A stretch of 64,000 nucleotides of DNA from Scenedesmus sp. PABB004 (taxonomy: Eukaryota), in the NCBI GenBank assembly GCA_014905635.1, contig CM026547.1, forward strand, positions 310,001 through 374,000, written 5' to 3'. Below are positions 1-64,000 of the stretch, piece after piece. The position numbers and the translations under genes were made by a program. Each line of letters opens with the position of its first letter. The stretch's first letter is position 1. The notes under the pieces are model-generated. The model was not told where the DNA came from and did not search any database. It worked only from the letters and a program-made list of their open reading frames with translations.

Positions 1-721
1 GGTTACGCAGCAGCTCGCCGACGGGATGGCGCGCGGCTGCAGCCTCGGCGGCGCCGGCGGCGGCACGCACGCCTGACAGCGTGCCGGCGCGGCCTCGCCC
101 GGCGCGCGCCCCTGGCTGGGGCCCGGAGCCGCTGCCGCGCGGCCGCGTGATGATGGCAGCCTAGCGGGTGCATCACTCTGGGTAGCCGCAGGATGACGCG
201 GCTCGCTGGGAGGCATGGGGAATCGTCTGCGACGGCGCGAACGGTGCGGCGGCTGCACCAGCCTCTCACTTCTTCTTCTGGGCTGCACGTGGCCTCGGTG
301 TCATGGTCTGGGGCGCATGTCATATCTTTTCGGCGGAGCGCCGAGGGGCTGCGCACTGCTGATGGCGGTCATGCGAAGCTTGCAAGCGGCGGCGCGTCAT
401 TTGTCATCGGCGGCCGCGCACGGGCGCGCGCGCGCGCCCGGCTGCTGCGGAGCTCGAGCGGCGCCAGCGGTCAGCGGGCGCCCCTGCCCGACAAGACACG
501 CACGCTGTGTGGCGCGGTGGGTGTTGACGCGCGCCGCCGCGCAGCCTCGGTGCAGCGTGTGCTGCGTGCTGCGCTCCTATATTGTTTTGTGTGAGCACCT
601 CGCAATCTTGGCGGTCGCGGCGCGAGTTGAACGAGCCGCCTCCGCGCCCCAGGGCAGGCCCGCCCCAGCCCAGCAGCCCAGCAGCAGTCCGCGCCCGCCT
701 CTTCGCCTCTTCGCCAGGGCG

Positions 722-3700
722 TCACTCCCCGTGCTCGGCGCCCTCCGCCGCGGCGGCGGCGCTCTCCAGCGCGGCCGCGACTTGCCCCGCGAGCGCGGGG
801 TCGGCCGCCAGCACCGCCTCCTTGAGCGTGGCGAGATAAAAATCCTCCATGTGCTGCCCCAGTGCCGACCCGTCAACCTGCGGGCGCGCCCGGGCGCGCA
901 GGCGCGTGCGCGGCCCGATGTCGGTCGACACCGACCGAGCGGCCGCCCCGCCCGGCAGCGGCGCGGCGTGCGCGGCGCGGCGCGACGCAGCGCGGTGCGG
1001 CGCCAGCCGGCGGCGGCGGCTGTGGCTGCAGCGGCAGCTGCACGCACCAGGGCGTTGAGGATTGCCATCTCGTGCTCTTGGATCGCGTCCCGTAGCGCCT
1101 GCGACGCGAGGTCCATGACGACCTCGGACACCTCCCTGCCCTCGCCGAGCACGTCCTTGGAGCCCGCCTCAAACACGAGCGCGCCGCCCGGCTCAAGGCG
1201 CACGCCCGTGCGCACGTGCGCGTAGCCGAGCAGGCGCGGCACGCTGCGGGCGCGGCGGCGCGGTGGGCGGCGCGGGCGCGTGGGCGCGTGGGAGCGCGGA
1301 CGAGGGGATGCGGCGGCGGCGGCGGCGACAGTGCGGCGGTGCCGCGCCTGGGCACGATGTCGGCGGCGTTGGTCACGCGCCACGCGCGCCCGCCGAGCCG
1401 CGCGTCAAACTCGTCCGCAAACGCCTTGTTGCCGACGCGGGGCGCGCCAAACGTAAACATCGACACGCGCCGCGCCGCCGCCCACGCGCTGCCGCGGCGC
1501 CGGGGCGGGCGGGCGGCGGGGCGGGGCAGGCGGCGGCGGGCGGGCGGCGGCGTCGGGGGCAGGCCTCCTCCCCACGCGGCCGGCGGGCGTTGGATGGAGC
1601 CCCCGGACGCCCCGGCGCCGCGCACCGCGGCGCAGCGCCGCGCGGCGCGCGCACCGGCGCCCCGCCAGGTCGTACGCACACAGCGTGGCCAGCGCGCCGC
1701 CGAGGCTGTGCCCCGTCACAAACACCTGCGCCGCCGCGTGGGCGCGCGCGCGAAGGGTCGGCGCCGGCGGACCGGCCGGAGCCGGCGCGCGCGGCGCGGC
1801 CCAGCCGGGGCGCATCACGTCGCCCACCTGCCAGGGCCGCTCGGGGTGGCGTCCGCGGTGAGCTGCTCCACCAGGCGCATCACCTGCGCGGCGTCGCAGG
1901 CGGCGCGGCGCGTCGGGATGCGTCAGCGCCTGCGCGCGGCGCTGCGGCCCGCCGCGGCCCGCCGCGGCCCGCCGCCCAGCTTCTCCCTGCATGCCTTGGG
2001 CTTGACGCTGTCGTAGGCCGCCAGGAAGCCGCTGTGGACCATGAGCTCCTCGTCTGGACCGCGTATGGGTGTGGTGGGCGGGCGGGCGGGTGGGTGGGCG
2101 GGCGGTGTGTGTGTGTGGGGGGAGGGGGGGGGGGGGGGTGGAGGAGGCGCTGGCGCAGCGCAGCGCCGCGCCGCGCCGCGCCGCGCCGCCGCGCCGCCCG
2201 CCTCGCTCACTCTTTTTGAACTTTGCGAACGGCAGCGAGATGCCGCCGAGCCCGCCCGTGCGCTCGACGTCAAACGCCTGGGGGATGAGGTTGACGTCGC
2301 TCACAAAGTCCTTCCACTTGACCTGCGGGCGGGCGGTTCAGGGCGGTTCAGGGCGGTTCAGGGCGGTCAGGGCTTAGGTCTCAGGGCGGTCAGGGTTCAA
2401 GGAGATGATCGCTCGAGGTTGAGGCGGCGGGCTTTGGCGCGGTGATGCCGCCGCGGCGCGCGGCCGACGCGGCAGACGCGCCTGCTCCGTGCCCCTGAAC
2501 GCGACGACCACCTCGCGCAGCTCCCTGCTGACCTGCACCCAGACCTGCGCGCCGCGGCGAGCGCGGGCAGGCGCGGGTGTGCGTGCGTCGGCCGCCGCGC
2601 GCCGCGGCAGTGGGCGCCCCAAAGGCGACTGTGCCACGCCGCGGCGCGCGCCTGGGTGTCGGTCTTTGCGTTTTCGACGAACGCGACCGGCGCAAACACG
2701 TTGGCCACCTTCTTGCCTGCCACGCCGGCGAGCGCCTTCCACGCGCCCGGCAGCGCCGCGGGCGACAGCGCCGTGCCACCCGCGCCGGCGGGCGGGGCGC
2801 CGGCGGCGTCCGCGGCGTCCGCGGCGTCCGCGGCGTCGCGGACCGCGCGGCCCGCGGCGACGCGGCCGATGATGGCGGCCAGGTCGGTGGCGGGCAGCGC
2901 GCCGAGGCCCTCGGCCTGCGCGGCGCGCCAGCGCCAGCGGCGGCGGCGGATGCGGCGGCGGCGGCGGCGGCGGCGGCGTCTGCGCGGCCGCCCAGCCGCG
3001 CGGGAGCCACCGCCGCGCGGTGGCGCCGCCGCGCACCTGCACAAAGCCCTGCACCGCGTCCGCCGCCTCCGCGACGCGGCCGACGACGCTCGCCTTCGAC
3101 GCCGCGACCGCCGCCGCCTGCGCCGCGAGGCCGCTGCCCTGCAGCCGGCCCTCCAGCTGCTCCAGCGCGCCGCTCAGCACCTGGGAAGGGATGGAGGGGG
3201 TTGGCGGGGAGGGGGAGGGGCTCGGGCGGCGCTCGCGAACCACACCGGCGCCGGCAGTCGGGCGCGGCGCGTGCCCTGACCAGCGCGCGGCAGGCCGTGC
3301 GCCCCCACCTGCACTGCCTGCTGCTTTGCCGCGCCGACGACCTCGCCCAGCGCGGGCGCGCCGTCCGCCTGCTGCTGCGCGCGCTCGCCGCCGCCGGCGG
3401 CCGCCGGCGCGGCTTGGCTGGGGGCCGCCGCGGCCAGCGCCGCCGCGGCCGCGGCCTGCTGCACGGCGTCCGCCGCCTGCGTGGCCGCCGGCGCGAGCGC
3501 GGCCTGGACCGCCTCCGCCTGCTCCGTCGCCGCCTCGGCCACGGCGCCCACCGCCGCCGCGGCGGTCGCGGCCGCGGCGGCCTGCAGCTCCAGCGCCGAC
3601 TCGAGCTGCTCCTCCAGCTCCGCGAGCTCGGCGGGCGCGTCGGGCACCTGCGGCAGCGGCGGCGCGCGGGCTTGCTCGCGGATGGCGCGTGTGGGCCGCG

Positions 3701-5155
3701 GCGGGACGCGCGGCCGCCCAGGCCAGCTGCTTCCAGCAGCTGCCGCCACACCTCCATGTCCTCAGCCACCGCGTCGTCCAGCAGCTCCGAGCTGAACGGA
3801 AGGAACTCGCCCGACACAGCCAGCGTGCCCTGCCCGTTGGTGCCTGCCCCGCCGGCGGCGGCGCGGCGGCGGCGGCGCCGTGCGCGCGTCGTGCGCGCGC
3901 CGTGCGCGCTGCCGCGCCGGTGCGCACGCGCGCGCGGCCGCACCCTTGAGCGGCAGCGCGAGCTGCACCCCCGGCGCGGCGGCGAGGTCCGCGACCGGCA
4001 GCATCGCGACCCCGAGCTCAATGTCGCTGCGGAGCTTGTTCTTGTCGTAGACCTGCGGGGTTCACAGTCAAATGGGGGACGCACGGTCAGCGCCGCGCGC
4101 GGGCGGCCACAGTCGCGCGCACGGAAGCGCGTGCGTCTGGTCGGGGGACCGCGTGCTGCCTGACCGAGCTTGCTGCTAGGACCGGCCGAGAGGGGGCGCG
4201 GGGCGCCCGCGGGCCGCGCCAGCGCGCGGCACGCACCCGCAGGCGCACGACGTCCTCGTCGCGGCGGCGCACATACAGCGTATGCGTCTCGCCCTCCCAC
4301 GCGGGGCTCAGCTCGCCCCACGCCACGCCCGTCGTGGCGGTCGAGTCGCCGAGCGTCGCCACGATGTACGGGTCGGAGCCGCCCGTGATCTGCGCGGGCG
4401 GTGGTGGTGGTGGTGGTGCCCGTGGCGGCGCGAGCGGGCACGGCGCGGCGCCGCGACCCCCGCGCGCACGCCACTCACGTTGACTGCCTTGAGCCCCTCT
4501 GCGCGGTGGATGGTGAGGCGCAGCAGGCCCTCATAGTGAGCCAGCAGGAAGGACCTGCGGGGCGCGGCGCGGCCGGGGTCGGCAGCGGTCGCTGGGACGC
4601 GGCGCGGGCTCGGCGGGCGGCGCGCGGGCGGGCGGCGCGCGGCGCCCTCACTTGTCGGTGTAGGTCACCAGCGTCTCGTTCAGCAGGACCTCGCGGTACT
4701 GCTCCAGCGCGCCGGAGGGCTCCAGGTACCTACACGAGAGGCGGCGGCGCGCAGCACGCGTCGCACGCACGCGTCGAGCGCACGCGCCGCGCGCGCCGGC
4801 CGCGCGCGCCGGCCGCGCGCGCCGCCGCCCCCGCGCGCCGCGCGGCGCGCGGCGCTCACGCCTCAAAGGCTGCCGCGGCGAGCGCGACCGCCAGCGGGAG
4901 GTCGAAGGCCGCCGCGGGCTCGGCCGCGCCCGACGCCGCCGCGCAGGCCTGGCGCCGCGCCTGGCGCCGCGGCGCGGCGCGGGGCGGTGGCGACGGTCGG
5001 CGCGGGGCGTCAGGCTGGGGGGTGGGTGGGCGGTCGCGCTCTCTGCTGTTGCCAGGGCGGCCAGCCCCCCGCCGCCAGCTGCGAGCGCGGCGCCGGAGCA
5101 GCGAGCGCCGCGCCGCTGCCGCGCTGCCTGCGCGGCGCTGCATGGCGGCCTGCAT
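722..5155 (-). CDS. HIL1: C2-domain-containing class 3 lipase (HIL1/At4g13550-like, probably plastid); multi-exon
   Basis: Exons give the C2 motif GSDPYIVATLGDS, then VVVAFRGTEQ|VKWKDFVSDVNLIPQAFDVERTGG, VHSGFLAAYDSV, the nucleophile elbow VTGHSLGGALATLCAYDL, MFTFGAPRVGNKAFADEFD, RVTNAADIVP and C-terminal QHMEDFYLATLKEAV. The stop is at 722. The start (MQAAMQRR, Arg/Ala-rich transit-like) is approximate. Confidence 0.85.
2331..2400 (+). repeat. Intronic 10-bp tandem repeat (GGGCGGTTCA)n, degenerating toward TTAGG/TCAGGG units
   Basis: Three perfect GGGCGGTTCA units followed by degenerate copies, inside a lipase intron. Confidence 0.8.
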
Positions 5156-5548
5156 GCGCGCGCGCGGCGAGTGTCGTGCCCTCAAGCCCCCACCCTCAAC
5201 CCGCGGACTCGCGCCTGCAGCCAGCCGCGCGATGCAGCCAGGGCTGCGCGCGGCAGGTGTCCTGCCGCGCCGACAGCACCGGCGCCGCCCGCGCGAGCGA
5301 GGGGCCGCCCTCCTTTGCCGCAGGAGGGGCCGCGGCAGCTGCCGGGCGCCCGTTGAAGCAGCAGCATTGGGCCCCCCGCCCGCGCAAATGCTGCCCGCTG
5401 CTGCTGCGTGCGCTCTGCGCCGCCCCGCTGCCGGCTGCGGCGGTGCTGGTAAGGCGCGGTGGGCGCGGAGCGGTCGACGTCGGATTGGGCGCCGCGCGTG
5501 ATGGGAGAGGGTTCACTGCGCTGCGCGTGACGCGCGACGCGCCGCCGC

Positions 5549-7335
5549 TCACGCTCGCCGCCCATCCCCGCTCGCCGCCTCGCGCACCAGCACGCCCAGC
5601 AGGTAGGGCTGCCGCGCGCCCCAGGCCAGCGGCACGGGCGAGCCGAGCTGCGCCGCGTGCACCGCCAGGCCGCGGTCCAGCCCCAGGGCCGCGCACGCGT
5701 CCGCCGTCGGCAGCAGCAAGTACAGCCGCGCCGCGAGCGCCGCGTCGGGGCTGCCGGGCAGCAGCGAGCCGCCGTCCGCGCCGAGCTTGACCAGGCCGCA
5801 GCGCCGCCGCGCCTCCAGGTACGCAGCGTACGCCCCCAGCCCGCCGCAGCCCGCCTGCTGCGCCCAGCCCGCGGCGGCGCCGGCCGGCACCACCGGCCGC
5901 ACCAGGAACGTGCGGCGCGAGCTGGGCGGGGCGCCCTGGTAGCTCCCGAGCGCCCTGCTGGCGTCGCACCTGCCAGCACAGGCGGCGGTGGGGGGCGTGA
6001 CGCACGTGCGCGCACGCGCAGGCGTGCCGGCGCAGCGCAGCGCGCGTGAGGGCGCGCCCACCTGAAGTGCGCGTCGAGCGTGGGCTGCAGCGCGAGCTGC
6101 GCGGCGCCCCCCAGGCCGGGCGGCTGCTGCACGTCGACCGCCTGCACCGCGCCGTATGCATCGCTGGCCTTGGTCAGCTCGCCGCGCCACAGCACGCGGC
6201 CGGCCGGCTGCAAGGCGCCGCGCGCCGGCTCCGCTGCGGCCGCGCCCCCTGCTGCCGCGGCCAGGCACGTGCGCGCCGCGTGCTCGATCGACGCACGCGC
6301 GAGCCTCGCTCCAGGCGCCGCCGCCGCGGCCGCCAGCAGGCCCGCCCCTGCCGCCGCTGCGGCGGGCTTGCGCCCCGGTCCGGTGTGCGGCAGGCGAGCC
6401 GCCCCGGCCTGCGCCGTGCTGAACGCTGCTGTGAGTGCCTCCCTGCCAGCCGCGCCGCCGAGCGCCGCCTGCTGTGCGGCAGGCGGCATGAACGCCGCCG
6501 CCGGCGGCGTCGTCGCCAGCCCCTGCTCCTGCGTCTGCGTCTGCGCCTGCGTCTGCTGCTTCTGCTGCCGCTGCTTTTTCACACTCTGCTGCCTCTGCTG
6601 TGCCGGCAGCTGCTGCAACGGCGACCGCTGCACCGGCGACCGCTGCACCGGCGACCGCTGCACCGGCGACTGCAGCTGCTGCCCGCCTGGCCCTGGCCCT
6701 GGGCCTGGCTCCGGCCTCGACCCCGGCCCCGGCTCCGGTCCCGGCCCCAGCTCCGGCCCGTTGTGGCAGCCGCTGCTGCGCCGCTGCCGCCGGGGTGCGG
6801 GCGAGGCGGCGTCCGCCTCGTCAGCCGCCGCCTCAGCCGCCGCCCGCCCCACGCTGCTGGCGGCCGCCGGCTCGCTGGCCCGCGCGCGCTTGCCGCCGCC
6901 GCCGTCGCCGCCGCCGCCGCAGGGGCGGCCGGCGTTGCGGTGCTGTTCGCCCGCGCGCGGGCTCGCCGTCGGCTCCAGCGCCAGCTCCTGCGGCGAGAAA
7001 AAGCCGCGCGGCGCCGCCGCGGCGCCCCCCGCCGCGGCGGCGGCGCGCGCTGCCGCAAGCGCGCGCATGCCGTCTGCGACGTCGGCCGGCGCCGCCGCGC
7101 CCGCGCGCGCGAGCTGGAGGAGGTGCGCCGCGTAGACCTGCTCCAGCGCGGCGTCGCCGGCGCAGCGCGGCGCGGCGTGGGCCGCCCACTCGCGGAGCAG
7201 CGCGGGCGTGAGCCCCGGCACGCCCGGCCGCGGCAGGCGCGGCCAGCGCAGGAACGCGTTCCACGCCAGCATGAGCTGCCGCTCCGGCAGCGTGGTGTCG
7301 GCCTCGCGGTGCAGCGCGCGCAGGTCGGCGTGCTG

Positions 7336-7378
<43 letters not shown>

Positions 7379-9270
7379 CAGGGCTCTTTGCGCGCGTGCG
7401 GGCGCGCGCGCGCGTGCGCGAGGCGGCGCCGCGCGGCTGATGGCACGCGCGCACGCGGCGGCGGTGGGGCTGAGGGCCACCCCAGGTGCAACGCAGCGCA
7501 GCGCAGGGCTCACCCGGTACTCAGCGTCGTCCAGCTCGTCGTCGCTGTCGAGGGCCAGCGCGCTGCGCGCCTTGGGCTGCGCCGCCTGGCTGTGATAAAA
7601 CACGCCCAGGCCCACGCCGGCGGCGGCAGCGTCCGCCGCGCTCACGGCGGCGGCGCGCCGCTCGGCGTCGCGCCCGCGGCCGCGGCCGCGGCCGCGGCTG
7701 GCCCCGCGCCCGCGCCCGCGCCCGCGCTGCGAGGCAACTGCCGCAGCAGCGATGCCGGCCGCGGCGCCGCGGCCCCGGCCACGCCCCCCGCTGCGCCCCC
7801 GCCCGCGCTGCGAGGCGGCAGCCGCCGCCGCGGCTGCAGCAGCGGCGCCAGGCGTGACCGCGACCCTGCTGCTGCGACCGGTCGCCTCGACAGCGCCTGC
7901 TGCCTGCTCCCGCTCCCGCGGCGGCGGCTCCGGCAGCTCGGCCGCCGCCGGCGCCTCGCTGCCACCCGGTGCCCGGTCGTCGCACTCGCGCTTGCCGCCC
8001 GCGCCCACACGCTGCAGCGCCACCGCGGCCGCGCCGCGCCAGGAGGGGTTGAAGTCGCGGCCTGGGCTCAGCAGGCCGAGGCGGCGGAGCTCCGCGCCGC
8101 GCTGGCGCCGCGAGACGGCAAAGTCGCGTGCTGAAGCGCCCTCGCGGCCCGCGGCGCCGTCGGGCGCTGCCGGCGGCAGCGAGACGCCCTCATGGGCCAG
8201 CCACACGCGCAGCTCGCCCGGTGCAGATGCGGCGCAGCCGAGCTGGTCGTGGCAGAGCCTGAAGTGCGCCGCCAGCGCGGCGAGGCTGCCAAACACGCCG
8301 CGGCACAGCACGCACCGCCCGCCCGGCAACAGCAGCGACACGGCCGGGGGCCCACTGGCGCGGCTGCGCAGCACGTCCCCGTCCAGGTGCGGCTCGTCGT
8401 CCGGGTCGGCGCCGGGCAGCAGCCGAAGCCACAAGTCGTGCGGCGCCTGCTTTGCCTCGACCCCGCCGACTGCAGCGGGCGCTGCCGCACCCGGCGGCGG
8501 CGCGAGCGCCAGGCGCAGCGCCAGCTGCAGCTCAGGCCAGCGATACGGCAGCTGGCAAGGGCTCCCGCCGACGGCTGCGTGCTGCGGCGTGACGCTCAGG
8601 TAGGTCTTGCGCTGCTGCTGCTGCTCCGGCTGCTGCTGCTCTGGCTGCTGCTCTGGCTGCTGCTCTGGCTGCTGCTGCTCTGGCTGCCGCTGCTCTGGCT
8701 GCCGCTGCTCTGGCTGCCGCTGCTCTGGCTGCTGCTGCTGCTGCGGCTGCTGCTGCTCTGGCTGCGGCTGCTGTTCTGGCTGCTGCTCTGCGGCGCCAGC
8801 TGCTGCTGGCGCCTCGGCCACCTCCCAAACGGACGCCTGCGCCACTCCGGGTGTGAGCGCGACCGCGCTGCCCGCACCGCACAGCGCCAGCGCTGCCGGG
8901 GTCAGCGGCACGCCCGCGGCGCCCGCGGCGTGCGCTCCGCCGCCGGCGTCGGCGCCGCCGCTGCTGCTGCCCGGCTGCTCAGCGGTCAGGGGCACGGCAG
9001 CCCACATGACAGGCACCACGCCGCTGGGCCATGCGCTGCCGGCCGCGGCGGTGTGCCAGAGCCCAAACAGGCGCTCCGGCGTGAGGCTGCAGCTCACAAG
9101 CCGCCCCGCTGCAGGGCCGGGCGCCAGCGCGCGCACGTCGGGCAGGGCCTCCCGCACCAGCAGCAGCAGGTGGGGGCTGGCCATCCCTGCAAGGCCGCCC
9201 GGCGGCAACGGCAGGTCCACGCCCGTGCCGCCGCCGCTGCCGCCCGCAGCCCGCTGGCCGCCGGGCGGCG

Positions 9271-9326
<56 letters not shown>

Positions 9327-10234
9327 GCCTGCTGCTGCTGCGCCTGCTGCTGCTGCGCCTGCTGCTGCTGCGCCTGCTGCTGCTGCAGGGCGCCACCCGC
9401 GCCCGCCGCAGCAGCCGAGCCCTGCCCGTCAAGCCGCGGCCGCTTGCTCGCCGGCTCGCCGCTGTCGTCCGCTGTGTGTGGCCGTGCAAACGGCGCGTGC
9501 AGCAGCGCCGCGCTGCGCGGCTCAAACTCCTGCGGCAGGCGGGTGCGCGAGGTCGGCGGCGGCGCGCCCAGGCTGACAGCGAGGGCGGCTGCGCCCGGCA
9601 CGCACCAGGCGCGCCGCGCCGCCGCCGTCCGGGACTGGGATGCCGTCCGCCAGCACCGCGATCACCGACAAGCTGCTGAAGCCACTGGCGTCTTCGAGGC
9701 CTGGTGTCGCGAGCGTGAAGGCGTCCAGCTGCACCCGCAGCACGCCGCCGCACCTGGCCGTCAGCAACGGGAAGGGCGGGAGCAGGGCGGGGGCGGCCTG
9801 GGCCGGCGGGGGCGCGCTGCGCGGCCGCAGCTGCCCGGGCGCGCGCGCTGCGCCGCTGCTCCGCGGCCACGCGCGGCGGCGCCCGCAAACCTGCTGGGCA
9901 GTCGTGGTGCGCGCCGGGGCCGGGCTTGCAGGGCGTGCGTGCGGTGGAGGAAGAGCGCCTGCGCCGCGCGCGGGCGCGACCAGCAGCGTTTGCGCGGAGC
10001 GGCGGCGCGCGCGCGCGGTGCTGCGGCGCCCTCGTGCCAGCGGGCGTCCACGCCCTGCCGGCGGGCGCCTCGCACCGGGCGGCCATCGCCGCCACCGGCG
10101 GCCGCAGCCCAGAGCGCGCCGCAGGCGAGCAGCGCTGCGCCGGCTTCGTCTGCCGCCTCCTGCTGCTGCCGCCACTCCCGGGACGGTTGCGTGTGTGGCC
10201 ACGTAAGGCGCGGTAGCTTCTTGGCCCGAGCCAT
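5549..10234 (-). CDS. Su(z)12/EMF2-like Polycomb (PRC2) VEFS-box protein with C2H2 zinc finger and putative C-terminal SPOC domain; multi-exon
   Basis: N-terminal ALFLHRT (compare the SUZ12 ZnB segment PIFLHRT). C2H2 finger RCVLCRGVFGSLAALAAHFRLCHDQL at ~8316-8240. VEFS box GVFYHSQAAQP...DSDDELDD|...TTLPERQLMLAWNAFLR...AHLLQLARAG at ~7605-7060. SPOC-like LWRGELTK...YLEARRRCGLVKL...LYLLLP...YLLGVLVR at ~6200-5580. ATG at 10234, stop at 5549. Confidence 0.75.
8610..8790 (-). repeat. Coding (Q)QPEQ repeat / CAG-rich tract
   Basis: Imperfect 12-15 bp units encoding QPEQQ/QPEQR in the Su(z)12-like gene. Confidence 0.8.
9272..9388 (-). repeat. Coding polyglutamine (CAG)n tract
   Basis: A long CTG run on the + strand encoding QQQQAQQQQA...Q on the - strand. 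Confidence 0.9.
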
Positions 10235-10979
10235 GCGGGCGCGCCGCGGCGCCGCGCGCTGCTCGCAGCGCGCTGCTCGCGGCGCGCAGCCAGGGGCCCT
10301 GGCTGCGCCTGCCGCGGCGCGCGCGCTCTCTAACCCAGCTGTGGATGGCCAGGGACGCTGCTCGGGGAACCACGCGGCCTTGGGCGCCGCCACCGCGCCA
10401 GAACCGCGGGAGCGTGTTTTCAGCGTCGGTGCTGCGCGCGTTGTGACATCGTGATCGCGATCGGAGGAGCGCGCGCACTCTGCGTGAGAGAAGGAGGAGC
10501 AGGCCATGCTGTTACCGCACGCCCCGCCGCCGTTTCGCCCGCCCCGCCGCCGGCCAGCGTGGCCCAGCACGCGCAGAGCGCACTGCCGCGGGCTGCCGGG
10601 CTGGCCGGCGCCCGCCGCGGGGTGCCGCGAACGGTCACGGCGGCCCCGACGGCGGCGCCGGCCGCCGCTGCCGGCGCGGGCCAACCCCTCGACGTCGTCG
10701 GCACTGCTGCTGCTGCTGCTGCTGCTGCTGGCCGCCCCACACACGGGGCGGCGCAGCGGTGGTGTCAATGGCAGTTCGCACACGTCGGCACACACACGCC
10801 GCGCGGCCGCGGCGCGCGGGCCCGGCCGCTGCCGGCGCCTGCGCGCGCGCGCCGCCGGAGGCTGCTGCTGCGCGCGCGCCGGCGCGCGGGGGCGCGCGGC
10901 CGCGCCGCGGCACTGCGGCGCGGCCGCGCGCCCCCGCGCGCCGCGCGCCTCTGCCCGCGGGCAGAGGTGCGTGGCCTGC

Positions 10980-12084
<1,105 letters not shown>

Positions 12085-12408
12085 GGTGGTCGGCAGGAGA
12101 TGCGACGAGGGGCGTGAAGGGCGGAGGTGGGCGGCGCTGGGGGGCCGCCAGCGCGCAAGAGCGCGCGGCAGCAGGCCGCGTCGAGCGTCAGCGCGGCCTA
12201 GACCGCGCACCCTCCGCGCGACGCGGAATCGGCCACCCCACGCGCCCCAGCGACCCACGCCGGCTGCGTGAGGGGACGCGGCGCGCTGGACGCTGCGGGC
12301 GCGGCGGCGGCCGCGGATCCGATCGCGCCGCCTGCAAGCGCGCCGCCGCGCGCGCGGCCGCCTTGTCACCGGTGTTGCCCGCACGCCCCACGCCGGCCCA
12401 CGGCGCCG

Positions 12409-15580
<3,172 letters not shown>

Positions 15581-15851
15581 CCCAACGCGGCGCGGGACTC
15601 GCCCGGAATCGGCAGCAGCAGCGGCGGCAGCGGCGGCGCGGGCGGAGTGACGTGCACGCGGCGGCGGTTCGTTCGTGGCGTCCCGGTCCGCTGCCGGCGG
15701 GGCAGGATTCTGGGCTGTCACCCGTGAGCAGGCAAGCAGCCGGCGGCGGTGCACGAGTTGCCGTGCGACGCCCCTGCGAACCCTGTCACAGCCCACGCCC
15801 AGCAGCACACGATTGCGTTCGCGCTTGCTCGCACTGCCGCCGCTCTGCCCC

Positions 15852-17942
15852 TCACTCGCGCCCGACGAGGCCGAAGAGGCCCATCAGCTCAAACACGCCC
15901 ACCACCAGCTCAACTGCGGCGGGGCAGCCGGGGCGGCGGCGTCAGCGCGGCCGGCGGGGCGCCGCGCGCAGCGCCGCGCTGCTCCCCAGCTGTCTGCGGC
16001 GCCGCGCACCGGCGATGAGCCAGATGATGATCCACTCCATGCGCACGCTGTGGTGGTTCTGCTGATGCCCACGCAGCATGTCCAGCATCTCCTGCGCCGC
16101 GCGCACGCGCGGCGGGCCGGTCGCGCGCGGCGCGGCGCGGTGCAGGCCGGCAGCGGGGCGGCGCGGCGGCGGGGAGGCCGTGGCGCGGCGGCGGGGCGCG
16201 CCTGCAGCACGGTGAAGCGCGCGTTGAGCACCTCCACGCGCGTGTCCAGCTCCAGGTAGTCGCACGCGCGCTCATACAGCACCTGCAGCTGGTCCGGCGC
16301 GCTCCAGAAGAACTCGGGCGTGTCCAGCACGCTGCTCAGCAGGTTGACCGCGCTGCGGGGCGCGGCGCAACGCGGCCGCAGCCGGGGCGGCGCGGCGCCA
16401 GGCCGGCGCGTCGGCGCGCGGCCGGCGGGGCGGCGACGCGCGGCAGGGCGGGCGCGGGCGCGCGGGGCCGCGCCTGCGCTGCAGGAAGAGCTGCCCGATG
16501 CGCTGCGCGACCTCGCGGCTCTCCACGTGGACCGTGCCGTGCACCGCCAGCGACTGCGCGGCGGCGCGGCGCGACGCGCGGCGGTCGGGGGCCGCTCGCG
16601 GGCCGGCGCGCGCGGCGCCTGTCGCCCCCAGGGGCGGCGCGGCGCGGGCGCGCGCCTGCGGGAGGTGCTTCGTGGCCATGACCAGCTCCAGCACGCGCTG
16701 CTCCGACACGCAGAGCTTGGTGCTCTGCGCCAGCGCGTGGCAGATCGCGAGCTTGGTCAGGTGGTCGCACGCGTGGTGCCGACTGATGGTGATCGTGTCC
16801 TGCGCGCGGCGGCGGCGCAGCGCGGCGGTCGGGTGGGCGGCGCGGGCGCGGGCGGGCGGCGCGGCGGCGGCGGCAGGAGTGCGCGCGGCGCGGCGCGGCA
16901 GCCGGGCGCGGGCGCGCACGTTTTGCATGGACGGCGGCGCCGCGCTGGAATAGTGATATTCAAACTGGTCCACCTCCACGTCGCGCGTCGGCAGCGGGCC
17001 GACCTGCGCGGGGCGCGCGACACTCGCGAGCACCTCCTGTTCCTGCTTCGCGGTCAGGCCCCAGCAGCCTGCGCTCCGCGGCAGCGGCGGCGCGGGGTGT
17101 GGGCGAACGACGCCAGGCCGCGCCGCGTGCGCGAAAGCCCCGGCGCCCCGCAACCGACGGCTGTGCACACGCAGCAGGCGCCGCGCGGCGGCGGCAGCGG
17201 CGCGCCGCGGCTCACAGACGACGCCATACTCGAAGAAGAAGACATCAGCCGGCTCGAGCGGCCCGTCGCCGCCATCGAGCGGGGCCACCGGCGGCAGCGC
17301 GACGTGGAGCACCTCGCTGTGCCCGCTCGTCACGGGCGCGCCGGCGTACTTGGCCGCCACGCGGCCCTCGAGCGCCTCGCGGTCAAACGACTCGGCGATG
17401 CAGTACACGGTCACGCGGCCGCGGCTGTCAGGGATCGTCGGCTCAATGTCCTCAAACAGGCTGCTCGCGAGCGTCTGCTGCGCCGCCGCCGCGGGCTGGC
17501 CGAGCGCGTCGACGCCGAGCAGGTCGCCCTCGGGCGGCTGCTCCGGCCACGCCGGCGGCGGCGCCGCGGCCGCGGCCGCGGCCGCCGCGGCCATGTCGTT
17601 CGTGCTGCTGCTGCTGCGCGGGAGCAGGACGAGCTTGTCCTTCTGGCGCAGCTGCGCCGGCTTCTGGCTCGGCACGACCGCCGCCGGGAGCTTCAGGCGC
17701 GGCGCCACCATCGCCGCGGCGCCCGGCCGCGGCGCCGGGGGCCGCACCTGTGTGGCCGAGCGGCTGCGCCGCTCCGGCGCCACGTCGCGGTCGCGATCCC
17801 GGCGATGCCCCGGGAAGCGCGCCGGGACCGGCTGGCCGCTGAGCAGCGGCTGCTGCGCCTGCGCCTGCTCCGGGTACCCCCCCGAGAGCGCCGAGTAGTG
17901 GCCCTGGCCCTGCTGCACCCAGGACGGGCCTGGGCGCTCCAT
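15852..17942 (-). CDS. RMND1/Rmd1/Sif2-family (DUF155) protein; multi-exon
   Basis: GRVTVYCIAESFD, DVFFFEYGVV..WG, KLAICHALAQSTKL, IGQLFLQRSAVNLLSSVLDTPEFFW, YLELDTRVEVLNARF, and C-terminal TM segment MEWIIIWLIAVELVVG. Confidence 0.92.
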
Positions 17943-18330
17943 GGCGGCGGCTGCGCGTCGGCGGCGCGCTGCTGCTGCTGCTGCCGCCTGGCCTCAAGGC
18001 GGGCGCTCCGCGCGCGCCGCTCCGGTGAAGCAGGGGTCTCGTGTGTCTCTCTGTGTCCGAGCGGGAGGGCAGGAACGACGGCGGGCGGCTCGATGCGGAG
18101 CAGATGTTGCGCGCAGTGGCCTGAGCGCGGTGCTCGCGGAGCGCCGGCGATCGTTGGCGGGGCGCGCTGGTGTGAATGGGCGGACCTGCTGATCACACAC
18201 ACAGCGGACACGCGGCAACACCGCGGCAAAGGCCAAACCCCAGCGCTTGCACCACGCGCGCGCGAGCCGCCGCCCGCCGCCCGCCGCGCATGCCGCCCAG
18301 CTCACAGCCCGAGCTCAGCCCGGTCCCTGA

Positions 18331-21300
18331 TCAGTCGTAGGAGAGGTCGGCGTCCGGCGCGGCGGCGCCGGGGTCGCGCCGCGGGCTGTCGTCGACCGCC
18401 GGCACGCGCGCGCCCTCGGGCAGCACCTGTAGCTGGCCCGGCCCGCCGCCGCCCGCGCCGCGGCTGGCGCGCCGCACACGGCGCTTCGGCTCCGCCGCTG
18501 CAGCCGGGCCGGGCGATGCGCTGCTGCTGCTGCTGCTGCTGCGCCGCCTGCGAACGCCCGCAGCGGCTGCGGGCGCCGACGGCGGCGCCTGCGCCGTTGT
18601 CGCCTGCTCCGGCGCCTCCGCCGGCTGCTCCGGCACCATCACCACCTGCTGCTGCTGCTGCCCCTGCTGCCCCTGCTGCTGCTCCGCCTGCTGCCAGGGC
18701 AGGCCGCCGCCCTGCCGCGGCGCCGCCCGCGCCGCCGTGCCGCCGCGCCGCGGCGGCGCGGGCGGCCCGCCGCCGCCGGCGCCCGCGGCCACCTCGCGGC
18801 GGCGCACGGCCGCGTCGACCGCCGCGCCGGCGCGGGGGTCGTGCTCGTACGCGACCACGATGACCTCGGGCTTGCGGTTGTTGAACCAGCGCGCAGCGCG
18901 CGCACAGCCGTCCATCACGCCCCGCTCGACCTGCCCCAGCGACGCGTCGCCCGGCAGCTTGGCGACCGCCGCCTGCACCGCCTGCGCGTGCCGCGCGCGG
19001 CGGGGGGCGCCGCACGTCGGCGGCCCGCCCGGTCGCCGCCGGCGCGCGAGCGCGTGCGGCCGGGCTGCCGGCGGCCGGCGCCGGGCGCTGCCGGCCGCAC
19101 CTGGTGCAGGACGTCGAGCAGGCGGCCCTGGTCCGTCCACATCCCCCGCGTCGTCAGCCGCGCGCGGCAGCTCAGCAGCGCGCCGCCGCCGCCGCCGCCG
19201 CCTCCGCCGCCGCCGCCGGCGACGCCCGTCCAGGCCGCCGACTTGGGGCGCAGCACGTCCACCGCGACGACCACGATGCCCTCAAACGCGAGCACCTCGC
19301 GCTCAGGGATGGCCATCTCAGACGCTGTACCGGTGCCCCTGGCGTGCGGCGCGCGGCGCACGCGGCGCCGCGCCGCCGTCGGCGCGCGGCGCGCCGGAGC
19401 GCGGAGCGCTGCGCCGCGCGCCCTCCCGCCGCCGCGCGCGCCCCGCCGCGGGGCACGCACTTGCCGCCGTCGTTGAACAGGCGCAGCAGGTCCACCTCAC
19501 CGATGACGCTGATCCCGCTGCGCTGCTGCCCGCCACCGCCCTCCGCCGCCGCGGCCGCAGCCGCAGCCTCGGCGCGCAGCCCCGACGCGGCCATGGAGCC
19601 GGTCGAGAGCGTGTTGCGGTTACGGCGCTCGTGCACGCCGAGCATCTGGCCGTTCTTGATGACCTGCGGACGCGCCCAGGGCGGCCGGCGCGGCGCGGTC
19701 GCGTCGCACGCGGGCGGCGCCACGCCGCGCCGCACAGCGAAAACCGCCGCCGCGTCGCATCGAGCGCGCCGCCGCCGCCGCCGCCGCCGCACCTCTGTGA
19801 ACTGCACGCCCGCGCGCTCGCGCGCAAGGCGGGCGTGCTCCACCAGGAAGCTGTACTCGCCGTGGACCGGCAGGAAGTGCTGGGGCTTGACAAACCGCAG
19901 CACCTCTTCCAGCTCGCCCTGGCACGCGGCACAGGGGAGGGGGGGGAGGGACAGGGGAGGGACCGCGGCGGCGGCGGTGCGAGACGGGTGGGTGAGCGCA
20001 GCATCACGGCGCAGCTGCGGCTGGGCCGCCGCCGTGTGGCAGGCGCCGGCGCGTGGCAGGCGCCGGCGCGTGGCAGGCGCCGCCGGCGGCGCGCCTGGTA
20101 GGCGTGGCCGCTGACGTGGAGGTTGTCGGCCCGCCCCGCGACGACGCGCGCCCCCTGCAGCGCGAGGCTGTTGAGCATCTGTGAGACCTTGGTCTCATTG
20201 CCTGGGATGACCTAGGGGGGGGGGGTGGCCCGGTGGCGGGCGGGCGGGGTGGCCCGGTGGCGGGCGGGCGCGGGCGGGCGGGGAGGCGGGCGCAGAGGCA
20301 GGCGGGCGGGGAGGCGGGCGGGCGGCGGCGTCAGCGGGCTGCGATGCGGCGAGGCGAGTGCAGCCGCGCTCGGCTCGGCCCGGCTCGGCTGCGCTCGGCG
20401 CACCTTTGCCGAGTAGAGCACGAGATCTGAGGGCGAGATCTTGAGCGCGTTGCTCGCGCCGCGCGACGCGAGGCTCAGCTGCGCGCGGCTCTCCGCCTGC
20501 GCGGCGCGGCGCGGCGCGGCGCGCGGCGGCGGCGTGTGCGCGCCGACGGGCCGGCGCCGGGCGCGGGCGCGGCGGGGGCGACGCGAGGCGCGGGGGCGAA
20601 GGAGACGCGGACCAGGTCCGCTGCCTGCGCACCTGGCTGCCTGTGGTGACGATGAGGACTTGGTTGGGGTCCATGTGCGCCAGGTTGTCCGGCTTGACCA
20701 GCTCAGCGGGGCTCAGCGGCGCGCTGCGCGTCCAAGCGGGCGCGGCGCGGCCCGGCGTCAGCCCCGTCCGGCGCCGCCGCACGCGGCAGGCGCGGCGGGC
20801 GCCGCCCTGCCTCCCGCGCGTGGTCGCGCAGTGCAGCGCGCGCGTGCGCGGCCGCACCGCCCGTCGCGCGCGGCTGCCTCCAGGTAGGTGTTGAGGCTGG
20901 TGCCGATGAAGCAGATGCGCCGCCCCGACGCGTCGGCGGCGGCCTTGACGCTCGCGAGGCGGTGCAGGTTTGACGCAAACTGGAGCGACGCGGCGGGGGC
21001 GGCGGCGGCGAGTGCGTGAGCGCGTATGTGGCCCGTGCGCGCGTGGGCGGCTCCCAAACGCGCCAGCGGCCCCCGCCCTCCGACCAGCACGCGCGCGCAC
21101 CTGCGTCACGACGACGCGGCCCTTGCCCGCGTGGTCGAGCACCTTCTGGCAGAGGCTCTCCTGCACGACGCGCTCGCCGGGCGTGCGGCCGGGGGAGAGC
21201 ACGTTGGTCGAGTCGCTCATCATCAGGCTCACCGGCTCCTTGCCTGACCGGCGGGGGCGGCAGGCGGGGGCGGGGCGGGGCGTCGCGGCGGGCGCGGTGT

Positions 21301-21700
21301 CGGCGGCGCGCGTGGCGCGCGGCGGCAGCACGGGAGGGAGGTGCCCCGAGCGCGCCGCTGCGCCGCGCGCGGCGAGAAAGCGAGAGCGGGGCGCGCCAGC
21401 CGCGCGGCGTGCCAGCCGCGACGGTGCTGTGCTGTGCGGCGCGGCGCGCACTGAGGAGGTCAAAGGTGGTGCGGTCAAAGCCCTCGCCGTCGACGGGGTC
21501 CTCGTCGATCTTCCAGTCGCCCGTGTGCACGATCGTGCCCGCGTCGCTGCGCAGGATGAGGCCGCAGCAGTCGGGGATGGAGTGCGTCACACGCAGCGGC
21601 GTGACGGTGAAGGGTCCCATCTGGTAGTCGCGGAGCATCTCGATGACCTTGAAGCTGTGTGGTGTGTGTGAGTGGGCGTGTGGATGTGTGTGTGTGTGGA

Positions 21701-21775
<75 letters not shown>

Positions 21776-23297
21776 ATGTGTGAGTGTGTGTGTGTGAGTG
21801 GATGTGTGTGTGTGTGTGTGGATGTGTCTGAGTGGGTGGGTGTGAGTGGGTGGGTCGGTGCATTTGGGTGGGCGTGAGTGCGGCGGCCGCGGCGGCGAGC
21901 GCCCGCGCGGGCGCGTGCGCCTGGGTCGGGCGCGGCCCAGCAGCCCTGCCGCGGAGCCCCCGCGCCGCGCGCACCGCTGGGGGTTGTAGAGGTTGAACTC
22001 CTGCAGGCGCCGCGCGACGAGCTGCATCACAAAGCTGCCCGCGTACACGGGCGTGGACGGGTCGAGCGCTGGGATGACCCAGGGCAGCGCGCCGATGTGG
22101 TCCTCGTGCCCGTGCGTGATCACGACCTGCGGCGTGCGCGGGCGGGCGGCGTGGGCGGCGGCCGGGGTCGTTCAGGTGGCCGCGCGCGCTGAGGGAGTTC
22201 GCGGGGAGGGGAGCGCGTGTGTGCGCGGCGGCGCGTGCGGCCGCGGGCCAGCGGCGCGCGGCGGCGCGGCAGGGCGCGTGGCTGGCCGCACACGCACCGC
22301 CTCGATCTTGTCTCGCCACTGCGCGAGGAAGGAGACGTCCGGCAGAATCTTTTGCATGCCCAGGTCCTCAAAGCTGCGGGCGCATACGGCGTGGAGGTGG
22401 GCGTGGGCGCATGCGCGGGCGCGCGCGGGCGCGCGTGCGCGTGGGCGGCGCCGGGCGGCGCCGGCGCGGCGCGGCCGCCGCCCTCCCGCGCGGCCGCGCC
22501 CCGCCGCGCGGTGCGCTGCGTCTCCCTCTCGCTCACTCTGGGAAGAGCAGGCCGGCGTCGATGAGGATGTACCTGTCCCTCACGCCCACGAGCATGCAAT
22601 TCATACCAATCTCCCCCAGCCCGCCGATCGGCAGCACGCGCAGCGGCGGGCCCTCCGCCGGGGCGGGCCTGCGCGGGGCGGCGGGGCGGGGCGGCGGGGT
22701 GGGCGCCGCAGCGGCGCGCGCGGCGCGCGGCGGCGCGCGCGGCGCGCGGCGGCGCGCGCGGCGGCGCGCGCGGCGGGCGGCCCCGGCGGGGACGCACCGG
22801 GGAAGGGGCGCGCCGCGACGCCCGCGAGGGACGAGCCGACGTGGCTCCTGCCGTCGCTGGCCTTCCAGTGCTTCTTGATCTTCCAGGCGAACGGGTCGGC
22901 GCCGTCGTCCTCGCCTGCGCGCGCACGCGGCCGCGCCGGGCGCCACGCGGGCGGGCGGGCGGCGGCGGCGGCACGGCCTCACAGCGGGCGGCGACGGCGG
23001 CAGGGGCCCCGGCGGCCCGTGGAGACGGCGGCATGCGCCCGGAGCCAGCCACGCGCCCGCCGACCGCGGCAGGGGAGCGCGCCGCGCCGCCACGGCCGCG
23101 GCTGCTGCCAGCGCTGCTGTTGCCGCTGCCGCCGCGGCGCAGGGCCCGCCCGCACCTGAGCTGATGGGATCGGGACCGGCTGCCCGGACCAGTCGGTCAC
23201 CCCTGCCGCGGGCGGGGCCCCGGCCGACACTGGGGCGCGCGGGCGCGGGGTGGCGCGCCGAGACGGGTCCCGCGAGGGGGCGCTGCAGGCCCGCCAT
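18331..23297 (-). CDS. RNJ: Chloroplast ribonuclease J (MBL/beta-CASP); multi-exon
   Basis: [104 protein letters not shown]. Confidence 0.95.
21656..21850 (+). repeat. Intronic (GT)n microsatellite with degenerate flanks
   Basis: A long TG dinucleotide run inside an RNase J intron. Confidence 0.97.
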
Positions 23298-23535
23298 GCC
23301 AGGCAGGCCCTCAGGATCGCCGCGTGGCGGTCGAGTGCGCGAACGAGCGGTGTGCCAGGCAGCGCTGGCCGCGTGGCGCGCAGCAGCGGCGCGCGCAGCG
23401 GCGGCAGCGGACGGCCAGCGGTGCCGGCGGGCTGCGCGCGGCCGGGCGGCTCGCGTGGCTCACTCTGGCAGCTCGGCGGCACACCCTGGCCGTGCCCGCA
23501 CACCGAACCGCCGCTCCGTTACGCGCGGCCAACCC

Positions 23536-24460
23536 TCACGCCCCAGCGGCCTCCCCCGGGACCTCGCCGCCGAGCAGCCGCGCCGCCGCGGCGCCGCGGC
23601 GCCCGCGCAGCTCCGCCACGAGCGCGTCGACCTGGGCGCGCGTGTCCTCGAGCGCGGCGCCCGTGTCCAGCACATAGTCGGCGCGCGCGCGCTTCTCCGC
23701 GTCCGGGACCTGTCGGAGGCGGGGCGCCGGGGCGCGCGGTCGGGCACAGCACGCCGGAGCAAGCCGCGCCGCCACCGTGCCGCGCCGCGCCGCGCCGCCG
23801 CGCCTGGCGCGCCAGGATGGCGTCGAGCTTCTCCGCCGTCATGCCCGGCCGCGCGAGCACGCGCGCGCGCTGCGCGTCTGCCGGCGCGCTCACGACGGCG
23901 ACCGCGTCCAGCCCGCCCTCGGCCTTGGTCTCGAACAGTAGCGGTATGTCAAACACCACCAGCGGCGCGCCCGCGGCCGCGTGCTGCGCGGGCGCGCGGG
24001 CGGGGGCGCGGGCGTGGGCGTGGGCACGCACGCGCCCGCGAGAGCCGCCGCTGCTGGGGCCGCCGCCGCGCGCCGCCGCGCGCACCGTGCGCACAAAGTC
24101 GAGCCGCGCCGCCTCCACGAGCGGGTGCACGATGCCCTCCAGCCGCCGCATCGCCGCGTCATCGCCCACAACGAGGCCGCTCAGCGCGGCGCGGTCGACG
24201 CCGCCGGCGCCGCCGGGCGGCACCGCGCCCGGGAACGCGGCGCCCACGGGGCCGACCGCGGCGCCGCCGGGGGCGTACAGCGCGTGCACGACCGCGTCGG
24301 CGCACAGCACGGGCACGCCGGCGGCGGCGAGGAAGCCCGCCACGGTGCTCTTGCCCATCCCGATCGAGCCGGTGAGGCCGAGCAGGAACGGCGGCGCCGC
24401 TGCCGTCGCCGCCTGCTGCTGCTCCTGGCCCTGCTGCGCCTGCTGCCTGCCGTCGGCCAT
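23536..24460 (-). CDS. coaE: Dephospho-CoA kinase (bacterial CoaE-type), 3 exons
   Basis: P-loop [16 protein letters not shown], then [35 protein letters not shown] and [37 protein letters not shown]. Confidence 0.93.
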
Positions 24461-24920
24461 GGCCGGCGCGCGGCGGGCGCGGCGCGGCGCGGCGCGGGCG
24501 GCAGCAGCACGAGCGGCGGCGCGCGGGGCGGGGCGTGCGGCGCGGGCGGTGCTGCTGCTGCTGGGGCTGCTGCTGGGGCTGGGCCGATGGCGTGCCAGCT
24601 GCATTCCGTGGCTGGGGGCGTGGGGGTGTGGCGGCGGCGCCGCGGGAGCGCCGGAGAGCCGCGCGGTGCCGGGCGGGCGGTTGTGCGCCGGCGCGTCATG
24701 CCGCACCGCGCCGCGTACTCAGGCCTGCCGGCTGCAGCTGGCGCTGCGCTGGGCTCGCACGCTCCCCGCACGCAGAGAGCCGGCACCGTGCGCCGCCGCA
24801 CCCGGCAGCAGTAGCAGCGGCGGCGCCGACCTGGCGGCGGCGCGCGCGATGCCGCCGGCCGCCCATTCGCCCTGAGCTCCCGCGTCTGACCCTGAGGGCG
24901 TGACCCGGCGGGCGGGCGGC

Positions 24921-25307
24921 ATGAGCGGCTTCACGATGTCCTCGCCCTTCGCGCTGGGCGAGGTGGACGGCCTCGAGGGCGCCGCGCCCGTGCTCAGCGA
25001 GCGCGACGAGGCCATCCTGCAGGGCCTGGATGCCGACGGCGCGCCCGGCTTCGAGGTGGGCGATCCCGATCGACTGCAACGAGGCGCCTTGGGCTCGCTG
25101 CTGCCGCCCAGCTGCACGCGGGGACAGGCCCGCCGCGCGCCCTGCCGAGCAGCTCAACAGCTGCCGATCGCCTAGAGCCCGGCACCGCGCCGGTGCCGCG
25201 CCGGCGGCCGCGCCTGCCCGGCAGCGGCGGCGCCTCGCGCCGCTGCGCCGCGCCCGCCCCGCGACGGCCCGGGTCGGCGCCGCAAACCCGCACTGCCCCC
25301 GCCGCCC

Positions 25308-25341
<34 letters not shown>

Positions 25342-26297
25342 GCGCAGCTGGAGGACCTGGACACGCTGTCGGCGCTCGAGCGCTACTGCCGGAGCGACAT
25401 GCCCGCGCAGCGCCTCACGTACGCCGCGGGCATCGGCGCCGCGGTCGGCGAGCTCGAGGCGTCGGCGGTGTCCGGCACGCTCGTGGCGCTGCTGCGGGAG
25501 CTGCTGGGCGACGTGTACGCCGACGTGCGCCTCACGGCGCTGCAGCAAGTGCTGCCCGTGGGTGCGTCGCGTGCGGCTGCGGGCGGCGACGCCCGTCGCC
25601 GAGGCTCCACGATTAGATTGATTTTTTCATTGCACCGTGCTCACGCGCGCCGCGCGCCGCCGCCGCGCAGCGCGCAAGCTGCGGGGCTCAGGCATGACCT
25701 ACCAGACGGACCTGGAGGGCCTGTGGGACCTGGTGCAGCCGCTGCTGCTCGACGCGGACGTCGAGGTGCGCCGGCGCGGCGGCGCACGGCGCGGCCGGCG
25801 CCGCGCGGCAGGCGCGGCACCGCTCACGCCACGCCGCCGGCCGGCGCGCGCCCGCAGAACCAGGAGGCCGCCGCGCTGGTGCTCGCGGAGCTGTCGCACC
25901 TCGTCGCGTGGGGCAACGGCGTGGCGGCGAGCCAGAAGCTGGTGTGGGCGGTGCAGCGCCTCACGCGCCTGCCCCCGGAGCTCATGGCCGAGGGCGCGCT
26001 CGCCGCGCTTCGCCTCATCACCGAGGCACGTGCCCCCGCGCCCGGCGCGGCGGGGCGGCGGCTGCGGGCGCGCTGGCGGCGGCGCCCGCGGCGACGCGCC
26101 GCTGACGCCGCCGCCCGCCGCGCAGGTCGTGGCGCCGCGCGAGGGCTCGCCGCTGTGCTTTGACGCGATCCAGCATTTTGCGGTGGGGACGTTCAAAGAC
26201 ATGGCCACCAACGAGCGCAGCGCCGACGTGCGCCAGGTGCGACCCCGGCGCGCGGCGCGTGCGCCGCTGCCGCCGCCGCCGCCGCCGCCCCGCCGTC

Positions 26298-26330
<33 letters not shown>

Positions 26331-28512
26331 GAGCCCCGCGCCCGCGGCGCCGCCCGCCGCCGCGCGCAGGGCGTGGCGCTGCTGCTGCCGCGCTTCGTGC
26401 GGCACATGCCGCCTTCCGTGCGCGCCACGCTGCTGCCAGGTGCGGGCGCGGGAGGGGCAGCAAGGCGCGCCCGCCGGTGCGAGGCCTGCTTGTGCGAACG
26501 CCGCCGCCGCGCCCTCCCCCGCCAGGCCTGCTCAAGAGCCTGGCCTCCGACACCCACTGGAACGTGCGGGCGGAGGTGCCTGAAATGCTGGTCAACCTGC
26601 TGGCAGCGGTGCAGCCGCGCGGCGGCGCCCAGGCGGCGCCCGCCGCCGCCGCGCCAGGCGGCGACACGGGCGCGCCGGCGCCCGCGCCCGCCGTCGACGC
26701 GGCCGACGGCGGCGGCGGCGAGCAGCCGAGCGCCAGCGCGCCCGCAGCCGCGCCCGGCGGCCAGGCCAACGGCCAGCACGGCAGCGCGGCGGCGCGGCCC
26801 GCGCCGGGCGAGGGGGGCCTCACCGCCGAGGAGCGGCGCATGGTCTGGTGCGTGGCTGCCGCCCGGCGGCGCGTGCGCGGCGCGGCCGCGCCCGGCGCCG
26901 CGGCGCGCGGCCCCTGACGCACGCGCGCACGCGCCCCGCGCCTGCCTTCCCCTCCGCCCACCAGCGATGTGATCGACCGGCTCTGCCGCGACTCATCGCA
27001 CCTCGTCAAGGTGCCCGCACTCGCGTGCCTGGGCCAGCTGCTGCCGCTGCTGCCGGCCGCCGATGCGGCGGCCGCCAAGCCGCCGCTACTCGCGCTGCTC
27101 GCGAGCACCGCCAAGCCGCCGGCGATCATCAGCGGCGTGCGCGTGCCGGTGCAGCTGTGCGCGCCGCGGCTGAGCGGGCGGCCCGCCACGGGGCAGCGGC
27201 GGCAGCGCAAGCGGGGCAGCCAGCGGCAGGCGCAGCAGAGCAACGGCAAGCGCAGCAGCGACGAGCTCGGCGCCGCCAGCGCGGCGGCCCCGGCAGGCGA
27301 GGCGGCCGCCCATGGCAGCGCAGCGGGCGCACATGCTCCGGGCGCCGTTCTGACTGAGCCCGGCGCAGAGGCGCCGGCGCCGAGCGCAGACGCAGGCGCC
27401 GCCGCCGCGACGGCTGAGGCGGTCGCAGCGGCGGCCGCGTCGGAGGGCGTGCGCACGCCGCTGCTGGACGGGGACCTGCAGCCGGCAGCGCTGGCGGCCG
27501 CGGCCGCCGCCGAGTCCGCGCCGGACGCGCCCGGCGCGGCGCCGGCTGAGCCGGCGGCGGCGGCGGCTGAGCCGGCGGCGGCAGGGGCTGAGCCGGCGGC
27601 GGCGCCGGCCGCAGATGTGGTGCAGCTAGCCGACAGGGAGGAGCAGCAGCGCGAGCAGGCGCTGCTGTCGCCGCAGGAGCCGCACCCGCCGCCGGCGCTG
27701 GCACCGCCGCCGGACGCGATCGGCGCGGCGCCCGGGCCGGGCTCGCCGGGCGCTCACGGCCTGGGCCCGGGCCTCAGCGGCGTGCTGGGCACGCGGGGCA
27801 CGGCCGCCGCGGAGCTGCCGCTGGCGTGCGCGTTCCACCTCGGCAAGGCAAGGCGGTGCCGCATGCGCACGCGCGTCCGTGCAGCCGCGCATGCACGCAG
27901 CCGTGGCGCCCCGCGCGCCGACCCGCCGCCGCGCGCCCCCACGCGCGCCGCAGGTTGCCGCGCACGTCGGCGCCGCGCTGTGGCCGGCGCTGCACCCGGC
28001 TTTCCTGGCGCTCGCGGGCGCGGCGCTCGCGGGCGAGTGCGACGTGTCGGCCGCGCTGCTGCTCGGGTTCCCCGACCTCGCCGCCGCGCTGGGCCCCGCC
28101 GCCACGCGCGCGCTGCTCGTCCCCGTCATCCTCGAGCTGCTGCACTCCCAGCTGGTGCGCCCGCGGGCGACGCGCCCGCCGGCCGGACGGCCGAGCGCGG
28201 GGCGACGCGCCGCGTGCCGCCGCTGCTGCGGCTGCTGCGCCGCGTGGCGGCGCGCCGCGCCGGCGCGGGCGCGGGTGCCGGCCCACGCACGTGCGCTGGC
28301 GCCGCCGCGGCCTCGGTGCCCGCAGGAGCAGCTGGCGCCGGTGTTGAGCGTCATGCTCCTGGATGTGATCACTGCGCTGCCGGCGGACCTGCGCATCTGC
28401 CTGCTGCAGCTGCTGCCCAGCCTCGCCATCCAGCCGGGTGCGCGGCGGCCGCGGGGCTGCGCACGCGCGCGCCGCGGCACTGCGCTGGTCGCCGCCGGGC
28501 GGTGCGTGACGC

Positions 28513-28552
<40 letters not shown>

Positions 28553-28945
28553 AGACCGCGAACTGGCGGGCGACTGGCGCGCGCGCCTGGCGGTGGCGGA
28601 GCAGCTGCCGGTCGTGGCGCGCGTCCTGAGCCGCAGTCAGGTGGCCTACTGCGTCTGGCCGCTGCTGCTGACGCTCGCCAAAGACCCGGTCCACGCGGTG
28701 CGCGCGGCAGCGGCCGCGCAGGTCGGCCCTCTGCTGCTGCTGCTGCCGGAGCACGAGGAGGCGCCGTGCGAGGCGGTGGTGGCGGGCAGCTCGTCGAGCG
28801 ACGAGGCGGGCGGGGGCGCCGCGCCGGCGGTGGTGGCGAGCGAACCCAGCGCCGGCGCGCCGGCGGAGGTCGCGCCGGCGGAGGCCGCGCGGGCAGGCGC
28901 GGCGGCAGCGCTGAGGGCCGAGGCGGAGTCCGCAGCGGCGCCCCC

Positions 28946-28979
<34 letters not shown>

Positions 28980-30592
28980 CAGCAGCAGCAGGAGCGGCAG
29001 CAGGAGCAGCAGGGGCAGGGGCGGGCGGCGCAGGCAGACAGGCCCCCCCAGCGTGGCCGCCTGGGGCGCCTGGGACGGGGCATGGTGACGGGCCTCCAGC
29101 AGCTGCAGCAGCAGCTGCAGGACGGCCTGCTGCAGGGGGTGAGCCGCCGCGCCGAGCGCGCGGGCGCGCGCGGCGCGGGCGGCGCGGGCGGCGTCCGCGC
29201 GCGGGCGCGCGCGCGCACAGCTGCAACGCGCCGCGCACCGCCGGCGCTGCCGCAGGTTGACAAGGTGCGCGAGTCGAGCGGGCTGCAGCGCGCTCTGAAT
29301 GAGGTCGACTCGCAGCTGCAGTGGCTGCAGCAGCAGCAGCCCGGCAGCGTGCTGCACAGCCTCGGGCAGAAGCTCTCCGCGGCGGGCGGCCTCGTCGCGG
29401 GCGGCGGCGGCGGCGCCGCGGCCGGCGCCGGCGCCTCGCTCTCGCTCGGCGAGCTCGAGCCGCGGCTGAGCTCGCTGGAGGCGATTGAGTGCGTGGTGGA
29501 CCCCTGCCGCTTCCTGCCCACGCCCGGCTGGCCCTCGCTCGCGGCCGACCTTGCCGCGTTTGCGCACGGCGCGAGCAGCACCGAGCGGCGCGTCTTTGTC
29601 GTCGCCGCCGGCAGCATGATCGCGGAGCTCGGCCGCCTGCGCGGCGCGGCGGCGGCGGCGGCGGCGACGATGGGGGCAGAGGCGGGCGCGGGGCCGGGCG
29701 CCCCCGGCGACGCGGGCGCGGCGGCGCCCGCCGCGGGCGCCGAGCCTGCCGCGCGGCCCGCGGCGGGCGCGGCCGCCGAGCAGCAGCCGCAGGAGATGCA
29801 GCTTGATGAGCTGCTGCGCCAGCTGCAGCAGCTCGCCGCCGACCCCGTGCCCGGCGTGCGCTGCGGCGTCGCGGCGGTCGCCGGCGGCCTGCTGGGGCAC
29901 CGCGAGGCGCTCAGCCCCGTGAGCAAGGCAGCGGGCGGCTCGGCGCCAGGCGACGCCAGGCTCGGCGCCGCGCTGGCGCTGGGCTCGGCGGCCGCCGCAG
30001 CGGCGGCTGCGGCGACGGCCGGGGGCGGCGAGCCCGGCGCGCCGGCGCCGCCCGCAGCGGAGGCGCGCGGCGACGGCGCCGAGGGGGGGCTGCCGGACGG
30101 CATGGTCGCTGCGCTGCAGAGCTGCCTGTCGCGCCTGGAGCTGGACACCTGCGCCGCCGTCGCCGACGCCGCGCAGCACGGCATGGGCGCGCCGGAGCTG
30201 GACCTGGCGTCGGGCGGCGACGCAGCGGAGGCGCCCTCCGCCAGCGGCGCGGGCGCTGCTGAAGCGGCGGCGACGCCGGCGCCGGCGGCGGCGCACCCGC
30301 CGCCGGCGTGTGCAGCGGTCGTCGGCGGCGCCGCGGCTGCGAGCGCGGCCGCCGTCGCCGCTGCTGTCGGCGCGGCGGCGAGCGCCGGCGCGGCCGCGCC
30401 GCCCGGCGCGGCGCTGGGCGCTTGGCGCGGCGGCGAGCGGCGAGCGCATGCGCGGTGGTGGCGCTGCCCGCGGCGGCCGGCGCCGAGGCCGGGGCCCCGG
30501 GCGGCGACGGCGCTGCCGTTGGCAGCGCGACCGCGCCGCCCGCGGCGGCCGGCGCCGAGGCTGGGGGGACGGGCTTGGGTGACGGCGCCTGA
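24921..30592 (+). CDS. HEAT-repeat protein, protein phosphatase 4 regulatory subunit 1 (PP4R1)-like; multi-exon
   Basis: N-terminal [17 protein letters not shown], then HEAT signatures [56 protein letters not shown] and [10 protein letters not shown]. The 3' end is placed at stop 30592, which needs a frame change near 30420. TGTAA follows at 30705. Confidence 0.65.
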
Positions 30593-30704
30593 ACGAACGC
30601 GCCGCCGTGTGTTGTACATCAGCAACAGCAACCCTGTGGGGGTCGGCTATGAGCTTGCGCGGGCTGAACTCGATGGGGCGGCGCGCCACGCTGAACCCGG
30701 CCGC

Positions 30705-30709
30705 TGTAA
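30705..30709 (+). terminator. TGTAA polyadenylation signal (HEAT gene)
   Basis: The canonical chlorophyte poly(A) signal, about 110 nt after the proposed stop. Confidence 0.6.
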
Positions 30710-30762
30710 ATGCACTGACTGCGCCAGCGACCCCGGGCAGGGCGCCTGCCTGCAGGACGCGT

Positions 30763-30767
30763 TTACA
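30763..30767 (-). terminator. TGTAA polyadenylation signal (histone H3)
   Basis: TTACA on the + strand, about 290 nt downstream of the H3 stop. Confidence 0.65.
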
Positions 30768-31055
30768 CGTAGTGATACAACTCAGCGAGCCGCACACGCA
30801 GGCACGACGCGTGCGCGCGCGCCGCCAGCCGCGCCGAGGCGCCGCGGCGCCGTCGCGGCGCTGCCCTCACTGCCGATGCGCGGTGCCGCCGCTGCCGCCC
30901 TCCCAACGCCGGCGCGCTTATTGGCCGACCGCCCCGCCCGCCCGCGCGTCGCGCCGCCGGCGACGCGGCCCCCTGCCCCGTGCGCGCGCGCGCTGCTGTT
31001 GCCAGCGCGCGACCCGCTGCCGCCGCCCCGCGGCGCGCCGCCCGTGCGTGCGGGC

Positions 31056-32298
<1,243 letters not shown>

Positions 32299-34015
32299 TC
32301 ACTGCTTCGCGCCCTCGAGGCACCGCACCGGCTCCGGCTTGGCCCCGGCCGGCGCTTCGAGCGGCGCGTCGGCGGCGAGCGCGTGCGTGCTGGCGACCTT
32401 GTAGACCGCGCCAAAGAGCTGGCCCTTGCTCGTGATGCGCGGGATGGCCTGCCGGCGGCGGGCGAGGCCGCGGCGGGCGAGGGCCCGCGGCGGGTGAGGT
32501 CGCGGCGTGCGTGCCAGGCGGCGGCGGCGGCGCGGCGGCGGTGCGCACCTTGACGCCGCGCCAGTGCGTGCCGTCGCTGTCGACGAGGAAGCTCAGCAGC
32601 TGGCCCGGCCAGTCGCCCTCGCTGATCACCCAGCCGCGGTTGCCGGGGCTGTACGCGACGGTGTGCTTGGTGCTCGCAAAGAGCGTGCCTGCGCCGGCGG
32701 CGGCGCGCCGCGCGGGGCGCGCGTCGGCACCGCGGCGCGCGCCGCCAGCGGCGCGGCGGCCGGCCGCGCGCGTTGCGTCGCGCACGCACCCGGCGGGAAG
32801 AGCGTGGCGGTGGGGTCGCAGCCGTCCATGTCGTTCAGGTGGCTGCCCAGCAGCAGCTGGCCCTCCTCAGTCGCACCCCAGTACAGCGGCTGGCTGCCCT
32901 CAGCGTCGCTGCGGCCCAGGCGAGCGCGGGCGCGCGCGCACGTCGGTGCGTGGGCGCGCGAGCGGGGTGCAGGCAGCCACCGGGCGCCGCGCGTGCTGCC
33001 TGGCGTGCCCGCCGCCGCGCTCGCGCGCCGCACGCACCGCGCCGCAAAGACGCGCTTCTGCACCTCGTCGTATATCACAAACGCAAAGCTGCCCTTGACC
33101 TGCGCCGCGGGCAGGGGCGGCGGTGGCGGTGGCGCGCGCCGCGTCGGCACGCGGCCGCGGCCGCGAGCAGCGCGCGGGCCGGGCGCGGCGCGGCCCCGCG
33201 CGGGCGGGCGGCGGCGCGCCTTTGCGAGGCACTCGAGCGCGCGGTCGGTCGTGTCCTCGGCGTGCGCCGACATGAAGCTGGAGTAGAAGTCGAGCAGCCA
33301 GTGGGCGTCGTTCTTCTCAGGCGGCTCCTCGCCGCGCACAAAAGCTGCGGCGCGGCGCGGCGCGGGCCGGGTGTGGCGGGCGCGGCGGGCGCGGCAGGCG
33401 CGAGGGAGTGCGCGCGCGCCGCGTGCGGCGCGCACCGTCGTGCGCGGCGGCGACGGCGGAGATGCCGGGCCAGTCGGAGACCTCGCCCGCGAGCACGACG
33501 TGCACGCCGTCGCGGTGCGCAAAGGAGCAGAACGGCGAGGCCTCGAACGAGAAGCCGTTGCCGTGCCCCAGCAGCGCCATCTTGCGGCTCTCGGGGCGGC
33601 TGTGCTCGAACGCCACCGCCAGCTTGGCCTTGCAGACCTCCTGCGCGCGGACGGCGGGGGCCCGGCGCGCGGCGGCGCGGTGTGAGCTGGCGACGGCGGC
33701 ACCTGGCGCCCCGCCCCAGCGGCGTGGCGTGCGCGCGGCCTGCCCGACGGGATGGAGGCGGCAGGGGCGTGCCGATCCGGCGCCGCGGGCGGTGTCGGGG
33801 GCGCGGGGCGCTCCAGGCCCGCTGCAGCAGATTGCCCGCTCTCCCGGGCCGCGCGCGTGGGCGCCCGGCATCGCGGCCGCCAATGCACGCGCCTCGGCGT
33901 GCGTCTCGTCGTCGCCGGGGCGCCGGTGGGGCTGCTCCGCGAGCTTGTAGCTCTCGAGCAGCTCGGGCGGGCGCGCCGTCTCGCGGTCGAACACGGCGAG
34001 CATGTGGAAGACCAT
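32299..34015 (-). CDS. Wali7/aluminium-induced/TSJT1-like protein (Ntn-hydrolase fold, DUF3700); multi-exon
   Basis: MLAVFDRETARPPELL, VKGSFAFVIYD...VFAAR|DAEGSQPLYWG...LLLGS, FPPG|TLF and AIPRITSKGQLFGAVYKV. Confidence 0.88.
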
Positions 34016-34431
34016 GTTTGTAGATGCAGCGGGAGCGTCGTGGTGGGACGTCGGTGACTGGACGCCGCGCGCCGGCTGCGCGCTCCTCGGGCAGCGCGGC
34101 GGGCGTGCCGCTCATGCGCAGGCCCTGGAGACGGGCACAGGCTTCCCCGATGCCGCCGCCCGCGGTCACACAACCCTCCCGGTGCAGCGAGCGTCGTGCG
34201 ATCCGCTCGCGCCCGCCTCGGGTCCCCTTCGCCTGCAGGCGGCGGCGGTTGGCGGCGCTGCTGCTCGCGCGCCCGCGCGCCGCACAGCCCCGGGGCGCCC
34301 CCCCTGAACGCGCTGTCGGCGCCGTGACCGAGCGCAGCGCCCGGTTCCAGCACCGCGGCCGCGCGCCGGTCCCGCAGCCCGCAGCGCGGCGGTCGCCATC
34401 AGCAGCAGCGGCGCCGCGCCGCGCAGCAGCC

Positions 34432-37400
34432 ATGGACGACATCAGCAGCCTCCTCTCGGCGCTGCAGAGCACTCAGGAGAAGAAGAGCAGCGTGCGGCTG
34501 AGCGAGCGCAACGTGGTGGAGCTGGTGATGAAGCTGAAGCAGCTCGGCATCTTTGGCGACGAGCTGCTGCATACGATCAACGGCCGCGAGTACATCACGA
34601 CGTCGCGGCTCAAGGCCGACGTTGCGGCCGCGCTGCGCCAGGCGGGCGGCCGCCTGGAGCTGAGCGAGCTGCCCGCACTCGTGGGCGTCGACCTCGTGCA
34701 CTGCGAGAAGCAGGCGCGGCGCGCGGCGGCCGGGCGGCGCGGCGCCGGCGGCCGCCCGGCGGCGCGCGGCGGCGCTGGCGGCGGCCGTGCAGCACGGCGC
34801 GCGTGGCGGGGCGCGCTTGCTGACCGGCAGCGCGCCGCCGCCGCGCGCAGGCGGCGCTGATCGTGGCGGAGAGCGGCGGCGCGGTGCGCGAGGCGCAGGG
34901 GGAGCTGATGACGACCGACTACTTCGACGCGCTCGCTGTGGAGGTCAACGACCTCCTGCAGGCGCGTGGGGGCCAACGTGGCGGCAGCGGCGCCTGCGCG
35001 CGCGGGCCGACGTGGCGGCAGCGGCGCGGGCCGCGCCGCGGCGCGCTCAGGGCACGCGGCCTGCCGACGTCACCGCATCCGCCGTCGCGTCTGCCGCAGG
35101 AGTCGGGCGTGCTGAGCATGGCCGACCTGGCGGTCGCGTACAGCCTCAACACCGAGCTGCTGCGCGGCGCGGTCGCGGCGCGCGTCGGCGCCGGCATCGC
35201 GGGCCAGCTCGACGGCGGGCTGCTCTTCACGCCGGCGTACGTGCGCAACGTCAAGGCCCAGCTGCGCGGCGCGCTGCGCGGCACCGACGCGCCCGCCGCG
35301 CTCGCGGGCCTCGTGCGCGAGCTCGGGCTCGAGGGCGCCGGCGGCGCCGCGCCGATGGTCGCGGGCCTCGTGGAGGAGCTGCTCGCCGAGGGCGCCGTGC
35401 GCGGCAGCACCAAGGGCGGCGGCGGCGGGTGGGTGCCGGCGGTGTACACCGCCGCGCAGGCGGGCGCGGTCGCGGGCTTTTACGCGCAGAACGGCTGGGT
35501 CCCGTACGAGCTCGTGCGCAAGTCGGGCATCAGCGGAGAGCGAGCCTACCTGCGCGCAAACTTCCCCGACGGCACGCCGCTCGAGTCGGGTGGGTTGCGT
35601 TGCGGCGGCGCGGCGGCGCGGCCGCGCGGCGCGCGCGCCAGCGCCGCGGCCGGCGCTCACGTGCGCGGCGCGCGCGCCGGCGCACGTGCGCAGTGTACGT
35701 GTCGCCGTCGCTGGTGGGCCAGGCCGAGGCGGCGCTGGACGAGGCGCTGCGCAACGCGTCGTGGCTGGACGTCGCGACCGTGCTGCCGCCGTCGCTCGGC
35801 GCGGGCGACGTCGCGGCGCTGCTCGAGCTCTGCGGCGACCCCGCCAAGGACGGGCGCGGCCAGGCGCGTGACGGCGGCAGCGGGGCCTGCGCGCACGCGC
35901 GCGGGCAAGCTGCGCCGCCGCCGCGGCAGCGCCGACGCCGACGCGGCGCCGCGCCGCGCCGCCGCTGCGCAGATCCTTGCGAGCACGTGCGTGGTCGGCG
36001 CGCCCATCATCGACGGCGTGCGCGAGGCGGCGCAGGCGCTCGCCAAGCAGGAGGCGGACAAGGCCGCGGCGGAGCGCAAGCGCTCGGCGGGCGCGGCGGC
36101 CAGCAACGGCGCCAACAACGGCGGCGCCGCCGCTGGCGCCGCCGGCGGCAAGAAGGGCGCAGCTGCGTCCAAGGTGGGCCCGGCCGCGGCACTGCGGGCT
36201 CCTCCCGCGCGCGCGCGCGCGCCTGCCGCTGAAGCTCCCCGCGCGCACAACGGCGCGTGGCGCCGCTCGCACAGGACGACGCCGACAGCGACGATGACTG
36301 GGGCATGGGAGGAGGAAAGAAGGGCAAGAAGGGCAAGGCCGGCGGCAAGCCCGCCAAGGCCGGCGGCGCCAAGGGCGGCGGCGGCGGCGGCGGCAAGCAG
36401 CAGCAGAAGAGCGGCGGCGGCGCCGGCGAGCCCGGCGCGGCGCTGAGCGTGGCGGCGCTGGCGGCGCTGGTGCTGGAGCAGCACCCCGACATGGAGGACG
36501 CGGGTGCGCGGCGCGCCACGCAAGGGCGCCGCGCACGCGCGCGCTGCGCACCAGCCTGCGGCACCCAACCACCGTTTTTTGCTGTGCGCGCTGCGCTTCC
36601 GCCTCCTGTCGGCGCAGGCCCGAGCGGCGGCCTCGCCAAGGCGATCGCAGAGGTGGTGCGGCCCGCGGCGCTGGCGGCATACCAGGTGCGCCGCGGGGCG
36701 GCCCAGGCCGCGCGGTGCCGCCTCCGCCCCTCCCCCTGCACAGTGTGCACTCAACCGTGCTCACCCGCCCGCCCCGCGGCCTGCGCCCCCGCAGGAGGCG
36801 CTCGCGAGCGTGTTTACGAGCGGCGCCGAGGCGCGGCGCAAGCTCAAGGACGCCGCGCAGCGCGGCCTCGAGGAGGCGTTCACGCTGCTGCAGCTCTACG
36901 AGCGCGGCTGCGAGCTGGTGCAGGTCCGCGCACCGCGGGCGCGCGCGGGCGCCGGCGGCGCGCGCGCCGCGCAGCCGGCGCCGGGCGCCCGTCGCCGGCG
37001 CGCCCACCGCCGCCGCGCCGGGCCGCGCGCCGCCGCCGCACGCCGTGCGCGCCGCAGGCGGACGAGGCGACGCTGCCGGTCATGCAGCGCCACCTGCTGC
37101 GCAGCACGGGCACCGACGCGCTCGACTGGCTGCTCTCGTGGTGCAAGTGGGAGTTTGAGGAGCAGGAGCCGCCCGGCGACGCGAGCGCCGCGCTGCACGC
37201 GTTCGCCAGCCCCGGCGAGCGCTCGGCGCTGGTCAAGGCGCTGCCGCCGGACGTGGGCCAGCCGCTGGCCCGGGCGCTCGAGGCGGCCAACGGCGCCGAC
37301 GCGCAGGTGCGCGGGGGGCTTGGCCTGGGCAGGCCGCGCGCCGCGTCGCGTGCCGCCGCGAGGCGCGGCGCGGCGCTCACGGGCGCACGCGCCGCCCGCC

Positions 37401-37848
37401 GCGCGCGCCGCAGGAGCTGGTCGCGGCGCTGGAGGCCGCGGCGGGGGAGTGCGGGATGCGGCTGCGGCGGCTGGACAAGAAGGGCGAGAAGGCGCTGCTT
37501 GCGGGGCACAAGGCGCGGCTCATGGCGGCGCTCGACGCCGAGGCGGCGCCCGCGCCTGCGCTCGCGCTCGCGCTGCCGCTGCTCGCGCTCAAGGTCGGCG
37601 GCCGGCTCGTCAACGTGCCCGGCCGCGCGATCGGCGGCGTGCTGGCCGCGCTCGCGCCGGACATGCCGCCGGACGACGCCGCCGCGGTCAGCCGCTTCCA
37701 CGGCCTCGTCGTCGACAGCCTCAAGCTCCAGGCGCGCGGCGGCGCCGCCGACGCGGACGGCGGCGGCGCCGAGGCGGCGGCGCTGGGCGAGGCGCTCGTG
37801 GCGGCGCTGCCCGTGCTGAAGGCGCTCGTCGGCGTCGGGGGCGCGTGA
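34432..37848 (+). CDS. UFL1: E3 UFM1-protein ligase 1; multi-exon
   Basis: LQSTQEKKSSVRLSERNVVELVMKL...LLHTINGREYIT, GGRLEL, GELMTTDYFD, LFTPAYV...AQLRGALRG, FYAQNGWVPY, a Lys-rich segment, QRHLLRSTG and LDKKGEK. Confidence 0.93.
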
Positions 37849-37959
37849 CGTGATGTGACGAGCGGCGTTGCAACCGTTGCGCGGTGGCGCTCACCCCCCG
37901 TCCTCCCCTCCGGACAGCAGTCCCGTGCGCGGCAGCACTCGGTCGCGGCAGCGCAGGCA

Positions 37960-39015
37960 ATGGCGGCAGCAGCCACGCGCGGCAGCAGCAGCGCAGCCGC
38001 CGCCGGCGGCCGCGGCGCGACTGCGCCGCCGCTGCGGCGGCGCAGCGCCCGTCCGGCGACTCTCCGTAGCGCGGCAAGCACGCCGCTGCGCTGCCGTGCC
38101 GTCCCCGGCGCCCCTGCGGCGGCCGCGGCGAGCAGCGGCGGGTCGGCGGCGGAGGACGAGGCATGGATGCGCCTGGCGCTGGAGCAGGCGGCCGCGGCGT
38201 CGCGCGAGGGCGAGGTCCCCGTCGGCGCGGTGCTGGTGGCGGGCGGGCAGCTGCTGGCGGCGGCGCGCAACGCCGTGGAGGCGCGCGCGAGCCCGCTCGC
38301 GCACGCCGAGCTGCTCGCGCTCACCGCGGCCGCGGAGGCGCGGCAGGCGTGGCGCCTGGCCGACGCCACGCTGTACGTGACGCTGGAGCCCTGCCCGATG
38401 TGCGCCGGCGCGGCGCTGCAGGCGCGGCTCGCCCGCGTCGTGTACGGCGCGCGGCAGCCGCGCCTCGGCGCCGACGGCAGCTGGGTCGCGCTGCTGCCGC
38501 AGGCGCCGCCCGCGGCGACGGAGGCGATGGGCGGTGAGACGCGCGGCGGCGGCGCGTGGGTGCTGCGCGAATCGGCCGCGCTCGTCGGCCGGGTGCTGAG
38601 CACCACGCCCCGCCGCCGCCGCCGCCGATGCCGCGCAGGCCCCGCGCCGCCGCCGACCGGGCCCGCGTCGGCGCCGGCAGCCCCCGCGGCGCCCGACGGC
38701 CCCGCCGCGCCGCCGCCGCCGGCGCCCGCAGCGCAGCGCCTCGCGCTGGCGGGGCCCGCGCCGGTCGTGCTGCCGGTGGGGCCGCACCCCTTTCACCCAG
38801 ACATGTCGGTCACGCGCGGCGTGCTCGAGCGCGAGTGCGCGGCGCTCATAGTAGACTTTTTCAAGCGCCGGCGCGCGCAGGCAAAGTCTGAGCGGGCGGC
38901 GGCCGGGGAGGCGGCGGCTCGCGAGGCGGCGGTCGGAGTGCTTGCGGCGGGTGAGGACGGTGGCGGGGCGGCTGGCGGCGGCGGTGCGGCTGGGGGCGGG
39001 GGCGGCGAGGGCTGA
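37960..39015 (+). CDS. TADA: tRNA adenosine(34) deaminase, plastid TadA-type
   Basis: WMRLAL..GEVPVGAVLV, HAE, WRLADATLYVTLEPCPMCAGA, GADGSW and PHPFHP...RGVL..EC...FFKRRR. A short in-frame intron is possible at ~38534-38638. The N-terminus is transit-peptide-like. Confidence 0.92.
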   Translation: MAAAATRGSSSAAAAGGRGATAPPLRRRSARPATLRSAASTPLRCRAVPGAPAAAAASSGGSAAEDEAWMRLALEQAAAASREGEVPVGAVLVAGGQLLAAARNAVEARASPLAHAELLALTAAAEARQAWRLADATLYVTLEPCPMCAGAALQARLARVVYGARQPRLGADGSWVALLPQAPPAATEAMGGETRGGGAWVLRESAALVGRVLSTTPRRRRRRCRAGPAPPPTGPASAPAAPAAPDGPAAPPPPAPAAQRLALAGPAPVVLPVGPHPFHPDMSVTRGVLERECAALIVDFFKRRRAQAKSERAAAGEAAAREAAVGVLAAGEDGGGAAGGGGAAGGGGGEG

Positions 39016-39254
39016 AATCCCGGGAGAGGCGGCTGACGCTTCCACGCGAGCGCGTGCCGGCCAGAACCGCGGCGGCCCACCGCGGCGGCCCCCGCGCGCC
39101 GCCCTCCCGCACCACGCGCGGCGGCCCGCCCCATTCTGCGGTGGCCCCGACATCCCGCTCAGCCGCTCTCCTCGCCATGGCGCGCACCAAGCAGAGCTCG
39201 CGCCCGGCGGCGACGTCGTGAGGCAGGCGCCGGCCGCCGCCCTCCGGCGCGAGC

Positions 39255-40818
39255 ATGGAGCGCTGGCTGCCCGCCCGCCTGTGGGGAGGCGCTCCGCGAC
39301 TCTTCCGCGCAAAGGAGGACGCGACGCAGAGAGACGCCCACATCGAGCTCGAGCTCGTCGGCGGCGACAGCGGTGGCGCTCAGCTCGTGGCGCTGCGGCA
39401 GCTCAGCGCGGCAGAGGCAGCGCAGCAGGGCGCCGGTGCGGAGGAGGAGGAGGAGGGGGCGCCGCAGCAGGCGCTGCCGCCGCCGGCGCTCGACGCGGCG
39501 GCAGCGGCAGCCGACCCGCTGAGCGAGCCGGAGCAGCCGCTGCCGGAGCAGCAGCAGCAGGAGCAGCAGACAGAGCAGGAGCAGGAGCAGCAGACAGAGC
39601 AGGAGCAGCAGCAGGAGCAGCAGACAGAGCAGCAGCAGTGCGCGTGGCCGCGCGCCAACGGCGGCGACAGCGAGCACTGCCCGCCGGTGGCGAGCGCAGG
39701 CGCGGGCCGCAGCGTTGGCCGCCGAGCCACCACCGCGGCTGCCGCGCCCGAGGGCGACGGCGACAGCGGCCGTGGCAGCAGCGGCGGCGGCGGCAGCAGT
39801 GGCGGCGGCACCAGTGGCGGCGGCACCAGTGGCGGCGGCGCCGGGGGCGCCAGCAGAATTCCCCGCGTCTCGGGCCCGCGCAGCTGGCCCGCGGAGCTGC
39901 TCCCCCCTGCGCAGCTCTGGCCGGAGGAGGCGGACGACGCCGCCATCAGTCGGGAGGAGCGGACGCTGCGCAGCTGGCTCAACTCGCTGCTGCGCCGCAG
40001 CCGCGGCAGCAGCGGCGGCGCGGCGGGAGGCGGCGCGGCGACGCACCGCGCCAGCAGCAGCGGCGACGGGGGCGCCGCCAGCGGCGCGCGGGCGGGCGGG
40101 CAGCTCGGCGAGCTGTCGGCGCTCAGCGCGCCCGTGCCGGAGCCGTGCGCCGACGGCGGCGGAGGCGCACGCGGCGCGCCTGCCGCAGCCAGGCCGGCGC
40201 CGCCGCGCGGCGACTTTAGCTTTTCCAGCATCAGCAGCCTGTTTGGCGACGAGGTGCGCTCGGGCGTGCTGCTGCTGGAGCTGCTGGACCACTGGCGCCC
40301 GGGCTGCGTGGACTGGCGCCGCGCCAACCGCACGTTTGAGGGCCAGGCAGCCCAGCTGCGCTGCATGGAGAACCTGGACCTGGCGCTTAAGCTTGCCCAG
40401 GTGCGCCGCGGCCCTCGGGCCGCGCGGGTGCCGCCGCCGCCGCCGCCGCCGCCGCCGCCCCGCCGGCGGCGCCCGAGGTGCGGCCCGCCGCGCCTGCCGC
40501 CCGCCGCGCAGTGCGCGCTGGGGCTGCGTCTGGTGAGTTGCAGCCCGCGGGACGTGTTCCTGGGGCGGCGCAAGATCATTCTGGGGCTCTTCTATCAGCT
40601 GATGCGGTGGCACACCTTCGAAACGCTCGACCTGCTCGCCGCGGCGGCGGCGCGTGGCGGCGCGGCGCCGTCGCAGCAGCAGCAGGGCCAGCAGGAGCGG
40701 GAGGCGCAGCAGCTGCAGGAGCAGCAGCAGCAGCAGCAGCAGGACGAGCGGCAGCAGCAGCAGCAGCTCGAGGGGCGGCCGGGCGAAGCGCAGGCGCCGC
40801 CGCGGGGCCCCGGCCCGC

Positions 40819-40879
<61 letters not shown>

Positions 40880-41282
40880 GCTCGGCCGCCGGCGGGGCGT
40901 GAGCGAGGCCGACATTCTGGCCTGGGCCAACGCGCGGCTCGTGCGCGCGGCGCCGCCCGGCGGCGCGCCGCCCGCGGTGCTGCGCTCGTTCCGCGACCCC
41001 GAGCTGCGCTCGGGCGTGGCGCTGCTGTCCCTCCTCGGCGCGGTCGCGCCGGGCGAGGTCGACGCGGCGTTCGTTTCGCGGGGGGAGACGCCGGAGGAGC
41101 GCGCGAGCAACGCGCGCTTCCTGCTCGCGACGGCCGAGCGGCTCGGCGTGTCGCTCTTCCTCGTCGCCGACGACCTCGTCGACCCCTCCGCCTCCACGCG
41201 CACGCGCATGGCGCTCGTGTTTGTCGCCTCGTTGTGGGCGTGGGAGCTCGGGCGCGGCGGCGGCGGCGGCGGCGGCGGCTGA
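39255..41282 (+). CDS. Fimbrin/plastin-like protein with only the second actin-binding domain (CH3+CH4)
   Basis: CH3: SREERTLRSWLNSL, GVLLLELLD..PGCVDW, CMENLD, KIILGLFYQLMR. CH4: SEADILAWAN, RSFRDPEL, NARFLLATAERLG..LFLVADDLV. In-frame intron at ~40401-40511. Confidence 0.82.
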
Positions 41283-41365
41283 GCCACGGCGGCTGAGTGG
41301 CGGCGGTGGCGGCTGAGCGACGGCAGCTGAGCGGCGGCGGCGGCTGAGCGGCGGCGGCTGAGGGC
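41274..41365 (+). repeat. Degenerate GGCGGCTGAG tandem repeats at and after the fimbrin-like stop codon
   Basis: About six imperfect copies of the (GGC)nTGAG unit that contains the stop codon. Confidence 0.6.
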
Positions 41366-42047
41366 GCGGCCTGCGCCGCGCGGGTCCCGGGGCAGGGCGC
41401 AGCGGCGGCGGTCTCGGTGAACCGTTGCCGATTGCGCGCTGCGTTGCAGCATCGCTCGCGGTCAGTCCGGTGTCGCCGCGCGCTCTCGCGCCTGCCGCGT
41501 CGTCGCGCGGCCTGCAACGCACGGGACAGCAGTGCAGCTCCCGAGCCTCTTCCCGTCCTCCTCCTGCTCGGCGCCAGCGGGCCGGCGCTGCACGCGTTGC
41601 TGGGCGCGGGGGGCGTGTGAGTCGGTGGAGCGTCGCAGGACGGTCGCCGGGCCGCGTTCGGCGCTCCGGCAGGCCATCGCGCGCGCGCGAGACCCGGGGC
41701 CGCCAGCAGGCGGGCGCGCGGGGCGCAGTACCGTGGCCTTCGGCCTCCAGGTGCGCGCGCCGGTGGGGAGGGCCATCGAGCGGCGGCCATGCAGCGCCCG
41801 CGGCGGCGGCGCGGCGCGGCAGCAGCGGCGCGGGGCGCCGCTGCGCGGCCGGCCGGCCGCCCGCCCGGCACGGGGCAGGCCGACGCCGCCGCCAGCTTGC
41901 GTGCAACAGCAGCCCACCGCGCGCCCTGCCCGGCGGCCTCGGCGGCCGCGCCGCGCTGTGCAGCAGCGCCGCTGCGCTTCACCCGCCGCGCCCGACGCCG
42001 CCGCACGCCCCCCGCCGCGCGCCTCCCGCGCCTCCCGCGCAGGCGCG

Positions 42048-46156
<4,109 letters not shown>

Positions 46157-46897
46157 CCAGCCACGACACGGCGGCGCGCGGCGATCGGCGCGCGGCGCGT
46201 GGCGACGCAGGTGCAGGCGCTGCTGGGTGCTGGCCAGCCAGGCGCGGCGGGCGGGGGCGGGGCGGCGAGCGCGGGGCGCGGTGCGGTGCGGGCGCCGTGA
46301 TCAAGCGCAGGGCGGCACTTGGCAGCGGCGGGGGCACTTGCAGCGCGGCGGCTGCGGCGGGGTTCTTTGTTGGCGGCGGACGGGCAAGGCAACCTTCGGA
46401 CTTTGGCTAAGTAATGCCTCAGCAACCTCGCGTCACCCCGTCGCACCTCACTCGCTTGCCATCACCCCGCTCGCAGCGCTCCCCCGGCAGCCTACACCTA
46501 CGGCCGCGCGCCGGCGGCCTGCCTAGCTCAGTCGCGCGCAGTGCATGCTGCGCGTGCCCGTGCCGCCGCAGACGGCGCCGCCCGCCAGCCGGGCGGGCGG
46601 CGCGCGCTGTGTGAACGCGGCGGTGACTCAAAAGGCACAGTGCTCGCTGCTGCGAGGGGCATGCGTAAGGAATGCTGAGCGCGGCCGCGGGTCCGCCGCC
46701 GCAGCGCGCTGCTTGTCAGCAGCGGCGCCGCGCTCAGTGAGAGAGGGGTGGTCAGTCGCCGGTCCCGGCACGTCAAGAGCCGCCGCCGCGGCACGTGTGT
46801 CGGCCGCCGGCGCGGCGGCCGCGGCGTCAGGTCGGGCGCGCGGGCGCCGCGCCGCGCCGCGCGGCGCGGCCCCACAGGGGGCCGCTGCGCGCGCCGC

Positions 46898-49273
46898 TCA
46901 GCTGCCCCAGTACCGCACCGGCGGCCGCGTCGGCGCGGCGTCGGGGCGGCCGCTCAAGGCGACAAGCGCGTCGACCGCCCACGACCGGAACGCATAGTCG
47001 CCCGGCACCCGCCCCGTCGCGGCGAGCACGCTGCGCACGTACTCGTCGGCCTGCGAGTAGAAGGCCTGGTAGGCCTTGAACAGCGGCGTGTCGCGGTTGC
47101 CCGCGTCGACGAGGCCGTAGCCGCGGTACGCGCCGCTGCGCGTCTGCTCGTTGTCGAACAGCGTCCACCACAGCACGTGCGGCGCGCCCCACGCGACCGC
47201 CGACGCGGCCGCCCAGCAGCCGCGCGCGCGCTGCAGCTCGGGCGTGGGCGCGTAGATGGCAACGTTGTCGTCGCGGTTGCTGCGCCGCGGCGGTGCGGAC
47301 GCGGCGCGTCAGGGGCGGCGCGGGCGGGCGGGCGGGCGGGCGGGCGCACCGCTGGCGGCGCCAAGCAGGCGCCGGGCGGCGCCCGCCTCTGCCGCGCGCC
47401 CGTGCGCCGCGGCGGCCGTGTCAAAGTGAAACTCACCGCATGTCAAAGTAAAACTCGCCCACAAACACGCGCGGCTGCGGGACGCCCGCCTTGGCCGGCA
47501 GCGCCGCCGCGGCGGCGTCCATCGCCCTGTGCAGCGCGGGCGACGGGTTCCACTCGCGCAGGCTGTCGCCGCCGACGCTGATCGACACGTAGTCGAGCGC
47601 GGGCTTGACCGCGCCGATGACGGTGTTGACCATCGACGCCCACGCGCGCCCGCGCTTCATGCTCTGCTCCACCAGGTTGGCCTCGGCGTAGTGCCACACA
47701 AAGACCTGTGCGGACGCCGGCCAGCGGCGCGGCGCGGCGCGGCGCGGCGCGGCGGCGGCGGTCAGGCCGCGGCGCGCCGGGCGGCAGCGCGGCGGCAGCG
47801 CGGCGGCGCGCGGCGGCGCGCGCGCGGCCCGCCCGGCGCGCGCGCCCTGGCCGCCCCCGCGCGCACGTTTTTCGCCCAGGGCGCGGCGCGCTTGGCGTCG
47901 TCGATCGCGCGCTGCTTGTCCGAGAGCAGCTTGATCATGGCGGCGACCTTCTTGGGGTTTGCGGGCGCGTCCTTGTTGAAGGCGTCCCGGATCGCCCAGT
48001 CGCCCTCCCAGTGCCCCACCCAGAACGACTTGCCGGAGTTGTTGTACCTACGACGTGGCGCGGCGCGGCGGCTCGGCCGCGAGCCGCGCCGGCCGGGCGC
48101 GCGCGCACCCGCACGCGCCGCACACGCCGCCGCCGCCACGCGCGCGAACGCGCGGCCGCGCGCACCGCTTGAGCAGGTGCGTCGTGAGGCGGCGCATCTC
48201 GGCGTACACGTCAATTCCGTCGATGTCGGTCCAGGTCATGTCCCGCCCCGGCGGCGGCGTGCGGCCGGCCCAGAAAATGAAGGTCCGGAAGGGCATGTCA
48301 AACAACGTCTGGTACGGCAGCTCGCCGTGCGTGACGAGCGCGAGCCAGCCGCGCTTCTCCAGCGCCTGCGGCGGCGCGGCGCCGGCCGGCGCGCAGGGCA
48401 GGGGCTCGGGGCGGCGCCCGCGCGCGGGCGATGTGCACGGGGCGGGCGCTGCGGTCGGGCGCGTCGCCGCCGCCGCCGCCGCCGCCGCACCGCGATGGGC
48501 TTGCCGCTCGCGCGCTGGTTTTTGAGGTCAAACTTGAACGCCGTCGACCCCGCGGCCAGCAGGCGGCGCGCCGCCTCGAGCACGTGGTGCTCGCTGGTGA
48601 ACTGATACAGCGGCATCGCGACCTATATGCAGGCAGCACCAGCACCAGCAGCAGGTCGGAGCGGCAGCAGCAGCAGGTCAGCGTCGCCGAGCGCGGCCGG
48701 CCGGGCGCCGCGCGGCGCGCCGCTGCGTGGGCGGTGCGCGCCCGCACCTGCGAGCCGACGATCTTGGGGAACTGCACCACCGCCAGCTCGCTCACGGGCG
48801 CCGCCGCGACGCGCGCGGCCGCGGGTGTTGGCGCGCGGACGGTGCGAAACTCGCACGTGGTCGCGAACGGCGGGCACTCCCAGCTGCTGTTGACGCGCAC
48901 CGGGTAGCGGGGCACGCGGACGCACTGCCCCGGCCGGGCGCAGACCTGCAGCGACGCGGCGGCGGCCGCGGCGGCGGCCGCGCCGGCCTGCGGCAGCGGC
49001 GGCGGCGCGTGGGCGGTGGGCGCGGGCACGTGGCGCGCCGCTGCGTGCCGGGATCGGCCGCCAGCACTTTCACGCAACGCTGGGGCCGGGTCCGGGCGCC
49101 TGCGACGGCGCTGCGCGCCGGGGCCGGGCGCTGCTGCCCGCGGCCCCGCGCGGCCGCACCTTGGCCGGCGCGGCCCGGGATGCCTGTTCGGAAGGCGCAC
49201 CAGCTGCCGGCGCTGCTGCCAGCACCACGCTCAGCAGCAGCGCCAGCGCCAGCGCGGCGGGAGCGCCGCGCAT
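46898..49273 (-). CDS. Secreted uncharacterised protein, possible clan GH-A-like TIM-barrel glycoside hydrolase of bacterial character; multi-exon
   Basis: Signal peptide MRGAPAALALALLLSVVLA. Exons give YNNSGKSFWVGHWEGDW, KQRAIDDAKR, WHYAEANLV, LDYVSIS, RVFVGEF, WGAPHVLWWTLFDNE and RGYGLVD. Confidence 0.65.
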
Positions 49274-49666
49274 GGCGTGCGCGCTCTCACGCCAGCGTGG
49301 CGTGCTTACGAAAAAAGGCGCCGCTGGCACGTGCGAGCGGAACAGGTTATCTGACCGGCTGGGGAGCGCCGGGCGGGCTTGCCTGCTGTCGTCACCGGGC
49401 AGCTGGCAGCAGCAGCAGCTGGGTCGTCGTCGTCACTCGCCGGCGCGCAGAAGTGTGTGTGCGAGCGCGGTTCGCAGCACAGACTCCGTGACGTCCAGCA
49501 ACCTTTCATGACGACGCCTCACGTTGCCTGAGCCACCGCGCCAACTCGCCCACGACCCAATGACCGAAACAAAAACGCGTGCAGCGGGCTCAGTGCACGC
49601 CATAATATTCGCCGCTGCACTGGACGAGACAGGACCAGCAATAAACAGGTCACGAGCAGCATCACA

Positions 49667-51769
49667 TCACATCGCGAGCAGCCGCAGCTGCTCCGCGCCG
49701 CCCGGCTGCGGCTGGTCCGCGCCGCCGCCGCCGCCGCCGCCGCCGGCGCTGCCGCCGACGGCCGCAAACGCCGCCGCGTCGGCGGCGCCCGGCGCGGCCG
49801 CGCCCGCGCCCGCGTCGGCCTCGCCCCCGAGCGCGAGCGCGGCCGCGACGTCTGGCAGCGCCGCGACGACCGCCTCGCTCGGGTGCTCCACGCGCACGCC
49901 GCGCGGCAGGTGGGGCACGTGCTCGGCGTAGATCCCCGCGACGCCCTGCGCGGCGCACGACTCGCCCACCGGCAGGCAGGCGCAGAGGTTGCCGGCGCAG
50001 CCGAGCAGCCAGGCGTCGAGCGCGGCGCGCGCGGCGCCGGCGTCGCGCGGCGGCAGGCTGGCTGTCACCGCCACGGCGAGGCTGGTGTTGGCGCCTGCGC
50101 CGGCGCCGGGCGCAGCCGACGCGGGCTGCGGCACGCGCGCGCGCGCGGGGGCGCGCACGGGCGCGGTGCGTCAGAGACTGGGGTTGAGCCCCCGCTCGCG
50201 TCGGGGCGAGCCCTCGCGGGGCGAGCCCCCGCTCGCCCAGGCGCGGGCGTGAGCGCGCCCGCGCGGTGAGCGCCGCGCTCACCGTGCAGCCGATGACGCC
50301 GGCCTTGACCTTGGCGGCCGCCACGCCGGCAAGCGCGCGGTCCGCGAGCACCGCCAGCAGCGAGCGCAGGCGGTCAGCCGCCGCCGGCTCGGGGCAGCGC
50401 TCGCAGCCGGCGCAGAGGCCATACTGCACCGTCGCGCGCAGCACGAGCAGCCCCGGGGCTGGCCGGTACGAGGCATTCCAGCACGCCGCGTCGAGCGTCA
50501 GCAGCCGGCCGTCCGGCGCGCACGAGCCCTCCAGCGCAGCCAGGGGGTAGACCTGCGGCGGGCCCGCGCGGGCGCGCGTGGGCTGGCAGCGGCGGCGGCA
50601 GTCGCGGCCGCGCGGGCGCGCCCCCGCCCCAGGCGTGTGCGCGTTGCAGGCACCGCCGCGCCGCTGCCGCTGCTGCTGCTGCCGCGCCTGTGAGTAGTAG
50701 TAGGAGCCAGCCGGCCCGCAGTCGCTGCAGGCGCGGCCCGTCGCCGGGTCCACGCTGCCGGCCTTGTCGTAGCTGCGCCCGGCCACGGTGTAGCGGGGGC
50801 CGTGCATCGCGGGGTCCGAGAACCTGCCGGCGGCGGCGGCAGGGCGCGGGCTTGGCGCTGAGGGCGGCAGTCCCAGTGCCGGCGGCGGCGGCCCACCCGC
50901 GCCTGGGGCCGGCGCCAGCGCGCCGTCGCCGGCCCGCGGGCGCCTCACCACTTGTCCGCGTCGGCCGCGCTGGGCCGCACCCAGCGGGGGAGCTTGCCGC
51001 TGCTGATGGAGCGGCAGCGCCCCGGCGCGCGCGACGGCAGCGCGTGCGCGCCCGCGCCGCCGCTGCTGAGCGCGGCGCGGCGCGCCGCTGCCGCGAGCTG
51101 CACCGCCAGCGCTGGGTCGTACGCCCCCAGGCCGAAGCCGCACTCGTACGGCTGCGGCCGGCCGTCGGTGAAAAACTGGAGCAGCGAGTAGCCGGGCGCG
51201 CGGCCCCTGCGGGGCGGGAGGGGCGGCCCGGCTGAGCGATGGCGCTGCGCGCGCGCGCGTGCCAGGCTGGCGGCGGCGGCGGCCCGCCGGCGCCGCGCTC
51301 ACTCGCACGCGACGACCTCGGTCACCACCTCGTCTGGGTGCAGCGCGATGAAGCCGTCCGGCGTGCCGCCGGCGCCGCAGAGCGGCGGCTGCTTGACGCC
51401 GTAGTCGTCCTCGAGCGCGAGCCCGGTCACGTACCCGGCATCGTCTAGCCAGCAGGCGATGCCCGCCACGCGGCCGGGCGTGGAGCAGTCGAGGCGCGTG
51501 GCCACCAGCCCTGACGCTGCGGGGCGGCCGAGAGGGCGGCCGGAGGCACGGCGGTGCGTGTACTGCTGCCGCTGCGGCGGGTGCCCCTGGCGCCGCCGCG
51601 GGCGGTCCCAGCGGCGACGCGACGCGATCCAAGCAGATGCTGCTGAGATGGCTGGCGATCGCTGGCGGGCGCGCCGCCGCGGGGGTCAATGCGTCGGTTG
51701 GCGGCCGAGCGCCGCACCGGTCGCGCGCGCCAGCGCCAGCGCCAACGCCAGCACCAGCGCGCCGGCCAT
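49667..51769 (-). CDS. Secreted Cys-rich protein with possible jacalin-like (beta-prism) N-terminal domain; multi-exon
   Basis: Signal peptide MAGALVLALALALARAT. Exons give GYVTGLAL...FIALHPDEVVTEVVAC and YSLLQFFTDGRPQPYECG, with several CxxC/Cys pairs downstream. Confidence 0.55.
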
Positions 51770-52149
51770 TCGCAGCCGCTCACGGCACTGCATGGCGCAG
51801 GTCGGGGGCGCCGCCGGCCGCGGCTGCTCGCCGCCGGCGGACGCGGCGGGCGCGGCGGGCGGGCCTTGAGGGAAGGCCACGAGCGAGCACCGAGGCGGGG
51901 CCGTAAGCGTCGTGAGAGCGCACAGGGCGAACTGAGCAGCGCCGGGCCGGTTACCGGTGGTCGCCGTCCGACGGCGGCGGTTGCGGCCCTCGCGTCTCAC
52001 GCCCGCGTCTCACGGTTCGGTTGCGGCACGCCGCGTGCGCCGCCGCCGCCGCCTGGTCCGCCCACACCATCCCGCACACTCCCAGCCGCCGCACCCCTCC
52101 CTGGCAGCGCCCGCCCGCCCCGCCCCGCCCCGCGCGGCAGCGCGCGCGC

Positions 52150-53870
52150 TCAGCCCTCGTCCATGGCTGCCGCGCCGTCCTGCTGCTGCTGCCGCTGCTG
52201 CTCCTCCTCCTCCGCGGCGAGCGCGGAGGGCATCGCGCCCGCCTGCAGCGCCTGCTCCAGCCGCCACGCGTCCTCCAGCGTCTGCGCGTTGGCCACCGCC
52301 GCCTTGATGGCCGTCAGCTGGTCCGCGCTCGGCGCCGACGTCGGCTTGGCCGCCGCGGCGGCGCCCTCGCCGTTGGCGTCAGCGGCGCCGCCGTCCGCGG
52401 CGGCGGCGCCCGCGCCCTCGCCGCCCTCCGCGGCGGCCTGCTCCTCCGTCTCCATGGCCTGCTCCGGCAGGCCCTCCCCGGGCTCAAACGTGTTGTCCCG
52501 GCCCTCCGCCGCCGCGGCCACCTGCTGCTCCAGCGTGCCGTAAACCGTCTCAGCCTGCTCGCGCTCCTGCGCGCGGCGCGCGGGCGCGGCGCGCGGGCGC
52601 GTGAGCCGGGGCGCAGCAGCGCAGGGCAAGTCGCGGCGGCGCGCGCGGTCCAGGGGCGTGCGCCGGCCCCCGCCACCGCGGCGCACCTTCTGCTTGACCT
52701 TTTTGAAGTCCAGGTGCTTCAGCTTGGGGCAGCGGCTGATGGTGTAGAGCCTGGCGCCGGGTCGCAGCGGCGGCGGCGGCCCGCGCGGGGTGAGCAGCCG
52801 CCGCCGCCGCCGGCCGCGCGCGGCGCCGCCCGCCGGCCGCGCGGGGGATCGCACGCCGGCCGCCCGCGCGCAGCCGCCCGCGCGCACCTGTACTCTTTTT
52901 TCAGCGCGACGGGGTTGCCCGCCAGGCTGAGGGAGTACAGCTTGGGCAGGCTGGACAGCGGGTCGATGTCCTGAGGCACACAGACAGCGGCGGCAGCGGC
53001 AGACGAGTGAGCGCGCGAGCGGCGGCGGCGCGGCGTTGCGCCCGGCAAGCGCGCGGCGCAGCCGCACCTTGAGCTCTGTGATTTTGTTGTTGGCCAGCAC
53101 CAGCACCTCGAGGTTGGGGATGGAGGCTGCGCAGCGGCGGCGCGACGGGGGACGCGGTTCGGCGCCGCGCGCGCGCGCCCACCGCCGCCTGCCGCCGCCG
53201 GCGGCTGCGCCGCCGCCGGCACCGCGCTGCCTCGCCGCCCGCCCCCGCCGGCGCCGCTGGCTCACTCTCGAGGCCTCTGCTGATCTTGGCGACGCGGTTG
53301 TTCGCGACGAGCAGCATTTTGAGCCGCGGCAGGCGCGGGAAGCCCTCCAGCCGCATGATGGCGTTGTCGGTGAGGTCTACGCTGTCAAACTGGTTCTGCA
53401 GGTGCGCACCGCCGGCGGGAGCGGGCGGCGAGCATGGGCTACGCGCCGCCGCTGCGTCGCCGCTGCTGCGCCGCCGCCGCTGCGCCACCGCCGCCCGCCG
53501 CGCGCCGGCGCTGCCTGCTGCCCACCGCCCGGCGGCGCTGCCCGCGCCCGCCGGCGGCGCGTGCGCGCCCGGTGCGCAGCGGCGCGCACCTCCGTGACGC
53601 CGAGGTTCTCGATGGCCCCGATCTTGTTGCCTGCGGGCGGCGGCGCGGCCGCGTGGGCGGCGCGCGGGCGCGCGGGCGCCAGCAGCAGCGGCGCGCGCGG
53701 CAGCCGCCGGCCCGCGCCGCGCCGCTCGGGCGCCGGGGCGCCTCCCCACCGCGCAGGTCGATCTCGTAGAGCTTGATGCAGCTCATGTACTGCGGGCTGC
53801 GCATGATGAGGTCCGCCGTGAGGCGCCCCGCGAGGCGGGGCCCCAGGCTGCCCGTTGGCCGCGCCTCCAT
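52150..53870 (-). CDS. SNRPA1: U2 snRNP A' protein (LRR); multi-exon
   Basis: RLTADLIMRSPQYM...EIDLRG|NKIGAIENLG|NQFDSVDLTDNAI...LANNKI|DIDPLSSLPKL..LSLAGNPV..KKEYR|LYTI...LDFKKVKQK|ER, and C-terminal IKAAVANAQTLED..RLEQAL. Confidence 0.96.
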
Positions 53871-54328
53871 GGCGCCGCCCGCGGCCGCGCCGCCGCGTGG
53901 CGTGCCCTCAGCGGCGCGTCAGCCCACGCGGCGCGTCGGGAGCGGGCGGGCTGCCGCTGGGCCCGCCTGGGCCGGCGGGGGGGAGCGCGGCGCGATGAGA
54001 TCCAAGCGCGGCGGTCGTGGCGTCGGCCTGGCGCGTGGCGGGGGCGCCTGGGGTGCGGAACTCGGCAGGGGCCAAACGAAGTCCACCGGCGGGGCCCCGC
54101 AGAACCCGCGGGACACACCGCGCAACACCCGGCCGATGCCCCGCGCCCCTGAGCAGCAGGCGCCCCTGCCGCCCCGATTGCCGTCTCGGGGTGCGCCAGC
54201 CGCCCGCCGAGGCACCGCAGGGCAGGCGCGCCGCCCCAGCACGGCGCCAGCAGGGCAGCACACCCGGTATCGACCCCTGCACCCGCGCCAGGGGCGGCCC
54301 GGGGCCCTCCTGCGCCGGCGCAGGCGCC

Positions 54329-55762
54329 ATGGCCGACGGCGCCGACGCGAACGGTGGGGCAGCGGCGGCGCGGCGGTGCCACGGCGTGCCGCGGCGGCGG
54401 CGCAGCAGCTGCAGCGGCGCACCCGCACTCGCGCCCGCGCCGCGGCCCGCAGGCGGGGAGAAGCGCCCCTTCGCCGAGCTGGTGGCGCCCCTCATCAAGG
54501 TGGGCGGGTGTGGGGACCGCCGCGCCCGCGGCCGGATGCCCGGGCGGGCGCGGCCGCCGCCCGTGCGCGCGCGGCGCCGCGCGCCGACCCCGCGCGGCGG
54601 CGCGCCGCCCCGCGCGCCCGCTCGCGGCGCAGGTGCTCCGCGAGCAGCTGGGCCCCGGCGAGCTCGACGCGGCGGCGCGCGTGAGCAAGACGTGGGCGGC
54701 GCAGCTCGCGCACGACGTGGTGCACTGTGAGATGTGCTTGCCGCGCTCGTATGAGCAGCTGCTGTGCCAGCTCGAGCAGCTCGGGCGCCGCTTCCGCAAC
54801 GTGCACAGCTGGCACCTCTGGCTGCCGGCGGGCGCCGACTGGGCGTCGATTGACGAGCTCAAGCTGCTCTGGCTGCTGGGCAGGTGCGCGCGCGCTTGCA
54901 GGACGGCCGGCGCGGGCGCCGCGGCGGCCGCGTGCGCGCGCGCGCGCCGCGCCGCGGCCGCGCTCAGCACCCCGCCTGACGCCGCCGCCCAGGTACAAGG
55001 CCGAGCGCCTCACCGTGGACGCGCGGCTCTTCTGGCACCCGCGGCAGTGCAAGCTGCCCGCCCTCGACGAAGAGAGTGAGTGCCCCGCCCCCCGGCGCGC
55101 CTGCGCCTGCCTGCTGGGCCAGCTCGCGCCGCGCCGCACCGCCGCTCATGCGCCTGCTGACATGCCCCCGCCCGCCCGCCCGCCCGCCCGTGCGGCCGCG
55201 CAGCGATGTGGTGGTTCACCTCGCTGCGCTGCCTGCAGGAGGTGGCGCTCACGCACTGCACCGTCGTCGCGCCCGCCAGCCTGCGCTACCTGGCGGTGCT
55301 GCCGGCGCTGCGCAGCCTGACGTTTGGCTTTGCGCCGGAGAGCCCCGAGGCCTGGCTGGCCGGCGGCTTGGAGGCGATGCTGCCGGCGCTGCGCCGGCTG
55401 CAGCAGGTCTCGCGCGTCACGGTCCACGTCGAGGGCGCGACGCAGCTGCCCGCGCACCTGCCAGAGCAGGCGCACGGCCTGTTTGCCGCCTGCCCGCGCC
55501 TGCTCTCGCTCACGCTGCGCCTCGGCAAGGGCTGGGGCGTGGTCAGGGACGCCGAGGGCGTGACGTTTGAACGCGTCGTGCCGCCAGACGCTGGGGACGA
55601 CTGGATCTCGCGCGCCGCGACGGCCGGCCCCGCACCGTGCGAGGGCCGCGGCGCGGCGGCCCCCGCGGCGGTGGCGGCGGCGGCTGATGGCGGCGCCAGT
55701 GCGCCGGGCGCGGCGGTGCCAGAGGTGGCGCCGCCGCCGCAGCCGCTGCAGCAGCAGCCGTT

Positions 55763-55806
<44 letters not shown>

Positions 55807-58800
55807 CGCAGGCGCAGGGCGCGCCGCCGCGGCGCAACTGGCTCGTGATGATGGACCCGCTGGCAGCCAAGACGGCGGCGGCGGCGGGCCTGGACACGTC
55901 GCTGTTCGACCTGCCCAGCCCCGGCCAGCCAGGCGCAAACGGCTGGGGCAGCGACAACGACGACGACGACTGGCCGGCCCCGGGGCGCCCCAGCGCGACG
56001 GCTCCGGCGGGCGGCGCGCCCGCGCCGCCGCCGCCAGCGCCGCCTGCAAACGCGGGCGCGGCAGGGCGCCCCGGCTGGCTGGTCGACGCACTGCAGCGGC
56101 GCCGGGGCCTGCGCGCGGCAGCCGTGCGCGAGCGCGGCGGCGGTGGCGGCGGCGGCGCTGCCCCCGCGCCACCCGCCCTCGGGGCACCCGCCCCCGCGGC
56201 GCCCGCCCCCGCGGCGCCCGCCCCCGCGCCAGGCGGCGGCGACTGGGACGCAGGGGGCCTGCTGCACGCGCTCGCCCTGGACGGCCGGGCGCTGTGCGGG
56301 CGCTGCGCGTCGCAGCTGCTGGGCGCTGACGAGCTGCAGATGATGGGCCTCGGGCCGCGCCTGGTGCAGCGCGGCGGCGGCGCGGGGCAGCATCGCTGCA
56401 GCCACTGCGGCCGGCCGGCGCGCGGCGTGCCGCAGCTCACGGCGCCGCAGGCCGCGGCCGCCGCAGCCGCGGCCAAGCCCGGCCAGCAGCCGGCGGCGGC
56501 GGCGGCGGCAGACGGCGGCGAGGCGGCGCAGCCGAGCCTTGGCAGCCAGCCGATGCCCGACGCCGAGGCTGCGGCCGAGGCGGCGGGCGGCATCGGTGGC
56601 GGCGGCCGCGCGGCGCGGCGCAGCGGCAGCCCCCTGCTCCCTGGCAGCAAGAAGGCGTGCCGCCGTGCAGCGACCGGCAGCATCGCGCCGCCCGGTGCCA
56701 CCAGCGACGGCACGGCGGAGGCAGCAGCGGCGGCCGAGGCGGCGGCCGCGGCTGCAGCTGCAGGCGGCGGCGGCGGTGCTTCTGCGGCACCCGCGCCCAG
56801 CCGTGCCGCGAGCTGCAGCGGCAGCGGCAAGGCGAGCCCCTCGGGCCTGCTGACGGCGCGCTTGAAGCGCACGCTGGACGCGGAGTGGCTCTTCCACAGC
56901 GCGCACAGCAGCCCCAACCACAGCGAGGGCGAGGCGCAGCCCCCACCGGGGCTGCCCGCGCCCCGCAGCCGCCCCAGCAGCGCGAGCAGCGCCAGCGGCG
57001 GCGGCGAGCCGGGCGCCTCGCGTGCGGCGGCACGGCGCCGTGAGCTCATGCGACGCTGGCCGGGCGGCGAGCCGGGCGGGGATGACGACGCGCCTGCCGG
57101 CCCCGGCTGCTTCGGCCGCACACGCGCCAGCTGGCGGCGCGGCTACGGCGCCGCGGCGGGCGGCGCGGCCGCGCCGCGCCGCCCGCGCCCCGCCCCCGGC
57201 TCGCTGGCCGACGCCGGCGGCGGCGGCGCCGCGTGCGGGGACGGCACGCTGGGCATGCTGCCGCTGAACCTGCTGGACCGGGAGCTCGGCCACGCCGGCG
57301 CGCCTGCGGTCGCGGCGGCGGCGGCCGCAGCGGCGGCCGCAGCGGCGGCGGCCGCCGGCCTGTCGCCAATGCAGCTGCTGGACCGCGAGCTGGGCGCGCC
57401 GGGCGCCAGCGGCGCGGCGGCCGGGGACGCAGCGGCGGCCGGGGTCGCGCCGCCGGCGCCGCCGCCGCCGCCCGAGGCGGCGGCCCAGCCGGGGTCTGAG
57501 ACGGAGCCTGAGGTGGACGCCAACGGCGACCGGCCGGGCTATGTGCCTTACGCTGCGGCGGCGGCCGCCGCCGCGGCAGCGGCCGACCTGCGCCGCGCCG
57601 ACGCTGCGCTGCGCGAGCGCGGCGGCGGCCCGCGCTCGCCGGGCAGCCGCGACAGCTGGCGCGACGGCGCGCGCCGCCCCCGGCGCGGCTGGCCAGGGCA
57701 CCGCGGCCGCGGCGGCGCGGCCGGTGCCGCGCCAGGCGCGGCGCCAGGCGCGCCTGGCGCGGCCGGCGCGGCCGGCGGCCCCGGCCGCCCGCGCGGTCGC
57801 GGCGGGCTGCTGCGCATGCTGGACAGCAGCGACGACGAGCTGGACGACCCGTGGGACGCGGCGCAGGCGTTTGGCGGCCCAGGCGCGTGGCTGCGCGCGG
57901 AGGACCGCATGTGGCGCCGGCGCCGGCGCAGGGTCGCCGGCGCACCGGGCGCGCCCGGCGCCGGCGGCGCGCTCCCGGCGCCCACGCCGCCCGCGCCGCC
58001 CGCGCCGCCCGCGGCGGGCGACGGAGTCATGGCAGCCGCCGAGGCCGCGATGGCGGCGGTGGCGGCCGTCGCGGCCGTGGCGGCGGCGGTGGCTCCGCCG
58101 CCGCCCGCGGCCGCGGCTGCGGCCGCGCCGCCCGCTGCGCCGGTGGAGCCGCTGCGGCTGGTGCAGCTCAATCGCGCCGAGGTGACGCGGCACAGCATGC
58201 TGGTGACGCGGCTGCGCCTGCTCGGCCTCGCGGGGCCGTCGGCGCTGCAGCACCGCCTGCAGCAGCAGCTCGCGTGCTCGCCCGCCATCGCGCTGCGGGA
58301 GCTGGAGCTCGGCTTTGGCGGCGGCTCCGCCGCGCTCGCGGTCCAGGGCGGCGGGCGCTTTGTGCAGCTGCTGCTGCGCCAGCTGCTGCTGCTGCGCAGC
58401 CTGCGCCTCACGGGGCTCAAGGCCTGCGAGGCGCGCGACGACGCGCCGCACCTCTGGCGTGCACTCGGGCAGCTGCGCGGGCTGACGCGGCTGTCGTTCG
58501 ACGCCGCCGTCGGCGGCGAGAGCGCGGCGCCGCTGCCCGCGCCGGCGCCGCCGCCGGGCAGCGCGGCGGCGCAGGCGGCGGCGGACCGGCACGACCCGCA
58601 GCCGGAGCCACCCGCCGCGGCCGTGACGCACCGCCTGCAGCTCGACGGCCTGCTGCTCGCGGTGCTGGGCGCGCGCATGCCGCGCCTCGCGGCGCTCGAG
58701 TTCTGCGGCGACATCGCGGCGCCCGGCGGTGCCGACCACGGGTCGCCGAGCTACGCCGGCCCCGGGCCGCTGAGCGGCCTGCCGCGCCTGTCCGGCCTCG

Positions 58801-60860
58801 CGTCGCTCTCGCTGGAGCACGCCGGCCCGCCGCCGCTCGGCGGGGGGCGCGGCGTGCCTCAGCTCGACGTCATGTGGCTGCCGCCGGGGCTGACCAGCCT
58901 CAAGCTGCGCGGGCTCGCGCTCGCGTGCCACTGCCAGCGCGCGTTTGGCGACGACGCGGCCGCCGCGTACGCGGGCCTCCTGCTCGCGCGCCGCGCCGCC
59001 AACGCGCCCGCCGCGTGGGCGGCGGCCGGCGCGGCCGCCGCGGCCGCCACGACGTGCGGCCGGGACATCAAGGGCAAGGCGCCCGCGCGCGCGGCGGCGC
59101 GCCGCCGCCGCCGCCGCGGGCGCTGCGGCCGCCGCCCACGCCGCCGGTGCTGCTGCCGGGCCTCACCGAGCTCGCCGTCAGCGACTGCTCGGGCGTGCTG
59201 GCCGCCGTGATCGGCTGCTTCGCGCACAGCACGGGCCTGCAGGCGCTCGAGCTCGGCGTGCGCTGCGAGGCGCCGGTGCTGCCGCTGCCCGCGGTCGCCT
59301 GGATGTGGCCGCGCCTCACGTCGGCGCACTTTGGGGACCTGGGATATAGCGGCACGCGCGGCGCCGGCGCCGCCGGCGCCGCCGGCGCGCGGGCGGCCGG
59401 GCCGGGGCCGGGGCCCGCCGGCGGCGCGCCGCACGGCCTCGCGCTGCCCGACCTGCTGGACGCCGCGGTCTCGCCCGAGCTCGCGGCGGCGTGGCTCTGG
59501 GGCGCGGCGGCGTGCCCCGCCGGCGGCGCCGGCGCGGCGGGCGCGGGCGCGAGCAGCAGCGCGAGCGTCGCCGCGCGGCTGTGCGCCGAGGTCGCGGCGC
59601 GGCCGCGCGGCGCGGCGCCGGGCGGCGGCGGCTTCTCCTGGGCCGACCCGGCCGGCCTCGCGCAGCTCGCGGCGGGCCTGCCCAACCTGTGCAGCCTGCG
59701 GCTGCTGCTGCCGCACGCCACGGGCCCCGCGCTCGGCGGCGGCGGCGGCCGCTTCGGCGGCGCCGACCTGCTGGGGCTGTCTGCGGCGTCGCGGCTGCGC
59801 GAGCTCACGGTGGACCTCCCCGCCCAGGCCGGCTTCAAAGCCGCCGCGGCGGGCATCCGCGCGCTCACGCGCCTGCAGCAGCTGTGCCTGCTGGACGTGC
59901 GCTGCACGGTGGACCGCCCCGTGCCGCCCGCCGCGGCGTCTGCGGCTGCGGCCGCGGCGGCGGGCGGGGGCGAGCCCGCGGCCGCGCCCGCCGTGGCGCC
60001 GCCAGCCGTCGGCGGCGGCGGGCGCGGGCGCGGCGCGGCCGCCGCCGAGGTGCTCGCCGGCTGGGCGCTCGGCGGTGGGCGGGGCCGCGGCCGTGGTCGC
60101 GGGCGTGGCCGCGGCGCCGCGGCGGCCGTGCTGCTCGCCGGCGCGGGCCTGGGCGGCCCGGGCGGCGACGACGACGAGGCGCTGTTCGACCTGCTCGCTC
60201 ACATGGCCGCGGCCGTCGACGGCCCGCCCGGCGGCCTGGCGGGCGGCCTGCCCGGCCTGGGCGGCCCGGGCGCGCTGTTCGGCGGCGGCCCCCCGCCGTG
60301 GGGCGGCCCGCTGCCGTGGGGCGGCCCCGGCGGCGGGCGCGGCGGCGGACGCGGCCTGCCGCCGGGGCTGCCGCCGGGCGGCCTCGCCGCGATGCTCGGC
60401 CTGCCAGGCGGCGGCGGCGGCGGCGCGGCGCCCGCGCCTGCGCCCGCGCCCGCGCCCGCACCGGCGGGCGAGGCCGGGGCTGCTGGCGCGGGTGGCGGCG
60501 GCGCCCCGGCGGCGCCCCGCGGCGGCCCCTGGCGGCGGGCTGCTGCTGCCGTTCAACGACGACGACTTTTTCGGCGCGAGCGAGACCGACGACGACGACG
60601 AGGCGCTCGCCGGCCTGCCGCACGCGCTCGGCGGCGACGGCGGCGGCGGCGGCGGCGCGGGTGGCGTCGCGGGCGGCGCCGCGGGCGGCGTCGCGGGCGG
60701 CGTCGCGGGCGGCGGCGACGCGGGCGGCCAGCCCGCGGTCGTCGCGTTTGTGCGCGCCGGCAAGCGCCTGCGGCGGCGGCACCGCCCGAGCGAGCTGCTC
60801 GCGGCGATGCGGGAGGAGATGCCGGGCACGAGCGTCTTCCTGGCCATCTCGCGCGCATGA
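54329..60860 (+). CDS. Large F-box-like / RNI-type LRR protein with long low-complexity inserts (two apparent frame changes)
   Basis: N-terminal F-box-like PFAELVAPLIK|VLREQL...AAARVSKTW. LRR-like LPALRSLTF, CPRLLSLTL, LRSLRLTGL, LRGLTRLSF, LPPGLTSLKL, LPNLCSLRL and LTRLQQLCLL are spread over two frames, and the C-terminus lies in a third. Frame switches occur near 59100 and 60520. Confidence 0.55.
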
Positions 60861-61284
60861 CCAGCAGCAGCATGGGGCGCCGCGCCGCGCGGCAGGACTG
60901 TGGACGTGAGAGCAGGATGATAGAGCAGCGGGGACCAGGGACGGGTTAGCAGCCCCGCGGCGTTGCGCGTCGACTGGGAGTCTGGGGTGTGCCGGCTGAC
61001 GTGGACTTGAGGCCGCGGCACCGCGCCGCCCGCGAGCGCCGGCACCGCCAGCACAGCGCAGCGCAGCGCAGCGCAGCCGCGCGGCCGACCACACCGCGAC
61101 CGCGGCCCCTGCCGCCAGCCTCGACAGGGTTTGTTGTTACGAGATGGCCGCCGCCGCCCACCAACTGCCCCTCCCTTCTCCCAGCCCGCCTGCCCCCGCC
61201 GCGCCCGCCCAACTCGGCCCGCGACGCCGCGCCGCCCGCGGCGCGGCGCCCGCAGCCGCCCCGCGCGCGCGCGCGCGCGCGCGC

Positions 61285-61980
61285 TCACGCGACCGGCACC
61301 GCGAGCGGCTGCTGCTGCGCGCGCGCGCCGCGGCGCTGGTCGGGCGCGCCCGCGCCCGCGTCGCCGCCGCGCTGCTGGCCGGCGGTGGGGCCGACCACAA
61401 ACTCACGCGGGTTGATCGTGACCGTCTTGGTCGCGTTGTCGGTCTTGTAGATGCCCACCAGGCGGTCCGCGAGCTCAAACATGTTGTTGCGCAGGCTGAT
61501 GATCACAAACTGCGCGTCCTTGGTGCGCTCCTTGATGTAGTGCCCAACTGCGGCGGCGGCGGCGGCGGCGGCGGCGCGGCGGGTGCCGTCGCCCCCCGGC
61601 CGCCGGCGCGCGTGCTGTGCGCCTGGGCCCCCAAGGCGCGCGCCCAGCGTCGCGCCGCGCGCCCCCGCGCCGCCCCCCCCCCCCCTGCCCCCCAAAAAAA
61701 CGCCCGCATCCGCGGGCGCACCGATGGAGACGTTTTTGAAGTCGAGCGCGGCGTCAATCTCGTCCATCACGTAGAGCGGCGTGGGCTTGTAGTGGTGCAG
61801 CGCAAACACGAGGCTCAGGCTGCTCAGCGTCTTCTCGCCGCCGCTGAGGTTGGCGATGTGCTTCCACGACTTTTTGGGCGGCCGCACGCTGAACACGATG
61901 CCCTGCGCGTGCGGGCGTGTGGGCGTGCGCATGGGGGCGTGTGAGGGTGCGAGGGTGTGAGGGGGGAGGGGCAGAGCGAG

Positions 61981-62041
<61 letters not shown>

Positions 62042-64000
62042 GGCAGCGCAGCGCAGCGCATGCGCATGCGCGCTTTTGCGCGGCCACAGCGCTGTGCCGC
62101 GGGCGGCGCACCTCGCTGAAGGGGTCCAGCGTGTCCACCAGCTCCAGCTCCGCGTCGCCGCCGAGCGTGATCATCTGCGCCGCGCGACGCGCAGCGGGGC
62201 GGCGGTCAGCCCGCGCGCTGTGCCTGCGCTGCGTGCGCGCGCGAGCGACGCGCCCCGCGCTGGCGGCGGCGGCGGCGCGCGGGCGGCCGCCGGGCGCCCC
62301 GCCGCGCGCGCCGCGCCGCCGTGCTCAGCCGTGCGCGCGCCTGGTACATCTCCTTGAGCTTGAGGCTGATGGCGTTGAACCCCGCCATGAAGCCGTCCAG
62401 CCGCGCCTTGCGCAGCGCGTCGTACCGCGACCGCACCTGGCCGCGGCGGGCCGCGGGCGAGGCGGGCGTTAGGTGTTAAAGTGCGAGGCGGGCGTGAGGT
62501 GGAGGCGGCGGCGGCGCAATGCGTGCACGCGGGCGGGCGGGCGGCCGCACCTCGTCGCGCTCCTTGGTCGCCGCCGCGTACTCCGCCTGGCGCGCGGCAA
62601 AGTCGGCCTCCTTCTCCCTGCGGCGGGCGGGCGGGCGGCGCGCGCGCGCGCGCGGCGGCGCGCGGCGGGGCCGCTTGCTCCCTCGCGACCGCGCGCGCGC
62701 GCGCCCCGGCGCCGCCGCCGCCGCGCGGCCGCGGCCGCGTGGCTCTCCCTTGCGCGCTCGCGCCGGCGCACCGGTACGCAGCGATGGCGGAGAGGTCTGG
62801 CGCCATGACGCGCAGCTCCTCCTCCAGCACCGTGACGCGGAAGAACGCCTCGGCCGAGTCCCCGGTCAGCGCCTCGGCCGGCACGGCGTACTCCTCGCCT
62901 GCGCCCGGGCGCAGCGCGGGCGGGGGGCGAGCGCGAGGGCTGAGCTGCGTCGAGCCCCCGGCCGCGCCCGCCAGCGCCGCCGCCACCCACAGCGCCGCAG
63001 CGCCGCCGCCGCCCCCAGCGCCGCAGCGCCGCAGCGCCGCCGCGCCGGCGCGCACCCGGGATGTACTTTTGCAGCTCGGCCGCGTCGGCGGCGAGCGCGC
63101 GCGCGAGGTCGCGCGCGCTCTTGGCGAGGTCCTTGTTGGCCGCCTTGACCTTGTCCAGCGCGGCCTCCAGCTCCACCTCCACGCCGCGCACGATCGACAC
63201 CTGCGCGCGCGGTGCGGCGCGGCGCGGCGCGGACGCGAGTGTGTGGGCGGGCAGGCGGCGGCGCGCGTGGAGGGCCGGCGGCGGCGCGCGTGGACGGCCG
63301 GCGGCGGCGCGGCGCTGCGTGGCCGCACCTCCTTCTGCTTGGTGTCGCGCTTCGCCGCCGCCTCGGCGAGCACCGCGGCCTGCGCCGCCTGCGCGCCCGC
63401 GAGCTCCTCCTGGCGCGCCACGACGCCGCCCGCCTCGGCGGTGAGCGCGTCGAGCGCCTCCATGGCGGCGCTGATGTCGCGGCCCAGCTTCTCGACCTCG
63501 CCCGCTGCGTACACGGGCGCAATGCGCGGGGCGAGGCGGCGCGCGTCAGGCCCGCGTGTTTCTGGCCCGTGTGTTTCAGCCGCCGCGGGCAGAAACGAGC
63601 CCGCGGGGCCAACACGCTCGCGGCGCGCGCGCCGCACCCGACTTGGCGATGTCCTTGCGCAGCTTGTCCAGCTGCTTGCTCGCCGCCTTGAGCTGCACGG
63701 CCTTCTTGGTCGCGCCCGCGGCCGCCTCAGCCCGCTTGGCCTGCAGCGACGCGACCTTCTCGCGCAGCCGCCGCAGCGGCTCGCCGCCGGCGTTGTCAAT
63801 CTTGTCCTGCGGCGGCGCGGCGCGGCGCGTGGGCGCGGCGCGGCGGCACGGCGTGGTGAGCCGCATTCGCGAGGGCCCGCGCAGTGTCGCTGCGCACCGC
63901 GTGCCCCTGCGCCATCCACGCGCGCGCGCGCGCGCGCGCGCGCGCGCACGTGCGCACGCGGGCCAGCCCCCGGCGCACCTGCAGCGCTGCCACCTTCTTC
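61285..64000 (-). CDS. SMC4: Condensin subunit SMC4, 3' portion (continues beyond window); multi-exon
   Basis: LKEMYQ|MITLGGDAELELVDTLDPFSE|GIVFSVRPPKKSWKHIANLSGGEKTLSSLSLVFALHHYKPTPLYVMDEIDAALDFKNVSI and AQFVIISLRNNMFELADRLVGIYKT. Confidence 0.97.
61984..62037 (+). repeat. Intronic (GA)n microsatellite ((CT)n on the transcribed strand)
   Basis: A pure GA run in an SMC4 intron. Confidence 0.97.

What the first reader, a model, noticed from the sequence alone, without database searches (positions are those of the whole stretch)
5549..10234. Su(z)12/EMF2-like PRC2 subunit fused to a SPOC domain
Seen in sequence: ZnB-like FLHRT, a C2H2 finger, a VEFS-box-like segment and a SPOC-like segment (LWRGELTK ... 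YLEARRRCGLVKL ... LYLLLP ... YLLGVLVR) occur in that order. The second half of the VEFS box and the start of the SPOC-like domain lie in one uninterrupted reading frame (~7385-6062), so the fusion is not produced by my exon joining. Established knowledge: animal SUZ12 and plant EMF2/VRN2/FIS2 have the VEFS box as their last conserved domain. SPOC domains (SPEN, RBM15, PHF3, DIDO, plant FPA/BORDER) read phosphoserine marks such as the Pol II CTD and act in transcription, m6A and 3'-end processing. Inference: this protein could covalently couple the H3K27 methyltransferase complex to Pol II or RNA-processing state. I do not know this architecture from any described PRC2 subunit.
Basis: partly seen in the sequence, partly recalled or inferred. 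Interest (0 to 1): 0.85.

Follow-up and report, generated by a model that had tools for sequence, protein, structure and literature searches.

The report
Divergent SUZ12-like gene with extra tail
A very GC-rich alga-like genome carries a highly diverged gene for the SUZ12 scaffold of the Polycomb H3K27 methylation complex that most likely continues into an extra C-terminal module resembling a SPOC phosphoserine-reader domain, but the SPOC identity could not be confirmed.

Summary
They fit a five-exon GT-AG gene (about 10234 to 5549, 1,399 codons).

- **SUZ12 identity: supported, sub-threshold.** The two segments that hit Pfam at all hit SUZ12-specific families, in the right order. VEFS-Box scores E 0.014 (15.7 bits, cut-off 23). 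Zn_SUZ12 scores E 0.025 (14.7 bits, cut-off 28).
- **SPOC identity: not confirmed.** No exon piece hit Pfam SPOC. No solved SPOC chain matched. Single-sequence AlphaFold2 gave pLDDT 37. What remains is an ordered set of SPOC-like motifs, recalled from memory, that co-occur nowhere else in the window's six frames.
- **Fusion: most parsimonious, not proven.** Other evidence is better: codon-position GC periodicity holds the VEFS frame through two thirds of the linker, that frame has no stop, no frame has a stop in 6578-6177, and tandem-repeat periods are multiples of three. The last 292 nt of the linker (6499-6208) look non-coding.
- **Missing evidence.** No relatives were found and no RNA run was listed. 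The spliced protein could not be submitted to Pfam or folding.
- **Odds.** SUZ12 homologue about 0.9. One protein about 0.7. SPOC fold about 0.5.

The parts
9891..10234 (-). Tentative exon 1. It starts at ATG 10234, contains FLHRT at 9952-9938, and ends at donor CAG|GTTTGC. The 5' end is uncertain.
   Evidence: Sequence. Periodicity is weak (p 0.018). No Pfam hit. An upstream in-frame ATG near 10506 is also possible (read).
9606..9753 (-). Exon 2 (RCGGVLRVQLDAFTLATPGLEDASGFSSLSVIAVLADGIPVPDGGGAARL)
   Evidence: Flanked by acceptor CCAG|G and donor CTG|GTGCGT. Coding periodicity GC2 0.55, GC3 0.90, p 5e-4. No Pfam hit.
7514..9529 (-). Exon 3 (672 codons). It holds poly-Q and QP repeats, the C2H2 finger, an RG-rich stretch and the VEFS N-half.
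   Evidence: Open frame. Periodicity p 6e-41. Translation.
8249..8314 (-). C2H2 zinc finger of SUZ12 type (C-x2-C-x12-H-x4-H)
   Evidence: Pfam Zn_SUZ12 is the top hit: E 0.025, 14.7 bits, cut-off 28. It also appears.
7514..7603 (-). VEFS-box N-half (VFYHSQAAQPKARSALALDSDDELDDAEYR)
   Evidence: Pfam VEFS-Box positions 20-47 of 137: E 0.014, 15.7 bits, cut-off 23. It is the only hit for this piece.
7333..7513 (-). Intron 3 (181 nt, phase 0; CGG|GTGAGC ... CCGCAG|C). An alternative in-frame acceptor at 7384 would add a poly-Pro stretch.
   Evidence: Sequence. No periodicity (p 0.66). Contains a (GC)n repeat of period 2. The same donor and acceptor forms occur in the ferredoxin introns.
7042..7332 (-). 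VEFS-box-like C-half (HADLRALHREADTTLPERQLMLAWNAFL...AHLLQLARAG...)
   Evidence: Strong coding periodicity: GC2 0.60, GC3 0.97, p 4e-11. No Pfam hit on its own. The resemblance to the VEFS consensus is by eye and from recall.
6208..7041 (-). Low-complexity linker (278 codons) in the same frame as the VEFS C-half
   Evidence: No stop in this frame. Periodicity is kept over 7041-6500 with repeats masked (p 0.005 and 0.002) but is flat over 6499-6208 (p 0.36). 10 of 11 TRF rows have periods that are multiples of 3.
6062..6207 (-). SPOC-like N part (PAGRVLWRGELTK...LQPTLDAHF + AG of the junction Arg codon), which ends exon 4
   Evidence: Strong periodicity in the VEFS frame: GC2 0.52, GC3 0.96, p 5e-7. 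No Pfam or PDB hit.
5970..6061 (-). Intron 4 (92 nt, phase 2; CAG|GTGGGC ... GGCAG|G)
   Evidence: Sequence. The coding frame changes across it. Reading through gives an Arg/Ala/Pro/Cys-rich string that lacks the motifs found after splicing.
5549..5969 (-). Exon 5, the SPOC-like C part (P0002, 139 aa: ...YLEARRRCGLVKL...LYLLLP...YLLGVLVRE...) plus TGA at 5551-5549
   Evidence: The strongest periodicity of the gene: GC3 0.98, p 4e-12. No Pfam, PDB or library relative. AF2 pLDDT 37.

Best explanation
One minus-strand gene of five exons (about 10234 to 5549, 1,399 codons) encodes a very divergent SUZ12/EMF2-type scaffold subunit of PRC2.

Reading along the protein:
- an uncertain N-terminus;
- a SUZ12-type C2H2 finger;
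- an RG-rich stretch;
- a VEFS box split by an intron;
- about 280 residues of low-complexity linker, possibly partly spliced out in frame;
- a roughly 190-residue C-terminal globular module, split by a 92-nt intron, that is probably a SPOC-type beta-barrel.

Mechanism, all inferred:
- The finger and VEFS box would hold and activate the E(z) methyltransferase, as in animal SUZ12 and plant EMF2.
- The appended module would dock the complex onto phosphoserine-bearing partners such as the Pol II CTD or RNA-processing factors. It would use the junction Arg (HFR|C) and the RRR cluster before GLVKL.

Shown here: the motifs, the splice-compatible model, the coding signal and the weak SUZ12-specific profile hits. 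Inferred: that it is one transcript, the SPOC fold, and any binding.
For: **SUZ12 identity**
- The only Pfam hit of 7514-7660 is VEFS-Box (E 0.014).
- The top hit of 8192-8641 is Zn_SUZ12 (E 0.025).
- Both families are SUZ12-specific and the hits are in the canonical order.

**Gene model**
- All four introns are GT-AG, with donors GTTTGC, GTGCGT, GTGAGC and GTGGGC and CAG acceptors.
- The same forms occur in the two introns of the neighbouring ferredoxin gene. Splicing those restores its [11 protein letters not shown] cluster motif.

**One protein**
- The VEFS frame has no stop from 7511 down to 5185.
- No frame has a stop between 6578 and 6177.
- The only in-frame ATGs after the VEFS start are 7272, 7068 and 6489.
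- With tandem arrays masked, linker parts 7041-6845 and 6844-6500 keep GC3 0.95 and 0.91 against GC2 0.68 and 0.58 (p 0.005 and 0.002). All 7 non-coding comparators are flat (p 0.06-0.72).
- 10 of 11 TRF rows in the linker have periods that are multiples of 3. The periods 2, 28 and 14 fall in predicted intron 3, intron 1 and the region upstream of the ATG.

**C-terminal module is coding**
- p 5e-7 for the N part and p 4e-12 for exon 5.

**SPOC-likeness**
- Three recalled signature patterns were tested: Y-h-x2-[KR]-x-[KR]-x-G-h-h, h-Y-h-h-x-P and L-h-G-h-h-h.
- They occur 1, 1 and 2 times in 127,996 six-frame residues. They co-occur, in SPOC order, only here.
- None of 300,000 composition-preserving shuffles of exon 5 had all three.
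- The predicted splice places an Arg at the junction.
Against: **SPOC**
- No Pfam SPOC hit on P0002, on three sub-pieces of it or on the N part, even at E<=10.
- phmmer against 177,635 PDB sequences finds no SPOC chain.
- phmmer against 1.84 billion representatives gives only 2 hits, both repeat proteins with unrelated Pfam matches.
- AlphaFold2 on P0002 gave pLDDT 37.
- The motif patterns were written from memory while looking at this sequence, so one search shows they are not compositional. It does not show homology.

**SUZ12**
- Both profile hits are below Pfam's cut-offs.
- The VEFS C-half and exons 1-2 give no hit.

**One protein**
- The last 292 nt of the linker (6499-6208) show no periodicity (p 0.36) and GC3 of 0.84, as in non-coding DNA.
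- An in-frame ATG sits at 6489, at the upstream edge of that zone.
- The open frame itself is expected by chance.
- No transcript data and no relative in any collection.
Confidence: 0.38

Rival explanations
1. It is one gene and one protein, but the C-terminal ~190 residues are a lineage-specific extension of some other or novel fold. The SPOC-like motifs would then be convergent hydrophobic/basic patterns.
For: The evidence for one gene is as in the main explanation. Every SPOC test that could be run was negative or uninformative:
- Pfam
- PDB phmmer
- library phmmer
- AlphaFold2 at pLDDT 37
Against: - The three-pattern combination occurs nowhere else in the window's six frames.
- The domain length, its C-terminal position and a chromatin-protein context fit SPOC (established knowledge; SPOC review).
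- Exon fragments of clearly conserved genes in this window often miss Pfam too: 65 of 87 fragments had no hit.
- SPOC domains are reported to have low overall sequence conservation (passages of PMC9834408).
Confidence: 0.3
2. There are two coding units. A SUZ12-like protein ends upstream, and a separate small SPOC-like protein starts at ATG 6489. It would be made from its own promoter or as a second ORF of a polycistronic transcript.
For: - The periodicity of the VEFS frame fades at about 6500.
- The only in-frame ATG of the linker lies at 6489.
- The open frame across the linker is not itself evidence of continuity.
Against: - The upstream ORF has no stop. The VEFS frame has none at all, and no frame has one between 6578 and 6177.
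- To end at the out-of-frame TGAs (6835, 6823, 6581) the gene would have to leave the VEFS frame. Yet that frame keeps coding periodicity down to about 6500.
- The segment 6489-6208 would be coding in this model too, so its flat profile is not explained either.
- No space is left for a 3'UTR plus a promoter.
Confidence: 0.17
3. It is not a PRC2 subunit at all. The finger and 'VEFS' hits would be chance matches in a low-complexity, GC-driven protein.
For: - Both Pfam hits are below the curated cut-offs.
- No homologue was found by any sequence search.
- The VEFS C-half is not detected on its own.
Against: - Two independent segments about 190 residues apart each have a SUZ12-specific family as best or only hit among 24,736 models, in the right order.
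- The FYHS...DSDDE and E-x-x-x-M-x-x-WN-x-F patterns match the VEFS consensus (recalled).
Confidence: 0.08

Closest known systems
SUZ12 / Su(z)12 / plant EMF2-VRN2-FIS2 (PRC2 scaffold subunit)
   Same: - A C2H2 finger is followed by a VEFS box, giving weak Pfam hits to Zn_SUZ12 and VEFS-Box in that order.
- It is a nuclear-type low-complexity protein.
   Different: - It is far more divergent: no hit above cut-off and no BLAST- or phmmer-level relative.
- It carries long poly-Q, QP, RG and PG inserts.
- About 470 residues follow the VEFS box, which is the last domain in described members (established knowledge).
- Published surveys disagree on whether core chlorophytes such as Chlamydomonas keep Su(z)12 at all (passages of PMC5405695; PMC8788455).
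SPOC domain proteins (PHF3, DIDO, SPEN/SHARP, RBM15, plant FPA)
   Same: - It is a C-terminal module of about 190 residues.
- It has an ordered W-x-G start, a mid-domain Arg, a Y..R.R.G-h-h helix-strand motif, an h-Y-h-h-P strand and a terminal L-h-G-h-h-h strand. These motifs are recalled; their uniqueness within the window was tested.
   Different: - There is no profile, sequence or fold match in any test run here.
- The architectures listed in the 2023 SPOC review are TLD-SPOC, RRM-SPOC, API5-RRM-SPOC, F-box-like-SPOC and DUF3715-SPOC. None pairs SPOC with a VEFS box (section 5 of PMC10111866, read in full).

Membership tests
SUZ12/EMF2 (PRC2 subunit) | VEFS box (Pfam PF09733) above threshold | tested here: inconclusive
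   The N-half alone scores E 0.014, 15.7 bits, against a cut-off of 23. The C-half alone gives no hit. The box is split by intron 3, and the joined sequence could not be submitted.
SUZ12/EMF2 (PRC2 subunit) | SUZ12-type C2H2 zinc finger (PF23320) N-terminal to the VEFS box | tested here: inconclusive
   Zn_SUZ12 is the top hit: E 0.025, 14.7 bits, against a cut-off of 28. The C-x2-C-x12-H-x4-H spacing is read directly from the sequence. The order finger-then-VEFS is met.
SUZ12/EMF2 (PRC2 subunit) | N-terminal ZnB / WDB / C2 region | tested here: not met
   Exons 1 and 2 and the first part of exon 3 give no SUZ12-related Pfam hit. 'FLHRT' is present, but its ZnB meaning is untested.
SUZ12/EMF2 (PRC2 subunit) | Assembly with E(z) and ESC homologues; needed for H3K27 methylation | not testable with these tools
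   No genome is held for this window. No partner gene appeared among the window fragments scanned.
SPOC domain (PF07744) | Profile match to the SPOC family | tested here: not met
   No hit at E<=10 for P0002, for 5552-5920, 5552-5860 or 5660-5968, or for 6064-6207. HMMER filters drop matches above about E 0.1-0.25. The joined domain was not testable.
SPOC domain (PF07744) | Distorted beta-barrel fold like PHF3, SHARP, FPA or RBM15 | tested here: inconclusive
   AlphaFold2 on exon 5 alone, with no alignment, gave mean pLDDT 37 and pTM 0.31. The model is too poor for a fold search.
SPOC domain (PF07744) | Conserved Arg and basic patch that anchor phosphoserine (R1248 in PHF3, R3552 in SHARP; passages of PMC9834408) | not tested
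   The candidates are the junction Arg (HF-R-C) and RRR before GLVKL. I placed them by eye against a recalled alignment. No structure or alignment is available to place them properly.

The most novel reading that the evidence does not exclude
A PRC2 core scaffold (SUZ12-type) is covalently fused to a functional SPOC phosphoserine reader. H3K27 methyltransferase recruitment would then be wired directly to the phosphorylation state of Pol II or of RNA-processing factors. No paper in the searched library mentions this architecture. It would sit in a green-algal lineage where SUZ12 is often reported as missing.
Probability: 0.3. Interest if true: 0.8.

Novelty: new variant of a known kind. Interest (0 to 1): 0.5.

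Why it matters
- **If the fusion and the SPOC fold hold.** This would be a natural case of PRC2 hard-wired to a reader of transcription-coupled phosphorylation. It would offer a direct handle on how Polycomb silencing senses transcription.
- **If only the SUZ12 part holds.** The locus still shows that a SUZ12 orthologue can be almost invisible to standard searches in extremely GC-rich algae. That bears on published claims that Su(z)12 was lost in several chlorophytes (PMC5405695, PMC8788455; passages read).
- **Method point.** In genomes near 80% GC, open reading frames carry no information. Codon-position GC and repeat period have to be used instead.

Tried and rejected
**Searches for relatives (all empty)**
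- The search for homologous proteins with P0002, lengths 'longer'.
- The same tool with exon 3 residues 330-672 and 632-672, lengths 'near'.
- phmmer of P0002 against 1.84 billion representatives gave 2 hits. Both are repeat proteins with unrelated Pfam matches, and I rejected them as spurious.
- The search for related loci in metagenome contigs and viral contigs found no relative.

**RNA evidence**
- The look-up of sequencing runs for 5300-10400: no RNA holder listed. This says nothing about expression.

**Genome and earlier notes**
- No genome is held for the window.
- Earlier notes of this scan show nothing for this place or sequence.

**Structure**
- Complex prediction on the two halves of the SPOC-like module returned 'no answer' (score 0.00; controls were not run). 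I do not use it as evidence either way.
- AlphaFold2 of exon 5 alone was too poor for a fold search.

**Attempt to obtain reference SPOC sequences**
- I fetched cyanobacterial ferredoxin loci to get a genome handle.
- I then searched PF07744 through the genome search. The 14 control genomes held no match, so this was a dead end.

**Other checks**
- There is no TGTAA poly(A) signal on the minus strand in the first 16 kb, so it cannot mark the 3' end.
- Many frame-preserving GT...CAG candidates exist in the linker (85). None can be chosen without RNA data.
- One paper search was too broad to be useful.


Full report
**Setting**

The window is about 75-84% GC throughout. At this composition stop codons are rare:
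- There are 0.007-0.009 stops per codon in all six frames.
- 53 stop-to-stop ORFs have at least 423 codons.

Open frames therefore carry no information, and I judged the finding on other grounds. The window holds many short-intron eukaryotic genes. These include ferredoxin, UFL1, GFAT, SMC, a U2A'-like LRR protein, CoaE and an RNase J-like protein. A plant-type ferredoxin ends at 10980, directly upstream of the finding on the same strand.

**Observation**

- FLHRT at 9952-9938.
- A C-x2-C-x12-H-x4-H finger at 8314-8249.
- VFYHSQAAQP...DSDDELDDAEYR at 7603-7514.
- ...ERQLMLAWNAFL...AHLLQL... from 7332.
- LWRGELTK at 6192-6169.
- YLEARRRCGLVKL, LYLLLP and YLLGVLVR in 5821-5585, followed by TGA at 5551-5549.

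**Gene model**

The pieces join through four GT-AG introns.

| Intron | Coordinates | Length | Junctions |
|---|---|---|---|
| 1 | 9890-9754 | 137 nt | CAG\|GTTTGC ... CCAG\|G |
| 2 | 9605-9530 | 76 nt | CTG\|GTGCGT ... CGCAG\|G |
| 3 | 7513-7333 | 181 nt, phase 0 | CGG\|GTGAGC ... CGCAG\|C |
| 4 | 6061-5970 | 92 nt, phase 2 | CAG\|GTGGGC ... GGCAG\|G |

- The two ferredoxin introns next door use the same forms (GTGCGG and GTGAGC donors, CAG acceptors). Splicing them restores the canonical [11 protein letters not shown] cluster motif, so they calibrate the splice signals.
- The model gives 344+148+2016+1271+418 = 4,197 nt, or 1,399 codons.
- The 5' end is tentative. Exon 1 has only weak periodicity (p 0.018), and an upstream in-frame ATG exists.
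- Intron 3 has an alternative in-frame acceptor at 7384 that would add a poly-Pro run.

**Is it SUZ12?**

- Whole-frame translations gave only a faint Zn_SUZ12 hit.
- On exon-level pieces, VEFS-Box is the only Pfam hit of 7514-7660. It scores E 0.014 and 15.7 bits against a cut-off of 23, over model positions 20-47 of 137.
- Zn_SUZ12 is the top hit of 8192-8641, at E 0.025 and 14.7 bits against a cut-off of 28.
- Both are below threshold. They are nevertheless two independent segments that each pick a SUZ12-specific family out of 24,736 models, in the canonical order.
- The VEFS C-half alone is not detected. It resembles the consensus only by eye and from recall.
- phmmer against PDB sequences finds no SUZ12 chain and returns only RG-repeat matches.
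- I put SUZ12 homology at about 0.9. Formal membership remains inconclusive.

**Is the tail SPOC?**

Everything I could run was negative or uninformative.
- Pfam: no hit at E<=10 for P0002, for three sub-pieces of it or for the N part.
- PDB phmmer: only chance hits to a beta-lactamase, a regulator and TRAF6, at 12-15 bits.
- phmmer of P0002 against 1.84 billion representatives: 2 hits, both spurious multi-repeat proteins.
- AlphaFold2 without an alignment: pLDDT 37.

These tests are weak, for four reasons:
- The domain is cut by intron 4, and I could not submit the joined sequence.
- There are no relatives from which to build an alignment.
- SPOC domains are described as poorly conserved in sequence (PMC9834408, passages).
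- In the same window only 22 of 87 periodicity-selected exon fragments gave any Pfam hit at E<=0.01. I sent 87 of the 90 fragments listed, dropping three obvious antisense artefacts. Several fragments of evidently conserved genes gave none.

On the positive side, three signature patterns that I recall for SPOC occur 1, 1 and 2 times in the 127,996 residues of all six frames. They co-occur only here, in the right order. They never co-occurred in 300,000 shuffles of exon 5. The patterns were written post hoc, so this excludes a compositional artefact but does not show homology. I put the SPOC fold at about 0.5.

**Is it one protein?**

P(no stop) for the linker is 0.445 with its own composition and 0.156 with window composition, and two antisense frames are open as well. 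Other evidence is better.

1. *Codon-position GC.*

| Region | GC2 | GC3 | p |
|---|---|---|---|
| VEFS C-half | 0.60 | 0.97 | 4e-11 |
| Linker 7041-6845, tandem arrays masked | 0.68 | 0.95 | 0.005 |
| Linker 6844-6500, tandem arrays masked | 0.58 | 0.91 | 0.002 |
| SPOC-like N part | 0.52 | 0.96 | 5e-7 |

   All four regions are in the same frame. Seven non-coding comparators are flat (p 0.06-0.72). They are four introns, the ferredoxin-to-ATG spacer, one further ferredoxin intron and the 3' flank.

2. *Stops and starts.* That frame has no stop from 7511 to 5185. No frame has a stop in 6578-6177. The out-of-frame stops at 6835, 6823 and 6581 lie where the VEFS frame is still periodic. The only in-frame ATGs are 7272, 7068 and 6489.

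3. *Tandem repeats.* 10 of 11 TRF rows inside the linker have periods of 3, 6, 12, 15, 18 or 30. The arrays with periods 2, 28 and 14 fall in predicted intron 3, intron 1 and upstream of the ATG.

Against one protein, the last 292 nt of the linker (6499-6208) show no periodicity (p 0.36) and GC3 of 0.84, like non-coding DNA. They start right at ATG 6489. They may be an in-frame intron. A 375-nt candidate runs from 6582 to 6208 and ends in a good CCTTGCAG acceptor just before the SPOC-like start. Alternatively they may be young Ala-rich coding sequence. A two-gene reading has no stop for the first gene and no room for a promoter. I put one protein at about 0.7.

**Relatives, expression and literature**

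- No relative of any part was found in the protein collections or in metagenome and viral contigs.
- No RNA run was listed.
- No paper in the library holds both 'VEFS' and 'SPOC' or both 'EMF2' and 'SPOC'.
- Only two papers hold 'SPOC domain', 'SUZ12' and 'domain architecture' together; the one listed is about XIST.
- The 2023 SPOC review lists the TLD-, RRM-, API5-RRM-, F-box-like- and DUF3715-SPOC architectures, and none with a VEFS box (section 5, read in full).
- Surveys of algal PRC2 disagree on whether Su(z)12 is present in core chlorophytes (passages).

**Verdict**

This is a real gene and very probably a highly diverged SUZ12-type PRC2 scaffold. It most likely carries an extra C-terminal globular module. 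Whether that module is SPOC is open. The joint probability of a true SUZ12-SPOC fusion is about 0.3. The decisive steps are profile and fold analysis of the spliced protein, and transcript data.

Noticed in passing
window 1-64000: GC is about 72-84% in every 500-nt bin examined (first 16 kb). All six frames are largely open: the mean stop-to-stop ORF is 121 codons, and 12 ORFs have at least 775 codons. ORF-based reasoning is therefore unusable in this genome.
   Followed up: yes
window 10980-12083 (-): A plant-type [2Fe-2S] ferredoxin gene with three exons. Its two introns (about 173 and 551 nt) use GTGCGG and GTGAGC donors and CAG acceptors. Splicing restores [11 protein letters not shown]. 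I used it as the splice-signal calibrator.
   Followed up: partly
window 6499-6208 (-): A 292-nt Ala-rich zone inside the linker has no codon periodicity (p 0.36) and non-coding-like GC3 of 0.84. It begins at the only in-frame ATG of the linker (6489) and ends at a strong CCTTGCAG acceptor (6208) just before the SPOC-like start. It could be an in-frame intron or an alternative start.
   Followed up: partly
window 6584-6571 (-): A conspicuous AT-rich spot, GTGTGAAAAAGCAG, in an otherwise roughly 80% GC gene. It holds an out-of-frame TGA (6581) and a possible GTGAAA donor.
   Followed up: no
window 7326-7378: A (CCG)17 run on the minus strand sits just upstream of the intron 3 acceptor. With the alternative acceptor at 7384 it would encode a 12-residue poly-Pro insert inside the VEFS box.
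   Followed up: no
window 4087-4764 (-): The next gene downstream on the same strand looks by eye like a C2-domain protein (GLLRLTIHRAEGLKAVNVSG ... SDPYIVATLGDS...). That leaves about 800 nt for the 3' UTR and spacer of the SUZ12-like gene.
   Followed up: no
window 34405-37845 (+): An E3 UFM1-protein ligase 1 (UFL1) gene. Exon fragments hit E3_UFM1_ligase, UFL1 and UFL1_C, down to E 1e-27.
   Followed up: no
window 12500-63900: Other neighbours identified from exon-fragment Pfam hits:
- DUF155/RMND1 (16142-16850, -)
- RNase J-like RMMBL (19745-19981, -)
- Dephospho-CoA kinase (23789-24247, -)
- HEAT-repeat protein (28530-28853, +)
- CH-domain protein (40182-41276, +)
- GFAT with GATase and SIS domains (42264-45652, +)
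- U2A'-like LRR_9 (52597-53885, -)
- SMC C-terminus (61327-61959, -)

By eye, a histone H3 lies at 31360-31713 (-). No PRC2 partner was seen.
   Followed up: no
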